From: an uncultured Candidatus Saccharibacteria bacterium
GTDB taxonomy: Bacteria; Patescibacteriota; Minisyncoccia; Phycocordibacterales; UBA2100
Direction: 5' to 3'
Length of the DNA stretch: 64,000 nucleotides
Assembly (NCBI GenBank): GCA_964399865.1
Contig: CAYNRJ010000002.1
Coordinates: 22,151-86,150, forward strand
The notes below the pieces were generated by a model. The model did no database searches, had not been told where the DNA came from, and was given only the letters and a program-made list of their open reading frames with translations. Shown one piece after another: positions 1 to 64,000 of the stretch; position 1 is the first letter of the stretch, and each line of letters opens with the position of its first letter. Position numbers and translations under genes: made by a program.

Positions 1-966
1 GTCGATACTACAGAGTTGAACGCGATTATTATTGATATTAAAGATTTCTCAGGAGGTATCGCGTTTCCTACTGATAACCCACTGCTCGCTAACAACGTTT
101 CCGATAAATGTGGAGCGCAGGACATGAAAGAGTTCGTCGAACTTCTTCACGAAAAAGGCATTTACGTTATCGGTCGTATCACAGTGTTCCAAGATCCAAT
201 GTACACGAAACAGCACCCTGAACTTTCCGTCCAATCGAAAGCTCGTCCGGGACAACCATGGAAAGATAATAAGGGACTCTCGTTCGTCGCGGTGAATAGT
301 GAGCCTTACTGGGATTTCATCGTTGAGCTTTCGAAAGAATCATACGCACTTGGATTTGATGAATTGAATTACGACTACATCCGTTGGCCATCAGACGGTC
401 CAATGAGTGACGTCGTCTATCCATCGCAAGATACTGCAGGCGAGCTCGAGAAATTCTTCCGCTATCTTCACGAGAAGGTGAGTCCTCTTGGGGTTGTTAC
501 CTCCGCAGATCTTTTCGGTATGACAACGACAAACACTGATGATCTCAATATCGGACAAGTGCTTGAGCGCGCTCTTCCATACTTTGATTACATTGGTCCA
601 ATGGTGTACCCATCGCATTATCCAAAAGGATTTAATGGGTACGCAGATGTAAACGCACACGCGTACGACATTATTCACTATTCTATGAGTGAGGCGGTAC
701 GACGGACCGAAGCAACAACGACACCGGTCGAGTCTTTCGCACACACACGTATCGGCACATCGACACCCGCTCTATACTCCAAGCCTTCCTATTCAAAATA
801 CAAAATGCGTCCGTGGTTGCAGAGTTTCGATTATCCAGTGACGTACACTCCAGAGATGGTTGCTGCCCAGATCAAGGCAAATGAAGACGTCGGACTCGAC
901 TCGTATATGTTCTGGGACCCTGCGAATAAATATAGAAGTTTGCGAGCTGTTCTCAAGGCAGAATAA
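1..966 (+). CDS. 5'-truncated CDS; putative TIM-barrel glycoside-hydrolase-like protein (DUF4015/GHL-type)
   Basis: The ORF-track frame is open back to base 1 (VDTTELNAIIIDIKD...) with no stop, so the gene begins upstream of the window. Motif pattern IIDIKDFSGG...DELNYDYIRWP resembles the putative glycosyl hydrolase domain family. Family assignment is from memory only. Confidence 0.4.
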   Translation, partial: VDTTELNAIIIDIKDFSGGIAFPTDNPLLANNVSDKCGAQDMKEFVELLHEKGIYVIGRITVFQDPMYTKQHPELSVQSKARPGQPWKDNKGLSFVAVNSEPYWDFIVELSKESYALGFDELNYDYIRWPSDGPMSDVVYPSQDTAGELEKFFRYLHEKVSPLGVVTSADLFGMTTTNTDDLNIGQVLERALPYFDYIGPMVYPSHYPKGFNGYADVNAHAYDIIHYSMSEAVRRTEATTTPVESFAHTRIGTSTPALYSKPSYSKYKMRPWLQSFDYPVTYTPEMVAAQIKANEDVGLDSYMFWDPANKYRSLRAVLKAE

Positions 967-1007
967 ACCCGTGGATTCTGCAGTAGCTCCTGCGTCCTAG
1001 CGCGCTT

Positions 1008-3017
1008 TTGCGCTATACTTTATGCATGAGTCATGGGTCTCACGAAGAGGAAGACGCGCCAAGTCACGGTTCTTCGAGCGGTCAAACTGCTCCAAAAGAC
1101 GATGACAGTCGCATAACATATTTTGCAGCGACACACACCCGCGGCAAGCGTGAGATGTTTGGTATTCGCTCAGTCGACCGTGGCAAGCACGTGTACGTCA
1201 TCGGAAAAACAGGCATGGGCAAATCCACGATGCTTGAAAATATGGCGATCCAGGACATCCAAAATGGGGAGGGGATAGCCTTCATTGATCCGCACGGCGC
1301 AACAGCGGAAAAACTTTTGGACTTCATTCCTCACGAGCGCATAAAAGATGTGATTTATTTTGCGCCTTTCGATACCGATTACCCTGTGGGATTCAACGTG
1401 ATGGAAGACGTCGGCTATGACAAACGTCACCTCGTGGTCTCCGGTCTCATGGGTGCTTTGAAAAGAATCTGGGTAGATGCGTGGAGCGCAAGAATGGAAT
1501 ACATTTTGCAGAATACCCTCCTCGCACTTCTCGAGTATCCAGACTCCACACTTCTAGATGTGAACCGCATGTTCACAAACAAAGCATTTCGTACCGCGGT
1601 GGTCGAGAAGATCACAGACCCTGTGGTGAAATCATTCTGGACGGAAGAGTATGCGACCTTCACCGACACCTACACTCGCGAGGCAACTCCTGCTATTCAG
1701 AACAAGATAGGTCAGTTCACCGCGAATCCTCTCATTCGTAACATCATCGGTCAGGCGAAATCCACATTCGATCTCCGAGAGATCATGGACAAGAAAAAGA
1801 TCTTCATCGTGAACCTCTCCAAAGGGCGCATGGGGGAGACGAATGCCGCACTCTTAGGATCGATGCTCGTCGTTAAGATCTACCTTGCTGCGATGTCGCG
1901 AGCGGATGAGCCTGCAGCGCGGCTTGCCAAGTTGCCTCGTTTTTATTTCTACGTCGACGAATTCCAATCGATGATGAACGAGGCGTTCGCCGACATTCTT
2001 TCGGAATCGCGTAAATATAAACTCGCGCTCACCCTCGCAAACCAGTACATCGAACAGATGGAAGAAGAAGTCCGCGATGCTGTGTTCGGCAACGTCGGGA
2101 CCCTCATTTGTTTCCGCGTAGGACCATTTGATGCCGAAGTCTTGACCACAATTTTCGAGCCTACATTTACACCGGAGGATCTCGTCGGCCTTGGTATTGG
2201 TCAGATATACCTCACACTCATGATTGATGGCGTCGGCTCGCGGCCATTCTCAGCAGAAACAGTTCCACCGATCGAACCGCCTTCCATCTCATACCGTGAT
2301 GATTGTATCCGTCATTCGCGAGAACATTACGCTCGGCCTAGAGCGGAGATGGAAGCGTTCGTCATGAAGCGACAAACAGATTTCGCATCAAATCAGCAGC
2401 GAAGCGATAAATCGAGCCGATCACCGAGTAGAAGTTTTCCTCCACGATCTGGTGGCGACAGAGATCATTCGCCGCGAAGAGACGATGATAGATCACATGT
2501 GCGCGTAGGGGATACATCGCGACCTACTTCGCATTGGGGGGCACAGGGCGCAGCTACTCCTTCATCCCATGGACCGGATAGAGGAGAAAGAGACCGTAGG
2601 GATCCGAGAGAAATAGGACCACGAGTAAATTTTATAAATCGACCACCAACTCGTCCCGAGCCTCGTCACACACAGCAGACCGTTACAACAACCGAGCACT
2701 CTTCAGATAGCAGTGCGCAGCGCTCCGCGCTCCGTGCAGCTATAGCTGCTGCAAAGCCGCCAGCACCCTCATCCGCTTCTGAAAGTGGGGGCATTAAATC
2801 GCCGGCGGACCTCCTGCGTGAACGCAAAGCTGCAAAACAGGCGGCTCATGTAGACGAGCCAGAACTGTTCAGAAATAAATCTGAGGCACATGCAGGAAAT
2901 TCACACGCGCATACCGAAAAGAGTGCGCCACATCGGCCGCCAGAAGATGCCCACTCGGGGGAAGTATCTCCAGAAGTTCTACAGAGGGTTCTTAAAGGCG
3001 AAGATGAAAAGGCTTAA
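1008..3017 (+). CDS. Type IV secretion coupling-protein-like P-loop ATPase (TraD/VirD4/TraG-like, FtsK/HerA superfamily) with a disordered C-terminal tail of about 230 aa
   Basis: Walker A GKTGMGKST. Walker-B-like hydrophobic-DEF motif YFYVDEFQS. N-terminal ITYFA...FGIRS...H.YVIGKTG pattern typical of conjugative coupling ATPases in small-genome bacteria. The C-terminal third is low-complexity, rich in R/S/D/P. The true start may be the internal Met at about 1155. Confidence 0.6.
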   Translation: MRYTLCMSHGSHEEEDAPSHGSSSGQTAPKDDDSRITYFAATHTRGKREMFGIRSVDRGKHVYVIGKTGMGKSTMLENMAIQDIQNGEGIAFIDPHGATAEKLLDFIPHERIKDVIYFAPFDTDYPVGFNVMEDVGYDKRHLVVSGLMGALKRIWVDAWSARMEYILQNTLLALLEYPDSTLLDVNRMFTNKAFRTAVVEKITDPVVKSFWTEEYATFTDTYTREATPAIQNKIGQFTANPLIRNIIGQAKSTFDLREIMDKKKIFIVNLSKGRMGETNAALLGSMLVVKIYLAAMSRADEPAARLAKLPRFYFYVDEFQSMMNEAFADILSESRKYKLALTLANQYIEQMEEEVRDAVFGNVGTLICFRVGPFDAEVLTTIFEPTFTPEDLVGLGIGQIYLTLMIDGVGSRPFSAETVPPIEPPSISYRDDCIRHSREHYARPRAEMEAFVMKRQTDFASNQQRSDKSSRSPSRSFPPRSGGDRDHSPRRDDDRSHVRVGDTSRPTSHWGAQGAATPSSHGPDRGERDRRDPREIGPRVNFINRPPTRPEPRHTQQTVTTTEHSSDSSAQRSALRAAIAAAKPPAPSSASESGGIKSPADLLRERKAAKQAAHVDEPELFRNKSEAHAGNSHAHTEKSAPHRPPEDAHSGEVSPEVLQRVLKGEDEKA

Positions 3018-4461
3018 TCGTAGAAATCTATCAATAGGAATACTGGCGCTCGGATTTTTGTTCAGTCCGAACGTAGCGATCGCTGAGGTGATTGTGAATG
3101 AGATTGCGTGGACGGGAAGTGCGGGAAATGCTAATGCAGAATGGATAGAGCTTCGAAATACAGGGAGTACAGCGGTATCACTTGAAGGATGGAGCTTGAG
3201 CGCGGAGGATGGGTCTCCCGCGATCACGCTCGTTGGCACGATCGTAGCGGGTGGATTTTTCCTTTTGGAGCGAACAAGTGATGAGAGCGTTCCCGGCGTG
3301 ACCGCGGATCAAATCTACTCAGGAGCACTCGGAAATAGCGGTGAGACTCTCACTCTCAAAAATAGTTCCGGTCAATCTGTCGATGTCGTATCCGGTGGCG
3401 AGAATTGGGAGAATGTCGGGGGTGACAATACGACGAAAGATACTGCTCAACGAACAAGTACCGGCTGGATCACGGGGTCTCCCACGCCGCGAGCTGCGAA
3501 TACAAGTTCCTCCACAACTCCGCCCCCGACAGAGGAAACATCTGATGAGGAAGACGATACAGAAACATCCTCAACCCCAGTTTCAAGTTCTGGAGGCGGG
3601 ACGCCTGCTTCTTCGTCAGCGCTCGTCTCAAAAGCGAGTGCCGGGAAAGATCGAGTAGTTGTCGTCGGTGTTGATACGCGCTTAGAAGGGTTTGCGTATG
3701 ATTCCGGGAACAGAGTCATAGATAACGCACGTTTTGTGTGGAATTTTGGCGATGGAACGAATGCAGAAGGCAAGGTAGTCACTCATCGGTGGCAGTATCC
3801 TGGGCGATACGCAGTCGTTCTTGAAGTCACACGTTTCGAATCAAAGGCTTCACACCGCGTTACGGTAACTGCAGAAACTGCTGAGCTAGCACTCCAGGTG
3901 TCTCCCGACGGAGGTGTCATTATCGAAAATCGCTCGAATCGCGATGTCGACCTCTCAGGTTGGCGTATCGTAAGTAATGAAGTTGTATTCACTTTCTCGC
4001 CTAACACAATTGTCATACGCAATGCATCGATCCAGCTTTCTTCCTTTGCTCTTCGGTTCAACGCATCTTCGCAAGCTGCGCTGTTGTATCCCGATGGCTC
4101 GATCGCTGTACAAGCTACGACTCCTGCTGTGAAGGAAGCGGAACTTGAAGAAGAAATTGTAGTAGCTTCAACTTCTGAGCCAGTCCGCGATGTTCCGGTA
4201 GTTTCCACTAAGAAAGCCTCACTGCCACCCGCGGAAAAGCCAAAAGAAATAGTAGAAGAGACCCCTGAGATCGAATCAGAACCAAAAAATATTGAAAATG
4301 CCGCAGCGGCTGCACTAGTTGTCGAAGGGGGAGGCGCTTCTCTCTTGTGGTGGCTCGGAATAGTGCTTGTCGTTATCTTAGGAGGGGTCGCGATATTCGC
4401 GGCTAGGCACTTACGGCAAAGGGAATGGAAGATTATCGAAGAGACTGAGAACGATGTATAG
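3004..4461 (+). CDS. Secreted lamin-tail-domain (LTD) protein with an internal PKD-like domain and a C-terminal transmembrane anchor
   Basis: An in-frame Met at 3004 gives a signal-peptide-like N-terminus MKRLNRRNLSIGILALGFLFSPNVAIA. EVIVNEIAWTGS...EWIELRN...GWSL matches the LTD signature. FVWNFGDGTNAEGKVVTHRWQYPGRYAVVLEVT is PKD-like. The C-terminal LLWWLGIVLVVILGGVAIFAA is a TM helix. The ORF-track start at 2890 overlaps the upstream gene and is probably too early. Confidence 0.6.
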   Translation: MKRLNRRNLSIGILALGFLFSPNVAIAEVIVNEIAWTGSAGNANAEWIELRNTGSTAVSLEGWSLSAEDGSPAITLVGTIVAGGFFLLERTSDESVPGVTADQIYSGALGNSGETLTLKNSSGQSVDVVSGGENWENVGGDNTTKDTAQRTSTGWITGSPTPRAANTSSSTTPPPTEETSDEEDDTETSSTPVSSSGGGTPASSSALVSKASAGKDRVVVVGVDTRLEGFAYDSGNRVIDNARFVWNFGDGTNAEGKVVTHRWQYPGRYAVVLEVTRFESKASHRVTVTAETAELALQVSPDGGVIIENRSNRDVDLSGWRIVSNEVVFTFSPNTIVIRNASIQLSSFALRFNASSQAALLYPDGSIAVQATTPAVKEAELEEEIVVASTSEPVRDVPVVSTKKASLPPAEKPKEIVEETPEIESEPKNIENAAAAALVVEGGGASLLWWLGIVLVVILGGVAIFAARHLRQREWKIIEETENDV

Positions 4462-4473
4462 TGTTTACATAAC

Positions 4474-5343
4474 ATGTCGAAAGGCGGCAAAAAAGTGCTT
4501 GTCACAGGGGGAGCCGGGTTTATCGGCTCTCATTTGTGTCGTCGTCTTCTAAAAGAGGGTCACACGGTAATTTCACTCGATAGCTACCTCTCCGGTTCGC
4601 GTCACAATCATGTCGAGGGCGTCGAATATCGCGAAGGGCACACCAAAGACATCGAAACCCTTGTCCCAGAAACAGATATCGATCTCATATATCACCTTGG
4701 CGAATACGCTCGTGTAGAAGTAAGCCTTACCGAACCCGAAGTGGTCTGGGATTCAAACATACGTGGCACGTTTCGCGTTCTTGAATTCTGGCGCAAGCGA
4801 AAATGCAAACTCATCTATGCGGGTTCTTCGACGAAATTTGGCGACGGCGGGTTAGGACGCGATCAAAGTCCGTACGCGTGGACCAAAGCATCGAACACAG
4901 AGCTCGTTCGCAATTACGGTGTGTGGTTTGGGCTCCAGTATGCGATCACGTATTTTTATAACGTGTATGGTCCTGGAGAGCGCGCAGATAAATACGGTAC
5001 TGTCGTCGAAATATTTAGACAAAAGTTCCTAAAAGGAGAGCCACTTTCAGTGGTTTCGCCTGGGACGCAGAAGCGCAATTTCACACACGTGGACGACATA
5101 GTCGAAGGCCTTATAGTGATCGGCGAGAAGGGCGAGGGAGACGAATTTGGTCTCGGTAATCACAAAAAGTATTCAATTCTTGAGCTCGCACAGCTTTTTG
5201 GCACGGAGATCATTATGCTCCCCGAGCGGCCAGGGAATCGCACGGAATCCTCTATTGATACGTCAAAATCGGAAATGCTTGGGTGGAAAGCAACGCGAGA
5301 ACTCACCGACTACATCGAGAGTGTGGTTCGCGAGAAAGCATGA
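4474..5343 (+). CDS. NAD-dependent epimerase/dehydratase, short extended-SDR form of about 290 aa, paralog A
   Basis: N-terminal VLVTGGAGFIGSHL Rossmann motif. YAWTK catalytic YxxxK. About 60% identical by eye to the ORF at 24804..25700. Confidence 0.75.
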   Translation: MSKGGKKVLVTGGAGFIGSHLCRRLLKEGHTVISLDSYLSGSRHNHVEGVEYREGHTKDIETLVPETDIDLIYHLGEYARVEVSLTEPEVVWDSNIRGTFRVLEFWRKRKCKLIYAGSSTKFGDGGLGRDQSPYAWTKASNTELVRNYGVWFGLQYAITYFYNVYGPGERADKYGTVVEIFRQKFLKGEPLSVVSPGTQKRNFTHVDDIVEGLIVIGEKGEGDEFGLGNHKKYSILELAQLFGTEIIMLPERPGNRTESSIDTSKSEMLGWKATRELTDYIESVVREKA

Positions 5344-6554
5344 AAAAAATACTAATCTTTTCGCTTGCGTACTATCCGAATTACTATGGTGGCGCTGAGA
5401 TTGCCATCAAAGAAATTACGGATCGCGTGTCTCCCGAAGAGGTTGAGTTCCATATGGTGACTCTCCGATTCAATCGCAGACTTCCAAAGACGGAAAAGAT
5501 CGGCAATGTTGTTGTGCACCGTATTGGGTTTGCGAAGCCGGACGCATCGATCGTTGATATAAAGCGTTTTCCGCTTCATTTCAATAAATACCTGTTTCAA
5601 TTCACCGCTGCATGGAAAGCACACCGACTCCACAAAAAATATCATTTCGATGCGACGTGGGCGATGATGGCGCACTCCTGTGGGATTCCAGCGGGGATCT
5701 TTAAATCTTTTCACCCAGAAATCCCTTACATACTGACGCTTCAGGAAGGGGATCCGATAGAGCATATCGAGAAACTCATGACTCCATTGTGGCGGCTGTT
5801 TACTCGGGCATTTACGACAGCCGATTACGTCCAAGCCATCTCCACATTCCTAGGGGACTGGGCGCGGAAGCGCGGGTTCACGGGTACACTTGAAATTATT
5901 CCGAATGCTGTCGATACGAATCACTTCTCGCAAAATCTTTCTGCTAGGACAATTGACGAAATAAAGGATACGTTAGGAAAAAATATTGGGGATGTATTTC
6001 TTATTACAACTTCTCGACTTGTGCACAAGAACGCAGTGGATGACGTTATTTCCGCACTCGCGCTTCTCCCGAGCAACGTAAAATTTATTGTGCTCGGAAC
6101 TGGACCGCTCGAATCGGATCTCAAAGAGCAGGTGAAGCGTCTGAAGCTCGAGTCTCGTGTGCAATTCGTCGGCCAAGTGAGTCACAAAGATATGCCGAAG
6201 TATTTGAAAGCGAGCGATATTTTCATCCGACCATCGCGCTCTGAAGGAATGGGAAATTCATTCGTTGAGGCGATGGTAGCGGGACTTCCCGTGATCGCGA
6301 CTCAGGAGGGCGGGTTAAAGGATTTTCTTTTTGATGAAAAAAGGAATCCCGATGAGCCTGTCACAGGGTTTGCGGTAGATAAAGATTCTCCGAAAGACAT
6401 TGCAACTCAGGTGAGAAATATCATGGAGCATCCTGAGAAAGTGCGCGCGGTGACAGCAACAGCGAAAATGATGGTAATAGAAAAATACGACTGGGACCTT
6501 ATCGCTCACGATATGCAGGAGCGCATATTCGCGCCCGCTCTCAAGCTGAATTAA
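5340..6554 (+). CDS. Glycosyltransferase family 4 (GT-B, group 1)
   Basis: The internal Met at 5340 forms an ATGA overlap with the upstream stop. C-terminal EGMGNSFVEAMVAGLPVIAT is the GT4 EX7E-type motif. Confidence 0.8.
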   Translation: MKKILIFSLAYYPNYYGGAEIAIKEITDRVSPEEVEFHMVTLRFNRRLPKTEKIGNVVVHRIGFAKPDASIVDIKRFPLHFNKYLFQFTAAWKAHRLHKKYHFDATWAMMAHSCGIPAGIFKSFHPEIPYILTLQEGDPIEHIEKLMTPLWRLFTRAFTTADYVQAISTFLGDWARKRGFTGTLEIIPNAVDTNHFSQNLSARTIDEIKDTLGKNIGDVFLITTSRLVHKNAVDDVISALALLPSNVKFIVLGTGPLESDLKEQVKRLKLESRVQFVGQVSHKDMPKYLKASDIFIRPSRSEGMGNSFVEAMVAGLPVIATQEGGLKDFLFDEKRNPDEPVTGFAVDKDSPKDIATQVRNIMEHPEKVRAVTATAKMMVIEKYDWDLIAHDMQERIFAPALKLN

Positions 6555-6559
6555 AAAAT

Positions 6560-7558
6560 ATGCGTATTCTTATTGCATCTCCATTCAGTCATGCCAACGA
6601 AGGTGTGCTTGGTTTATACGCGGATGGTCTCCGGGAAGCGCTTCAGAAGAAAGGTCACGGAGCGGAAGTAGCGTCTCTAACTCGTCTCGAGAAAAAAATA
6701 CCCTCCGGATTGCGTCACATCCTGTACGGCATTCGAATAATTCCGGGAGTCCTATCGAGCGATCTTGTCCTCGCCCTTGATTCGTGGAGTGTGGGTTTTC
6801 CTGCGCTCATTATGGCGCGCGTATTCAGAAAGCGATTCGCCATTCGACTCGGAGGAGATTTTCTTTGGGAGTCGTACGTCGCGCGGACGAAAGAGCCGAT
6901 CCTCCTATCAGAATTTTACGAAGTACCTCGCACCTACACATTTAAGGAGAAACTCATCGTGCGAGGTATACGATTTCTCGTGAGTCGCGCTGACGCGCTT
7001 CTTTTCACAACAGAATTCCAGAAAAAAATCTGGCAGAAGGCGTACGGATTTGCGGCTAATAAAGCCCACAGAATCGAGAATTATTTCCCACAGAAATCTG
7101 ACGCAAATGTGAGAGGGGGAAGGGTTTTTGTGAGCGCGGGCAGGAAGATATTTTTAAAGAATGCAGAAGCACTTGATCGAGCGTTTGCCAGGGTGCGAGC
7201 AAAGAACCCCGATATTTCATTGGATATGAGCTCGCTTTCTCATAAAAATCACTTGAAACGGCTAGACCAAGCGTATGCCGTTATTATTCCGACATTCTCA
7301 GAGGTATGCTCGAATACGGCGATAGAAGCAGTTGCACACGGTAAACCATTTATCATGACGCGAGACACAGGAACCTTCGAACGCCTAGAGGGATGTGGAA
7401 TTTTTATTGATACGCGCGACGAACACGCTCTAGAAGCAGCGATTGAAAAAATCCTTGATCAAAAGACGTACGACGAATTACTTGCTCGTATTCGAGCATT
7501 TACGTATACGCACTCGTGGGAGGACATGGCGGAAGAGATTGTCCGCGCAACGCGCTAA
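6560..7558 (+). CDS. Glycosyltransferase, GT4-like
   Basis: GT-B-like C-terminal motif PTFSEVCSNTAIEAVAHGKPFIMTRDTG. Tightly packed after the preceding GT. Confidence 0.6.
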   Translation: MRILIASPFSHANEGVLGLYADGLREALQKKGHGAEVASLTRLEKKIPSGLRHILYGIRIIPGVLSSDLVLALDSWSVGFPALIMARVFRKRFAIRLGGDFLWESYVARTKEPILLSEFYEVPRTYTFKEKLIVRGIRFLVSRADALLFTTEFQKKIWQKAYGFAANKAHRIENYFPQKSDANVRGGRVFVSAGRKIFLKNAEALDRAFARVRAKNPDISLDMSSLSHKNHLKRLDQAYAVIIPTFSEVCSNTAIEAVAHGKPFIMTRDTGTFERLEGCGIFIDTRDEHALEAAIEKILDQKTYDELLARIRAFTYTHSWEDMAEEIVRATR

Positions 7559-8376
7559 TTTCTTTTCGCCTTAATGATGAAGCCCGTAGCAAACCACCTG
7601 AGGGGTGTGTTCGCGATCCATTCTAATAGGCGCGACGAATGCGCAGTGAAGGCAGGCAAGAATTTATCGAGCGGGAAGGGAATCAGCTTCATATTGTAAT
7701 AGACTGTTCTTTCGACTGTGAATCCGCTCTCTTCGAGAAGTTTCGCTGCACGCTTTTTTGTATACTCGCGGTGAAGAAGCGGGTCGACTTTTATCTTTCT
7801 GAATGGGCGTGCGATGGCTCGAAGGAGACGATTCCATAAGCGCCACGGACTCCAGAGGTTTGGGTAGGTCACGATCAATGTGCCACCCCCTTTGATAATG
7901 CGATGCATCTCATGTAAATATCGAGGCTCTTCGCGAATGTACTCGATGAGTCCCATTGCGGTTACGACATCAAAAGTCCCGTCCGTAAATCGTAGAGAGT
8001 AGGCATCGCCAACCTCGCAGGTCACCTCCGGGTCATTGCCAGCTTCCTTTTTTGCGAGTTCGATCATACCGGGAGCTGCATCTACACAGGTGACGCGGAA
8101 TCCTTTGGCACGTAGACCTTTGATCATGATCCCCGGGCCTGATGCTAGATCGAGAATGTGTTTTCCGTTGCCGTCGGGAAGTAGTTTTAAGACCTTTTCT
8201 CGGCGGACTCGGAATGAGTAGCCATCGGGCGTATTTCGAGCATATTCCTTCTGATATGACACGCTGGTCGTATCGAAGAATGCGACTTCCGTGCGTTTCA
8301 ATGTCTCCATACTCGTTTTTTTAGTTTCTGTAGTATACCCCGAAACCCGCTCTCCGCAGCAATAAATGCATTCCAA
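7555..8376 (-). CDS. Class I SAM-dependent methyltransferase
   Basis: Motif I ILDLASGPGIM and a post-I acidic residue pattern. Start could be the internal Met (METLKRTE, about 8310), which would reduce the overlap with the downstream deacetylase gene. Confidence 0.75.
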   Translation of the reverse strand: MECIYCCGERVSGYTTETKKTSMETLKRTEVAFFDTTSVSYQKEYARNTPDGYSFRVRREKVLKLLPDGNGKHILDLASGPGIMIKGLRAKGFRVTCVDAAPGMIELAKKEAGNDPEVTCEVGDAYSLRFTDGTFDVVTAMGLIEYIREEPRYLHEMHRIIKGGGTLIVTYPNLWSPWRLWNRLLRAIARPFRKIKVDPLLHREYTKKRAAKLLEESGFTVERTVYYNMKLIPFPLDKFLPAFTAHSSRLLEWIANTPLRWFATGFIIKAKRN

Positions 8377-9296
8377 TCATTTGTATCATCCATGGTGTAT
8401 CGGCGTAGGCGAAACGCGTGAGCACTCTTAGTGTTCGATCCTTCAATTGTAGAGAGAGCACCCTCGAGTCCGATTTCCTTGAGAATATCTTCGTGCTCCG
8501 GGGTCCAATCTCCCGCCTGCCCATTTGGGTAGCAGAAGATTCTACTACCAGAGCGGCATTTCTCTTCAACGATCCTTTGCGACTCGAATATTTCTCGCCG
8601 CGCCTCATCGAGAGGCAGCTGACTTAGTATGGGATGGCTTTTTGTATGTGCGCCGAACGCTATATTCGACGAACTCATTTCCCGGATCATTTCAACGGTA
8701 AGCGGGGCGTAGCGCATATCTGCGCTCGCGCTTGTAAGTGAAGCGCCGCGAGATCGTTCGATCTCTTCAAGTGTGCGAACGCGCTCATCGTTCAATACGG
8801 ATTTGAACTTCGCACGAGTGCGCGCGTCAGCAGCTTTTTTCTCGGAGAGAGTTTTCTCCACACCTCCTCCTTTATCAAACGCGTATTCAAGACGGTCTAC
8901 CCACAGCGGTATATCCCTAAATACAAAATCAGTCGCAAGGAAAATAGTTGCCGGCACGCCATGTTTCTTCAAGATAGGGAACGCGTGGTCGTAATTATTT
9001 CGGTATCCATCGTCGAAAGTAATCGCGAGTGCGCGCGGGGGCAGTGTGCCGGCATATAATTTTGCGACGGCTTCGTCGAGGGGGAGTATGTTGTATGTCC
9101 GCGCAAGGAATGCGATCTGTTTTTCGAATGATTGTGTGTCGACGAATTTGCGGCGATAATTGAATATTCCTTCTCCGGAAGGGGCAACACCATGGTAGAG
9201 CAGGATCTTCAGACGTCTTCGGGCGAGTATCCGGATAATGCCGGCGATAGCGCTCACGCGCCACAGAGTGTACAAAATTCGCTTCACGATGGTCAT
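8298..9296 (-). CDS. Polysaccharide deacetylase (NodB homology, CE4), paralog A
   Basis: LLYHGV...ITFDDGYRNNYDHAFPILKKHGVPATIFLATDFV is the canonical NodB motif set. N-terminal TM helix. Confidence 0.75.
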   Translation of the reverse strand: MTIVKRILYTLWRVSAIAGIIRILARRRLKILLYHGVAPSGEGIFNYRRKFVDTQSFEKQIAFLARTYNILPLDEAVAKLYAGTLPPRALAITFDDGYRNNYDHAFPILKKHGVPATIFLATDFVFRDIPLWVDRLEYAFDKGGGVEKTLSEKKAADARTRAKFKSVLNDERVRTLEEIERSRGASLTSASADMRYAPLTVEMIREMSSSNIAFGAHTKSHPILSQLPLDEARREIFESQRIVEEKCRSGSRIFCYPNGQAGDWTPEHEDILKEIGLEGALSTIEGSNTKSAHAFRLRRYTMDDTNDWNAFIAAESGFRGILQKLKKRVWRH

Positions 9297-10376
9297 TCTA
9301 GTACATATTCAGTCCTCGTCGTAGGCACGGAAACCGGATTATTCTCGCGAGAAAGTAAGGCCTATGAGCGCACGCTTCGCTACGGGACATGCTTCTCTCG
9401 GCTCGATCTCATTGTGCTTTGCCGAAGAGGTGTCGCAGACGGACCATTCCAAATCTCGGAGAATACTCATGCATATCCGACTCTTTCTGAGAATCCTTTA
9501 TTTTTTGCATTTGATGCGCTCCGGATCGCACGGAAACTTGAAAAGCCAAACGTCATTACCGTACAAGATCCTTTTGAATCAGGTCTTGTGGGTTTCTTCC
9601 TTGCCCGCAAATGGCGCGTTCCACTCCATGTGCAAGTCCATACGGATTTTCTCTCGCCCGCTTTTGCTAGTCACTCTATTTTGAATCGCATCCGCGTTCG
9701 CATCGCGAGATTTGTACTAAAGCGTGCGGCGGGAGTCAGAGTTGTGGGAGAGAATGTTAAGAAGGCCCTTATTGCGGCAGGGTATGGAACGCAGGCTGAG
9801 TTTTCCGTTCTTCCTATATTCATCGATACGGAGCAGTTCCGAAATACACCTGTGAGCGAAGATCTCGCAAAAAAGTTTTCAAAGTTTCGCACGAAGATTC
9901 TTGTAGTGTCGCGACTTGAAGGTGAGAAAGATGTTTCTCTTGCGCTCACGAGTTTTGGAAAGGCTTCTCCAAAGAGCGCATGTCTCATAATCGTTGGAGA
10001 CGGACGTGAGAAAAAAATGCTGCAAAGACTTGCTCAAGCGCTCGGCGTGGAGAAGCGGGTATTTTTCGAGGGCACTCAGGATCCAAAGCAGTACTACGCA
10101 CTTGCTGACCTCGTACTCGCACCCTCAAGGTACGAAGGCTATGGAAGGACAATTATCGAAGGTCTCTCGGCGGGGAAGCCAGTACTCTCGACAGACGTAG
10201 GTATTGCGCGCGAAGCTGGCGCCATCGTGGTAGAACCAAGGCGTTTCTCTGAGGCACTTGCAGAGTGGCATAAAAATGGCCCAAAGACTGGTGAGTTAAT
10301 GAATTACCCATATCAAAGTTTCGATGCGTATGTGCGCGCGTACAGTGATGATATTGTGCGCTGTGTAAAAAACTGA
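9189..10376 (+). CDS. Glycosyltransferase family 4; start uncertain (ORF track opens at 9132)
   Basis: VLVVGTETG...EGYGRTIIEGLSAGKPVLSTDVG is a GT4 motif. Both candidate Met starts overlap the divergent deacetylase gene by more than 100 bp, and I saw no obvious ATG/GTG/TTG start inside the non-overlapping part. Confidence 0.65.
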   Translation, partial: TMVEQDLQTSSGEYPDNAGDSAHAPQSVQNSLHDGHSSTYSVLVVGTETGLFSRESKAYERTLRYGTCFSRLDLIVLCRRGVADGPFQISENTHAYPTLSENPLFFAFDALRIARKLEKPNVITVQDPFESGLVGFFLARKWRVPLHVQVHTDFLSPAFASHSILNRIRVRIARFVLKRAAGVRVVGENVKKALIAAGYGTQAEFSVLPIFIDTEQFRNTPVSEDLAKKFSKFRTKILVVSRLEGEKDVSLALTSFGKASPKSACLIIVGDGREKKMLQRLAQALGVEKRVFFEGTQDPKQYYALADLVLAPSRYEGYGRTIIEGLSAGKPVLSTDVGIAREAGAIVVEPRRFSEALAEWHKNGPKTGELMNYPYQSFDAYVRAYSDDIVRCVKN

Positions 10377-10389
10377 AAACACTTCTGAT

Positions 10390-12222
10390 ATGAGAACCTT
10401 GTCCATAGTCGTACCTGCCTTTAACGAGGAGGGGACCATACGGCAGATACTGAATCTTCTGCTTGCTCAGCAATTGCCTGGGTGGGGGAAGGAGATCATT
10501 GTCGTAAACGACGCATCTACTGATCGCACGAAGGAAATCCTAAAAGAGTTTGAAGGGAAGGTGCGCGTAATTCATCTTGAGAAAAACAGCGGCAAGGGAA
10601 GTGCGGTCATGAATGGCTCTCGAGTTGCAACGGGCGATTACATTCTCGTGCAGGACGCAGATCTCGAATACGATCCAAAAGAAATTCCAGACCTCCTTCG
10701 CGCACTGGATGAGAAAAAGGGCGACGTCATTCATGGGTCACGCAATCTTCGTACACAAAAAAGAGAGGGAAGTTACCTGCGGCGAGCAGGCGTTTGGTTC
10801 CTCACGCAGTTATTCAACACGCTCTACGGCACTCGGCTCACAGATGCATGCGTGTGCTATCGACTCTTTCCGAAGTCCGCCGCTGTGCACTTTGGGGCAG
10901 GTCGCTTCGAATCAGAACTTCTTTTTTCCGCGAAAGCTGTGCGCGCGGGATACAAAATAGCAGAAGTGCCTGTTACCTATTCTCCACGCACGGTCGCGGA
11001 AGGAAAAAAGATCCAGTACCGTGACGGACTCATTGGTATATTCGCGCTTGTAGGCGATTGGGTTCGTAATTTGCCGAAAGTCGCTCTCTTCCTCTTTGGC
11101 GCGATTGTTGTTGCGACCGCGTTCATATTTTCCATGTCCGGAGTATTTAATGACAGGATCGACACAAATCTGTATGTCTCCCAAATTGAATCATTCCGCG
11201 GGCTTTTTAGTGATACACCGCAAGTAGTCACGGGGACTGATAATCAATTTGAGACTCTTGCCGATGAGCCGTGGAAGACGTTCAAACCTCTTTACATGGT
11301 TCTCGCGGCCCTCCTCACAGTATTCGTGCATCCATACGTAGCTATTCTTTCGATCAACCTTCTTCTTTTCGTCGGGCTCACATTCCTTACCTATGCATTC
11401 TTACGAGAGCTTGGGTTCCGCACGCGCTTTGCTGGAGCGGGAGCACTCTGGGTCGTATTCAGTTATCCGATGCTTAAATATGGTCTCGCACTCGGCACGG
11501 ATATCTCCGGATGGTTTTTCTCTGTTGCAACGATTGTGCTCATGCTTCGCGCCGTTCGCACAGATGATATCCGTCTTGTCGTGCTGGCATCTTTGGTTGG
11601 CTTTTTGGGATCTCTCGGAAAGGAAACAGGCGCGATGGGGCTAATCTTTGCAGGATTTTTCCTCTTGTGGCATTTCCGAGTCTGGAAGTTTTCCAAACTT
11701 GTTAAATGGCTCGCAGCTCTCTGTATTCCAGCGTTCGCCCTCCAAGGATTTCTTCTCATCGCGCTTGCTGAATCCAATGCGCCGACATTCGTCGATTGGT
11801 ACGTTCTCAATATTCAGGGACTCTTGGAGGATTTCTGGAAGCTCGCGTATCTCGTGGGAGTCGCTGGGTCCGCATTTAATGTGCTCTTGCCTCTAGCTCT
11901 CATTGGGTTTGTGATCGCGATATTTAGACGGGATATTTTCAAGAGATCGTGGGGGAAATATTACATACCACTTTTCCTTGCTGCGCTCCCGGTTCTCCTC
12001 TGGCCCATCTTTATTTCCCGCGTTCTATTCATCCAGTTCATCTTTTTTGTGCCCCTTGCGCTCTATGCCGTGGATGCCATTTCCACGCGTTTCGGAGCTC
12101 GTTTTCCTGCTCTTCCATACATCCTTTTGGCCCTACCACCTGCGGTCAGCATCGCCCTCTTTGGCCTAAGCGGAAATGGCTCATTATTTGACGTTTTTGG
12201 AAAAATCTTGCCTTTCGTGTAA
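10390..12222 (+). CDS. GT2 polyprenyl-phosphate-sugar synthase-like domain (GtrB/DPM1-like) fused to a C-terminal polytopic membrane domain
   Basis: N-terminal LSIVVPAFNEE...VNDASTDRT...QDADLEYDP carries the GT2 DxD motifs. The last 370 aa or so are predicted multi-TM. Confidence 0.7.
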   Translation: MRTLSIVVPAFNEEGTIRQILNLLLAQQLPGWGKEIIVVNDASTDRTKEILKEFEGKVRVIHLEKNSGKGSAVMNGSRVATGDYILVQDADLEYDPKEIPDLLRALDEKKGDVIHGSRNLRTQKREGSYLRRAGVWFLTQLFNTLYGTRLTDACVCYRLFPKSAAVHFGAGRFESELLFSAKAVRAGYKIAEVPVTYSPRTVAEGKKIQYRDGLIGIFALVGDWVRNLPKVALFLFGAIVVATAFIFSMSGVFNDRIDTNLYVSQIESFRGLFSDTPQVVTGTDNQFETLADEPWKTFKPLYMVLAALLTVFVHPYVAILSINLLLFVGLTFLTYAFLRELGFRTRFAGAGALWVVFSYPMLKYGLALGTDISGWFFSVATIVLMLRAVRTDDIRLVVLASLVGFLGSLGKETGAMGLIFAGFFLLWHFRVWKFSKLVKWLAALCIPAFALQGFLLIALAESNAPTFVDWYVLNIQGLLEDFWKLAYLVGVAGSAFNVLLPLALIGFVIAIFRRDIFKRSWGKYYIPLFLAALPVLLWPIFISRVLFIQFIFFVPLALYAVDAISTRFGARFPALPYILLALPPAVSIALFGLSGNGSLFDVFGKILPFV

Positions 12223-12244
12223 TATAGCCAAACTTGAAATCCAT

Positions 12245-13126
12245 ATGAAGAAACCATTAATCGGATTTATAGGACAAGGGTGGATCGGAAAGGCATACTC
12301 CGACAATTTCGAAGATCGCGGCTACGAAGTCGTGCGTTACTCGCTCGAGAAGCCGTACGTCCAAAATAAGGACAAGATTAAAGACTGCGACATCGTCTTT
12401 ATTGCTGTCTGGACTCCGACGACGCCGAAAGGTTTTGATACATCGGTTGTTCGCAGTGTCTTGCCACTCGTAGGCAAAGGAAAGATCGCGGTCATCAAAT
12501 CAACGATCCTTCCGGGCACAACAAATATGCTCCAGGAAAAATTCCCGGACATCATCGTGCTCAACAGCCCTGAATTCCTTTCGATCTCTTCGCACGTGCA
12601 CGATGCGGCGCATCCATTCGTAAATCTCATTGGTCTTCCTGTGCAGGACGCAAAACACTATCGTGCAGCTGAGCAGGTCCTCAGAATAATTCCGCGCGCG
12701 CCATATTCTGATATTTGTAAGAGCGTTGAGGCGGAGATCTTCAAGTACACGCACAATGCGAGCGGGTACACACAGGTCATCCTTTTCAACATCATGTACG
12801 AGATCGCGGAAAACATGGGAGCAAGTTGGGACGTCATCAACCGCGCGATACAAGTAGACCCACTCATTTCAAAACGTTATTCCAATCCGGTACATAAAAG
12901 CGGACGCGGTGCAGGAGGCGGCTGCTTTATCAAGGATGTTGCTGCACTTCGCACACATGTGAAGAAAGCTTTGCCAGGTAATAAGAACGCACTCAAGGTT
13001 CTCGAAGCAATGGAGGCAAAGAACATCGAACTTCTTACGTCCACAAACAAAGACCTCGATCTTCTTGAAGGCGTATACGGAAAAAAGGTATTGAAAAATA
13101 AGAAGGCGAAGGGTCGTAAAAAGTGA
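12245..13126 (+). CDS. UDP-glucose/GDP-mannose dehydrogenase family protein, short form of about 293 aa
   Basis: GFIGQGWIGKAY NAD-binding motif. VIKSTILPGTT matches the family KSTVPxGT motif. GRGAGGGCFIKD matches the catalytic-Cys motif GFGGSCFxKD. The C-terminal UDP-binding domain appears to be absent. Confidence 0.55.
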   Translation: MKKPLIGFIGQGWIGKAYSDNFEDRGYEVVRYSLEKPYVQNKDKIKDCDIVFIAVWTPTTPKGFDTSVVRSVLPLVGKGKIAVIKSTILPGTTNMLQEKFPDIIVLNSPEFLSISSHVHDAAHPFVNLIGLPVQDAKHYRAAEQVLRIIPRAPYSDICKSVEAEIFKYTHNASGYTQVILFNIMYEIAENMGASWDVINRAIQVDPLISKRYSNPVHKSGRGAGGGCFIKDVAALRTHVKKALPGNKNALKVLEAMEAKNIELLTSTNKDLDLLEGVYGKKVLKNKKAKGRKK

Positions 13127-13138
13127 GATACTGCCCTC

Positions 13139-14164
13139 ATGCGGCTTCTCATCTGTACTCAAGCAGTAGATAGAAACGAGCCGGTCCTCGGCTTCATGCA
13201 TCGCTGGATCGAAGAGATCGCCAAAAGGAGCGAACATGTTGTCGTTATTTGTTTACGAGGAGGGGAGAGATCACTTCCAAAAAATGTAGAAGTTATCGTC
13301 CTCGGTGAGAGGATGAAATTCCTCCGCGCTCTCGAAGTGTGCTCGATTGCGCTTTCTCGGCGCGGCGAGTACGACAATGTGTTTGTGCACATGAATCAGG
13401 AATACATTCTCGCTGCAGGATGGCTGTGGAAACTCCTTGGAAAGAAAATGTATATGTGGCGCAATCACTATGCGGGGAACAAACTCACGGATATCGCGGC
13501 CGCGTTTTGTACAAAAGTATTCTGTACCTCACGATTTTCATACACAGCAAAATATAAAAAGACTACCCTCATGCCGGTTGGTGTGGATGCGGGTCGTTTC
13601 GCACCTGTTTCTGGCGTTACTCGCGTTCCTAACTCAATTCTCTTTCTCGCGCGTCTCGCTCCGTCAAAGCGTGTCCATATATTCGTCGAGGCGATGTCTC
13701 GGATCCTAAAGGGTAGTGTTTCCTTCACTGCCTCCATTTATGGTTCACCGCTTAAAGTTGACGAGGGTTATGCAATAGGATTAAAGGAGAAAGTGCAAAA
13801 GGACGGACTCTCAGGAATTGTTACTTTTGCTTCGCAGATCGCGAATCACGAGACGCCGAAGGTTTACAGCGCACACGATATTTTCGTAAATCTCTCGCCA
13901 TCGGGCATGTACGACAAGACGATATTCGAAGCGGCCGCGTGCGGCGCGCTCGTAGTCGCGTCGAGCGGAGATTTCGCAGATCATGTCGATCCGCGGCTAG
14001 TGTTTAAAGATAACGACGCTGAAGACCTCTCTAAGAAACTCGGCGCTCTCCTCGCGCTTCCAGAAAGTGATAGAGAGGGATTGCGCCGCTCTCTCTCGGT
14101 TCTCGTACAGAAGAATACTCTTCCGTCCCTTATGGATCGTCTCGTAGCAGAGATGGCAAAATAG
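13139..14164 (+). CDS. Glycosyltransferase, GT4-like
   Basis: Weak GT-B group 1 pattern; C-terminal AAACGALVVAS. Confidence 0.55.
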   Translation: MRLLICTQAVDRNEPVLGFMHRWIEEIAKRSEHVVVICLRGGERSLPKNVEVIVLGERMKFLRALEVCSIALSRRGEYDNVFVHMNQEYILAAGWLWKLLGKKMYMWRNHYAGNKLTDIAAAFCTKVFCTSRFSYTAKYKKTTLMPVGVDAGRFAPVSGVTRVPNSILFLARLAPSKRVHIFVEAMSRILKGSVSFTASIYGSPLKVDEGYAIGLKEKVQKDGLSGIVTFASQIANHETPKVYSAHDIFVNLSPSGMYDKTIFEAAACGALVVASSGDFADHVDPRLVFKDNDAEDLSKKLGALLALPESDREGLRRSLSVLVQKNTLPSLMDRLVAEMAK

Positions 14165-14165
14165 T

Positions 14166-15932
14166 ATGTGTGGAATTTTAGGCATTACAGGCAAGCAGAA
14201 TGCACTCGCGGAGGAGGCACTGAAAACATTTTCATACCGCGGTCCAGATGCGACGGCAGTTCTCTCGGATGAGCGCGCAACCCTCGGACACAATCGGCTT
14301 TCCATCATCGATCTTGATAAAAAGGCGAATCAGCCAATGTCAGGCGCGGACGACACGCTTCGCATTGTTTTTAACGGGGAAATATACAACTACAAAGAAA
14401 TTCGCAGTGAATTAGAGAAGAAGGGTCACAAATTCCATACGAAATCCGATACCGAGGTCCTAATTTATGCCTACAAGGAGTGGGGGAAGGAGATGGTCAC
14501 GCGCCTGCGCGGTATGTACGCCATTGCCATTCACGATCGTGGCGCAGATAAGCTCATTCTTTTTACGGATTACTCCAACATGAAGCCGATCTTCTACGCG
14601 ACTGTGGGAGGTTCGTTCGCGTTCTCATCGGAGCTGAAAGGTATCGTGCACATGCTTAAGAAGACACACGTGCCTGTCGAGGTGGACAAAGATTCACTGG
14701 ATCTCTATTGGGCGCTCGGGTATGTCCCGACACCTCGCACGATTTATCGCGGAATCTCACGCATGCCGCGACGAACAATTCTCACAGTGGAACTCAAAAC
14801 TGGCGAGTTTTCGGAAGTGCAGTATGGAAAGCCAAGTGTCGCTGCGCCGACAGAAGATAATCTCAAAGCTCTCATCGAAAAGAAAGTTGAACAGCATCTT
14901 ATTGCGGACGTCCCGGTCGGCCTCTTTTTCTCTGGAGGTACTGATTCGTCTGTAATCGCTGCAGTCCTCAAAAAGCTCGGCGTCCGACTCGAGGCATTTA
15001 GTTTGGAAATATCGGCGCGTCCAGAAGATCGCGAGTATTTCGAGAAGATCGCACAGCACATGGATCTTTCGATTCACAAATCATTCTTCGGTCCGAAAGA
15101 ATTCGACGAGATATACCCTACCGTTTCAAAGTTTATTGATGAACCATTCGCAGATAGTTCGCTCTTCCCGACGTATTTCATCTCCCGCGAAGCGGCGAAG
15201 AAGGTAAAAGTAGTGCTCTCAGGAGATGGCGGTGACGAGTATTTCCTGGGGTATCCACGAAGTGTCGTCTTAAGTCGCATGGCGAAAGCCCCGCTTGATG
15301 GCGAGATGACCTGGCTCGATGCGCTTTACATAAAGACTCCGCGCTTCAGGAAAAAGGTAGGACTATTCGAAAAGCTCTTTGCGATATTCCGTCAACCGAT
15401 TTCGTATTACCTTCTCACCATGTCGCCGACGAAGGATTTCCTAAATCCAGTACAGTGGAAAGCCGCAAAGCGTGTGCTCGCGAGCCGTACATCAGCACCG
15501 ATTTCGCTCGATGCCGATAATTATCTTGAGAACGATTTATTGAGGAAAGCAGATCTCGCGACGATGTACAACTCCATCGAAGGTCGTATTCCGCTCCTTG
15601 ATCCTGATGTTACGGCCGCCGCAGAAACTGCCATGCGATCACGTGTGCCGCTCAAAGAGAAAAAGCCGCTTTTAAAGAAGATCCTTGCAACGTATCTCCC
15701 GCCGGAATTGGTGTATCGAGGAAAGCGTGGTTTCGGTTTGGATATGGGAGTCTTTTTCTCAGAATCAAAAGTTTTGAAGGGGGAATTGGAAGCCGCGCTC
15801 GCGTTTCTGGCCCTTAAAGAGATACTCCCGTCAAAAGAGTTATTGCCACTTCCGGAGCTTACACTTCGACGTCCACAGCTCTGTTGGCAAATACTTATGC
15901 TCTATCACGCCATAAAGAACGCAGGAATTTAG
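14166..15932 (+). CDS. asnB: Asparagine synthase (glutamine-hydrolysing)-family amidotransferase
   Basis: N-terminal MCGI Ntn-hydrolase Cys nucleophile. SGGTDSS PP-loop. About 590 aa. AsnB paralogs such as WbpS are common in glycan loci. Confidence 0.85.
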   Translation: MCGILGITGKQNALAEEALKTFSYRGPDATAVLSDERATLGHNRLSIIDLDKKANQPMSGADDTLRIVFNGEIYNYKEIRSELEKKGHKFHTKSDTEVLIYAYKEWGKEMVTRLRGMYAIAIHDRGADKLILFTDYSNMKPIFYATVGGSFAFSSELKGIVHMLKKTHVPVEVDKDSLDLYWALGYVPTPRTIYRGISRMPRRTILTVELKTGEFSEVQYGKPSVAAPTEDNLKALIEKKVEQHLIADVPVGLFFSGGTDSSVIAAVLKKLGVRLEAFSLEISARPEDREYFEKIAQHMDLSIHKSFFGPKEFDEIYPTVSKFIDEPFADSSLFPTYFISREAAKKVKVVLSGDGGDEYFLGYPRSVVLSRMAKAPLDGEMTWLDALYIKTPRFRKKVGLFEKLFAIFRQPISYYLLTMSPTKDFLNPVQWKAAKRVLASRTSAPISLDADNYLENDLLRKADLATMYNSIEGRIPLLDPDVTAAAETAMRSRVPLKEKKPLLKKILATYLPPELVYRGKRGFGLDMGVFFSESKVLKGELEAALAFLALKEILPSKELLPLPELTLRRPQLCWQILMLYHAIKNAGI

Positions 15933-15933
15933 T

Positions 15934-17001
15934 ATGGAAAACAAAACCATTCTTTTTTTCATTAATGCACTTGCGGTGGGTGGTGCGGAGAAGGTATTCA
16001 TTAAGCAAGCCGAGGCGCTCCGGAAGTCGGGATGGAATGTGCATTTTGCACTCGTTTTCCGAGAAGGTGATCTGCGCTCCAATCTCTCTCTTCCGAAAGA
16101 AAACGTGCACGTGCTCGGTATGCGTTCAATCTTCGATATTTTTGGGTATCTTCGAGCTCGTTCTCTTATTTCCAAACTGCGCCCGAATATCGTGTATTCC
16201 ACGCTGAATGAAGCGAACGCGATCGCGCGCATACTTTCGCTGATCTCGCCTCGCTACGCACTCATCACTCGCGAAGCGAACATGGCGGACATAAAGCCGT
16301 CGATTTATAAGACTCTCGATAAACTTCTCGGGTCGCGTTCGAAGGTGATAATCGCGGTGTCCGAAGCGGTGAAGGATTCACTCGCCGCATATGCGCCATA
16401 CCTCAAGGCGCGCACGAAGGTTCTCTATAACTCCGTAAATGTCCCAAGTGAAGCGCCAAATCGAGAATGGCCGCGAGGCGGGGATGTTAAGTTGCTTTCT
16501 GTGGGAAGTCTCGATGAGAAAAAGGACCACGAAATTCTCATACGAGCGCTTGCCCATCTTCCAGAACGATTTCACCTCACGATCATTGGGAAGGGGAAGC
16601 TTTTGTCGAAGCTTGAGAATGTCGCGGACAAAGTTGGCGTGCGAGGCCGTGTTAATTTCATGGGCGGAATTTCACCAAAAGATATGCCAGCACAATACGC
16701 AGCGCATCATCTATTTGTGCTTCCATCAAAACGCGAAGGATGTCCAAACGTTGTCCTCGAAGCGTATGCCGCCGCTCTGCCCGTCGTGGCGTTTGACATT
16801 CCTGGGATGAGCGAATTTGTCACCGAAAGTGCAGGAATTCTCGTGAAGGAACGAAACCCGCAAACTCTCGCCTCTGCCATCGAGCAAATAACCGAATCAG
16901 AGGAGAAGCTTCAGCAGATGGGGCAGGCAGGTTACGAACTTGTGAAAAAGGACTATACTCTAGAGAAGAAAGTGGGAGAGCTCGAGTCAATTATTAAATA
17001 G
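15934..17001 (+). CDS. Glycosyltransferase family 4
   Basis: N-terminal VGGAEKVF. C-terminal KREGCPNVVLEAYAAALPVVAFD (EX7E). Confidence 0.8.
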   Translation: MENKTILFFINALAVGGAEKVFIKQAEALRKSGWNVHFALVFREGDLRSNLSLPKENVHVLGMRSIFDIFGYLRARSLISKLRPNIVYSTLNEANAIARILSLISPRYALITREANMADIKPSIYKTLDKLLGSRSKVIIAVSEAVKDSLAAYAPYLKARTKVLYNSVNVPSEAPNREWPRGGDVKLLSVGSLDEKKDHEILIRALAHLPERFHLTIIGKGKLLSKLENVADKVGVRGRVNFMGGISPKDMPAQYAAHHLFVLPSKREGCPNVVLEAYAAALPVVAFDIPGMSEFVTESAGILVKERNPQTLASAIEQITESEEKLQQMGQAGYELVKKDYTLEKKVGELESIIK

Positions 17002-17019
17002 AACACACCTAGTAAGGTT

Positions 17020-17877
17020 ATGGTGTCCATTTGGTCAAAAATCGTAGCAGTCTTTACCTCCCTGCTTATCACTGTTGGGATCTACACAAATCCCACAGAA
17101 ACAATTCCTGTACAGCCCGAACCGAATACAGTTGTTGAAGAAATGGACAAGACTTTACCAACGCAAACCACTGATGAAAAATTGCCGATCCAAATCGCAG
17201 GGGATTCAATTAAAGTAGATGAAGTTCAGTGGGCTTTCGTCGTAAATAATACGCCCGTAACATCCGTGCCTTCCGCAAATTCGGAATGGGCTATTCGAAT
17301 AACAATACCGTCTTTACAATCGGGAGGTCTCGTATTTAGTACAGAGGATTGGATGGAGTCCCCATCAGTATACGAGAAACAATTGTTGAATCTAAGAAAT
17401 AATTTATTAAACAGTAAGAGTGCAGATATTGCTCGTTGGAACCAGATAATTGCAAGCGGCGAGGCAGACAATGTGATCGCACAAATTCGAGTCGAAATTC
17501 TCCAAATCGATGGACCGCTCGGAGAACGCAAACAAGCGTCGTCCTCTAAGACGCTATTTGAAGGATTGCTGCGAGATAATGCTCAAATCTGGGGGATGCT
17601 TGGAAAGACAGCGACGCCAGAACAATTAAAGGTTTTAGAACCCCTATGGGAGTCCCTTATCTCTATTTCGGAGGCCAAACTATTTATTCTTGATCGTCAT
17701 GTGCAGGTCAAACAAAAATTGATCGCCGCGATAGATTCGAATGATATAGAAAATATACTTGTCGCCGAACGCGACGATAAGACCATGGAACTCATATATT
17801 CGTGGCACGTAGACGGCTACAACAAGCTGAATGATAAGGAGCTTGCTTTGAAGAAAGGTTTCGGTCTCCCGAATTGA
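17020..17877 (+). CDS. Hypothetical N-terminally anchored or secreted protein
   Basis: Single N-terminal hydrophobic segment; no motif I recognise. Visibly AT-richer than the neighbouring GT genes. Confidence 0.5.
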   Translation: MVSIWSKIVAVFTSLLITVGIYTNPTETIPVQPEPNTVVEEMDKTLPTQTTDEKLPIQIAGDSIKVDEVQWAFVVNNTPVTSVPSANSEWAIRITIPSLQSGGLVFSTEDWMESPSVYEKQLLNLRNNLLNSKSADIARWNQIIASGEADNVIAQIRVEILQIDGPLGERKQASSSKTLFEGLLRDNAQIWGMLGKTATPEQLKVLEPLWESLISISEAKLFILDRHVQVKQKLIAAIDSNDIENILVAERDDKTMELIYSWHVDGYNKLNDKELALKKGFGLPN

Positions 17878-17893
17878 GAGTAGGGTGCAGGGA

Positions 17894-17946
17894 TCATTTC
17901 TTCTCCTCGTGATATTCCTCCTCGGTGTTGATGGCCCAGAGGTTTG
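17894..17946. repeat. Direct repeat copy 1 (53 bp, 2 mismatches versus 19015..19067); an orphan duplicate of the 3' coding end of the FAD-oxidoreductase gene
   Basis: The minus strand reads (T)[16 protein letters not shown] followed by a stop, identical to the C-terminus of the 19015..20604 gene. It lies immediately downstream of, and in frame with, the stop of the 17948..18958 gene. Confidence 0.85.
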
Positions 17947-17947
17947 T

Positions 17948-18958
17948 TTATGGAGTCAGACGCCGATCAGTGAATAATCGTTTGAGTAGTCCGAAAAGTG
18001 TTGTCTCGCCACGTCCGAAAAAGAGTAGAAGAATCGCGGAGCAATAGACAACAAAGTCTTCGACTTCCCACACATGTGATTGAATGAGCATGGCAGTGAC
18101 AGACGCCATAAAGAAAAGCGAGATAAAGATTGTTGTTATTCGTGGCACGTAGCCGAGTATAAAGACGATTCCAAAAAGCATTTCAGCAAAACCAGTACTT
18201 AATACAAACAGGTTATCGGAAAACCACGGGAAGAGAGGCATCATAAAGTTCCACGGGTGTTCAGCAAGGAATTGCAAACTCCATTCGGGATACAGTAATT
18301 TCTCTGTAAAGGCGAGGGTAATGAGTGAAATCCCCGTACCAATTCGCACGATATCTAAGGCGTATATTTTAAGAAACGCGGGTATCGATTTGGTTGATGA
18401 GTGAATAATGAAAAAGTACGCGGCCAGTGAAAATAGAATCGCGTTTTCAAGCACAGCCTCAAGACCGTGAGGGAGTGTTACAAGCGCACATAGAATTAAA
18501 AGGCAGGCAGTTGCAATGCGGGGGAAGAGATTCAAAATAAGCAAAATTCCGATAACAATTTGTGCGACTTTCAGGACGACAAGAACCGGATCGTTTACTT
18601 CAATCGATGGCATTATGACAACGTTCCAGAAAAGACCAACGCTCACCAGAAAAATACCGAGCACAGCCTGTGCAACTCGATTAATGATGTTTCTGTGGGT
18701 TGCTACGAATACTTCAAGCGTACGTATTGGCCGCGAATGTGCATCTATGAATAGTGCAGCAATTATCACAATCAACCCGATTGCACACCATGCTAAGACT
18801 TCAGGGCTTTGCCATGAGTAAAAATCAATCGTCCCATGCTTGCCTTCAATAATCTCTTCGCTCTCTTCTACGAGCCACTTTGCATGCGCGAGTGCAATCG
18901 CAGGTATGCTCAAAATTGCAACTACCGAAGCAGAGAAGACTTTTATACCTATTTTCAT
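17948..18958 (-). CDS. Hypothetical polytopic integral membrane protein (at least 8 TM helices)
   Basis: Hydrophobic throughout; no recognisable catalytic motif. About 42 to 45% GC by eye versus about 52% in the flanks. Bracketed by the 53-bp direct repeats. Confidence 0.6.
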   Translation of the reverse strand: MKIGIKVFSASVVAILSIPAIALAHAKWLVEESEEIIEGKHGTIDFYSWQSPEVLAWCAIGLIVIIAALFIDAHSRPIRTLEVFVATHRNIINRVAQAVLGIFLVSVGLFWNVVIMPSIEVNDPVLVVLKVAQIVIGILLILNLFPRIATACLLILCALVTLPHGLEAVLENAILFSLAAYFFIIHSSTKSIPAFLKIYALDIVRIGTGISLITLAFTEKLLYPEWSLQFLAEHPWNFMMPLFPWFSDNLFVLSTGFAEMLFGIVFILGYVPRITTIFISLFFMASVTAMLIQSHVWEVEDFVVYCSAILLLFFGRGETTLFGLLKRLFTDRRLTP

Positions 18959-19014
18959 TCCAATATCTTAACACCACATAACCACATAAGATGGGTAAAA
19001 GCAGACAGTAACAC

Positions 19015-19067
19015 TCACTTCTTCTCCTCGTGATACTCCTCCTCGGTGTTGATGGCCCAGAGGTTTG
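19015..19067. repeat. Direct repeat copy 2; the functional 3' end of the FAD-oxidoreductase CDS
   Basis: TCACTTCTTCTCCTCGTGATACTCCTCCTCGGTGTTGATGGCCCAGAGGTTTG. Matches 17894..17946 except for two C/T differences. Confidence 0.85.
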
Positions 19068-20604
19068 ATTTGTTGGTTATGCCTGCAGCGATGTTATCGA
19101 CCGCGGTCATTGCGGCTAGCATGGAGTGGTCCTGATTGTTGTAACGGTGCATACCGTTGCGTCCCACAGGGAAAAGATTCGTAAATGTATCGAGATAGGC
19201 ACGCACCTGGGGGAACTGCTCATACGCACCGAAGTAGGCCGGGTATGCTTTCGGTTGGCGGATGACGGTGCCATCGATGATTTTAATACCTTGTCTTACG
19301 CCGATTTTCCCTAGCTCCTCTTCACCAAGTTTGATGAGATCAGCATCTTTCATATTCCAGAGCTTATCGCCCTCGTTTACGAAATACTCGAGCCCGATCC
19401 AGCCATTTTCTTGATTTGCGACAAGCTTAGGATGCCAGTTGTGGAAGAGTTGAATGCGACCCACGTGAACTCCCGGCTCGTGCACGTACATCCAGGTGTC
19501 CGTAAGAGGTGAGCCGTCTTTTTCAGTCGGTCGTTTCTCCAGCAGAAGTCCGACAGTGAGGAAATCACGGTACTGCAATTTGCTCGCTATGTTTTTAATT
19601 TCGGACGGGGCGGTCGGCATCATAGAAAGTAGATAGCGAATATCTGCGGTCGAAAATACGAAATCCGCAGGAATGCTTTCTTTCTTTCCATTCTGTTCAA
19701 TTGTCACAGAGGCGATTCGGTTACCTTCTATCTCTAGATTGGTGACTTTCGTACCCATGCGCACTTCGCCGCCCATCTCTTTCACTTTTTTAGCGGCAAC
19801 TTCCCACATCTGACCGGGGCCATACGTCGGATACAGAAATTGCTCGATGAGAGAAGTCTCGACGCCTTTACCTGCAAGAGGGCCGACGCGCGCGAGCTTT
19901 TTCACCGCATGCACAACAGCTTTCTTTATGGAGAGCCCCTTCACGCGCTGTGCGCCCCATTCCGCCGACAATTCAGTGCAGGGAACACCCCACACCTTTT
20001 CCGTATAGGATTTAAAGAATGTCTCATACAGTTCGCGACCGAAGCGGTTCAAGAAGAAGTCCTCAAGTGTTTTCTCAGGACGAATAGGAAGCAGTGCGGC
20101 GAGCGTGTACGTGATGCCGATTTTTACCACCTTGATCGGCCCAAGCTTCCACAGCGTATCGAGAGAAAGTTCTATCGGATATGCAAAAAGTTTTCCGCCG
20201 TAGATTATGCGCGTTTTTCGGGGGCGAACTGTCATGACATTCTCGCCGTCTTTTTCTGTCGCTTCTTTGAGTCCGGCGGTGAGTGCGCGCGTCGTACGCT
20301 GATATGTAATCTCGGCACCCTTTTCCGCGCGCACAGGAAGCATCTCTGCCCACCATTTCATTACACGATCTGATTTTGAAAAGAACCTGTGTCCACCGAT
20401 GTCTATGCGATTGCCTTTGTAATTAACTGTTTTTGAAATACCACCGACATATACGGGATCCATTTCGATCACGATCGGATGCACATCAGTGCGTTTTAGA
20501 AGCTCGAATGCGGCTGTGAGTCCTGCGGGACCCGCGCCTATGATGACCGCGGTTTTTTTCGCACTCATGTTAGGCGCGGAAGAGGAGCCACTTTCGTGCT
20601 CCAA
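19015..20604 (-). CDS. FAD/NAD(P)-binding oxidoreductase (amine-oxidase / UDP-galactopyranose-mutase-like superfamily)
   Basis: [16 protein letters not shown] dinucleotide-binding motif, then ...IDIGGHRFF, a family common in O-antigen loci. About 529 aa. Confidence 0.7.
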
Positions 20605-21019
20605 AATTCCATGAGAAGACGACGATGACGCTTGCGAACTTCGAGATCATGAAAAAGAAACCAAAGAGGTCTGTGAAAAGCCAGAGAATAAGTTCGTTGA
20701 GTCCAAGGCCGATAAGGCCGATGACCGCGAATATCAAGAATTCTGCCTTCCAATTTCGTACCGCACGCTGATCAAAAACCCAGTAGATACTTAAGAAGTA
20801 TATGAGAGTGAGACCTAGCGTGAACGCGATCGCGCCAGAATAGAGGTAAGGAACTTCAAATACGCTCGTGAGTACCCAAAGAACACCCGCGTCGACGATA
20901 AGAGCTACCGCAGAAGCCGCAAAATAGCGGATGAACTCATGGATGCCTTTTGAGCCGGCAACTGCGAGGGCAGTATTCGATTCCGCTTCAGGGGTCGTTA
21001 CAATGTCCGATTCGGCCAT
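20570..21019 (-). CDS. GtrA-family small membrane protein
   Basis: About 150 aa with 4 TM helices; [22 protein letters not shown] pattern. Start taken at the internal Met, 57 nt in from the ORF-track start. Sits next to a GT-C gene. Confidence 0.65.
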
Positions 21020-22404
21020 ATTCGCTTCATTATAGCCCTGACGATGAAGACTGCCGAATACGCCGCGGCGACCCACAGCATTGGCTCAATAGGTAGGCGA
21101 TAGCGTGGCTGGGACACTGGGCTTGTGATGACGGCGTTCGCGAGAATGATGAGGACGGTGAGAAGAAGAAATAGTCGCACGTATCCTTTGGCAAAGAGTG
21201 GACTTATGAACGCGAGCGCAAAAAGAATGACCCACAGAAGTCGCTCAAGTGTGATGGGCCATGAGCTAAGAATATTTCCCATGACGCCGCTCCAGTCTTT
21301 GGCGCGTACAAGTTCGCCGAGCGATGTACCACTCGGAGTGATAAGTGGAACCCGAGCTGAAGAATCGCTTGAGATCGTTGCTCCGATGACGTTGAGTCCG
21401 CTACTAATGAAGAACGGAATCGTGCGCGAAAAATGAAATCCAACGTACGACATGAATCCTTCTTTAAGAAGATGCTCTTTCGCGATTGCACCGAGTTCAT
21501 CTGCATACGAGAAACTCTTGTGTGTATCAAACGCAGAGCCGCCCATAGGTGCGAGGATTGTCTCCCGCTCCTCGTTCACCGAGGAGCCGTGTTTCCACGC
21601 GAGGAATTCTGGGACGTTGTAATAGGCAAGATTGTACGCAGAAACCGACGAGAGTGAGAAGTGTCCGGCGACGACATAATTGCGTAGCATCCACGGCACA
21701 AGAACTGCAGCGAAAAGTGCGAAGGCAACGAGAGCCTTTATGATTCGCTCTCGCACGAGAGTCCCCTGCGGCGCAAAGAAAAGAATCGCGGCAAAGACAG
21801 GAAGCGAAATGTAGAGTCCGAGTGGTCGCACGAGTGTCGCAAGTCCCAGAATTGCACCGATCGCGACTGCGAGACGGTACGAATATTCTTGTGGGAGCTT
21901 GAGTAACAAAAGCATAGCCGCCGCAAACATAAGTGTGTAGAGAACATCTCCGCCCATACCTGTGATGGTTTGAAGAACGAGTGCGGGACTCACACCAACA
22001 CAGAATGCAAGAAAGAGAGCGAGACGGTGTCGCAATTCAACCCTCCGTGCAAAAAGATAAGCAACAGCGCCGATTCCGGCTGCGAGGACAGACTGCACGA
22101 AGAAAAGAAACCAGAAAGAACCATTCGATATAAAAAGCGCGAGCGCCACGAAGAACGGATATCCAGGAGTACGAAATGTTTCTGGCTCGGCATCTTTCGA
22201 TAGTACGAACGCTCCATTTTGCAGGAATGACTCACCAAGTTTTATGTATTGCCCTGAATCTTGCGAAAGTATCCGCTCTTTAAAATCAATCCCATGGCGA
22301 TTATAAAAACTGATGGTGAGCGCAAGGAAGGCAAGATGTACTGTGACAACGACCAAAGAAAGTATTACAAGCTGGCGAACCTCTCGTTTTTGGATGTTGA
22401 ACAT
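20998..22404 (-). CDS. GT-C fold glycosyltransferase (ArnT/PMT/GT39-GT83-like)
   Basis: Polytopic protein with a first periplasmic loop ...PETFRTPGYPFFVA, matching the RxPGYP-like loop motif of ArnT/PMT proteins. Confidence 0.65.
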   Translation of the reverse strand: MFNIQKREVRQLVILSLVVVTVHLAFLALTISFYNRHGIDFKERILSQDSGQYIKLGESFLQNGAFVLSKDAEPETFRTPGYPFFVALALFISNGSFWFLFFVQSVLAAGIGAVAYLFARRVELRHRLALFLAFCVGVSPALVLQTITGMGGDVLYTLMFAAAMLLLLKLPQEYSYRLAVAIGAILGLATLVRPLGLYISLPVFAAILFFAPQGTLVRERIIKALVAFALFAAVLVPWMLRNYVVAGHFSLSSVSAYNLAYYNVPEFLAWKHGSSVNEERETILAPMGGSAFDTHKSFSYADELGAIAKEHLLKEGFMSYVGFHFSRTIPFFISSGLNVIGATISSDSSARVPLITPSGTSLGELVRAKDWSGVMGNILSSWPITLERLLWVILFALAFISPLFAKGYVRLFLLLTVLIILANAVITSPVSQPRYRLPIEPMLWVAAAYSAVFIVRAIMKRIWPNRTL

Positions 22405-22410
22405 GAGGGA

Positions 22411-23124
22411 CTAGCTTTTCTTTACGCACTTGAAAATAAGGCGCTTCATTTTCTTGTGGAGGAATGGGAGAAAGAATGCTGCGAAGAGTTCTACCTTGTG
22501 CTTCCAGCCGTAGTAGTACAAATTGTCCGACCCCTTGTAGCGAGCGATAGTAAGTCCGTGCCTCTCCAGAAGCGAACGCACTTCTTCGAATCTGAAATAA
22601 TGATCATCGATCGGCTGCATTTTCTTGTTGCGGATCTTGTCGTAGAAATCATACGAAGCCCAGTCGCGATTTGGGACTGTGACTATTGCAGTTCCACCTG
22701 GCTTTAAAACGCGGACGAGTTCTGAGACCGCTTTGTCAAAGTCGAGCATGTGCTCGAGGACCTCGGTCATAAAGACGACATCAAACATGGCGCTCTCGTA
22801 AGGAAGTGCTTCTGCATCGCCGACGCGGAGATCAGCGTCGGGGTTTGCCTTTTTCGCTTCCTCGACAAGTTTTGGGGCGATGTCGATGCCAAAAAGTTGC
22901 TGCGATGAGGTACGCGGCACTCTTTTGAGGAGTGAGCCGACACCACAACCAATGTCCAGGATCTTGCCGCTGTAAGAGCCGTGCATAGCGATACAGCGAT
23001 CATAAAAGCCCGTTTCAAGGCCCATTTTATGCACGATAGCGTCGTACCCTGCCGCAATGTCTTGTTTACTTATGTTCCGACCTTCCTCCATATGATTTTC
23101 GTCATAATAGCACCCGAGTCTCAA
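22411..23124 (-). CDS. Class I SAM-dependent methyltransferase (type 11)
   Basis: ILDIGCGVGSL motif I. Confidence 0.75.
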   Translation of the reverse strand: MRLGCYYDENHMEEGRNISKQDIAAGYDAIVHKMGLETGFYDRCIAMHGSYSGKILDIGCGVGSLLKRVPRTSSQQLFGIDIAPKLVEEAKKANPDADLRVGDAEALPYESAMFDVVFMTEVLEHMLDFDKAVSELVRVLKPGGTAIVTVPNRDWASYDFYDKIRNKKMQPIDDHYFRFEEVRSLLERHGLTIARYKGSDNLYYYGWKHKVELFAAFFLPFLHKKMKRLIFKCVKKS

Positions 23125-23157
23125 TTGGCGGGCGCGTGGTATAAATCCTGTACCACT

Positions 23158-23970
23158 ATGGATAGGGATACGAAAAACAGATTCGCGTTTGGCAAGAATT
23201 GGCAGAAATTTCTTCCAAATATCACCGACGAGCGAATAGAGAAGGCGAAGAAGTCTCTCACGAGTTTTCTCGGGATGTCTGATCTTAAGGGTAAGACTTT
23301 CATCGACATTGGAAGTGGCAGCGGGCTTTCTTCATATGCGGCATTTCAGCTTGGCGCGGACCGCATCGTGAGTTTCGACTACGATCAAAATTCTGTCGCT
23401 GCGACAAGAAAAATGTGGGAGAAGGCAGGGAAGCCGCAGAAGTGGAATGTAGAACAAGGATCAGTCCTAGATACGGAGTATTTGAAACAGCTCGGCACAT
23501 TCGACATCGTGTATTCGTGGGGAGTTCTTCATCACACGGGAGACATGTGGAGCGCAATCAGGAATTCCGCGAACATGGTAAAAACTGGTGGCCAGTACTA
23601 CATTGCGCTCTACAATAATGTGGAAGGGCGACTCGGTTCTCGTAAGTGGTTACTCATCAAGAAGATATACAATCGCGCACCGAAGATAGGGAAATTCATT
23701 ATGGACTGGATCTATATTTTTATCTTCCATATTCTTGCGAACTTGCTGCGTTTCAAGAATCCGATTACTGAGATGCGCGCGTACGGAAAATCTCGCGGTA
23801 TGCACTGGCGAGAAGATGTAAGCGATTGGCTCGGCGGATATCCGTACGAGTACGCTTCGTCCGGCGAAGTCTTCGCGTTTATGAAAAAAGAATTTCCAAC
23901 GTTCACACTCACTAATTTGAAAACGACATCGAGCATCGGGAACAATTGGTTCCTCTTCAAACGAGCATGA
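23158..23970 (+). CDS. Class I SAM-dependent methyltransferase
   Basis: FIDIGSGSGLSS motif I. Start placed at the internal Met (MDRDTK) to avoid overlapping the divergent gene; only about 33 bp separate the two divergent starts. Confidence 0.7.
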   Translation: MDRDTKNRFAFGKNWQKFLPNITDERIEKAKKSLTSFLGMSDLKGKTFIDIGSGSGLSSYAAFQLGADRIVSFDYDQNSVAATRKMWEKAGKPQKWNVEQGSVLDTEYLKQLGTFDIVYSWGVLHHTGDMWSAIRNSANMVKTGGQYYIALYNNVEGRLGSRKWLLIKKIYNRAPKIGKFIMDWIYIFIFHILANLLRFKNPITEMRAYGKSRGMHWREDVSDWLGGYPYEYASSGEVFAFMKKEFPTFTLTNLKTTSSIGNNWFLFKRA

Positions 23971-24728
23971 TATTTCTTCGTAGATTTCTTCTTATCTTTT
24001 TTTCTCTTTTTGCTCGGTTTGTCCCGGGGAAGAGACTCACGGTGCTTCTCTATCATTCGATTTCTAACGATTCGTGGCACTACGCGGTGCGTGTGGACGA
24101 ATTCCGGAAGCAGATGAGATACATTGCGGCTCACGCTGATGTTGTCCCAATTTTCACAGTACTCGAGTATGTAAAGGGAAAGAAACTCACGCGAAATGCA
24201 ATCGCCGTGACATTTGATGATGGGTACCGTGACTTCCTCACAAATGCACTTCCTATCCTTAAGGAATTCAATATTCCTGCGACGGTCTTCATGTCCCTGA
24301 CGGAAGCAGATAAGAAAGAGGTTGGGTCGGACAAAGAACTTTTGCGCGAAGAAGATGCAGCCGCGTTGAAAGATCCGCTGGTGAATTTAGCGAGTCATGC
24401 TCTCACACATCGAAAATTGACGCGACTCTCTCCTGCGGAATTGCATCATGAGCTCACGCATTCGCGCGAACTCATAACGGAGCGGTTCGGGCAGACTGTG
24501 GAACAGTTGGCGTATCCGAAAGGAATGTTTTCAAAGGATGTTGTTGAGGCCGCGCGCGGAGCTGGGTACGAAGCGGCATTTACGACCGAACCTCGCTCCG
24601 TTCGGATGGGGGAAGATCCGTACACTCTGCCACGCGTAGAGGTCCATGCGACGACGTCCCTTCCGGAATTCAAGGCACGCCTTACGCGAGCAGCAGATTG
24701 GTACAACGCGATTCGTCGATTCTTTTAA
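23967..24728 (+). CDS. Polysaccharide deacetylase (NodB/CE4), paralog B
   Basis: LLYHSI...VTFDDGYRDFLTNALPILKEFNIPATVFM. ATGA overlap with the upstream stop if the MIFLRRF start is used. Confidence 0.7.
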   Translation: MIFLRRFLLIFFSLFARFVPGKRLTVLLYHSISNDSWHYAVRVDEFRKQMRYIAAHADVVPIFTVLEYVKGKKLTRNAIAVTFDDGYRDFLTNALPILKEFNIPATVFMSLTEADKKEVGSDKELLREEDAAALKDPLVNLASHALTHRKLTRLSPAELHHELTHSRELITERFGQTVEQLAYPKGMFSKDVVEAARGAGYEAAFTTEPRSVRMGEDPYTLPRVEVHATTSLPEFKARLTRAADWYNAIRRFF

Positions 24729-24803
24729 TTGCCAATGGTCTTCTAAATGATAGAGTTTGACGTGTTAAATCGCGGGTAGATTGCACGCTTTTGTAACCAA
24801 CAC

Positions 24804-25700
24804 ATGGCCAACACAGAGACCAAGAAAACAGTCATTGTGACCGGCGGGGCCGGCTTTGTTGGTACGGAATTAATAGGTCTACTTCTTCCAAAGTACCGAG
24901 TTGTCTCGCTAGATAACTATTTCCTCGGCAAGGAATCTAATCATGTGCCAGGTGCTGAGTATATAAAAGGACACACGAAAGATATTGCACAGCTCCTCGG
25001 TGACGAGAAGCCGGTCATTATCTTCCATCTCGGAGAATACTCTCGTGTCGAGCAGAGTTTTAATGATATCGAGCTCGTGTGGAAATCGAATGTTGAGGGC
25101 ACGTTCAGTGTTTTTGAATTTTGGAGGAAACTAAATGCAGCGGGGCACACATGCAAACTCGTGTACGCGGGATCTTCGACGAAGTTTGCCGATGGTGGGC
25201 TTGGGCGCGATCAGAGTCCGTACGCGTGGATGAAAGCAACCAACACAGAATTGGTCATCAACTACAGCGCGTGGTTCAAATTGCCGTATGCGATCACGTA
25301 CTTCTACAATGCGTATGGTCCGCATGAACTCTCTGAAGGTCAGTACGCATCGGTTGTCGGAAGATTCAAAGAGCTTTTTTGGAAAGGGGAGCCAATCACA
25401 GTCACGATGCCGGGGACACAGCGCCGTAATTTCACGCACGTAAATGATCTCGCACGCGGACTTATGATGGTCGGAGAAAAAGGGGAAGGTGACGGCTACG
25501 GACTCGGCGCACCTGATTCATACACCATCCTCGAGATTGCACAGATGTTTGGTGGCGAGATAAAAATGCTTCCAGAGAGAAAGGGGAATCGTATGGAATC
25601 ACAACTCGATACCTCTCGAGCGCAGAAAGAATTTGGATGGAAGGCAGAACATACGATCAAAGAGTATATTGAGTCTCTGAAGAAGCAGAAGAAAAAGTAA
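24804..25700 (+). CDS. NAD-dependent epimerase/dehydratase, short form, paralog B
   Basis: VIVTGGAGFVGTEL; YAWMK. Clear paralog of 4474..5343. Confidence 0.75.
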   Translation: MANTETKKTVIVTGGAGFVGTELIGLLLPKYRVVSLDNYFLGKESNHVPGAEYIKGHTKDIAQLLGDEKPVIIFHLGEYSRVEQSFNDIELVWKSNVEGTFSVFEFWRKLNAAGHTCKLVYAGSSTKFADGGLGRDQSPYAWMKATNTELVINYSAWFKLPYAITYFYNAYGPHELSEGQYASVVGRFKELFWKGEPITVTMPGTQRRNFTHVNDLARGLMMVGEKGEGDGYGLGAPDSYTILEIAQMFGGEIKMLPERKGNRMESQLDTSRAQKEFGWKAEHTIKEYIESLKKQKKK

Positions 25701-25701
25701 T

Positions 25702-26517
25702 ATGAATAAAATTCCGTGCACAGTCGGGATCCTTACGCTGAATTCTTCGAAAACGCTTCGTCGCTGTCTTGACTCCGTAAAAGATTTTGACGAAATCATT
25801 ATTTGCGACGGAAATAGCACAGACAATACACTCGACATCGCACGCGAATACGGCTGCAAAATAGTGAAGCAGTACGATTCTGACGAGCCAAACCTTCGCT
25901 GTGAGACAGACAAAGCGAACGTGCGTAACCGAAATATGGAAACAGCGCGGAATGATTGGTACGTGTACCTCGATTCTGATGACGCGCTCTCGAAAGGAGT
26001 AGTCGAAGAGATCCGCGCTATTGCGACGAATCCGGATCCCCCATTTCTCGTGTACAAAATGCCGATGCATACATTCATCGCAGGGCGCGAAATCAAATAT
26101 TCTTCAAGCTACCCAAGCTATCAGAATCGTTTCTTCAATAGAAAGACAGGTGCGATATTCGTGAAGCCGGTGCATGAACGCATTAAATTCGATCCCGAAA
26201 AATATGCGGTAGGAACTCTGCAGAACCCATACGAGATCCACGTTTCCGCAGAACGTGCGAACAGCGCCCGCGCCTACTACTCGTCGTACGTGGATTTTGA
26301 GATGACGAAATGGGAACCACGCGCATCTTTCTTTGCGTATCTGAAGTGGGTCTATCGGTGGCCAATACGCGGTCTTGGACGCACAGTCATTTACGCTACG
26401 AGAAATTATCTCTTTCACGGATTTAAGCACTCACTCCCAGTCAAAACGGAACTTTTTAAAGCGTGGTACTACATTTCCATGATCGGACAGACATTCCGGA
26501 AACAGCTCGGCATGTAG
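25702..26517 (+). CDS. Glycosyltransferase family 2
   Basis: VGILTLNSS...ICDGNSTDNT...LDSDD DxD motifs. Confidence 0.75.
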   Translation: MNKIPCTVGILTLNSSKTLRRCLDSVKDFDEIIICDGNSTDNTLDIAREYGCKIVKQYDSDEPNLRCETDKANVRNRNMETARNDWYVYLDSDDALSKGVVEEIRAIATNPDPPFLVYKMPMHTFIAGREIKYSSSYPSYQNRFFNRKTGAIFVKPVHERIKFDPEKYAVGTLQNPYEIHVSAERANSARAYYSSYVDFEMTKWEPRASFFAYLKWVYRWPIRGLGRTVIYATRNYLFHGFKHSLPVKTELFKAWYYISMIGQTFRKQLGM

Positions 26518-26523
26518 ACCTGC

Positions 26524-27951
26524 ATGCTTTTTAATTCCTTCGACTTCGCGATTTTTTTTGGGGTCTTCGTCGTCCTCTATTTCGCGCTTCGATCCCGGGT
26601 GCGATATCAAAATCTACTCCTCCTTGCGGGCAGTCTTTTCTTCTACTCCTGGTGGGACTATCGCTTCCTTGCCCTCATTCTCATCATAAGCGTCGGCGTG
26701 TACCTTGCGGGGAAAAAGATCGCAGAGCTGCCGGATGGTCCGAGAAGAAAATGGTGGCTCATAGGATCGATCGTTTTCAGTCTTTCATTTCTAGCGTTCT
26801 TTAAGTATTTCGATTTCTTTATTCAAAGCACTGCAGAAGTCCTTCAATTTTTCGGACTTTCCGCAAACCTCCACGTGCTCGGCATACTCCTCCCCATCGG
26901 TATTTCGTTTTACGTGTTTGAAGCGGTGAGCTACGTGGTCGATATATATAGACGCAATAGCCTCCCTGCGAAACGCTATACGGATTTCCTGCTCTTCCTC
27001 TCATTCTTCCCGCACCTTGTCGCGGGTCCGATCATGCGCGCGAAACAGCTCTTGCCGCAGATAGAAGCGCAGAGAGTGGTGACGGTCGCACTTTTTCACG
27101 AAGGGACCTACCTATTTTTGTGGGGACTTTTCAAGAAAGTGTTCGTAGCTGATAACCTAGGAAAGTTCATCGTCGACCCTGCGTTCGCATCGGGGGACCT
27201 GACAGGATTTGGGTACATGATCGCGCTCTACGCGTTCGGATTCCAAATATATGCGGACTTTTCGGGATACACCGACATGGCGCGCGGCATTGCGAGATGG
27301 CTCGGATTTGATCTGCCGCTCAACTTTGACGCGCCGTACTTCTCACGAAACCCCAGCGACTTCTGGAGAAGATGGCACATTACGCTTTCAAATTGGTACC
27401 GCGATTACGTGTATATACCGCTCGGCGGAAATCGCGGCGGTGTATGGAAGACGTGTATCAATCTCATTCTCACGATGCTTCTTGCCGGACTCTGGCACGG
27501 AGCGAGTTGGACGTATGTGGTATGGGGCGGCTACCAAGGACTTCTTCTTGCAGGACATCGGCTCTGGATCGCGCTTAATGAACGTGCGTCTTCGATTAAA
27601 CGGGTGACCGCGATATTTGGCACTGCCGGGGCAGTAATTCTAATGCTGCAGGCGACGATGATCGGCTGGCTTCCATTCCGCGCGCAAAGTTTCGAACAGG
27701 TGCGTGATATCGCAAGTGCAATCCTGTTTAATTTCGCTCCGACTGCGACACCACTCAAGCCATTTTTGATGCTCGTATTCTTTTCGGCGATCCTTCTCAT
27801 CGCGGAATTCTTCCAATACCGATTGAAGTCACCATTCATACTATGGGGAGCACCACTCTTAATCCGCGTGATTGCGTATCTTCTTGTCATCTACTCGATT
27901 TTTGTCTTTGGCGTCCTTGCCGGCACGCAATTCATTTATTTCCAATTTTGA
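26524..27951 (+). CDS. MBOAT-family membrane O-acyltransferase (AlgI/DltB/PatA-like)
   Basis: Polytopic protein with DFSGYTDMARGIARWLGFDLPLNFDAPY...FWRRWHITLSNWYRDYVYIPLGGNR; the conserved His lies in WHITLS. Confidence 0.85.
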   Translation: MLFNSFDFAIFFGVFVVLYFALRSRVRYQNLLLLAGSLFFYSWWDYRFLALILIISVGVYLAGKKIAELPDGPRRKWWLIGSIVFSLSFLAFFKYFDFFIQSTAEVLQFFGLSANLHVLGILLPIGISFYVFEAVSYVVDIYRRNSLPAKRYTDFLLFLSFFPHLVAGPIMRAKQLLPQIEAQRVVTVALFHEGTYLFLWGLFKKVFVADNLGKFIVDPAFASGDLTGFGYMIALYAFGFQIYADFSGYTDMARGIARWLGFDLPLNFDAPYFSRNPSDFWRRWHITLSNWYRDYVYIPLGGNRGGVWKTCINLILTMLLAGLWHGASWTYVVWGGYQGLLLAGHRLWIALNERASSIKRVTAIFGTAGAVILMLQATMIGWLPFRAQSFEQVRDIASAILFNFAPTATPLKPFLMLVFFSAILLIAEFFQYRLKSPFILWGAPLLIRVIAYLLVIYSIFVFGVLAGTQFIYFQF

Positions 27952-27955
27952 TCCT

Positions 27956-28882
27956 ATGATTTCGAAAGCAGCAACTGGCACCATTCTCCTCATCATTCTC
28001 ATCGAGTTTGGGATTGGTTTTTTTGTACCGCGTTCCGAATTCCTTTATCAATTGAGTAGACCGCTCGATGATGATGAGTTCAGATTTGCACACCGCCTCA
28101 TTTCAGAACCAGGCGCTGTCTTTATTGTCGGATCAAGTCAGGCACGTGAGGATTATGATACCGAGGCGCTCTCAGAGAAACTGGGTGTTTCAGTTAAGAA
28201 TCTCGGGCTTTCTGGCGCCAGCTTCCTTGATTGGTACATGCTCTCAGGCGATTTGATAGAAGAAGAACCCTCCACCATCATCTTTACTACCTACATCGGT
28301 GACATAAACGGATCAATGATCTTCAATCCGCTTCGCTTTGATATTGGAAAGGGGATCGAAGTTGCACGAGGAGACATCTTTGCGATGAGAGAGGGAATGT
28401 TCCGCGGCCTCGTCGCGGAGATCCTCCCAAGCTTTCGGTATCGAGATATTTTTTCTCACGCAATGTATCGCTCTCTCGGAGGTAATACTGAATACGTTGA
28501 GTACGGCGCAATTCAAAATCCCCCGGAATATTTCAAAAACGAACTACAAAATGCCAAGGTGCGGCACACGCTATCCTCGGATGCGGCGCGCCAAAGAGAG
28601 ATGTTCTTGAAATTCGCGAGAGACATACACGAAAAGGGAATTACGCTGATCATAGTGCGCGGCCCTCTGTATCCGGGTTTTGAAAGATTTGTAGACCCTG
28701 CGCTCGAGGATTACTATACAGATACGCTCATGCAGGCATCAGAAGAATTCGGAGCGGTCTATGTGAAGGAAGAAGAGCTGCCGCGTTTCAGTCCGTCTGA
28801 CTTTGCAGACTTCACACACTTGAATAGCGTGGGACGAGCTAAGATGACCGAAAGAATAGCACAACTGATCCCACTACAGTGA
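27956..28882 (+). CDS. SGNH/GDSL-fold partner protein of the MBOAT (AlgJ/AlgX/DltD-like)
   Basis: N-terminal TM anchor. VGSSQ (GDS-like block I). C-terminal DFTHLN (DxxH block V). Starts 5 bp after the MBOAT stop. Confidence 0.6.
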   Translation: MISKAATGTILLIILIEFGIGFFVPRSEFLYQLSRPLDDDEFRFAHRLISEPGAVFIVGSSQAREDYDTEALSEKLGVSVKNLGLSGASFLDWYMLSGDLIEEEPSTIIFTTYIGDINGSMIFNPLRFDIGKGIEVARGDIFAMREGMFRGLVAEILPSFRYRDIFSHAMYRSLGGNTEYVEYGAIQNPPEYFKNELQNAKVRHTLSSDAARQREMFLKFARDIHEKGITLIIVRGPLYPGFERFVDPALEDYYTDTLMQASEEFGAVYVKEEELPRFSPSDFADFTHLNSVGRAKMTERIAQLIPLQ

Positions 28883-28883
28883 T

Positions 28884-29396
28884 ATGCAACTACCAACACT
28901 TTCAGAATTAAAGATGTCGATAAGCTCGTTCATCGAACGAGAGAAGATTTCTTGGCGCACACTTTTCTCTCCGCTAGAGATGCTCGCGATCATGAATCGT
29001 TATCGATTCATCCATTTTCTCGTGATTGGTGGGACTGGGGTCGTCATTAACCTTGGCGTCACCTGGTTTCTCACTACGTTTTTCTTTGGGCTTGAGGACT
29101 ACTTCACCGCGTACATCTGTGGACTCATAGCGAATCTCTTATTTAATTTTGTGTTGTATTCGAAAGTGGTATTCGGTACATCGCGTGATCACACTCGTCG
29201 CCTCATCGTGTTCATGATCTACTCGATTTGTATGGCCTCCTTCCAGGCGTGGCTCGTGAGTGTTCTTGTGCCACTAATTGGTCTGAAATTCTATCTTATA
29301 GTCATCGCAGGGGTTATCGGCTTCTTCTCAATCGTTAATTTCTTTATATTCAAGCTCTCACTCTTCAAGGAGCGCCTCCTTGGTTCGGAAGGTTAA
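28884..29396 (+). CDS. GtrA-family small membrane protein
   Basis: RFIHFLVIGGTGVVINLGVTWFL... and 4 TM helices. Start could be an internal Met (about 28980 to 28992). Confidence 0.65.
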   Translation: MQLPTLSELKMSISSFIEREKISWRTLFSPLEMLAIMNRYRFIHFLVIGGTGVVINLGVTWFLTTFFFGLEDYFTAYICGLIANLLFNFVLYSKVVFGTSRDHTRRLIVFMIYSICMASFQAWLVSVLVPLIGLKFYLIVIAGVIGFFSIVNFFIFKLSLFKERLLGSEG

Positions 29397-29416
29397 AGAG
29401 TAGTACACTTCTCTTC

Positions 29417-30793
29417 ATGAGCACAAAGCGGCTCCTTATCATTTTCGTCGCACTCGCGATCTTCCTTCGCCTTGGATCCCTTGGTTTTGCTCTCTCGCAC
29501 GTAGGGGTTGATTACCTCATATACGGGGATGCCAACGAGTACCTGATGTTTGCAAAGAACATGTCGGAGGGACATGGCTTTGCGTCGCTGCAGGATGGGG
29601 AATATGTACCACAGGTATTCCGCGCACCCGGACTTCCTTTCATCCTCACGCCATTTATGGGACTTGAGGATGGTCTCGTCATCTATCTCGTACTTCTTTC
29701 GGTTATTGCTGGTGTCCTCGTGCCGCTTCTCGTATACGGTATTGGTAGAAGAATATTCAACGAGAGGGTGGCACTAATTGCGGCGGCGATCGCGGTCATT
29801 GAGCCAAATTTTGTGTTCTACAGTTTCCTGCCGATATCAGAAATGCCGTTCATGCTATTCATGCTTGGAGGTTTCTATTTGGCACTCAGGTCATTCGAAA
29901 TTAAGAAAGCTCACATCGCGCTCCTTACGACATTAGTTGGCGGACTTCTCCTTGGGTACTCACTTCTCATTCGTCCGCAGTTACTGCAGGTATTCGGCGT
30001 ACTGTGTGTTGCGCTTCTCGGGTATTTCCTCGTACGAAAAGAATGGAAGACGTCTCTCCGCGTAGGTGTACTAATTGTAGGAATCGCGCTCGTCATTTCG
30101 CCATGGATGCTGCGCAATCATTCGCTCACGGGGACGTTCGCACTCTCTGGGCTCGGCTGGCGCAATGTGTACACGAATTATCTCGGTAGCGTTCGTGCAC
30201 TCGAAAACAAATCATCATTCGATGATGAGAAGGTAGCGCTTATACAATCCGCGCGCGAGGCGGGGATTGATGTGGGAAATCCTGCGAATGCCGATATTTT
30301 GCGCGATATGACGATTCCAGAGTTGTGGGAGAAAAAGGGGACGGTTTTGAAGCTTGAGACTTTTCTCCTCGCATCTTTCGTCATGCATGACGGGTACTAC
30401 TACACATTCAGACGCTTTGGTTTTATTCCTGACGACAACAAAGGAGCGGGACATTCAGTATCATTCGCGCTTCTCTCGCAAGGCGTCGACGGTATCCCTG
30501 TTGTATTTGCAGAATTGAAGCGGCAATTCTTTATTCCGATCGCGGGCAGACTATTCACGATAGGTACTGCGATACTCGCACTCGTTGGAGCGTGGCTTAT
30601 GCGAAGGAATCCATGGACGTATTTCCTCCTTTTAGCGATCGGAATCACCGCGCTCGCGTCGACCGCCATTGGCTTTGGTGTCGAAGCGCGAATGCGATTC
30701 CCGGTTGCTCCGTTTATTTTCTTGCTTGCCGGAGTAACGATTGCGCGCCTATACTCATGGTATGAGACTAGATATTTGCATCCCCGCGTATAA
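29417..30793 (+). CDS. GT-C fold glycosyltransferase (ArnT/PMT-like), second copy
   Basis: Polytopic protein; the first loop carries ...PQVFRAPGLPFILT. Confidence 0.65.
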   Translation: MSTKRLLIIFVALAIFLRLGSLGFALSHVGVDYLIYGDANEYLMFAKNMSEGHGFASLQDGEYVPQVFRAPGLPFILTPFMGLEDGLVIYLVLLSVIAGVLVPLLVYGIGRRIFNERVALIAAAIAVIEPNFVFYSFLPISEMPFMLFMLGGFYLALRSFEIKKAHIALLTTLVGGLLLGYSLLIRPQLLQVFGVLCVALLGYFLVRKEWKTSLRVGVLIVGIALVISPWMLRNHSLTGTFALSGLGWRNVYTNYLGSVRALENKSSFDDEKVALIQSAREAGIDVGNPANADILRDMTIPELWEKKGTVLKLETFLLASFVMHDGYYYTFRRFGFIPDDNKGAGHSVSFALLSQGVDGIPVVFAELKRQFFIPIAGRLFTIGTAILALVGAWLMRRNPWTYFLLLAIGITALASTAIGFGVEARMRFPVAPFIFLLAGVTIARLYSWYETRYLHPRV

Positions 30794-31463
30794 CGAGGAG
30801 GATGTGATCGAAGATGCCGCAAGAAGTGTGGTGGCCTCTCTTCGCGCAATCCGGGGCGCTGACATGCGCATCGTCGTCGTTGATAACGGTTCGACTGATA
30901 AAACCGCTGAACGTGCGGCCTCAGTTTCTGGCGTCTCTGTCATGACAATTGCAGAGCGCGGCAAAGGGGCTGCAATTATCGCCGCTGCAAAGGAATCACG
31001 TGCGGACTACTTCGGATTCATTGATGCGGATCTCTCGGCAAGTCCGGATGATATTGGGAAGCTTCTTAAGGTGATAGAAGAGAGTGAAGCCGACATCGCG
31101 GTTGGCTCGCGACTTCTGAATAAGAAGATCGTACAGCGTGAATGGCTCCGAACTCTGTCGTCACATGTGTTCAATGTTCTCCGCCGATTTCTTCTCGGTA
31201 TCACGGTCAAAGATTCTCAATGCGGCCTGAAGGTAATGAATGGCCGTGGAAGAGAGGCGCTCGCAGAGTGTAAGGAGAGGGGATGGTTTTTTGATATGGA
31301 GTTTCTCATGCGCGCACAAAAGAATGGGTTAACAATACGTGAAGTTCCCATACAGTGGGACGAGCATCACTTTCCGGCGCGTCAAAGTAAACTTCGCTTT
31401 ATTCGCGATGCTTTTGGCGGAGTTCGTGCAATGATACGTATTCGAAGGTCAGTAAATTCATAG
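30762..31463 (+). CDS. GT2 polyprenyl-phosphate-sugar synthase (GtrB/DPM1-like)
   Basis: MRLDICIPAYNEE...VVVDNGSTDKT...IDADLSASP. The internal Met at 30762 overlaps the upstream gene by about 30 bp. Confidence 0.75.
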   Translation: MRLDICIPAYNEEDVIEDAARSVVASLRAIRGADMRIVVVDNGSTDKTAERAASVSGVSVMTIAERGKGAAIIAAAKESRADYFGFIDADLSASPDDIGKLLKVIEESEADIAVGSRLLNKKIVQREWLRTLSSHVFNVLRRFLLGITVKDSQCGLKVMNGRGREALAECKERGWFFDMEFLMRAQKNGLTIREVPIQWDEHHFPARQSKLRFIRDAFGGVRAMIRIRRSVNS

Positions 31464-31467
31464 ACTC

Positions 31468-32589
31468 ATGAAAATTACCTACGTCGCGTATGCCCGTATG
31501 CCAACCGAGAAAGCGCATGGCGTTCAAATCGCGAGTATGTGCTCGGCGCTCGCGAAAGCGGGAAATGAAGTGACGCTTCTCGTTCCGAAATGGTCCAATC
31601 ATTTGAAAGAATCGGTTTTTGAGTACTACGGGATACCAAAAAATTTTACGATCCAATATGTCGATGCCCCTCAGATCGCTGGCGCCGCAGGGTATGTCTT
31701 GAGGGAAATATTCTTTGCATGGAATGTCAGGGGACATGTGACCAAGGAGAATAGTGACGTCGTACTTACGAGAAGTCCGTGGAGCACATGGACTCTCGGA
31801 AAGAAACACAAAGTGGTGTACGAGGTGCACGATATTCCTGAGAGAGTGCGCTTTCTGTGGGAGTTTTTGATACGAAGCGCGCGGGGTTACATTTCCACGA
31901 ATCGCTTTAAAGCGGATGAATTGCAAAAGGCGCTGAAAATCACACAAGAAAAGATTCTCGTTGCTCCAAATGGATACGATGCGGAGCTCTTTGCGGGGAC
32001 CGCGGACAAAGAGCAGCTTCGACGCGAACTCAATTTGCCAATTGGAAAACTGATCGCTCTCTACACGGGAAACGTCTACGGTTGGAAAGGTGTCGAGATT
32101 CTTGCCGGCGCAGCCAAATCGCTGCCGGAGATCACGTTCGTGTTTGTGGGAGGAACTGATCTAGATGTGGTGCGTTTCCGCGAGGCGCATCAGGATACAG
32201 AAAATATTACGCTCGTCCCGCACCAGCATCACAACACTATCCCGCGCTACCTTAAAGCCGCAGACGTGCTCGTCCTTCCAAACTCCGCTTCATCAATGGA
32301 ATCACGTTTCTACACCTCACCAATAAAGCTATTTGAGTACCTCGCATCAGGTACTCCTGTCGTTGCTTCGGACCTGCCTTCGATACGCGAGATAGTAAGT
32401 GAGAAAGAAGTGCAATTTGTCTCGCCCGATGATATCGCTGCGCTTGCTGCAGCCATAAATAACGTATGTAGTAACAGAGATGCGGCCAAGGCACGTGCAG
32501 AAGTGGCTCGAGAGCTCTCCCTCCGCTACAGTTGGGAGACACGTGCACGTACGATTGTTGAATTTGTGGATAGAGTAGTGAAGCTTTGA
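31468..32589 (+). CDS. Glycosyltransferase family 4
   Basis: GT-B group 1 pattern; ...YTSPIKLFEYLASGTPVVASD. Confidence 0.75.
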   Translation: MKITYVAYARMPTEKAHGVQIASMCSALAKAGNEVTLLVPKWSNHLKESVFEYYGIPKNFTIQYVDAPQIAGAAGYVLREIFFAWNVRGHVTKENSDVVLTRSPWSTWTLGKKHKVVYEVHDIPERVRFLWEFLIRSARGYISTNRFKADELQKALKITQEKILVAPNGYDAELFAGTADKEQLRRELNLPIGKLIALYTGNVYGWKGVEILAGAAKSLPEITFVFVGGTDLDVVRFREAHQDTENITLVPHQHHNTIPRYLKAADVLVLPNSASSMESRFYTSPIKLFEYLASGTPVVASDLPSIREIVSEKEVQFVSPDDIAALAAAINNVCSNRDAAKARAEVARELSLRYSWETRARTIVEFVDRVVKL

Positions 32590-32623
32590 AATAAGGCCAA
32601 AATACGCTAAACTTTGCGGCGCA

Positions 32624-33679
32624 ATGAACGGGGCGTACTTAAAGGGGAAAACAGTGCTCGTGACCGGTGGAACGGGGACTTTTGGCTACGCATTCGTAAA
32701 GAGACTCCTAGAAACACAGGTTAAAAAGGTCATTATTTTCAGCCGCGATGAATTCAAGCAGCTTCATCTCCGCCGGGCTTTTAATGACAATGATCGTCTC
32801 CGCTTTTTCCTAGGGGACGTGCGAGATAAAGAGCGACTCACGCGCGCATTCAGCGACGTCGACATAGTAGTGCACGCAGCAGCCTTGAAACAGGTGCCTG
32901 CGCTTGAATACAATCCGACCGAAGCGATCAAGACGAATGTGCTCGGTACCCAAAATGTGATCGAAGCAGCCCTCGACGCGGGTGTAGAGAGAGTCCTCGT
33001 CATTTCATCCGACAAAGCAGTGCATCCAGTAAATTTGTATGGAGCAACGAAGCTCTGCGCAGAAAAGATAACAGTTCCTGCAAATATCTATCGCCGCAGT
33101 GGAGAGACGAAGCCACGCTTCTCTGTCATGCGATACGGCAACATTCTCGGCAGCCGAGGTTCGTTCCTTGAGCTCATAGAAAAACAGCGCGAAACTGGCG
33201 TGATCCCTCTTACCGACGAGCGCATGACGCGCTTTTGGCTTCGCATCGAGCAAGTAATGGAATACGTACTTGAAGCGCTCGATACCATGCACGGCGGCGA
33301 GATTTTCGTACCGAAAATGGAGAGTTTGAAAGTCGTTGATGTTGCAAAGTACCTTGCGCCTGAATGCGAGATTAAAGTCGTCGGGATCCGTCCTGGTGAG
33401 AAACTCCACGAGATGCTTGTGACGGAGCATGAGGCAAAACGCACGTACGACATAGGCAACATGTACGCGATTCTTCCTGAGCAGATACAGTTTGATAATG
33501 AGCAGACACTCAAGGGAAAATTGGTTCCTCCAAATTTCACGTACGTCAGTGATGAAAATCTTTTCCTCCGAACGATCAAAGATGCTCCTCGAATCGTCTC
33601 GGGCATCTCAGCCACACCTCTCAAAGCCGCTCCGCGCCAGAGCGCAAAGAAAGGCCGAAGGGTAGGTGCAAGGCGATAA
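32624..33679 (+). CDS. pseB: UDP-N-acetylglucosamine 4,6-dehydratase (inverting), PseB/FlaA1/CapD family
   Basis: KTVLVTGGTGTFG N-terminus, YGATK catalytic motif, about 350 aa. Adjacent to a DegT aminotransferase gene. Confidence 0.8.
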   Translation: MNGAYLKGKTVLVTGGTGTFGYAFVKRLLETQVKKVIIFSRDEFKQLHLRRAFNDNDRLRFFLGDVRDKERLTRAFSDVDIVVHAAALKQVPALEYNPTEAIKTNVLGTQNVIEAALDAGVERVLVISSDKAVHPVNLYGATKLCAEKITVPANIYRRSGETKPRFSVMRYGNILGSRGSFLELIEKQRETGVIPLTDERMTRFWLRIEQVMEYVLEALDTMHGGEIFVPKMESLKVVDVAKYLAPECEIKVVGIRPGEKLHEMLVTEHEAKRTYDIGNMYAILPEQIQFDNEQTLKGKLVPPNFTYVSDENLFLRTIKDAPRIVSGISATPLKAAPRQSAKKGRRVGARR

Positions 33680-34808
33680 GCTTGTGATCCCGTATTCAAG
33701 ACAAAACATCACTCCCGCTGACATCAAGGCGGTCGTTAAGGTTTTAAAATCGGACTTTATAACACAGGGTCCGAGTATCCTCGCTTTTGAGAAAGCGCTT
33801 GCTCGTACCGCGGGAGTACAACATGCAGTCGCATACTCTTCTGGAACCGCAGCACTGCACGGTGCATATTTCGCGGCGGGAATCGGAGAGGGTGACGAAG
33901 TGATTGTGCCTGCGCTTACGTTCGCTGCAACAGCGAACGCAGTCCTTTACGTTGGCGCCAAACCAGTATTTGCTGACATTGATCCTGAGACAGGCAATAT
34001 TGACCCGAAGGATGTGGAAAAGAAAATCACCGAGCGCACGAAAGCGATTGTTGCTGTCGACTATGCAGGTCGTCCTGCGGATATTGAAGAAATCGCGGAG
34101 ATCGCGCGAAAACACAAACTACTTTTCATTGAAGACGCGGCGCACTCTCTTGGTGCGACGTACAAAGGAAAGTCGGTCGGCGCACAGGCGGACATGACGA
34201 TGTTTAGTTTCCATCCCGTTAAATCCATAACGACAGGCGAGGGCGGCGCGATTGTGACAAATAGCGAGACGTTTTTCAAAAAGCTTGTGGCATTTAGGAC
34301 ACATGGCATTGTGAAAGACAAAACGCTTTTCAAAAAGAATGATGCGCCAGCTTGGCATCAGGAAATGCAGATGCTTGGGTTTAATTACCGACTCACCGAT
34401 ATGCAGGCAGCCCTTGGACTCTCTCAAATGAAGAATCTAAAAAAGAATGTAGCGAAGCGACGCTCGCTTGCGAAGCGCTACCACGCGCTTCTTAAAGATA
34501 CTCTCGGCGTCACACGTCCGCTTCCTGAGAGCGCGTATGAGACTTCCGCATGGCACTTGTATCCGATACGAGTTCCCGCGAACTCGCGCAACGAAATATT
34601 TGACGCACTTCGGAAAGCGCAGATTGGCGTCCAAGTACATTACCCGGTGGTGTATCTCCATCCGTACTATCAGTCCCTCGGGTACACAAAGGGACTATGT
34701 CCAAACGCGGAAGCATTTTCTGATAGCGAATTATCGATACCACTCTTTCCAGGCCTTACACCCTCAGAGCAGAACAAAATTGTCCGCGAACTGCGCAAGG
34801 TCGTGTAA
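33666..34808 (+). CDS. pseC: DegT/DnrJ/EryC1-family PLP aminotransferase (PseC-like)
   Basis: IPYSRQ N-terminus. ...SFHPVKSITTGEGG places the PLP-lysine context in SFHPVK. Confidence 0.8.
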   Translation: MQGDKLVIPYSRQNITPADIKAVVKVLKSDFITQGPSILAFEKALARTAGVQHAVAYSSGTAALHGAYFAAGIGEGDEVIVPALTFAATANAVLYVGAKPVFADIDPETGNIDPKDVEKKITERTKAIVAVDYAGRPADIEEIAEIARKHKLLFIEDAAHSLGATYKGKSVGAQADMTMFSFHPVKSITTGEGGAIVTNSETFFKKLVAFRTHGIVKDKTLFKKNDAPAWHQEMQMLGFNYRLTDMQAALGLSQMKNLKKNVAKRRSLAKRYHALLKDTLGVTRPLPESAYETSAWHLYPIRVPANSRNEIFDALRKAQIGVQVHYPVVYLHPYYQSLGYTKGLCPNAEAFSDSELSIPLFPGLTPSEQNKIVRELRKVV

Positions 34809-34826
34809 GGGTGTATCATCCGTCTC

Positions 34827-35585
34827 ATGATTGCCGCCATTATTCAGGCGCGAATGGGTTCGACTCGCCTCCCTGGGAAGATCATGCTTCCCCTCGCAGG
34901 AAGATCGGTTTTGTCTCATGTCGTTGAACGCGTGAAGCGTGTGAAGGGGATTGATACGATTATCGTGGCGACGACGACTCTGCCGGAAGATGATGCGCTA
35001 GAAGCATTTTGCCACGCGGAGGGCTACGCATGTTTTAGAGGTTCCGCAGATGACGTACTCTCTCGCTACTATGAAGCCGCAAGAACAGTTGGAGCGACGG
35101 GCATTATTCGTATTACGAGTGATTGTCCACTTATTGATCCAGATACTATTGAACGCTGTATCAAACAGTACCAGAGCGGCGAGTATGATTACGTGAGCTC
35201 CTTTGTTCCGGATGAGCGGACGTTTCCTCGCGGGTTAGATACCGAGATATTTTCATTTGCTGCGCTCGAACGTGCAAATTCTTCTGCGAAAGAAAAATAT
35301 GAGCGCGAGCACGTGACGCCATACATATGGGAAAATAAGAAAGGGGAATTCAACATAGGTCCGATGTTGAGGGCAATGCCGCCGTATGATCGCGCCGATG
35401 TGCGGCTGACACTCGATTATCCAGAGGACTATGAATTATTGAAGCAGCTGTATGATCGTTTTTATGTTAAAGAAAAACTGGTAAGCGTTCCCGAAGTTCT
35501 CAAGTATCTAAGTGAGCATCCCGAAATTCCTGCTATAAATGCATTTCGAGAGGCTGAATATCCTAAACAAGGAATAAGAGTATGA
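34827..35585 (+). CDS. Acylneuraminate/pseudaminate cytidylyltransferase (NeuA/PseF/SpsF family)
   Basis: MIAAIIQARMGSTRLPGK N-terminal CTP-transferase motif. Confidence 0.7.
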   Translation: MIAAIIQARMGSTRLPGKIMLPLAGRSVLSHVVERVKRVKGIDTIIVATTTLPEDDALEAFCHAEGYACFRGSADDVLSRYYEAARTVGATGIIRITSDCPLIDPDTIERCIKQYQSGEYDYVSSFVPDERTFPRGLDTEIFSFAALERANSSAKEKYEREHVTPYIWENKKGEFNIGPMLRAMPPYDRADVRLTLDYPEDYELLKQLYDRFYVKEKLVSVPEVLKYLSEHPEIPAINAFREAEYPKQGIRV

Positions 35586-36193
35586 GTATCGCTATCGTCG
35601 ATTATGGAATGGGAAATACGGGCTCTGTTAAGAGCGCACTCAAGCTTCTTGGCGCTGAAGGGGTGATCACCGCAAAGCCAGAAGATTTTAAGCGTGCTTC
35701 ACACATTATTCTTCCGGGAGTCGGGGCGTTTCCTGATGGCATGAAGCGTGTAAAGGCATGCGAGGGATTCGAGGCTCTTGAGAAAGAAGTTCTCGAAAAT
35801 AAAAAACCTTTCTTAGGCATCTGTCTTGGCATGCAACTACTTGGCGAGTACGGAGAAGAAGCGGGCGGCGCGAAAGGGCTTGGATGGATACCGGGGAACG
35901 TGCGGCGCTTAAAAGTCGATGAGGCAAAGTTTAGACTTCCACACATAGGGTGGAATGAAGTCTCGTTCACGGGAGAGTGCCCGCTCTTTACGGGAGTAGT
36001 TCAAAAAGATTTTTATTTTGTCCATTCATATGTACTTGAGCCGACGGACGCGAGCACAATAAAAGGTACCTGTACATACGGTGAGACATTCCCTGTGGTC
36101 GTCCAGAAGGAAAATATATTCGGCACGCAATTCCATCCAGAGAAAAGTCAGAAGAGTGGGATTACTGTTCTTAAGAATTTCATCTCCCTCTAA
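35582..36193 (+). CDS. Glutamine amidotransferase, HisH paralog (WbuY/PseA-type, acetamidino-forming system)
   Basis: IAIVDYGMGN...GICLGMQLL (catalytic Cys)...FGTQFHPEKS. It is a glycan-locus paralog, not the histidine-operon gene. Confidence 0.85.
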   Translation: MSIAIVDYGMGNTGSVKSALKLLGAEGVITAKPEDFKRASHIILPGVGAFPDGMKRVKACEGFEALEKEVLENKKPFLGICLGMQLLGEYGEEAGGAKGLGWIPGNVRRLKVDEAKFRLPHIGWNEVSFTGECPLFTGVVQKDFYFVHSYVLEPTDASTIKGTCTYGETFPVVVQKENIFGTQFHPEKSQKSGITVLKNFISL

Positions 36194-36195
36194 AC

Positions 36196-36945
36196 ATGCT
36201 TAAAATACGCGTTATACCTGCTCTCACTGTGAAGGATGCAAAGCTCGTGAAGAGCGTGCAGTTCCAAAACCACCGCAACATCGGCAACTACGTCGCCGCA
36301 GTACGCGTCTTTAATGCGCGCGATGTCGATGAGCTTATTTTTCTAGATCTCGACGCGCACGAAAAAGGAATCGAAACGTGGCTGCTCGAGGAAGTTACCA
36401 AGGAATGCTTTATGCCCGTCACAATAGGAGGCGGCGTGAAGACGATTGATGAAGTGCAGACACTGCTTTCACTCGGAGCGGATAAAGTGTCGGTAAATAG
36501 TGAAGCCATACGTCGGCCTGCGTTTATCACGGAAATTGCAGAGCGGTACGGAAGTCAGTGCGCTGTTGTATCTATTGATGTGAAAAAGATAGAAAAAGGA
36601 TGGGAGGTTTTTTATGATGGCGGGACTCACGCAGCAGGACTCGACGTAATAGAGTGGGCGAAAGAGGTAGAGAAACACGGCGCAGGAGAGATACTTCTCC
36701 ACTCGATTGATAGAGACGGCGTAATGGAGGGATATGATCTCGATCTCATTCGAAATGTCGCAGGTGCGGTTCGGATACCCGTTGTCGCGCTCGGTGGGGC
36801 CGGAAAAGTGTCGGATTGTGTTGAGGCGGTACGTGCCGGCGCGTCAGCGATAGCTGCCGCGAGTATTTTTCAATACACGGAGACCACGCCCCAGATAATA
36901 AAACAAGCACTCTCAGAGGCTGGCTTTCCGGCTCGAGTTCGGTAA
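36196..36945 (+). CDS. Cyclase subunit, HisF paralog (WbuZ-type)
   Basis: RVIPALTVKD...HisF-like (beta/alpha)8 motifs. Immediately downstream of the HisH paralog. Confidence 0.85.
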   Translation: MLKIRVIPALTVKDAKLVKSVQFQNHRNIGNYVAAVRVFNARDVDELIFLDLDAHEKGIETWLLEEVTKECFMPVTIGGGVKTIDEVQTLLSLGADKVSVNSEAIRRPAFITEIAERYGSQCAVVSIDVKKIEKGWEVFYDGGTHAAGLDVIEWAKEVEKHGAGEILLHSIDRDGVMEGYDLDLIRNVAGAVRIPVVALGGAGKVSDCVEAVRAGASAIAAASIFQYTETTPQIIKQALSEAGFPARVR

Positions 36946-36955
36946 GATTGGCGGA

Positions 36956-37609
36956 ATGAGTTCGGCAAAAAAGGACACAAAGCAGATATCGGAGTGGGCG
37001 GGAGACATGGGCAAGCTCTACACCGATCGTAATCCGCAGTCGGTAGAAGAATTCGACCGTGTGTACCTAAAGGACTACAACGCGACGCGCACCTCGATGA
37101 ATGAGGAGTTCCTCAGTGATCTTCCAAAGAACCTCAAGATGCTCGAGGTTGGCTCAAACGTTGGACTGCAACTCGAATTTCTTCGCCGCATGGGTTTTAC
37201 GGGAGCGGAGGGAATTGAAATTAATGAATATGCGGTCGCACAGGCAAAGAAGATAAATCCCGAGGTCCGTGTTACTCACGGCTCAGGCTTCGACATTCCT
37301 TTCAAAGATGGGGAGTTCGATCTTGTGTTTACTTCTGGCGTCCTCATCCATATTTCGCCAAACGATATCAAGGACATTATTTCCGAGATGTACCGAGTAT
37401 CAAACCGCTACATCTGGGGCTTTGAATACTACGCACCAAAGTACACAGAGGTAACATATCGCGGGAGCAAAGACCTTCTGTGGAAGACTGACTTCTGCGC
37501 ATTGTTCCAGGAAACATTCCCAGATCTCGTTGTTGTAAAAGAGAAAAAGTATCCGATGACTGATGGCGTGAATGCGAGCCAGATGTATCTACTTGAGAAG
37601 CGCTCATAA
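36956..37609 (+). CDS. Small SAM-dependent methyltransferase (pseudaminic-acid-biosynthesis-associated methylase-like)
   Basis: LEVGSNVGLQL motif I; about 217 aa. Sits among the Pse genes. Confidence 0.55.
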   Translation: MSSAKKDTKQISEWAGDMGKLYTDRNPQSVEEFDRVYLKDYNATRTSMNEEFLSDLPKNLKMLEVGSNVGLQLEFLRRMGFTGAEGIEINEYAVAQAKKINPEVRVTHGSGFDIPFKDGEFDLVFTSGVLIHISPNDIKDIISEMYRVSNRYIWGFEYYAPKYTEVTYRGSKDLLWKTDFCALFQETFPDLVVVKEKKYPMTDGVNASQMYLLEKRS

Positions 37610-37612
37610 ACC

Positions 37613-38758
37613 ATGTTCCGCTATTGCACTCGCTGTGTGATGCCAAATACAAAGCCGGACCTCTCGTTCGACGAGTCCGGAGTGTGTGATGCATGTTCAT
37701 CTGCGGCAGTGAAGAAAGAAATAGACTGGAAAGCGCGTGAAGCAGAATTTCGTGAGCTTGTAGCGAAATTCAAGAATAAAAGTTGTTCAAACTATGACTG
37801 TGTGATCCCGGTTTCCGGCGGAAAAGATAGTCACTACCAGGCGTACATGGCGCGTCAGTACGGCCTAAATCCACTTCTGGTCAATTTTGAAGCGACGCTC
37901 CGTAATGATTTAGGCAGGAAGAATTTTGAGAACATTCGTCAGTTTGGCGACATGATCGAATTCAAAAAGAATCCTGAGGTGTACAAAAAGATGTGCCTCG
38001 AAGCGTTTCGCCGCGTCGGGGATCACGAATGGCCAAATCATATTGGCATATTCACATTTCCCATCCGTGCGGCGGTGCATTTCGGTATTCCGCTTGTTAT
38101 TTGGGGCGAGAATTCGCAGCTTGAATACGGGGGTCCAAAAGCGGCGCGCATGAAGAATGTTCTCGATAGAAGATGGCTCGAGGAATTCGGCGGTCTTCTA
38201 GGACTTCGCGTCGACGATATGGTCGGCGTCGAAGGTATCACGAATGAAGACCTTGTTTCGTACCGATATCCGACCGACGATGAATTAAAGAAGGCAGGAA
38301 TATTCGGCGCATTCCTCGGCTATTACTTTAAGTGGGACGCGATACCGCAGACGGAATTGATGAAGCAGCACGGCTTTTCAATAAAGGAAGATGGTCCAGT
38401 TGAGGGAACATACACGAACTACGAAAATCTCGACGATGCGATCGTCGCTATCCATGACTACCTCAAGTTTGTGAAATTTGCCTTCGGTCGCGCAACCGAT
38501 CACGCGTGCATCGATGTTCGAAATGGCCGACTCACTCGCGATGAGGCAGTCGCGCTCGTAACAAAACACGACGGCAAATGGCCGAAAATTGCAGTCAAAG
38601 CATTTATTGAATTCTTCAATATATCGCTCGACGAATTCAATAGGGTAGTCGATTCGTTTACGAACAAAGCACTATTTGAAGTGAACCCTGACGGTTCATT
38701 TAAGCGCGATTCAGATGGCAGTCTCATAAAGAAATATAGAGACTACTCTGTCTCGTAA
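37613..38758 (+). CDS. N-acetyl sugar amidotransferase (WbuX/WbpG family, PP-loop ATP pyrophosphatase)
   Basis: Cys-rich N-terminus CTRCVMPNTKPD...CDAC. SGGKDS PP-loop. Co-located with the HisH/HisF paralogs. Confidence 0.75.
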   Translation: MFRYCTRCVMPNTKPDLSFDESGVCDACSSAAVKKEIDWKAREAEFRELVAKFKNKSCSNYDCVIPVSGGKDSHYQAYMARQYGLNPLLVNFEATLRNDLGRKNFENIRQFGDMIEFKKNPEVYKKMCLEAFRRVGDHEWPNHIGIFTFPIRAAVHFGIPLVIWGENSQLEYGGPKAARMKNVLDRRWLEEFGGLLGLRVDDMVGVEGITNEDLVSYRYPTDDELKKAGIFGAFLGYYFKWDAIPQTELMKQHGFSIKEDGPVEGTYTNYENLDDAIVAIHDYLKFVKFAFGRATDHACIDVRNGRLTRDEAVALVTKHDGKWPKIAVKAFIEFFNISLDEFNRVVDSFTNKALFEVNPDGSFKRDSDGSLIKKYRDYSVS

Positions 38759-38759
38759 T

Positions 38760-39443
38760 ATGCGCGCTTCATTCATCATTCGTGCCTACAATTCTGCAGA
38801 AGTACTGCCTCGCGCAATTGAAAGTGCTCTTGCTCAAGATTTTCCGAAAAATGACTACGAAATCGTGGTCGTTGATGATGGGTCGATCGACACAACATTC
38901 GCTGTCGCGAGTAAGTTCGCCGAGGATACGCGTGTACGCATTGTGAGACAAGAGAATAAGGGAATTATTGAGGCGGGTATGGCCGGGATCCGTGCAGCAG
39001 AAGGCGAGATATTTATATTTCTTGATGCGGATGATGAATCAATGCCAAGCGCGCTGTCGAATTTTGTCGCGGCACTTTCTAATCCGGAAGTCGACTATGC
39101 GTACGGTCACTATTTTGAGGAATACGAAGGGAATCGAAAGCTAGTCGAACCAACTGATCCTTTTAAAGCTCCAGCAGGTGCCTTCGCGTGGAGGAAGAAA
39201 CTCGTGGTGGAAGAAGGTGGTTTTTTTGGTGTCTCTATGTTCCCCGAATATGAAATGCTGCTAAAAACTTCAGACACGTGGAAAGGAAAACTCATAGCCG
39301 AGCCGGTGTTTATCTACCATAGGAGCAAGGGGAGTCTCACGGGAGACCCTGCCCGAGTTGATAGTGAAATCGATAAGCTCAGAAAACGGTATCCTGACAA
39401 GGCGGAGATGATTGGACAAATACGAAATTATATGCTCTCGTAG
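38760..39443 (+). CDS. Glycosyltransferase family 2
   Basis: FIIRAYNSA...VVDDGSIDTT...LDADD. Confidence 0.7.
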   Translation: MRASFIIRAYNSAEVLPRAIESALAQDFPKNDYEIVVVDDGSIDTTFAVASKFAEDTRVRIVRQENKGIIEAGMAGIRAAEGEIFIFLDADDESMPSALSNFVAALSNPEVDYAYGHYFEEYEGNRKLVEPTDPFKAPAGAFAWRKKLVVEEGGFFGVSMFPEYEMLLKTSDTWKGKLIAEPVFIYHRSKGSLTGDPARVDSEIDKLRKRYPDKAEMIGQIRNYMLS

Positions 39444-39450
39444 AGAGTAT

Positions 39451-40128
39451 ATGGGCTCTAAAGTCATCGCTGTAGCTGCCATTAGACCTTGGAATATCAA
39501 GGAATTTAAGGCCTGGAAGGCCCCAAAAGGCTATAAGAAGGTCCTTATCCAGAATCCGAAGGAGCTGACCCTTACAAGGCTCAAAAAGCTCAATCCCCGC
39601 TACGTTTTCTTCCCTCATTGGTCGTGGATCATCCCAAAAGAGGTACATGAAAACTTCGAATGCGTACTATTTCACATGACCGACCTTCCGTTCGGCCGCG
39701 GCGGGAGCCCAATGCAAAATCTGATCGCGCGCGGAATATACAAAACAAAAGTGTCTGCGATTCGCGTTGCGGAGGGACTCGATACGGGTGATGTGTACCT
39801 TAAACATCCGTTCAATATAAAAGAAGGAAGTGCGGAAGAGCTCTTCGGAAAACTTTCCAAGATCATTTTCAAAATGATGAGCGATATCCTCCGGCTTGAA
39901 CCAAAACCAATTCCACAAAAAGGGAAACCGGTTATTTTCAAACGCCGAAATTCAGCAGAAAGTGAGATTCCCGCAGATGTACATGGAAGAAAACTCTACG
40001 ATTTTATTCGCATGCTTGATGCGCCGGAATATCCGGCCGCGTTCATCAAAAATGGCTCTGGGCGGATCATCCTTCGTCGCGCTAGAATGAGAGGGAAGAC
40101 AGTGACCGCAGATGCTGAATTCGAATAA
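39451..40128 (+). CDS. Formyltransferase-fold protein (Fmt/PurN-like N-terminal domain)
   Basis: FHMTDLPFGRGGSPMQNLIARG matches the H-x-SLLP-x-xRG formyltransferase motif. Confidence 0.6.
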   Translation: MGSKVIAVAAIRPWNIKEFKAWKAPKGYKKVLIQNPKELTLTRLKKLNPRYVFFPHWSWIIPKEVHENFECVLFHMTDLPFGRGGSPMQNLIARGIYKTKVSAIRVAEGLDTGDVYLKHPFNIKEGSAEELFGKLSKIIFKMMSDILRLEPKPIPQKGKPVIFKRRNSAESEIPADVHGRKLYDFIRMLDAPEYPAAFIKNGSGRIILRRARMRGKTVTADAEFE

Positions 40129-40138
40129 ATTTCTAACT

Positions 40139-40828
40139 ATGAAGAACAAAACATCCGTACTTGTAATTGCCGCTCATCCTGACGATGAGGTTTTAGGTTG
40201 TGGTGGCGCTATCGCGCGGCATATCGAAGAGGGAGATTCCGTAACCGTCGTCATTCTTGGTGAAGGAATCGCATCTCGCGCAGGTACGCCCGAGTCAACA
40301 GTGAAAAAGCTCCAGGAGGCGCTCTATAAAGATGCGCACAAAGCAAATACTATTCTTGGGGTAAAGGATCTTATTTTGAAAGGGCTTCCCGACAATCAGT
40401 TCGACAGCGTCCCGCTTCTTTCCGTCGTTCACGAGATAGAGTCCGTGATCCATGAGGTGAATCCGACCGTGATCTATACGCATCATGGAAGTGATACGAA
40501 TGTAGATCACCGTGTTGTCTCTGAAGCTGTTGCTGCGGCTGTGAGACCAATGCCGGATAATGCCATAGAAGAAGTGCGCGCGTTCGAAGTTCCCTCCTCA
40601 AGCGAGTGGAATTTTACGAGACCGCTTTTTAGACCGCAGGTATTCGTAGCTCTTACTGAAAAGCAGTTGAAAAAGAAAATTACAGCAATGAATGCATACA
40701 AGTCGGAAGTTCGCGCATTCCCACACCCACGCTCGCCGGAATATCTAGAATCTCTTGCTCGAGTACGCGGTGGACAATCGGGTACAAATGCAGCGGAAGC
40801 GTTCGAGCTTGTATATAGAAGGATATGA
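40139..40828 (+). CDS. PIG-L/LmbE-family N-deacetylase
   Basis: VLVIAAHPDDEVLGCGG metal-binding motif. Confidence 0.75.
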   Translation: MKNKTSVLVIAAHPDDEVLGCGGAIARHIEEGDSVTVVILGEGIASRAGTPESTVKKLQEALYKDAHKANTILGVKDLILKGLPDNQFDSVPLLSVVHEIESVIHEVNPTVIYTHHGSDTNVDHRVVSEAVAAAVRPMPDNAIEEVRAFEVPSSSEWNFTRPLFRPQVFVALTEKQLKKKITAMNAYKSEVRAFPHPRSPEYLESLARVRGGQSGTNAAEAFELVYRRI

Positions 40829-41463
40829 AGATCACGATACTAGTCGATACTCCGCAGAGTTGGATAGTCCCATACGCGCAAACACTCGAATCAAACCTTC
40901 ATTCGCTGGGGCACGATGCCTCATTGGTGCACGCAGCAAATAAAATAGAGTCAGGCGACATCGCCTTTTTCCTCTCGTGCGAGCGAATTATCCCTGTTTC
41001 CATTTTGAGAAAGAACAAACACAATCTTGTTGTACACGAAAGCGCTCTTCCTAAGGGAAAAGGATGGTCGCCGATGACGTGGCAAGTCCTCGAAGGTAAG
41101 AGGAAGATCCCGGTCACACTCTTTGAGGCAGCAGAGTCCGTTGATAGCGGAGTTATTTACGCACAAAACTCAATAGCGCTTACGGGTAGCGAATTGGTTG
41201 ACGAGCTTCGCGAGAAGCAGGGGAAAGCGACAATTGCCCTCGCCCTTTCGTTTGTTCGCAAGTATCCAGTAATTCGCGGCAAGAAACAAAGCGGGAGGGC
41301 TACGTTTTATCCTCGAAGAAAACCGAAGGACAGTGAGCTTGATCCAAATAAAACAATCGCGGAGCAGTTCGATCTTCTTCGTGTCGTCGATAACGAACGA
41401 TATCCGGCATTTTTCAAATATCGCGGGCACGAGTATGTGCTGAAGATTTCCAAAAGAAAGTAA
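40825..41463 (+). CDS. Formyltransferase-fold protein, second copy
   Basis: VVHESALPKGKGWSPMTW matches the formyltransferase core motif. Confidence 0.55.
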   Translation: MKITILVDTPQSWIVPYAQTLESNLHSLGHDASLVHAANKIESGDIAFFLSCERIIPVSILRKNKHNLVVHESALPKGKGWSPMTWQVLEGKRKIPVTLFEAAESVDSGVIYAQNSIALTGSELVDELREKQGKATIALALSFVRKYPVIRGKKQSGRATFYPRRKPKDSELDPNKTIAEQFDLLRVVDNERYPAFFKYRGHEYVLKISKRK

Positions 41464-41464
41464 T

Positions 41465-42544
41465 ATGAAAACTCCTGCAATCACCATAGGGAAAAGAAAG
41501 GTGGGGCCCGGGCACCCATGTTTTGTGATCGCGGAAGTTTCTGCAAATCACCATCAGAAATACGAGGAAGCTGAGGCAATTATTCGCGCGGCAAAAGAAG
41601 CGGGAGCAGATGCGGTAAAGCTCCAAACATATACGCCTGATACGATGACGATTGATTCAGATAAAAAATGGTTCTTCTTGGGGGGAAAAGACACACCGGA
41701 ATCTTGGAAGAAAACCAATCTCTACAAACTCTACGGCACCGCATACACACCCTGGGAATGGCAGCCGAAATTGAAGAAGTTTGCAGAAAGCCTTGGTCTT
41801 ATATTCTTCTCGACACCCTTTGATGCGACGGCGGTGGATTTTCTAGATAAGATGAAAGTACCTTGTTACAAGATCGCCTCCTACGAAGCGACGGATATTC
41901 CGCTCCTCAAGAAAATCGCTTCAACAAAAAAGCCCGTCATCATGTCAATAGGCTTTGCTGAGCTCTCTGAGGTCAAGGACTCTATGAAAGCGCTTCGCGG
42001 TGCAGGAGCAAAAGAAATCGCAGTCCTCCACTGCGTGACCGCATACTCCGGAGATCCAAAACCCGAGTTTATGAATTTAAATACTATCCAAGATATCGCT
42101 AAGCGTTTCAATGTAGTAAGCGGATTTTCAGATAACAATGCGGGTATCGAGGCGCCTATCGCGGCGGTGTATGCGGGCGCATCAATAGTGGAGAAGCATG
42201 TGACGCTTGATAGAAAGCTTGGCGGACCTGATGCGCGATTTTCTATAGAACCACAGGAACTAGCGGAGATGGTGCGTGGAATTAGGCGTGCTGAAAGCGC
42301 ACTTGGGAAAGTCCAATACGGTCCTGTAAACGAAGACGAGAAGAATTATAAAAATCTGCGCAGATCTCTTTTTGCCGTCGCAGATATACAGAAGGGCGAG
42401 AAATTTACGGCAAAGAACACACGAGTTATCCGCCCGGCATACGGTCTTCCGCCCAAAGAGTACGATAGAGTTATCGGGAAGCGCGCTGCTCGTAGTATAG
42501 AGCGAGGGGAGCCGCTTACCAAGAAAGACATTACACGCTCATGA
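41465..42544 (+). CDS. pseI: Nonulosonic acid synthase (NeuB/PseI/LegI family; PEP-condensing TIM barrel plus C-terminal SAF domain)
   Basis: ...CFVIAEVSANH...KLQTY.. N-terminus, and C-terminal ...GEKFT..N.RVIRP SAF-domain motif. The pseI symbol rests only on adjacency to pseB and pseC. Confidence 0.75.
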   Translation: MKTPAITIGKRKVGPGHPCFVIAEVSANHHQKYEEAEAIIRAAKEAGADAVKLQTYTPDTMTIDSDKKWFFLGGKDTPESWKKTNLYKLYGTAYTPWEWQPKLKKFAESLGLIFFSTPFDATAVDFLDKMKVPCYKIASYEATDIPLLKKIASTKKPVIMSIGFAELSEVKDSMKALRGAGAKEIAVLHCVTAYSGDPKPEFMNLNTIQDIAKRFNVVSGFSDNNAGIEAPIAAVYAGASIVEKHVTLDRKLGGPDARFSIEPQELAEMVRGIRRAESALGKVQYGPVNEDEKNYKNLRRSLFAVADIQKGEKFTAKNTRVIRPAYGLPPKEYDRVIGKRAARSIERGEPLTKKDITRS

Positions 42545-44328
42545 CATTTTCCACTCTCAAACGATTCTTTAAAGCATTCCGGCGATACCGGCTTCATATC
42601 GCTATTTTGATAGTCCTCGGTTTCCTTGGCGGGATTCTCGAGGGCGTTGGCATCAGCGCCATCATTCCATTATTTGCGCTCCTTGCAGGTGAAGGTACAG
42701 GTGAATTAAACGCAATCTCCAAGATTATCGTGGGTGCTTTCGATTATTTTCCGTTCCCTTATTCCGCGGAGTCACTTCTCATCATGGTCGTCGTCTTTTT
42801 CGCGCTACGCGCGGTCGTCATGGTCACGTTTAATTACCTACGCGCACGAGTAGGCGCGAGCTTTATGGTGCGTACCATGAACGAAGTTTTGGAAAAAGTA
42901 TTGCGGGCTGAGTGGGGGTATCTCTTGAAGCAACGGCTTGGCTATGCGGAAACGATATTCCTTCGCGATATTCGTCAGGCGTCCGCGTTGCTTGAATCAG
43001 TAAGTCAGGCAGTTCTGGTGTTCACGAACCTCATCATTTATGTCGTTCTTGCCTTCTATATATCGGCTCCAATTACCCTTATTACAACAGTAGCGGGGGC
43101 CGTACTGCTTCTCTTCCTGCAGCCGGTTCGAACGATGACTCGTAAAATTGCTGATGTTGCCTCTACGGCAGAAAAGGGGATGGCTCATTTCATCAGTGAG
43201 CACGTCCTTGGTGTAAAAACAGTCAAAGCAACAGGGACTGAATATGCGGTGTTTAAAAAGGGAACAGGCTTCTTCGATACGCTTAAACGAGTTCTTATCA
43301 GAAGTTCGTTCGTACAATCTGCTGGTAGTGCGGTCGTGCAGCCGCTCGCTCTCATCTTTATCGCCTCCGTCTTTCTCTATTTCCACAATGTAAACGCGGC
43401 AAACCTCGGCGCGTTCCTAGTCCTGGTCTACCTGATCCAAAAAATATTCGTGTACGTCGAAGCAGGGCAGAGCACGCTCCACGCTGTGTACGAAAAATTG
43501 CCGTATGCGACCGCGCTCCTTTCGTTCCGAGACGATTTGGTTGCGCATCAAGAGAAATCATCTGGCACGGAACCATTCTCGTTCTCCTCTGATTTATCGT
43601 TCAAGAATGTTGGATTTGCATACGAAAGTGGCGCGGCAGTCCTGACAAATGTTGATTTCACTGTGCGAAAGGGCGAAATGGTTGGACTCATTGGGCCCTC
43701 GGGTGCAGGGAAAACGTCTGTTGCGGATCTTATTCTTCGTTTCTTTACAGCTACGAATGGCAGTGTCGAGCTCGATGGCGTTCCCGTCGGACAGTTCAAT
43801 CTGAGTGAATGGCGACACAAGGTGGGTTACGTATCTCAAGATCAATTCCTCCTATCGGATACGGTGAAAAATAATATTCGATTCTATGATGACTCTGTGT
43901 CTGATGAGGCGATCGAGCGAGCGCTAAAAATGGCACACTGCAAAGAATTCATAGATAAACTTCCAGAAGGCATCGATACTCTGGTAGGTGAGCGCGGAGT
44001 GCGCCTCTCAGCTGGTCAGCGTCAGCGCATCATGCTCGCGCGCGTTCTAGCGAGAGAGCCGGCGATGCTCATTCTCGATGAAGCAACGAGCGCACTCGAC
44101 AATGAATCCGAGAAGCATGTGCAGCAGGCGATCGATGACCTTCGAGGAAAGGTCACGATGTTCATAATTGCACATCGATTATCGACCGTGACGCACGTCG
44201 ACAACATTCTTGTCCTCAAGGACGGAAAAATTGCTGAGAGTGGATCTCCAGAGAAACTACTCGCTGATACAAATTCGTACTTCTACAAAATGCATCACAT
44301 AAAAGGTGGCGCGGATCTTCTTACCTAA
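42541..44328 (+). CDS. ABC transporter, fused permease and ATPase (MsbA/exporter type)
   Basis: Six N-terminal TM helices. Walker A GPSGAGKTS, signature LSAGQRQR, Walker B ILDEATSALD, H-loop IAHRLST. Confidence 0.85.
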   Translation: MTFSTLKRFFKAFRRYRLHIAILIVLGFLGGILEGVGISAIIPLFALLAGEGTGELNAISKIIVGAFDYFPFPYSAESLLIMVVVFFALRAVVMVTFNYLRARVGASFMVRTMNEVLEKVLRAEWGYLLKQRLGYAETIFLRDIRQASALLESVSQAVLVFTNLIIYVVLAFYISAPITLITTVAGAVLLLFLQPVRTMTRKIADVASTAEKGMAHFISEHVLGVKTVKATGTEYAVFKKGTGFFDTLKRVLIRSSFVQSAGSAVVQPLALIFIASVFLYFHNVNAANLGAFLVLVYLIQKIFVYVEAGQSTLHAVYEKLPYATALLSFRDDLVAHQEKSSGTEPFSFSSDLSFKNVGFAYESGAAVLTNVDFTVRKGEMVGLIGPSGAGKTSVADLILRFFTATNGSVELDGVPVGQFNLSEWRHKVGYVSQDQFLLSDTVKNNIRFYDDSVSDEAIERALKMAHCKEFIDKLPEGIDTLVGERGVRLSAGQRQRIMLARVLAREPAMLILDEATSALDNESEKHVQQAIDDLRGKVTMFIIAHRLSTVTHVDNILVLKDGKIAESGSPEKLLADTNSYFYKMHHIKGGADLLT

Positions 44329-44330
44329 CT

Positions 44331-45608
44331 ATGGACGTTGCGAATATAACACTGGGCAATCTCGAGCTTACGAGGATCTTCTTTGCTCTCGTGCTTCTCC
44401 TTGCGGCAGCGCACGGTGTCGGGTATTTCTTCAAGCGTCTCCTCAAGGCACCGAAAGTTATTGGAGAGATCCTCGGGGGGCTTCTTCTTGGTCCCACGGT
44501 TCTCGGATTCTTTTTCCCTGAAGCGTACACATGGACATTCAATGCATTCCCAGGAGAGGGTCAGATCATCTCCCTTATCTATTGGATAGGGCTTGTTCTT
44601 CTCATGTTTATTTCTGGTTTTGAGATCCAGAAATCTGTCAGCGGTGACGATAAGCGAATAATCACGACACTTTTACTTGGCGCCACGACGGTGCCATTTC
44701 TTATTGGATGGTTTGCGCCGAACTTCTTTGATTTCACTCCGTATCTAGGAACAAAAGGGAATATGCTCGCGTTCACTATCGTTCTTGCGATAGCAATCGC
44801 GGTGACGTCGATTCCCGTCATTTCAAAGATATTCATCGACCTTGGTGCGATAGGGACGCGTTTTGCAAAGATAGTCATCGCGACAGCGACTGTGGAGGAT
44901 GTGATTTTGTGGGTAGCGCTTGCGGTAGCAACGGGGCTTGTAGGAGGCGCGGTATTTTCTGTCTCAAGTATTATCGTAAATGTAGGCATTATCCTGGCGT
45001 TTTTTGCAGCAGCGCTGCTCCTTTTCCCAAAGGTGTTCGCATTTCTAAACAAATCTCGTTACAACCTCGTCATAAAATCCTCGGCGACTGGGTACGTACT
45101 CCTCGTGTGTTTTCTTTTTGCCGCGATCGCGAGCTTCCTCAATGTGAATATTATTTTCGGGGCGTTTCTCGCCGGAATCGTGGTTGGTATGGCGAGCGAT
45201 GAACAGGTGAGTAAGGTGAAAGTGCACATACGGGAAATGGGGATGGGATTTTTCGTACCGATATATTTTGCGATCGTAGGACTCAAACTCGACCTCATCA
45301 ATCACCTCGACATCATGTTCTTCCTCGGCTTTCTCGTCTTCGCAGTCATCGTGAAAATGCTCGGAACTATGATCGCCGCGAAATTGGCACGACTTGATAC
45401 TTTCTCAAGCTTTAACTTTGCTGTTGCGATGAACACTCGCGGTGGACCGGGGATTGTGCTAGCGACGGTCGCCTTTGATCTCGGAATCATCAACGAAGGA
45501 TTTTTCTCTGTACTTGTTCTTACAGCGGTTGTGACCTCTCTCGCGGCGGGATACTGGTTTAGGTATGTGCTCGGAAAGGGATGGGGTCTCTTAAAGGGCG
45601 CTGCCTAG
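44331..45608 (+). CDS. Cation:proton antiporter (CPA2 / Na+-H+ exchanger family)
   Basis: Polytopic protein; ...VIGEILGGLLLGPTVLGF... matches the Na_H_Exchanger N-terminal signature. Confidence 0.8.
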   Translation: MDVANITLGNLELTRIFFALVLLLAAAHGVGYFFKRLLKAPKVIGEILGGLLLGPTVLGFFFPEAYTWTFNAFPGEGQIISLIYWIGLVLLMFISGFEIQKSVSGDDKRIITTLLLGATTVPFLIGWFAPNFFDFTPYLGTKGNMLAFTIVLAIAIAVTSIPVISKIFIDLGAIGTRFAKIVIATATVEDVILWVALAVATGLVGGAVFSVSSIIVNVGIILAFFAAALLLFPKVFAFLNKSRYNLVIKSSATGYVLLVCFLFAAIASFLNVNIIFGAFLAGIVVGMASDEQVSKVKVHIREMGMGFFVPIYFAIVGLKLDLINHLDIMFFLGFLVFAVIVKMLGTMIAAKLARLDTFSSFNFAVAMNTRGGPGIVLATVAFDLGIINEGFFSVLVLTAVVTSLAAGYWFRYVLGKGWGLLKGAA

Positions 45609-45615
45609 GTTTTTC

Positions 45616-46131
45616 TTAAAGGCTGAGAAATTCTGTAAGTTTCTCAATGCCTTGCTCGATACTGACTTCGTTTGTCTTTATTGTTATCTCGGGATTAATC
45701 GGTTTTTCGTATGGATTTTTATCACTCATGCCGATGAGGTCGTCTTTCTCACCCGCTTTCGCTTTTGCATAGAGTCCTTTTGTATCGCGTGCGATACAGA
45801 CTTCGAGGGGGCAATCGATAAAGACTTCAATGTAGCCTTCCCCGATTATTTGTCTTGATCGTGCTCTATCTTCCAAGAAAGGTGAGATGACGGAAACAAG
45901 TACGAAATCATTCGAGGCAGCTTTTTCTTTCGCATATTCTGCAATGAGTCGGTTGTTCTCGCGAATATCGTCGCGAGAGAATCCGTGTTTGTGTCCGTGC
46001 ATCTTTCGCACTTCGTCGCCATCGAGCAAGTAGGCTGACTTTTCGATTTTCTTCAAGGTAGTGTGGAGAGCGTTTGCAAGCGTTGATTTGCCTGAGCCGC
46101 TTAAACCTGTGAACCACAACACTTTTCCCAT
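45616..46131 (-). CDS. cysC: Adenylyl-sulfate (APS) kinase
   Basis: VLWFTGLSGSGKSTLA P-loop; about 171 aa. Immediately downstream of the sulfurylase fusion gene. Confidence 0.85.
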   Translation of the reverse strand: MGKVLWFTGLSGSGKSTLANALHTTLKKIEKSAYLLDGDEVRKMHGHKHGFSRDDIRENNRLIAEYAKEKAASNDFVLVSVISPFLEDRARSRQIIGEGYIEVFIDCPLEVCIARDTKGLYAKAKAGEKDDLIGMSDKNPYEKPINPEITIKTNEVSIEQGIEKLTEFLSL

Positions 46132-46134
46132 GGA

Positions 46135-48393
46135 TTATTCTACAAACACTTTCTTCCCTTTTTTAATCAAGTCGAGAATTAGCTCTGAAATCTCAGGTCG
46201 CATGAACCACTCCGGAAGCTTTTTGCCCGAAAGGAGAGTCTTTCTCGCTTCAGTTCCGCTGATGTGTAGCTTTTCACCCTCGTTGTGTTTGGAGGTGTCG
46301 TCAGCTTCATGCACGTGCCTACGCTCCTTCTCTGAATAAAAAACGTGATTGAACTTTACCGGTACAATTCCAAGATCTGGGAATTTCTCGAAGATATCGT
46401 GAGATGCGGTCGGGGCGTAGAAATTACCTACGCCAGTGTGATCGCGGCCGATAATAAAATGACTGCATCCAAAATTCTGCCGACAGATCGCAGTAAACAA
46501 TGCCTCGCGCGGACCAGCGTAGCGAGAGAACGTCGCGTATGTACCAAATACGGCACTGTGTTTACGATAAAACTGCTTCATCATAAGCGCGTATGATGCG
46601 ACAATCGTCTCCGCTTCAAAGTCACCTTTTTTCTTCTTTCCAACAATAGGATGAATAAAAAGTCCATCAGCAAAGGATCGGCGTAGGGCCTCGAGTTGGA
46701 TAAACTCGTGTCCCCTGTGTATTGCGTTTCGTGTATGGAAGGCAACTATCTTTGCCCAGCCGCGATCAACGAAGAGTCGGCGAGATTGTCTTGGGGTAAG
46801 TTCGTAGCGTTTTGTTGGAGAATCAAAACGTTTGAGAAGAGTTATTTTTCCAGCAAGAAAGAGTGGCTTCATTGTTAGCGCTTCGGCGACACCGGGGTGA
46901 GCTGGGTCTTTCGTACCGTACATTTTCTGAACGAATTTTTCCCTGTCGTACGTATATTTTTCTTTGAGATGAAGTATGCCGACCGTCTCTCCTTTTTTAT
47001 TCGTAAGAGCCACGTCCTGCTTTAGTTTCATTTTCTTTGCTTCCTCCTCACTGGCATCCAAAACAATCGGCATAGGCCAAATGACGCCGTTTGCGAGCCG
47101 CATGCGAGAAAGCACAGATTCAAGGTCTTTTTTACCAAGGAATCCTTCAAGTGGACTGAACGTGCCGATCGCGATCTGTTCGATATCCATGTGCTGTTCG
47201 TCGGTAATCTGAAGAGTATGCAATCCCTTCTTTGGAGTGTAGGAAGAATCCGCTACCCTATCGACGAGAACGCCGCCATTTGGCTCTACCAACGCTGATT
47301 CACTACTTCCGGAGAGCAGGTAGTCGCCTGTATCAAGCTGTTTTACATACGGAAGACCAACTGGGCGAACTTTCGCAGGGACGAATCTTTCCGCCTGGTC
47401 AATCAGTTTATTGATCGTTGTAATAACTTCGATCGGGTATTTGCCTATAGCGGTTTCCGCTGCGAGCGTGAGTCCATATGCACCATCAAGAATTGTTTGG
47501 ATAACATCGTGTACTTCCGCTCGAGTCGGATTCTTCTTTTGTACCATTGATTCGAGCAGGTTCGTCGCAACGAAGACACCTTTTTTCTTTTTACGCGCTC
47601 TGTCCATGACGATCTTTTGTGTGAAAGGTATGCGCTCGATCGGGACCTCACGGCTCAAGTCTCCGCGGTCTATGAGGAGGAAATCAGACTTATCGATGAT
47701 CTTATCTAGAGATTCGAGTGCTTCGACGCATTCGATCTTGGAAATTATTTTCATGCGATTCTTCGACACCTTACGGACGAGGTCGACTGTTTCCGGGGAA
47801 CGAACAAACGACACAGCGATATGCTCGACCCCTTCCTTAAGAGCGATCTGTATCGCTTCAAGGTCTTTCGGCGAAAGGGCAGGGAGGTCGTATTTCTTCT
47901 TTGAAGCAGAATCGATGACGACACCCTTATTCATTCCCATCTGACCGCCTGTGATCGCTGACGCGACTACATAACCGTTTGTCTTGAGTGGCGAAATATC
48001 CAGCACCCGAAACACCAGCGAGTCGAAATCTACATAGATAAGGTCGCCTTCCTCCAATTGCGTAACGATATTCCCCGGTCGAAGCGACATGCGAGTTTTA
48101 TCTCCCACTATCTCTTCTTTATAAATATTGACGATATCGCCCTCTTCAATCGAGACTTCTCGATTTGCTATTGCGCCATTACGAACCTGAGAGCCTTCAG
48201 TGTCGAGAATGAATGGAACGCCGACCTCGCGTGCCATTTTCATAAAACGTCGCTGGTCTTCTATGCTCGAGTGCGACATATTTACACGCACGAAATCGAC
48301 TCCGCGGTCTTTAAGCATTCGCAGGCTCTCCTCTGTGTTAGTGGAGGGTCCGAGCGTGACGACTATCTTTGTTTTTGTAGAATGTTTCCCCAT
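46135..48393 (-). CDS. sat: Fusion protein: N-terminal pyruvate kinase catalytic domains (about 370 aa, no C-terminal regulatory domain) joined to a full-length C-terminal sulfate adenylyltransferase (ATP sulfurylase)
   Basis: PK motifs KTKIVVTLGP, VNMSHS, KIISKIEC (catalytic Lys context), IDRGDLSREVP, ATNLLESM, AAETAIGKYP. The Sat part has the N-terminal PUA-like domain (...GTFSPLEGFLGKKD...VIWPMPIVLD) and the QTRN/HRAH-type motif FHTRNAIHRGHEF, plus GRDHTGVG. Confidence 0.8.
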   Translation of the reverse strand: MGKHSTKTKIVVTLGPSTNTEESLRMLKDRGVDFVRVNMSHSSIEDQRRFMKMAREVGVPFILDTEGSQVRNGAIANREVSIEEGDIVNIYKEEIVGDKTRMSLRPGNIVTQLEEGDLIYVDFDSLVFRVLDISPLKTNGYVVASAITGGQMGMNKGVVIDSASKKKYDLPALSPKDLEAIQIALKEGVEHIAVSFVRSPETVDLVRKVSKNRMKIISKIECVEALESLDKIIDKSDFLLIDRGDLSREVPIERIPFTQKIVMDRARKKKKGVFVATNLLESMVQKKNPTRAEVHDVIQTILDGAYGLTLAAETAIGKYPIEVITTINKLIDQAERFVPAKVRPVGLPYVKQLDTGDYLLSGSSESALVEPNGGVLVDRVADSSYTPKKGLHTLQITDEQHMDIEQIAIGTFSPLEGFLGKKDLESVLSRMRLANGVIWPMPIVLDASEEEAKKMKLKQDVALTNKKGETVGILHLKEKYTYDREKFVQKMYGTKDPAHPGVAEALTMKPLFLAGKITLLKRFDSPTKRYELTPRQSRRLFVDRGWAKIVAFHTRNAIHRGHEFIQLEALRRSFADGLFIHPIVGKKKKGDFEAETIVASYALMMKQFYRKHSAVFGTYATFSRYAGPREALFTAICRQNFGCSHFIIGRDHTGVGNFYAPTASHDIFEKFPDLGIVPVKFNHVFYSEKERRHVHEADDTSKHNEGEKLHISGTEARKTLLSGKKLPEWFMRPEISELILDLIKKGKKVFVE

Positions 48394-48487
48394 AAGCCCC
48401 TCCGTGTTTTCGTGGCCTCTTTATCGAGGTCAGCTTCTCTTGCTTGCTAGCGAAATATACTACTAATTACGCCATAAATCTACGTTC

Positions 48488-49927
48488 GTGTCGCCTCGGC
48501 TTCCTGCGATGGTCTCGTGTGATAGTCTGTACAACTGTATGGATTTCTCCCGTACGGATACTCAAAAATCGAAGAAAGTCGCCCTCTTTGCTCATAATTG
48601 GCACTGGCTCGTAATGAATGAGCGGGTAATGGATGAACTTCGCGAACACAATGTCGATTTCTCTCTTTTTATCTTGCGACATCCGGACAATGCTTACTTT
48701 GACCGCCTCAAGGCGGCGCAGCAAAAATATCCGGCCCTCTCAGGATTTAAGAAGGGTAGTTTTGAAACAGCACTGGTTCGATTTTTCGCACACATTCCAT
48801 TCATAGGAGAGCTCGCGAGTGCGTATCTGGTCTACAGGCACGCGCGCCGCTTTCTTAGACTAAGCGAGGCACGTGCTCTTATCATCACTGATGACCGCGC
48901 ACTATTTTATCCGCTCGCCGCACTACGTGCAGCGGCGTCTCTAAAAATTCCAACAGTCCTTTTCCCCGCAGAAACTCTCATGCTCGTTTCGGGGCTCGAA
49001 CAGGATAAAGCGGCGAGTATGTCAGGGGAAACATTCCTTAGAAAATTCACACGCGACATAGTCAAAAAGCATTATCCGAAGAGCGTACGAGTCGTTAATG
49101 GGCGCGAGGCACATTTTTATTCCCCACGTCGTGTGTTGCCCTTTCTTTTTTGGCCATCATTTCTTCCAACAAACCCCTGGGTGCGAGGATCTAACGAGGC
49201 CCTCTCACTCGTTGCGGTGAATTCAAAGGCGCAGTTCGAAGAGAACGCAATATACGGAATTCTCCCGGAAAGGATGAGCGTTACTGGATTTCCTCCACAC
49301 GATAGTTTTGTCGCCAGCACTAAGGCCGATAAAAATAAAATTCGCACCGCATTCGCGGAGGAGTTTAATGCACCAAACGAGTCGAAGGTATTTCTAGTTG
49401 CTGGGACGCATTTCAGAAGCGTATATGATGCGAGCGAGCTTCCTGCGGTTGAGAGAGAGGTGAAAGAAGTATTCCAGAAACTTTGTGAAAAGATCCCGGA
49501 AGAATATCTTATGGTGGTGAAGCTCCACCCCAATACAGAGGCAAAGCAGTGGATTGATTATTTTGGAAAACAGAAACGAAGAATTGTGTTTGTGCACCGC
49601 GAGTGGGATGCGTATCGACTATTGGCGATTGCGGACTCGGTCTTTATGTTCGCGTCATCTATTGTGATGGCAGGGCTCGCGACGAATGTGCCGATCTGGG
49701 CTTATAAATTACGACTCCCGAGTTTTGAGGCCTTTTTCAAACCGTACCGCTCGATCACTCTTCTAAATGACGTTGCCTCTCTGGATCGCGAGCTCGCAAA
49801 GTTCACCGGAGTGCTTTCGTCAGATATGCGCGAGAAAAGAGAGAAAGACAGAGCAGAGCTCGGCATGTTTGATGGAAAGAGCGCTGCACGTTTTTACGCT
49901 ACGTTGGAAAAAATTCTTACAGCATGA
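48488..49927 (+). CDS. Hypothetical GT-B-like protein; possibly capsule-polysaccharide (KpsC/KpsS) or TagF-type transferase family
   Basis: C-terminal half has hydrophobic-KLHP and ...AGTHF blocks reminiscent of the Capsule_synth and Glyphos_transf families. Weakly similar to the next ORF. The start may be a later internal Met. Confidence 0.35.
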   Translation: MSPRLPAMVSCDSLYNCMDFSRTDTQKSKKVALFAHNWHWLVMNERVMDELREHNVDFSLFILRHPDNAYFDRLKAAQQKYPALSGFKKGSFETALVRFFAHIPFIGELASAYLVYRHARRFLRLSEARALIITDDRALFYPLAALRAAASLKIPTVLFPAETLMLVSGLEQDKAASMSGETFLRKFTRDIVKKHYPKSVRVVNGREAHFYSPRRVLPFLFWPSFLPTNPWVRGSNEALSLVAVNSKAQFEENAIYGILPERMSVTGFPPHDSFVASTKADKNKIRTAFAEEFNAPNESKVFLVAGTHFRSVYDASELPAVEREVKEVFQKLCEKIPEEYLMVVKLHPNTEAKQWIDYFGKQKRRIVFVHREWDAYRLLAIADSVFMFASSIVMAGLATNVPIWAYKLRLPSFEAFFKPYRSITLLNDVASLDRELAKFTGVLSSDMREKREKDRAELGMFDGKSAARFYATLEKILTA

Positions 49928-51294
49928 CCATATTCATTGCTATTTACGATAGTTTGCTTGCGAATAGTATTCTTCGTACGGATGTTGTGCCCACGCTTCT
50001 TGAGAGAAATAAGGATTTACGAGTAGTCGTACTTGCGGATAAAAGTCGCGTCGAAGAATATAAAAAAATATTTAATACGGACCGGGTCGTGGTTGAAGGA
50101 GTCGACGTGAATCCAATGTCGAATTTTGAAAGACGATGGGCGTCTTTCATTTGGCACACTGTTTCAAGCGCGACTCTTACAATTCAATTATACGGAGGCC
50201 CGCTTTCACCGAGGAGGAATTTTTTGAACCGCACTGCAACATACGCGCTTCGATTTATTTTTGGGAATGTCGTTGGGAGAGCGCTTCTACGAACGATCGA
50301 TTTTCATCTGTTTCGCACCGAGCCGTATGCAACATTGTTCGAGACGTATAAACCAACCGCAGTTTTTGCAGCAAACGTCTATGCGCCATTAGATACAGAA
50401 GTGATCCGTGAAGCTAAGCGACGTGCTATTCCTACTATCGGTATGGTGAAGAGTTGGGACAATGTGACCTCGCGCGGTCTTATACGAGCGCTCCCTGATG
50501 AATGCATTTCGCAATCCTATCTTGTGAGAGAGCAATTACATGCATTCGCCGATCTGCCACTTGAAAAAACTACTGTCTCTGGCGTTCCGCAGTATGATAT
50601 TTACTTTAGGCCTGACGATGAAGAGAGGGTTTCATTCTGGAAACGTTTCGGTATCGATGGGACACGCAAAGTTATTCTATTCCTAGAGCCAGGTCTCAAA
50701 TTATCGCCGCATGGTTATGAGGTATGGCAGATGCTCGACACCTATATTGAGAATAAAGGCACGGAAGAGCCGGTAGAAGCATTCATAAGTGTTCATCCTG
50801 CGTATCCGTATAACACGGAGGCTGCGGAAAAATTGAAACACGCAAAGATCGTTCGTTTTGGATACCAATTGAAAGGAGGCGCGCATAAAACATGGGAATT
50901 CTCCAAAGATGCGTACGCTGACCTTATGCGAGTCGTGCGCTACTGTGACTTAGTTATCACGACTGCTTCCACCATGAACATCGAGAGTTCCATATTTGAT
51001 AAGCCGGTCATTAATATTGCATTTGATGGAACAAAGAAACTTCCATATAACGAATCCGTTCGACAATACTACGATTATTCGCACCTTCTTCCGATCGTTC
51101 AATCCGGCGGAGTGAAGGTTGCCTACTCGAAGGAGGAATTGTTTGAGAACATTGACCTTTTACTCAAGCATCCAGAGTGGGGAAGAGAGGGTAGAAGAAA
51201 AATAGTCGAAGAACAATGCGTCTATATCGACGGGAGGTCTGCCGAAAGAATTGCGACCGCTATCCTTGCTTTTATGAGCCGCAGAGCGCAATAA
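49924..51294 (+). CDS. Hypothetical GT-B-like protein, paralogous in architecture to the preceding ORF
   Basis: ISVHPAYP block. ATGA-type overlap with the upstream gene. Located directly upstream of a CMP-sugar synthetase gene. Confidence 0.35.
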   Translation: MTIFIAIYDSLLANSILRTDVVPTLLERNKDLRVVVLADKSRVEEYKKIFNTDRVVVEGVDVNPMSNFERRWASFIWHTVSSATLTIQLYGGPLSPRRNFLNRTATYALRFIFGNVVGRALLRTIDFHLFRTEPYATLFETYKPTAVFAANVYAPLDTEVIREAKRRAIPTIGMVKSWDNVTSRGLIRALPDECISQSYLVREQLHAFADLPLEKTTVSGVPQYDIYFRPDDEERVSFWKRFGIDGTRKVILFLEPGLKLSPHGYEVWQMLDTYIENKGTEEPVEAFISVHPAYPYNTEAAEKLKHAKIVRFGYQLKGGAHKTWEFSKDAYADLMRVVRYCDLVITTASTMNIESSIFDKPVINIAFDGTKKLPYNESVRQYYDYSHLLPIVQSGGVKVAYSKEELFENIDLLLKHPEWGREGRRKIVEEQCVYIDGRSAERIATAILAFMSRRAQ

Positions 51295-51301
51295 TTGATC
51301 T

Positions 51302-52006
51302 ATGCTTGGTATTATTCCTGCGCGCGGAGGCTCAAAACGCCTCCCGGGAAAGAACATTAAAGATTTCTTTGGGAAACCACTTATCGCGTGGACCATTGAG
51401 GCGGCAAAATCTAGCGGCGTATTTGATCGACTTATCGTCCTCACCGATGATCAGGAAATCTCTGATATCGCAAAAAAGTATGGCGCAGAAGTTCCTTTCA
51501 TGGAGCCATCAGAGTTTGCGGGGGACACTGCATATGTAGGCGATGCAATCCGTTATGCATTGCAGCAACTCGAGAGTGAAGGGTATACCTCGCCGGATTT
51601 TATTTTGCTCGAACCGAGTTCAGTCGGGAGAGAGATAAAACACATTCAAGAAGTCGCGAAGCTTCTTGAGGATAGAAGGGATTTTGATTCAATCATCGGC
51701 ATTTCCGAAGTACCTGCGCATCATAGTCACCTCAAACAATTGAACATCGGAGAGAATGGAATAGTTGGACGAGTCGGAGACGGGGCGCCTCTTAAGAATC
51801 TTACGCACCGAAATCAGGATATCGCAAAATCGTATTACATTAATTCCGCAATCTATGGGTTTCGTCGGAAGAATCTTTTCGAGGGCGACAAGAAACTGTG
51901 GGGAGAGAGTACGTATGGTTACGTTATGGATGACTCAAAGCTCGCAGACATCGACACGGCGGCTGATTGGGCTTTGGCAGAATTTAAATTAAAGAACACA
52001 CTATGA
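51302..52006 (+). CDS. neuA: Acylneuraminate cytidylyltransferase (CMP-nonulosonic acid synthetase; NeuA/LegF family)
   Basis: MLGIIPARGGSKRLPGKN N-terminal motif; about 234 aa. Confidence 0.8.
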   Translation: MLGIIPARGGSKRLPGKNIKDFFGKPLIAWTIEAAKSSGVFDRLIVLTDDQEISDIAKKYGAEVPFMEPSEFAGDTAYVGDAIRYALQQLESEGYTSPDFILLEPSSVGREIKHIQEVAKLLEDRRDFDSIIGISEVPAHHSHLKQLNIGENGIVGRVGDGAPLKNLTHRNQDIAKSYYINSAIYGFRRKNLFEGDKKLWGESTYGYVMDDSKLADIDTAADWALAEFKLKNTL

Positions 52007-53103
52007 AAAATCTCCAATTCGGGAAGCTCACTATCGGAGGCACGAGAGTTGTGGTGATCGCGGAAATTGCAGACTCACACAACGGTTCGATGGAGACGGC
52101 TAAGAAACTAGTCGATGCGGCAAAGGCGTCCGGTGCTGATGTAGCGAAATTTCAATTACATTTGGTCGGGAAAAATGAAGTGAATGGAGTAAATGAAATG
52201 ATTCCCGGCTCAATTCAGATGTGGGACGGGCCACTCTATGATATTTTGCAGCGCAATTTGTTTACTGTAGAGATGCACAAAGAGATCAAAGCGTACTGCG
52301 AAAGTGTAGGTATCGAATATCTTTGCACCCCATTTTGTACCGCAGCAGTTGATGTGCTTAATGACATCGGCGTAAATGCGTTCAAAACCGGCTCGGGTGA
52401 ACTTGATAATCTTCCGCAGCATCGTCGACTGGCACAGGTTTCCAAAAAGACGGGGAAACCGGTTATCGTTTCAACGGGCATGAGCATTCTCGAAGAAGTC
52501 GCGGATACAGTGAAGGTCTACAAAGAGGAGGGTGCGATAGAGAATCTTGTTCTTACGAATTGCACCTCGGAATATCCACCGAACGATTACAGTCACGCAA
52601 ATCTTGGGCTCATACAGAAAATGCAAAAAGAATTTGGCGTGTGGGTCGGGCAGAGTGATCACACGATGGACAATTACACAGCGTTCGCTGCTGTCGCACT
52701 CGGTGCGAAGGTGATCGAGAAGCACTTCACACTCGATAGAAAGCAAAAAGGACCGGACCATTTCATCGCACTTGAGCCACAGATGTTTAAAGAGCTCGTG
52801 GATGGAATTCGAAAGATCGAAGTAGCACTGGGAGAAGAAAAAAACATTTCAAAGGAGGAGCAAGTGGTACGTGATTGGGCGTTCCATTCGGTCACGAGTT
52901 TTAAAGACATACAGAAGGGCGAGAAGCTCACGACGGAAAATCTTATTGAGCGCCGCCCGAGAACGATGATGCGAGACGGGAAGAAGGTAGAAGGCATCCC
53001 TTCGAAGTATCTCGATCCAATGTATTCCAAGAAACTATTGGGACGCACGGCTGCTAGAGATATACCAAAGGACACCATGCTCGTGTGGGAGGACGCCGCC
53101 TAG
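52003..53103 (+). CDS. neuB: Nonulosonic acid synthase (NeuB/LegI family), second copy
   Basis: VVIAEIADSHNGS...; C-terminal SAF domain (GEKLTTENL..RRP). Confidence 0.8.
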   Translation: MKNLQFGKLTIGGTRVVVIAEIADSHNGSMETAKKLVDAAKASGADVAKFQLHLVGKNEVNGVNEMIPGSIQMWDGPLYDILQRNLFTVEMHKEIKAYCESVGIEYLCTPFCTAAVDVLNDIGVNAFKTGSGELDNLPQHRRLAQVSKKTGKPVIVSTGMSILEEVADTVKVYKEEGAIENLVLTNCTSEYPPNDYSHANLGLIQKMQKEFGVWVGQSDHTMDNYTAFAAVALGAKVIEKHFTLDRKQKGPDHFIALEPQMFKELVDGIRKIEVALGEEKNISKEEQVVRDWAFHSVTSFKDIQKGEKLTTENLIERRPRTMMRDGKKVEGIPSKYLDPMYSKKLLGRTAARDIPKDTMLVWEDAA

Positions 53104-53160
53104 CGAGTGAGGATCGCTACTATTGAAGGAAGCTGATTTTTGTTGTATTGTGCGTTTACT

Positions 53161-54330
53161 ATGGTGAGACGGGAAATTTCTAAAAAGAAGAAGAAAATAG
53201 CGATAATCGCTGGTTCTCGAGGTGAGTGGGGCTACTACCAGCCGATCATTCGGGAGATAGAAAAGCACCCTCTACTCGACTACGGCATCGTCGTCTCCAA
53301 CATGCACCTACTCGATCGCTTTGGCTCTTCTATAGATGAAATCCGAAAGGAGGGTTTTAAGGTGGACGCTATCATCCACAATACGCTCGATGGATACAGT
53401 CATCTCACAATGGCAAAATCGCTTGCCATTTTTATGCTCCAACTTCCTGAGATATTAAAACAGATGGAGGCCGATTTTGTGCTCGTGGGAGGCGATCGAG
53501 GAGAGCAGCTGATGGCAGCAATCACTGCGGCGCACATGTACATTCCAATTGGGCACGTACAGGCCGGAGAAGTTTCCGGAAACATTGACGGAGTATCTCG
53601 TCACGCGATCACGAAATTCGCTCATCTCCATTTCGCCGCGAACGCTGATGCAGCAAAGCGTATTCTAAAAATGGGAGAAGAATCATTCCGCGTACATACA
53701 ACAGGTGCCCCACAGCTCGATGATTTGACGAGCGGTATTGTGACACCTAGAAAAACGCTTTTCAAAAAGCTTGGGCTAGTGGAAGACAAGCGTCCGCTTA
53801 TGCTTGTGGTCCAACATCCTGTTACAGAAGAATTTGAAAAAGCGGGTGTGCATATGCATGAGACGCTCGAAGCGGTAAAGAAATTTGATGCGCAGGTCGT
53901 CATCATTATGAATAATTCGGACGCGGGCAGCACAGCTGTGTCACGTGTCATTAATAGTGAACGAACTCCAGCAATGAAAGTGTTTCCGAACGTTCCGCGT
54001 GAAGACTTTGCAGGTCTTATGGCCGCAGCGGATGTCCTCGTCGGCAATTCTTCCTCCGGCATTCTTGAGGCCCCTACATTCAAGCTCGCAGCAGTGAATA
54101 TTGGAAGTCGGGAGAAAGGAAGGCTGCAGGGTAAAAATGTCATAAACGCGCCACACAAATCTTCTGAAATTCAGAAAGCGATTAAAAAGGCACTCTCAAA
54201 AAAATTCCAATCATCGCTTCGTACCTGCGTGAATCCATACGGCGATGGAAAATCAGCAAAACGTATCGTCGACATTATCGCGAACACACCGCGCACTGAA
54301 AAGCTTGTGGTAAAGAACATTACTTACTAA
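53161..54330 (+). CDS. neuC: UDP-N-acetylglucosamine 2-epimerase (hydrolysing), NeuC/LegG family
   Basis: KKIAIIAGSRGEWGYYQPI, ...HVQAGEVSG.., and GNSSSGILEAP are non-hydrolysing/hydrolysing 2-epimerase family motifs. Confidence 0.75.
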   Translation: MVRREISKKKKKIAIIAGSRGEWGYYQPIIREIEKHPLLDYGIVVSNMHLLDRFGSSIDEIRKEGFKVDAIIHNTLDGYSHLTMAKSLAIFMLQLPEILKQMEADFVLVGGDRGEQLMAAITAAHMYIPIGHVQAGEVSGNIDGVSRHAITKFAHLHFAANADAAKRILKMGEESFRVHTTGAPQLDDLTSGIVTPRKTLFKKLGLVEDKRPLMLVVQHPVTEEFEKAGVHMHETLEAVKKFDAQVVIIMNNSDAGSTAVSRVINSERTPAMKVFPNVPREDFAGLMAAADVLVGNSSSGILEAPTFKLAAVNIGSREKGRLQGKNVINAPHKSSEIQKAIKKALSKKFQSSLRTCVNPYGDGKSAKRIVDIIANTPRTEKLVVKNITY

Positions 54331-54340
54331 ACTTCTTATT

Positions 54341-54685
54341 ATGAATGCGACTCACTACAACGACTATCTTCTCCAAAAAGATGCGACTATTGAAGACGCT
54401 CTCTCTGCCATCACCGAAAATAAGCGTGGGGCCGTCCTTATCGTTGAATCAGATGACACGCTCGTCGGGGTTGTCGCGGACGGTGATATTCGTCGTGCAC
54501 TAGTTAAAGGAGCGACGACCCTCACGCCAATTGAAAAGATTGTAAATTTGAATGTGGTCTCCGTTAAAAAAGGTCGTGATCAGAAAGAGAAAGGTGAGGA
54601 GATATTCGCGTCTCACGTAGGTATTAATCTCATTCCAGTACTTGAGGCAGGAAATCGCGTGTGTGACGTGCTTGTGAGAGGGTAA
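54341..54685 (+). CDS. CBS-domain pair protein
   Basis: About 114 aa with two CBS-like repeats (GVVADGDIRRA...). Confidence 0.55.
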   Translation: MNATHYNDYLLQKDATIEDALSAITENKRGAVLIVESDDTLVGVVADGDIRRALVKGATTLTPIEKIVNLNVVSVKKGRDQKEKGEEIFASHVGINLIPVLEAGNRVCDVLVRG

Positions 54686-54702
54686 CCTGGGGCGGGCTTC
54701 CT

Positions 54703-56118
54703 ATGAAAAACGACAAGAAGCCACACGTCATCTATCTAATCATCGACGCCGGCGGATTTGGTCATACTAGTCTCGCGGGATATTTTCGCGACACGACACC
54801 TTTCTTAAAGGAATTTTCGAAGGAGTGCGTGCAATATCCACTCGCCTTTGCACAAGGCCCTATTTCAGGTCTCTCTATTGGCAGCTTCACTACTTCTTCG
54901 TACGCGTTTGATCATAAGGATTGTCCGATTGAAGTAAGGCCGTCACGTCCTTCAATAGCCTCTGTTTTACAAAAGAATGGCTATTACACATCGGTCATGA
55001 CCTCTAATCCATACTATGCGAGAAAGCTTGGACATGATCAGGGTGTCGACCACTATAAAATGTTTTTCGAAGAGTCTGATGAGATACGACGGATCGCCGA
55101 AAAGGGACTTCTTATACGCGCTCTCAAGACACTCAATAAAATATCTTTGTATCGCGGGGTCAAAGAATGGATCAAGAAAAATCTTCGATCTCTGTACAAC
55201 GCGGGCAGGATGAGAAAACAAATGATGGCGACGAGGCAGAGCCCGTTCGGCGACGCCGCGCAAGCAAACAAAGAGATCCTCAAACTCCTTAACGACCGCC
55301 CACAAGATAAACCCCTCTTTCTCCTCACTCAGTACATGGATCTTCACGCCCCGCATCTCCCCCCGGACGAGTTTCTAAGAAAATTTGGAGGAACGATATC
55401 AAAACAAGAGCAGTACATTTATTGGCAGAGGAGAAGTATGCGCCCACTCCCTGAATTCTCTCAGAAAGAAGTTGAAGATCTCACACTTCTATATGATGCC
55501 TGCCTTGCGCACATAGATTCACGCATACGAGATGTTGTGAACGAATTAAAGCGAGAGGGGATGTATGATGATTCGCTCATAATTATTTCCGCAGATCATG
55601 GAGAAGCATTTTTTGAGCACGGTGATCTCGGCCATCATGGCCTTCTGTACGAAGAAAATATTCGCGTACCGCTCCTCATCAAATATCCTCACGGAATCGA
55701 GGCAGGAACATCCCGAGACAGCGTCGTGTCTCTTATAGATGTCGCGCCTACTATTCTCGGTGCGGCTGGCGTAAAGCGTCCTGGAACATTTGTAGGAAAA
55801 GATTTGCAGTCCGGATCCGCGTCAGCTTCGAATCAGGTCTCAGATGATCATGCTGTTTCTTTTGTTGCATTCCGTTTTTCTCCAGAGAACTTCACACGAC
55901 TCAACTTTGAGAATTACGCATTATCTGTCCGCACCAAAAACTGGAAGCTCATCGTACAGAGCGGAAAGCCAGACGAGCTCTATAATCTCGAGGAGGATCC
56001 GAAGGAAAAAAGTAACCTGCTAGAAACCAAAGCGCAGAACAAAGGTGCCGCGGAGGCATACCAATCGCTTCGCGAGATGATGCAACCGTATCTAGATAGG
56101 GTGAGTGATAGGTCGTAA
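54703..56118 (+). CDS. Sulfatase-like hydrolase/transferase (alkaline-phosphatase superfamily)
   Basis: N-terminal VIYLIIDAGG; C-terminal IIISADHGEAFFEHGDLGHHG metal-site motif. No Cys/Ser-x-Pro-x-Arg formylglycine motif was seen. Confidence 0.65.
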   Translation: MKNDKKPHVIYLIIDAGGFGHTSLAGYFRDTTPFLKEFSKECVQYPLAFAQGPISGLSIGSFTTSSYAFDHKDCPIEVRPSRPSIASVLQKNGYYTSVMTSNPYYARKLGHDQGVDHYKMFFEESDEIRRIAEKGLLIRALKTLNKISLYRGVKEWIKKNLRSLYNAGRMRKQMMATRQSPFGDAAQANKEILKLLNDRPQDKPLFLLTQYMDLHAPHLPPDEFLRKFGGTISKQEQYIYWQRRSMRPLPEFSQKEVEDLTLLYDACLAHIDSRIRDVVNELKREGMYDDSLIIISADHGEAFFEHGDLGHHGLLYEENIRVPLLIKYPHGIEAGTSRDSVVSLIDVAPTILGAAGVKRPGTFVGKDLQSGSASASNQVSDDHAVSFVAFRFSPENFTRLNFENYALSVRTKNWKLIVQSGKPDELYNLEEDPKEKSNLLETKAQNKGAAEAYQSLREMMQPYLDRVSDRS

Positions 56119-56167
56119 GACGGAAATTGGGACTGGCCGAAATCATGTCACGAGGTACAATCTTGCC

Positions 56168-58420
56168 ATGACAATAGAGAAAGCCCTGCGGTGGGTGGTA
56201 CTAGGAGGCATATTCCTCCTTCCTTTTATTGTGTTTCTGGTTGTTGAGTCACTTTTCTTTCCGTTTATCACGGGGAAGAACTTTGCGTTTCGAATCATTG
56301 TAGAGGTAATAACTGGCGCATGGCTTGCTCTCGCTCTCGTTAACCCTATATATAGACCCCGCCGCTCGTGGCTCCTTGGCGCTTTTGCCCTGTTCGTAAT
56401 AATCATCGCCGCCGCGGATGCCTTTGGCGTTAATCCCTTCAAGAGTTTCTGGAGTAATTTCGAGCGCATGGATGGATGGATCACACTCGCCCATCTCTTT
56501 TTGTACTTTGTAGTAACCTCGGCGATGCTAGGAACGGAAAGACTGTGGCGTACATTCTGGCAGGTGTCCCTTGGAGTGTCTGCGGTCGTCGGTCTTCACG
56601 CAATACTTCAATTCTTCGGAGTAGTCAGCTTGAATGCAGGTTTTTCTTCTGCGACGCGACTTGATGCGACATTCGGCAATCCGATATACCTCGCGTCCTA
56701 CATGCTCTTCAATGTTTTTATGGGCGCGCTTCTTTTCGCGCAAGCATTCAAGGAGAACGCAAACCGTGTTCGCCCATACATGCTTCTCTATGGCGCGGCT
56801 ATTGTTTTCGACAGCCTCATTTTATTTATGACAGGGACACGAGGTACGATGCTCGGACTTATTGGTGGCACAATTCTTGCCGCACTACTTCTTATTCTCT
56901 TCGGGCGAAACGCAGGAAAGATGCGAAAGATAGCGGCGGGAGTGATTGTGATTATCATGGTCCTTGCGAGCGCAGTGTTTCTCGTGCGAGATCAAGCATG
57001 GGTAGATAAGACACCAATTCTCGGGCGACTCGCGAGCATTTCGCTTTCCGCTGGAACAGTACAAGCACGCTTCATGAATTGGGGAATGGCATGGGAAGGA
57101 TTTAAAGAGCGCCCAATCCTGGGATGGGGTCAGGAGAATTACGCGATTGTCTTTAGTAAGTACTACAACCCGCAAATGTATGCGCAGGAGCAGTGGTTCG
57201 ATCGTGTGCACAACGTGATATTTGACTGGCTCATTGCAGGCGGAATCCTAGGTCTCCTAGGGTACTTGTCGATCCTCGTATTTACACTCCTTATGATCTG
57301 GAAACGAAAGGCTGTGCAAGCAGTGAACGCTCTTCAGGGACAAGAGGGAATAAGTGGTTCGTTCACGGTTGCCGAGAAGAGTATTCTTACAGGACTTCTC
57401 GCAGCGTACTTCTTCCACAACCTTTTCGTGTTCGACAACATCATGAGCTACATGCTCTTTGCCACCGTGCTCGCATATATTGCATTTAGAGATGGCATAT
57501 ACACGAATGCCACGAGAGTCTTTTCCACTCTTTCACTATCACCCCGAGTACTCCCAATTATTGCGATTCTAGCTATAGGGGTCGTGTGGGGAGCCGTGTG
57601 GGCCCTGAACGCTCGTCCGGTCGCAGCAAATAGAGCAGTACTTCAGGGACTACAGCCACAGTCGGGCGGCCTTTCAGTGAATCTTGAGTATTTCGATAAG
57701 GCTCTTGCGTATCACACGATCGGCACTCAAGAAATGCGCGAGCAGCTCATGCAGGCAACAGTACAGCTTGCTGGGATCCAGGAGGTACCGCTCGATATGA
57801 AAGAGCGTTTCTTAGACAGGGCAGGGAAAGAGTTAGCGCTTCAATCTGAGGAATCACCACTCGACCCACGTTTCCCACTTTTCCACGGCCTCCTTCTCAA
57901 TGCATATGGTGCGTACGATTCAGCTGCACCAATACTAAGGCGCGCCCACGAACTCTCGCCAACAAAGCAAACCATCCTCTTTGAACTTGCCGCGAATGCA
58001 TTTGCACGTGGTGACAATGCATCTATGCTCGCGTACTTTAAGCAAGCATTCGATCTCGCTCCCGAATTTGTCGATGCCCGTCTCATGTATGCAGCAGCAG
58101 CAATACGAACAGGTGACGATGCGCTCGCTGATTCACTTCTCGCACCAATTCTCTCGAGCGGTAGAGTTGCAGATGCGCGCATCGCAGCAGCGTATGTCGC
58201 TCGAGGGCGATACGACAAGATAGTAAATGTATGGGAGGCTCACCTGCAATCGAATCCCGGTGATGTGCAGGCGTATTTCACTCTCGCTGCAGCGTATTAC
58301 ACAGCGGGAGATAAAGAGGCTGCGATTCGCGTGCTCCAAAGAGTCGCAGTCGTTGATCCGCAAAGTAAAACTCAAGCTGAACAATTGATACGAGATATTC
58401 GTAACGGCACTGTGCAATAA
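56168..58420 (+). CDS. O-antigen ligase / Wzy_C-family polytopic protein with a C-terminal TPR-repeat domain
   Basis: At least 10 TM helices in the N-terminal 430 aa or so. The C-terminal 300 aa or so has alternating A/L/Y-rich TPR-like helices. Start placed at an internal Met (MTIEKAL). Confidence 0.65.
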   Translation: MTIEKALRWVVLGGIFLLPFIVFLVVESLFFPFITGKNFAFRIIVEVITGAWLALALVNPIYRPRRSWLLGAFALFVIIIAAADAFGVNPFKSFWSNFERMDGWITLAHLFLYFVVTSAMLGTERLWRTFWQVSLGVSAVVGLHAILQFFGVVSLNAGFSSATRLDATFGNPIYLASYMLFNVFMGALLFAQAFKENANRVRPYMLLYGAAIVFDSLILFMTGTRGTMLGLIGGTILAALLLILFGRNAGKMRKIAAGVIVIIMVLASAVFLVRDQAWVDKTPILGRLASISLSAGTVQARFMNWGMAWEGFKERPILGWGQENYAIVFSKYYNPQMYAQEQWFDRVHNVIFDWLIAGGILGLLGYLSILVFTLLMIWKRKAVQAVNALQGQEGISGSFTVAEKSILTGLLAAYFFHNLFVFDNIMSYMLFATVLAYIAFRDGIYTNATRVFSTLSLSPRVLPIIAILAIGVVWGAVWALNARPVAANRAVLQGLQPQSGGLSVNLEYFDKALAYHTIGTQEMREQLMQATVQLAGIQEVPLDMKERFLDRAGKELALQSEESPLDPRFPLFHGLLLNAYGAYDSAAPILRRAHELSPTKQTILFELAANAFARGDNASMLAYFKQAFDLAPEFVDARLMYAAAAIRTGDDALADSLLAPILSSGRVADARIAAAYVARGRYDKIVNVWEAHLQSNPGDVQAYFTLAAAYYTAGDKEAAIRVLQRVAVVDPQSKTQAEQLIRDIRNGTVQ

Positions 58421-58686
58421 AGTGTCATCGGAAAAGATGACACCTTCCGACTCCTCAACTCGGAAATATAAATACGTGCTTTTATATTTCGCTCGCCTTA
58501 CGTTGTCGGTAATTATTTCGCCAGCATAGAAATTTATTTTTTTATTTTTGTGAGTGAAAAGTTATCCACACATATCGTGTGAAAGTACGCACTATGTGCG
58601 CATGAGTGCAATAATGAAATAGAAAACGCATCTTCGCGTACGCGCGTAAAAATGCGGGTCGAAATTACTGGCGACGTAAGGCGAGC

Positions 58687-58712
58687 GAAATGAAAAAATG
58701 TTTTTTCATTTC
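58687..58712. promoter_or_regulatory. Perfect 12-bp inverted repeat with 2-nt spacer (GAAATGAAAAAA-TG-TTTTTTCATTTC) in the secA-upstream non-coding region
   Basis: Read directly from the sequence. Candidate operator or RNA hairpin. Confidence 0.3.
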
Positions 58713-58767
58713 CGAGCCGAGGAGTCAGAAAGCTCCGTCTTACCACTCGAAATATTTACAACATACT

Positions 58768-58848
58768 ATGGCAAAGAAAAGAAAAGCGAAGAAGGCAAAG
58801 AAGACAACAAAGAAGAGAAAAGTTGCGAAGCGCAAAAAACGAGCTTAG
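58768..58848 (+). CDS. Tiny Lys/Arg-rich ORF of 26 aa (MAKKRKAKKAKKTTKKRKVAKRKKRA); either a small basic nucleic-acid/ribosome-binding peptide or the body of a purine-rich small RNA
   Basis: ATG to TAG ends 8 nt before a strong intrinsic terminator. Frame derived from the ORF track. No clear Shine-Dalgarno sequence. Confidence 0.3.
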   Translation: MAKKRKAKKAKKTTKKRKVAKRKKRA

Positions 58849-58855
58849 TCTCTCG

Positions 58856-58891
58856 AAAAAACCGTCGGCCCAGTGCCGACGGTTTTGTTTT
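58856..58891 (+). terminator. Rho-independent terminator (8-bp GC-rich stem CCGTCGGC/GCCGACGG extendable through a 4-bp AAAA/TTTT tail to a 12-bp palindrome, 5-nt loop, TTTTGTTTT tail)
   Basis: AAAACCGTCGGC-CCAGT-GCCGACGGTTTTGTTTT. An A-run upstream and a T-run downstream, so it could act bidirectionally. Confidence 0.55.
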
Positions 58892-58925
58892 ACTGGAGCA
58901 CGTTTGGTGATAGGATGCCATAACA

Positions 58926-61415
58926 ATGGGATTTTTTAAGAGGCTTCTAGGGGACGAGAACTCGGCCGCATTAAAGCGCGCTATGGCTGTCGTCGCGCCC
59001 ACTAATTCCTTTGAGGCTACTATACAAGCTCTTAGCGATGAGGCTCTCAAGGCTAAAACAGAGGAATTTAAGGCTCGTCTTACAGCTGGGGAGTCTCTCG
59101 AGGATATCGCTGCGGAGGCGTTCGCTGTTGTACGCGAGGCCTCACGTCGCACTTTAGGTCAGCGTCATTTTGATGTACAGCTTATCGGCGGAAAGATACT
59201 CCATAACGGCGATATAGCCGAAATGAGAACAGGCGAGGGGAAAACGCTTGTCGCGACCCTTCCCGCATATTTGAATGCACTTTCGGGAAAAGGAGTTCAC
59301 GTCGTTACAGTGAACGATTATCTCTCACGACGTGACGCGGTGTGGATGGGTCAGATCTACTTTGCTCTCGGCATGTCGGTTGGTGTGATCAATCATGAAG
59401 CCTCGTATCTCTACGATCCTGCTCATGCAAAGGATGACAAAGATCGTGATGAGCTAGGCGCATTCAAAGTCATGCATGACTTTCTTCGTCCTGTCACACG
59501 AAGAGAGAGCTATGCAGCAGATATAACGTATGGGACTAATAACGAGTTCGGTTTCGACTATCTTCGTGACAATCTCGAATATGAGCCAGGAGTTTTGCGA
59601 CAACGCGGATATCATTTTGCCATTGTCGACGAAATAGACTCTATCCTTATAGATGAGGCACGTACTCCTCTTATTATTTCCGCTCCTGTTTCCGACGCGG
59701 AAGACCTCTACGGGCGCTTCACCTCGATCGCAAGCACATTAGAGAAGGACACTGACTACGAAGTAGATGAGAAACGAAAGGCGATCTCTCTTACAGACGC
59801 TGGAATAGAAAAAGCACAAAAGGCACTTGGTATTGAGAATATCTATACCGATGCAGGTATTAAGTATGTACATCACCTTGAAACGGCAGTCCGCGCGAAG
59901 GCTCTTTTCATGCGGGATAAAGAGTATGTTATTCGGGACGGACAAGTCGTCATCGTCGATGAATTTACAGGCCGCCTTCAGCCAGGAAGACGTTGGAGCG
60001 ATGGTCTTCATCAGGCGATCGAATCAAAGGAGGGCGTGTCTGTTCAGAAGGAATCTCGCACATTCGCTTCGATAACTTTCCAAAACTATTTCCGCCTCTA
60101 CGAAAAATTGGCGGGCATGACGGGTACTGCGCTCACGAGCTCTGAAGAGTTCTTTAAGGTGTATGGACTTAATACCGTCGCAGTTCCTACTAACAAACAA
60201 AATCAGCGTAAAGATCTTGAGGATCTTATCTTCCAGACAGAGGAAGGAAAAATGCGCGCGATCGCTAAAAGCGTAAAGAAAATACATGAGACAGGTCAGC
60301 CGGTCCTTGTCGGTACAGTGTCAGTAGAAAAGAATGAGATCCTCTCGCTTCACTTCAAGCAAGAGGGCATCCCACACGAAGTATTGAACGCAAAGAATCA
60401 CGAACGTGAGGGTGAGATCATCGCACAGGCGGGAAGAAAGGGTGCGGTAACGATCGCAACGAACATGGCGGGCCGCGGTGTCGACATCAAACTTGGCGGA
60501 AATCCAGGTAGTGACGAAGAATACGACAGCGTAAAGAACATTGGAGGGCTATTCGTCCTAGGAACCGAACGTCATGAGGCACGTCGTATAGATAATCAGC
60601 TCCGTGGCCGATCAGGTCGTCAGGGAGATCCTGGCGCGACACAGTTTTTCGTTTCGCTCGAGGACGCGCTTATGAGGGTTTTTGCATCCGACATGATCAA
60701 GCGCGTCATGGGGACCTTCAAGATCCCAGTCGATGAACCGATCTACAATAAGATGATCACGCGTTCGCTCGAGAAAGCGCAGACTAAGATCGAAGAGTTC
60801 AACTTTGATGCGCGTAAGCATACGCTGGCGTATGACGATGTCTTGAACATCCAACGCAAAGCTATTTATGGACGACGTCGCGCACTCCTTACAGGTGGTA
60901 AAGCAGCAATTGATGAAGAATTGGCTCGCATCGCAGAATCGAACGAAGGACTTGTCTCTAGCATCGAAAAGAAGAGAGTGGAGCTCGGGGAAGCGTTTGA
61001 GGATACGGTTCGCAAATTTCTTCTTAGGAGCCTGGATTTTCTATGGGTGGAACATCTTGAACAGATGGAATACCTGCGCTCATCGGTCAATTTACGTGCC
61101 TACGGCCAGCGCGACCCTCTCATAGAGTATAAGAAGGAGGGCCTCAAGCTCTTCCATACACTTGAACTATCGTACGCAGGGCAGGTCGCAGAGGCCCTAC
61201 CAAACCTCGGCGCCTCTCAAAATTCCGGCTCACGCGTAGAAGTGCGAGCGGTGGAGCGCGCAGCACGCAATATAACGATGACGTCAAAGCCAGGAGAATC
61301 AAAGACATACGGCCGCAATGACAAAGTCATTATCACGGATGGCAAAGAGCAGAAAGAAATGAAATACAAGAAAGCCGAGGAATTCTTGGGGAAGGGTTGG
61401 AAGATAGTAGGATAA
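58926..61415 (+). CDS. secA: Preprotein translocase ATPase SecA
   Basis: 829 aa; DEAD-like motor motifs (...MRTGEGKTLVATLPAYLNAL..., ...TGRLQPGRRWSDGLHQAIE...). Confidence 0.95.
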   Translation: MGFFKRLLGDENSAALKRAMAVVAPTNSFEATIQALSDEALKAKTEEFKARLTAGESLEDIAAEAFAVVREASRRTLGQRHFDVQLIGGKILHNGDIAEMRTGEGKTLVATLPAYLNALSGKGVHVVTVNDYLSRRDAVWMGQIYFALGMSVGVINHEASYLYDPAHAKDDKDRDELGAFKVMHDFLRPVTRRESYAADITYGTNNEFGFDYLRDNLEYEPGVLRQRGYHFAIVDEIDSILIDEARTPLIISAPVSDAEDLYGRFTSIASTLEKDTDYEVDEKRKAISLTDAGIEKAQKALGIENIYTDAGIKYVHHLETAVRAKALFMRDKEYVIRDGQVVIVDEFTGRLQPGRRWSDGLHQAIESKEGVSVQKESRTFASITFQNYFRLYEKLAGMTGTALTSSEEFFKVYGLNTVAVPTNKQNQRKDLEDLIFQTEEGKMRAIAKSVKKIHETGQPVLVGTVSVEKNEILSLHFKQEGIPHEVLNAKNHEREGEIIAQAGRKGAVTIATNMAGRGVDIKLGGNPGSDEEYDSVKNIGGLFVLGTERHEARRIDNQLRGRSGRQGDPGATQFFVSLEDALMRVFASDMIKRVMGTFKIPVDEPIYNKMITRSLEKAQTKIEEFNFDARKHTLAYDDVLNIQRKAIYGRRRALLTGGKAAIDEELARIAESNEGLVSSIEKKRVELGEAFEDTVRKFLLRSLDFLWVEHLEQMEYLRSSVNLRAYGQRDPLIEYKKEGLKLFHTLELSYAGQVAEALPNLGASQNSGSRVEVRAVERAARNITMTSKPGESKTYGRNDKVIITDGKEQKEMKYKKAEEFLGKGWKIVG

Positions 61416-61467
61416 ACCCTCTTCTGTGGGCGTGCCGGGGACTTTTTTTAATGATACAGTGGGGCGC

Positions 61468-62922
61468 ATGAAAGCTGTGTACGTGCCCACAATAGGACTC
61501 GAGATCCATGCGGAACTTCGCACGAATACGAAGATGTTTTGCAATTCAAAAAATGATGCAGACGAGACGCGCCCGAACGTAAATATCTGCCCGGTGTGTT
61601 TGGCTCATCCAGGTACGCTGCCTGTTATAAATAGGGAAGCTGTAAAACACGTTCTGAAGGTGGGGCTAGCTCTCGGAGGAAAGCTCGCCGACTATACTGA
61701 ATTTGATCGCAAGAACTACTTCTACCCAGACCTCCCTAAGGGATACCAGCTCTCCCAGTATGAATACCCCCTCATCTCAGGCGGGGGGCTCGCTGGGGTA
61801 ATCCTTACCCGCATCCATCTAGAGGAGGATACAGCTAGCTCAGTCCATGATGAAAAGTCAGGGGCAACCCTTATCGACTACAACCGTGCCGGGGTCCCTC
61901 TTATGGAACTCGTGACGGAACCGGTCATAGGAAGTGCGGAAGAAGCTGGTCGTTTTGCTCGCGAACTTCAATTACTTCTTCGATATCTCGGTGCAAGTAA
62001 TGCGAACATGGAAAAAGGGGAGATGCGAGTTGAAGCGAATATAAGTATTTCCACAAAAGAAGATAAAGAAAAAAAGAAATTTGGAACAAAAGTGGAAGTA
62101 AAAAATCTGAATTCTTTTCGTGCGATGGAGCGCGCAATTCAGTATGAAATAAAAAGACAGACAGAGATTCTAGAAAGCGGCGAGAGCGTTATGCAACAGA
62201 CTCTCGGTTGGGATGAGGGGAAGCAAGCAACATTTCCGCAGCGAATAAAAGAAGGTTCTGCAGATTATCGTTATTTTCCCGATCCGGACCTACCTTCTCT
62301 AAAGCTCAGCGAGCTAACGGATCTTTCCCCGGAAGCTCTCAAAGAGGGTATGCCTGAATTGCCAGAGGCACGTCGTGCGCGCTACCTGTCGCTCGGTCTT
62401 AAGTCTGATGACGCCGACATGTTTGTCCGGGAAGTGGCAGTCGGGGGCTTCATGGACTCCCTTCTCCAGCTGTACAAAGGTAACACTGAGGGCGCTAAGT
62501 CTTCTGCAAATTACCTTGCGAACGATTTAATGAAAATTACCCGAGATACGAGAAAACCAGATGCAGAAATTATTGCCGAGATCCCTGTATCAGTGGAGAA
62601 TTTCAAGCAAATCATCGATATGGTCCTTGAATCGAAGATCTCTTCAAGAATTGCGAAAGACATGCTCCTTGTGTACGCAAACGGCGAGTCTGCATCTCCT
62701 ATTGAGTATGCAAAGAAGAACAATCTCATAACAGCTGAGAACGGTGCTGATACGGAGGTTCTTATCACCAAGATTGTATCTGAGAATCCTTCCGTGGTGA
62801 CCGACTACAAGAATGGAAAGACTGCTTCTCTCGAGTATCTCGTCGGCCAGTGTATGAAGGCCCTCCGAGGAGCAGCTAATCCCGTTGCTCTAAGAGAGGA
62901 GATAAAGAAGCGTATCGGCTGA
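61468..62922 (+). CDS. gatB: Asp-tRNA(Asn)/Glu-tRNA(Gln) amidotransferase subunit B
   Basis: MKAVYVPTIGLEIHAELRTNTKMFC...; about 485 aa. The ORF track opens at a GTG 42 nt upstream. Confidence 0.95.
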   Translation: MKAVYVPTIGLEIHAELRTNTKMFCNSKNDADETRPNVNICPVCLAHPGTLPVINREAVKHVLKVGLALGGKLADYTEFDRKNYFYPDLPKGYQLSQYEYPLISGGGLAGVILTRIHLEEDTASSVHDEKSGATLIDYNRAGVPLMELVTEPVIGSAEEAGRFARELQLLLRYLGASNANMEKGEMRVEANISISTKEDKEKKKFGTKVEVKNLNSFRAMERAIQYEIKRQTEILESGESVMQQTLGWDEGKQATFPQRIKEGSADYRYFPDPDLPSLKLSELTDLSPEALKEGMPELPEARRARYLSLGLKSDDADMFVREVAVGGFMDSLLQLYKGNTEGAKSSANYLANDLMKITRDTRKPDAEIIAEIPVSVENFKQIIDMVLESKISSRIAKDMLLVYANGESASPIEYAKKNNLITAENGADTEVLITKIVSENPSVVTDYKNGKTASLEYLVGQCMKALRGAANPVALREEIKKRIG

Positions 62923-62973
62923 TTTGCACGCCGAGATGGCCTATTTCCTTCGTTTCTCGGACCCCTGTGGAAT

Positions 62974-63006
62974 TTGCATATCTATCTCGCCAATCCGATA
63001 TATAAT
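62974..63006 (+). promoter_or_regulatory. Sigma70-like promoter candidate (TTGCAT ... TATAAT) ending 6 nt before the ATG at 63013; possibly a leaderless transcript
   Basis: TTGCAT at about 62974, TATATAAT at about 62999 to 63006. Spacer is 19 to 21 nt depending on which -10 hexamer is used. Confidence 0.3.
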
Positions 63007-63012
63007 ACCGAG

Positions 63013-64000
63013 ATGACATCAGCGATGATCATCGATGGTAAGTCTTATCTCTCCTCTAAGGAAGCTGCTGTTCAAACTGGATACACTCAGGATTATATAG
63101 GTCAGCTCGCTCGAGCTGGTTCCATTGATGCGAAAAGAATAGGGGGCCTCTGGTACATCTTCCTGGACTCGCTAACTAGCTATAAGAAGCAGGCGGATAG
63201 CTATGTTCCAACTCCTCCGACGCGTGTATCACCTCAGGATGTTGATTCGTTCGTGTCTTTTGATGGTAAAGACTATATATCTGCGGCTCGGGCTGCCGAG
63301 ATAACAGGGTATGCCCAGGATTATGTCGGTCAATTGGCGCGCGAAGGTACAGTTTTGGCGAGACAGGTCGGTAGTCGTTGGTACGTATCAAGAGAAGACC
63401 TTGTAAAACACAAAGAGGAGAAAGATTCTCTCCTAGGAGCTGTGCAGGCAGCTGCCGTAGGCCTTAGTCGACCAAATAAACCGATAAAAGTAGTCGAAGA
63501 AGTCCCTGTAGAGGCCACTACGTCACATTTTAATTACTCTGATGACAAGAATGACCTAATGCCATCAATGAATCTAAACTCGAAGCAAGTGGAGGAGGGT
63601 TCGGAGGTAAGGAAGGGTGATGTATCTCAGGCCCCCCTAGAATCTGAATCAGGGGCCGCTCACAGTGAGGTAATAAAATCTATTCCAATACGTGTTGTCG
63701 AGGAGCAAGTGTACGAGAAAAAGGAGAAATCATTAAATACCTACGATACTACAAGAAGCTACGTGCCAAAAAGTGTCGAAAAAGCCCCAACTACCCGAAA
63801 GAGAAGCTACTCCATGGCCGTTTCAGCTGTCGTAATCGTTCTTGTAGTCGTTTCTGCTGGCTACCTAGCGTTAAAACCAGGCTCCGGACCAATCGCTGGC
63901 GCGAATACCGAATCTGTTGCAAACGAAGGATTGCTCGCGAGCGCTCCAAAGGGGGCGCAGGGATTCCTGGGATTTATTGAGAACATTCTAGCTCCCGAAA
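63013..64000 (+). CDS. 3'-truncated CDS: protein with two tandem HTH_17/excisionase-like DNA-binding repeats followed by a transmembrane segment
   Basis: Two similar 45-aa units: IDGKSYLSSKEAAVQTGYTQDYIGQLARAGSIDAKRIGGLWYI and FDGKDYISAARAAEITGYAQDYVGQLAREGTVLARQVGSRWYV. Then a TM helix (AVSAVVIVLVVVSAGYLAL). No stop before the window end, which is why it is absent from the ORF track. Confidence 0.55.
   Translation, partial: MTSAMIIDGKSYLSSKEAAVQTGYTQDYIGQLARAGSIDAKRIGGLWYIFLDSLTSYKKQADSYVPTPPTRVSPQDVDSFVSFDGKDYISAARAAEITGYAQDYVGQLAREGTVLARQVGSRWYVSREDLVKHKEEKDSLLGAVQAAAVGLSRPNKPIKVVEEVPVEATTSHFNYSDDKNDLMPSMNLNSKQVEEGSEVRKGDVSQAPLESESGAAHSEVIKSIPIRVVEEQVYEKKEKSLNTYDTTRSYVPKSVEKAPTTRKRSYSMAVSAVVIVLVVVSAGYLALKPGSGPIAGANTESVANEGLLASAPKGAQGFLGFIENILAPE

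Follow-up and report, generated by a model that had tools for sequence, protein, structure and literature searches.

A second nonulosonic acid module and two divergent TagF-like GT-B proteins in a predicted surface-glycan locus of an uncultured Candidatus Saccharibacteria bacterium

The DNA analyzed here (the window) is a stretch of 64,000 nucleotides from an uncultured Candidatus Saccharibacteria bacterium, which the analysis placed as a probable member of the Patescibacteria/Paceibacteria and as probably ultra-small. Within it, positions 48488 to 54685 hold a single tight, co-directional operon encoding GT-1, GT-2, NeuA2, NeuB2, NeuC, and a 114-aa CBS protein, which extends 3' of the CBS gene into a sulfatase-family gene and then a Wzy_C/TPR gene (Table 1). 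From 48488 to 58420, neighboring genes overlap or are separated by gaps of at most 57 nt, with GT-2 overlapping the GT-1 stop by 4 nt, and a strong terminator-like hairpin lies past the last gene (58858 to 58886). The open reading frame coordinates of the initial annotation for 48488 to 54685 were confirmed; family scores also bore out the NeuC/NeuB/NeuA and CBS genes that it had listed as a module, but their actual order is NeuA-NeuB-NeuC-CBS. Gene callers start GT-1 at 48509 (472 aa), and homologue alignments begin at approximately 48539; the true start is probably one of these two positions. As read from its sequence, the sulfatase-family protein has no C/S-x-P-x-R motif, and its gene is missing from the related loci L003, L004, and L026. 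The position of the Wzy_C/TPR gene is conserved: in L003 it precedes SecA/GatB, and in L026 it follows the last NeuB gene.

Table 1. Features of the operon and of the neighboring parts of the locus
Feature	Position	Strand	Description
Module 1, predicted pseudaminic acid derivative pathway	32624..42544	+	PseB, PseC, CT1, HisH, WbuZ, methylase, WbuX, GT2, formyltransferase parts, PIG-L, PseI
MsbA/PglK-type ABC transporter	42541..44328	+	Candidate flippase for lipid-linked glycan; NCBIfam matches HepA, MsbA, PglK
Sulfate activation pair	45616..48393	-	Divergent from GT-1; APS kinase and pyruvate-kinase barrel/PUA_2/ATP sulfurylase fusion; PF01583, PF00224, PF14306, PF01747
GT-1	48488..49927	+	479 aa; divergent TagF-like GT-B, candidate CMP-nonulosonate transferase
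GT-1 His340-Pro341	49526..49531	+	K-L-H-P motif; K338, L339, H340, P341 invariant in 6-sequence family alignment
GT-2	49924..51294	+	456 aa; TagF-like GT-B, candidate transferase for module-2 sugar
GT-2 His291-Pro292	50794..50799	+	S-V-H-P motif; H291, P292 invariant in 13 close relatives
NeuA2	51302..52006	+	234 aa; CMP-nonulosonate synthetase (cytidylyltransferase); PF02348 94.7 bits
NeuB2	52003..53103	+	366 aa; nonulosonate synthase, NeuB family; PF03102 237 bits
NeuC	53140..54330	+	Hydrolysing UDP-HexNAc 2-epimerase; gene-caller start 53161; TIGR03568 382.7 bits
CBS protein	54341..54685	+	114 aa, stand-alone CBS pair; PF00571 31.7 bits
Sulfatase-family protein	54703..56118	+	Same operon; PF00884 123 bits
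Wzy_C + TPR protein	56105..58420	+	O-antigen ligase/O-oligosaccharyltransferase type; PF04932 74.3 bits and TPR repeats; last operon gene

The operon forms the distal half of a predicted surface-glycan locus of approximately 54 kb (about 4474 to 58420). As the initial annotation had placed it, the second nonulosonic acid module lies some 10 kb downstream of a Pse module (module 1, PseB to PseI), the distance being approximately 9.5 kb. PseB, PseC, and PseI exceed their NCBIfam cut-offs, with 425, 481.5, and 424.5 bits, respectively. NCBIfam models detected no PseG or PseH in this module, and a Klebsiella pneumoniae PseG-PseH fusion used as a tblastn query found no match in the window, L007, or L026. 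Therefore, another protein of the locus must carry out the UDP-sugar hydrolysis that this module lacks. CT1, the cytidylyltransferase of module 1, scores just 38 bits against a PseF, versus 132 bits for NeuA2; its place after PseC is kept in L007, L026, and L032. The ABC transporter also follows PseI in L026, and in both L027 and L031 the APS kinase/ATP sulfurylase-fusion pair is again situated upstream of a GT-1 homologue.

The two NeuB copies of the locus share 33% identity. Copy 1 passes the PseI equivalog, which NeuB2 fails (241 bits); NeuB2 also remains below TIGR03569 (294 bits; cut-off, 399.65). The best PDB partners are the PseI structure 8h2c for copy 1 (253 bits) and Neisseria meningitidis NeuB for NeuB2 (195.7 bits). 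In a neighbor-joining tree with NeuB, SpsE, and PseI references, which did not include LegI of Campylobacter or Legionella, copy 1 grouped with PseI and NeuB2 fell into a separate clade, each with a bootstrap of 100. The members of the latter clade are sequences from uncultured organisms, for the most part Patescibacteria, and the clade stands apart from all three sets of references. The copies are thus not recent duplicates within one clade, and copy 1 is, on its sequence, PseI. NeuB2 shows 30% identity to Escherichia coli K1 NeuB (152 bits) and 36% to a PseI (179 bits). NeuA2 scores 159.9 bits with the PseF model, under the cut-off of 205.7, and is 36% identical to K. pneumoniae PseF and 32% identical to E. 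coli K1 NeuA. NeuC exceeds the TIGR03568 cut-off of 235.9 bits and matches the human GNE epimerase domain (188.8 bits) and the Acinetobacter baumannii diNAcBac 2-epimerase (177.5 bits) in the PDB. The CBS protein, which also matches the C-terminal region of KpsF, is a conserved partner of NeuC, its gene lying directly 3' of the NeuC orthologue in L003, L004, L007, and L032; as a guess, it is possibly a nucleotide-sensing regulator.

GT-1 and GT-2 had been described as KpsC/KpsS/TagF-like paralogs. The TagF part of this description holds, since both proteins pass PF04464 (34 and 43.4 bits, respectively; cut-off, 22.1), while the KpsC/KpsS part is marginal, PF05159 being borderline and matched by GT-1 only (20.1 bits; cut-off, 20). 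GT-1 has no PF02350 match and GT-2 only one under the cut-off, and the sialyltransferase Pfam families of GT38, GT42, GT52, and GT80 gave no match to either protein at an E value of 0.01 or less. The term paralogs is too strong: BLASTP finds no similarity between the two (E value, 0.15), and their relation is seen only at the profile level, in the C-terminal part, where hhalign aligned the families over 205 columns with a probability of 97.1% and 16% identity. Fold searches with the predicted structures placed both among GT-B folds rather than an unrelated fold, near TarL, TagF, CMP-bound Bcs3, and UDP-GlcNAc 2-epimerases, the last, hydrolysing ones included, being the top matches of both models. 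GT-2 has weak NCBIfam matches to TarF, TarL, and TarB, and its profile matches TarL with an E value of 0.0016. Against the NeuC family, hhalign gave a probability of 96.6% for the GT-2 family and 0.8% for GT-1. The hydrophobic-xHP blocks reported earlier are present in both proteins (VVKLHPN in GT-1, FISVHPAYP in GT-2). Among 29 wider relatives of GT-2, the His is found in 22 and the Pro in 25, most of them having R-x-H-P, and the HP motif aligns with the KMHP motif of TarL. According to PMC12887879, this type of motif has a role in holding the cytidine nucleotide, by binding its cytosine and phosphate.

The neighborhood of these proteins is conserved in relatives. A NeuA-like or NeuB-family gene lies within 10 kb of the GT-2 relative in 15 of 19 genome loci, which span Patescibacteria, Gammaproteobacteria, TA06, Anaerolineae, and Desulfosudaceae, and GT-1 relatives occur in nonulosonate clusters at seven of eight loci. 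In the L034 cluster, which already has its own Epimerase_2, a CTP_transf_3 gene has its stop codon overlapped by the GT-1 relative. The loci L003 and L004 carry orthologues of GT-2, NeuA2, NeuC, CBS, and NeuB2 at 47 to 85% identity, and neither PseB nor PseC lies within 10 kb of them. Compared with the window, L026 shows 47% identity for GT-1 and 54 to 80% for the Pse enzymes, as against 32% for GT-2 and just 30 to 36% for module 2. GT-1 is present in L031 with no Pse module within 10 kb, and L032 has both synthases but, in view, only GT-1 and one cytidylyltransferase. PseG-less Pse modules with GT-1 alongside were seen in the window, L026, L007, and L032, and a NeuC-like gene is near every one of these four.

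Module 2 resembles the sialic acid pathway of E. coli K1 and N. meningitidis in encoding the same three enzyme families together, in NeuC passing the NeuC_NnaA equivalog, and in N. meningitidis NeuB being the closest solved relative of NeuB2. However, NeuC is only 28% identical to its E. coli counterpart, and NeuB2 fails the equivalog and sits in its own clade. NeuA2 lacks the C-terminal esterase domain, in contrast to the 418-aa NeuA product in L030; the CBS partner is a further difference, and no NeuS/NeuE/NeuD or KpsC/KpsS/KpsM/KpsT system is found here. With the KpsC/KpsS beta-Kdo transferases (PF05159, GT107) and other (K/R)xHP CMP-ulosonate transferases, GT-1 and GT-2 have in common an xHP motif located in the C-terminal Rossmann domain. 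E. coli KpsS matches the GT-B proteins weakly by BLASTP (E values, 0.012 and 0.022). The Tannerella forsythia proteins Tanf_01245, TFUB4_00887, and BFO_1060 (NF046086) are genetically required for the addition of the terminal Pse or Leg derivative to a protein O-glycan (PMC5420450). Like GT-1 and GT-2, the T. forsythia transferases are GT-B/TagB-like, have an HP motif, and are encoded near nonulosonate biosynthesis genes. GT-1 and GT-2 match the C-terminal part of the NF046086 model, but they are not members of this family (28 and 38 bits; cut-off, 200). They are proteins of approximately 450 to 470 aa from a different phylum, and their N-terminal domains have no detectable similarity to those of the Tannerella transferases.

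Three other readings of the locus were weighed. GT-1, GT-2, or both might be nucleotide-sugar processing enzymes, with GT-1 perhaps being the missing PseG-type UDP-sugar hydrolase, a role that would fit the lack of PseG and PseH, the company GT-1 keeps with PseG-less modules, the epimerases heading the structural matches, and the profile match between the GT-2 and NeuC families. However, this seems unlikely, given the PF04464 and PF02350 results and the lack of a profile match between GT-1 and NeuC. Among the residues invariant in the NeuC family, D143 alone has a clear and likewise invariant counterpart in the GT-2 family (D179), and the alignment, as we read it, does not preserve the GDR and GGE blocks. 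Moreover, GT-1 is not part of the contiguous Pse block, its relative in L034 follows a cytidylyltransferase in a cluster already provided with an Epimerase_2, and in L031 it occurs with no Pse module within 10 kb. Setting GT-1 and GT-2 aside would also leave the locus with no plausible transferase for two CMP-activated acids. A polyol-phosphate function, in which both proteins would transfer phosphodiester-linked units from CDP-glycerol or CDP-ribitol as in teichoic acid synthesis, unrelated to the nonulosonate genes, is very improbable. Although PF04464 is the best Pfam match of both, TarL and TagF stand among the best structural matches, and the GT-2 profile matches TarL, no TagD-type (PF01467) or TarI/TarJ-type gene was found in the window, L003, L004, L026, L031, L032, or L034, where the sole cytidylyltransferases belong to CTP_transf_3 and are of the NeuA/PseF/KdsB type. 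In contrast to the TagF/TarL/TarF phosphotransferases (PF04464; PDB 3l7i and 8va1), the neighbors of GT-1 and GT-2 are CMP-nonulosonate genes, an adjacency conserved across phyla, and every NCBIfam teichoic-acid equivalog is missed widely, each match being tens of times under its cut-off.

The initial annotation had also raised a single pathway assembled from split modules. NeuC would then supply the missing Pse hydrolysis and NeuA2 would be the real PseF, giving one nonulosonic acid or two variants of one precursor. This is disfavored by module 2 occurring without PseB or PseC in L003 and L004, and in the window each module comes with a separate synthase and a separate CTP_transf_3 gene, with the place of CT1 kept in relatives. 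The NeuC/LegG reaction also inverts C2, and such an inversion would not yield the Pse precursor. We consider the split pathway quite unlikely, even with the absence of PseG, the closeness of NeuA2 to PseF, the NeuC-like gene near each PseG-less module, and L032, where a second cytidylyltransferase is not seen beside NeuB2, NeuC, and CBS, on its side.

The best explanation of the whole, to which we give slightly better than even odds, is that the locus makes two different CMP-nonulosonic acids, transferred by GT-1 and GT-2. That two sugars are made had been one of the earlier suggestions, and it is favored by the separate NeuB clades and by the Pse-free module 2 of L003 and L004. As for the choice left between a sialic and a legionaminic type, the module-2 product is most likely a Neu5Ac-type acid, an assignment drawn solely from pathway logic because NeuB2 is sub-equivalog and no nearer to E. 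coli K1 NeuB than to PseI. A legionaminic-type route is disfavored, since the only DegT aminotransferase of the 54-kb locus is PseC. In many metagenome-assembled genomes that are unrelated to one another, relatives of GT-1 and GT-2 neighbor genes for a CMP-sugar synthetase and NeuB, which supports the earlier proposal of both proteins as candidate transferases. We infer that the module-2 sugar is most likely the donor moiety handled by GT-2, and the pseudaminic acid derivative that handled by GT-1; the identity levels in L026, where GT-1 goes with the Pse enzymes and GT-2 with module 2, favor this pairing, which fails for GT-1 in L031. Points against the two-sugar explanation are the match of the GT-2 family to the NeuC family, which is as good as that to GT-1, the scores far under the Tannerella cut-off, the lack of a sialyltransferase Pfam match, the gene content of L032, and a Pse module without PseG and PseH.

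Overall, the locus is real and of a fairly ordinary kind, with some unusual parts. Under the two-sugar explanation, module 1 would make a modified pseudaminic acid, and module 2 (51302 to 54685) would be a self-sufficient three-step pathway. NeuC would act on a UDP-HexNAc by hydrolysis and 2-epimerisation, in the simplest case turning UDP-GlcNAc into ManNAc; NeuB2 would then condense this sugar with phosphoenolpyruvate, and NeuA2 would activate the resulting acid with CTP. GT-1 and GT-2, most likely CMP-nonulosonate transferases that add the two sugars to a surface glycan, would hold the cytidine-nucleotide donor through the xHP motif and move the CMP-acids onto the growing glycan, which the ABC transporter would flip and the Wzy_C/TPR protein would then ligate or polymerise.

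An operon of eight plus-strand genes extends from 48488 to 58420, its members overlapping by 4-14 nt or separated by gaps of no more than 57 nt, as listed in the table. It is opened by GT-1 and GT-2, two TagF-like GT-B proteins, followed by the genes for a second nonulosonic acid (module 2: NeuA2, NeuB2, NeuC and a CBS protein), and all of the open reading frames of the initial annotation were found where it had placed them. A hairpin with a 12-bp stem and a T-run lies downstream of the operon, just 5' of SecA and GatB; in a promoter scan, sigma-70-like sites were no commoner than in shuffled sequence. Upstream of the operon, past the divergent APS kinase and ATP sulfurylase fusion, lie a CPA2 antiporter, an MsbA/PglK-like ABC transporter and the genes for a pseudaminic acid derivative (the Pse module), and positions 4474-32589 hold glycosyltransferases, methyltransferases, deacetylases, GT-C proteins and an MBOAT protein. 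Together, all these glycan genes constitute a single locus for a surface glycan, about 54 kb in length. The window comes from a metagenome contig, and its source is probably a Patescibacteria (Paceibacteria-like) genome, as judged from the relatives of NeuB2, GT-1 and GT-2 described below and from the Kaiserbacteria MAG locus L026, whose Pse module is 54-80% identical.

The Wzy_C/TPR protein followed by SecA and GatB makes up a conserved right-hand edge, present in the window and in the related locus L003 (L003:15743-21380). The glycan genes to the left of this edge differ between relatives, so that it is a hypervariable island that the locus resembles in its behavior. To the left of the glycan locus, positions 16-4461 (+) encode a putative DUF4015 glycosyl hydrolase, a protein resembling type IV secretion coupling proteins (TrwB/T4SS-DNA_transf) and a protein with Lamin-tail and PKD domains. 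Within the locus, three open reading frames of 285-336 aa gave no Pfam match (17020-17877, +; 17948-18958, -; 27872-28882, +), and a WbuX-type amidotransferase (37613-38758, +) was recognized by NCBIfam only, not by Pfam.

Features of the surface-glycan locus and its right-hand flank (positions within the window)
Feature	Position	Strand	Remarks
Pse module	32624-42544	+	pseudaminic acid derivative
CT1, cytidylyltransferase of the Pse module	34827-35585	+	252 aa, PF02348
Copy 1, PseI of the Pse module	41465-42544	+	
APS kinase	45616-46131	-	divergent, upstream of GT-1
Pyruvate-kinase barrel + PUA_2 + ATP sulfurylase fusion	46135-48393	-	divergent, upstream of GT-1
GT-1	48488-49927	+	start probably 48509 or 48539
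GT-2	49924-51294	+	
NeuA2, cytidylyltransferase	51302-52006	+	
NeuB2, NeuB-family synthase	52003-53103	+	
NeuC, hydrolysing 2-epimerase	53140/53161-54330	+	
CBS protein	54341-54685	+	114 aa
Sulfatase-family protein	54703-56118	+	PF00884 + SGSH_C
Wzy_C + TPR protein	56105-58420	+	
Hairpin	58858-58886		
SecA + GatB	58926-62922	+	

The two modules carry one NeuB-family synthase each. Copy 1 scored above the PseI model TIGR03586 (424.5 against a cutoff of 340.25 bits), and its best PDB match was PseI 8h2c (253 bits). NeuB2, at 237 bits, exceeded the gathering cutoff of the NeuB family PF03102 and fell below both the PseI model (240.9 bits) and the N-acetylneuraminate synthase equivalog TIGR03569 (294.3 against 399.65 bits). 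Its best PDB match was N. meningitidis NeuB (195.7 bits), followed by PseI (149.7 bits) and B. subtilis SpsE (142.8 bits), and it was 29-37% identical to every reference compared: E. coli K1 NeuB (30%), K. pneumoniae plasmid PseI (36%), 8h2c, SpsE and plasmid-borne genes. Phylogenetic placement of the copies, as proposed initially, succeeded for copy 1, which grouped with the PseI references in a neighbor-joining tree (bootstrap of 100), but NeuB2 joined no reference clade. Instead, it formed a clade of its own with uncultured sequences (bootstrap of 100), apart from E. coli K1 NeuB, SpsE and PseI; with references that contain no Campylobacter or Legionella LegI, neither a Neu nor a Leg clade is assignable to it. 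The named relatives closest to NeuB2 (68-81% identity) belong to Candidatus Paceibacterota, Kaiserbacteria and the Patescibacteria group. The initial annotation had considered that both copies might be recent duplicates within one clade; they share 33% identity and fall into separate clades, and are therefore not recent duplicates. This candidate was rejected, the PseI model being passed by copy 1 only.

NeuC lies above the NeuC/NnaA hydrolysing UDP-GlcNAc 2-epimerase model TIGR03568 (382.7 against 235.9 bits). Among solved structures, its nearest matches are the human GNE epimerase domain (188.8 bits) and an A. baumannii diNAcBac 2-epimerase (177.5 bits), with scores too close to distinguish a sialic route from a legionaminic one (NeuC from LegG). 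NeuA2 is a CTP_transf_3 protein that reached 159.9 bits with the PseF model TIGR03584, below the cutoff of 205.7 bits. Leg-type routes require a dehydratase and an aminotransferase of their own, and the glycan locus as a whole encodes a single DegT-type aminotransferase, PseC. In addition, the block of GT-2, NeuA2, NeuC, CBS protein and NeuB2 recurs (47-85% identity) in the related loci L003 and L004, without PseB or PseC within 10 kb. Module 2 would therefore be self-sufficient, starting from a common precursor, most simply UDP-GlcNAc. Pathway logic favors a Neu5Ac-type acid as its product, a choice that the sequence itself does not decide. A divergent module 2 with two extra SDR enzymes is found in the Kaiserbacteria MAG locus L026 (L026:12686-17815) and in L031 (L031:13715-20675), and the product thus clearly differs from lineage to lineage. 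L031 also carries a PAPS_reduct-family gene, L004:13226-20013 contains two NeuB/NeuC/NeuA triplets plus a methyltransferase, and L034:449-13014 contains three NeuB genes.

The CBS protein resembles the CBS pair at the C terminus of KpsF. It directly follows the NeuC orthologue in L003, L004, L007 and L032 (NeuC identity of 58-74%) and is absent from loci with a more divergent NeuC. Our guess is that it could be a nucleotide- or CMP-sugar-sensing partner of NeuC.

As to the transferases, the initial annotation had described GT-1 and GT-2 as paralogs resembling KpsC/KpsS and TagF. Both proteins exceeded the cutoff of PF04464 (TagF-like glycerophosphotransferase; 34 bits for GT-1 and 43.4 bits for GT-2, against 22.1), and this part of the assignment stood. 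The KpsC/KpsS family PF05159 (Capsule_synth; cutoff of 20 bits) was matched at its cutoff by GT-1 (20.1 bits) and not by GT-2, with weak BLASTP similarity to E. coli KpsS (E values of 0.012 and 0.022), and neither protein matched the bacterial sialyltransferase Pfam families GT38, GT42, GT52 and GT80, a comparison that had been proposed initially. NF046086, the BFO_1060 family of nonulosonate transferases, aligned with the C-terminal part only, at 28 (GT-1) and 38.3 (GT-2) bits, short of its cutoff of 200; it covers Tannerella forsythia proteins whose deletion causes the S-layer O-glycan to lose its terminal Pse or Leg derivative (PMC5420450). The UDP-GlcNAc 2-epimerase family PF02350 (cutoff of 30.6 bits) was not matched by GT-1 and gave 23.3 bits for GT-2. 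The description as paralogs was abandoned at the sequence level (BLASTP E value of 0.15); what remains is remote homology of the C-terminal domains, the only part matched between the family profiles (hhalign probability of 97.1%, E value of 6e-11, 16% identity), in an alignment that pairs GFPPHD with GVPQYD and KLHPN with RxHPxY.

The AlphaFold models of GT-2 and GT-1 were confident (pLDDT of 91.0 and 83.6, respectively) and predict a TagF/TarL-like GT-B fold for both, with the His-Pro pair kept in the C-terminal domain; the unrelated fold considered at the outset was not seen in these models. Among their structural matches, UDP-GlcNAc 2-epimerases scored 23-24, TarL 21.1 and 22.7, TagF 19.4 and 20.2, CMP-bound Bcs3 16.2 and 18.9, and the polysialyltransferase SiaD 15.7 and 17.5. 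Against PDB sequences, the GT-2 profile found TarL (E value of 0.0016) with the HP motifs aligned, and the GT-1 profile found nothing significant. The GT-2 family also matched the NeuC family (hhalign probability of 96.6%); among the invariant acidic residues of the latter, only D143 has an invariant counterpart in the GT-2 family, D179. K-L-H-P is invariant across the GT-1 family; the motif of GT-2 is S-V-H-P, with R-x-H-P in most of its wider relatives. In CMP-dependent sialyl- and Kdo-transferases, (K/R)xHP binds cytosine and phosphate, and GT-2 shares with one Kdo transferase a Ser at the Lys/Arg position (PMC12887879). Some 2-epimerases, such as CapG, also carry similar H-P pairs in an alignment read by eye; therefore, the motif supports nucleotide binding and is no proof of a CMP donor.

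The strongest evidence on GT-1 and GT-2 is their gene neighborhood. A scan of genome contigs, with a 13-sequence alignment as the query, yielded 19 loci with GT-2 relatives (22-47% identity), most of them in Patescibacteria MAGs, and a NeuA-like or NeuB-family gene lay within 10 kb in 15 of the 19; of the four loci without one, two are on contigs only about 3-4 kb long. These loci span Patescibacteria, Gammaproteobacteria, TA06, Anaerolineae and Desulfosudaceae. A CTP_transf_3 gene is located immediately 3' of GT-2 in the window, L004, L007 and L026, and one or two genes after it in L003 and L031. The GT-1 family is small (6 word-index matches, one of the relatives being from Kaiserbacteria, and 21 cluster representatives at an E value of <1e-30 among 1.84 billion), and a scan of metagenome contigs returned solely a duplicate of L026. 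In the window, L026/L029, L027, L007, L031, L032 and L034, its members belong to nonulosonate clusters; the remaining locus, L033, is an uninformative 5-kb contig. The L034 relative of GT-1 overlaps the stop codon of a CTP_transf_3 gene, in a cluster that has its own Epimerase_2 besides the three NeuB genes. On balance, we lean towards a reading in which two CMP-nonulosonic acids are made, GT-1 and GT-2, as candidate CMP-nonulosonate transferases, transfer them to a glycan, the ABC transporter flips the product, and the Wzy_C/TPR protein ligates or polymerizes it.

Which transferase would serve which sugar is suggested, weakly, by co-occurrence and by the identity levels in L026. GT-1 and the Pse module occur together in the window, L026, L007 and L032, and both are missing from L003 and L004. 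Relative to the window, L026 shows 47% identity for GT-1 and 54-80% for the Pse enzymes, compared with 32% for GT-2 and only 30-36% for module 2. GT-1 may thus act on the Pse derivative and GT-2 on the module 2 sugar. Against this pairing, L031 carries GT-1 and GT-2 with no Pse module within 10 kb, and the visible part of L032 contains both synthases, yet GT-1 is the sole one of the two transferases there, with a single cytidylyltransferase.

Other roles for these proteins were weighed against the same loci. TagD and TarI/TarJ genes were found neither in the window nor in any of six related loci (L003, L004, L026, L031, L032 and L034), a context that speaks against the use of CDP-glycerol or CDP-ribitol; because these donor-synthesis genes are absent, we rate a teichoic acid-type role for GT-1 and GT-2 as very improbable, despite their family matches. 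The Pse module raises a different question, since some protein in its pathway must remove UDP. NCBIfam models identified neither PseG nor PseH in the module, and tblastn with a K. pneumoniae PseG-PseH fusion found nothing in the window, L007 or L026. Where these genes would be, there are a 227-aa GT2 protein, a Formyl_trans_C_2 protein, a Formyl_trans_N protein and a PIG-L deacetylase, the same set as in L026 (L026:1-8140); L032 (L032:1221-9938, -) has instead a GNAT protein, a HAD hydrolase and a 180-aa protein.

GT-1 itself might be the missing UDP-sugar hydrolase, its nearest structures being 2-epimerases, which fill all of the best 50 Foldseek matches of its model. However, every HMM that it matches represents a family of cytidine-nucleotide transferases, no match to the NeuC family emerged (hhalign probability of 0.8%), it sits outside the Pse block, and its contexts in L034 and L031 do not fit such a role, so that we consider this unlikely. 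Alternatively, the pathway might be split, with NeuC as the hydrolase for the Pse module. CT1, whose position after PseC is kept in L007, L026 and L032, had no PseF model match at an E value of ≤1e-5, and NeuA2 is nearer to a PseF, that of K. pneumoniae, than CT1 is (132 against 38 bits). Nevertheless, each module has its own synthase and its own cytidylyltransferase, and the module 2 block of L003 and L004 stands without PseB/PseC, making a split pathway quite unlikely.

Besides the two nonulosonic acids, the locus carries genes for sulfate activation. Adjoining the APS kinase, the fusion enzyme (752 aa) joins a pyruvate-kinase barrel, without the pyruvate kinase C-terminal domain, to PUA_2 and ATP sulfurylase, and it might link the regeneration of ATP, driven by PEP, to sulfate activation. 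The same fusion is present in L027 (L027:3-1946, -; 74% identity) and L031 (L031:6077-8335, -; 69% identity), always divergent from the GT-1 homologues, and a full-text literature search for a pyruvate kinase/ATP sulfurylase fusion yielded no relevant publication. PAPS-synthesis genes are present in the window, with no recognized sulfotransferase; in L031, a Gal-3-O-sulfotransferase-family gene (L031:8428-9282), which has no homologue in the window, lies beside the fusion. The sulfatase-family protein of the operon has neither the C/S-x-P-x-R formylglycine motif nor, on visual inspection, a signal peptide.

Loci with two nonulosonate pathways are known, as are TagB-like Pse/Leg transferases. 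The closest known case is Tannerella forsythia, but GT-1 and GT-2 lie outside its curated transferase family and outside all sialyltransferase Pfam families. Also unlike in the known cases, NeuB2 falls in its own unplaced clade, a CBS protein partners NeuC, there is no PseG in the Pse module, and the host is probably a member of the Patescibacteria, for which full-text literature searches found no paper on nonulosonic or pseudaminic acids. A bolder and rather doubtful reading, which we hold only tentatively, is that the NeuB2 clade makes an acid other than Neu5Ac, Leg or Pse, or a sulfated derivative, that the CBS protein controls its synthesis, and that GT-1 and GT-2 represent two new families of CMP-nonulosonate transferases. 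If so, ultra-small episymbiotic bacteria would be coated with a doubly sialic acid-like, sulfated glycan, with the pyruvate-kinase/ATP-sulfurylase fusion enzyme as the source of sulfate.

To our knowledge, the known transferases for bacterial sialic acid-like sugars are few and difficult to recognize by sequence. The addition of two TagF-like families, whose members accompany nonulosonate genes across many uncultured lineages, would broaden what is looked for in the search for such enzymes and would also provide candidates for glyco-engineering. Patescibacteria genomes are very small, and this locus suggests that these bacteria devote over 50 kb to a surface glycan with two such sugars and probably sulfate, an investment that bears on their attachment to host cells.
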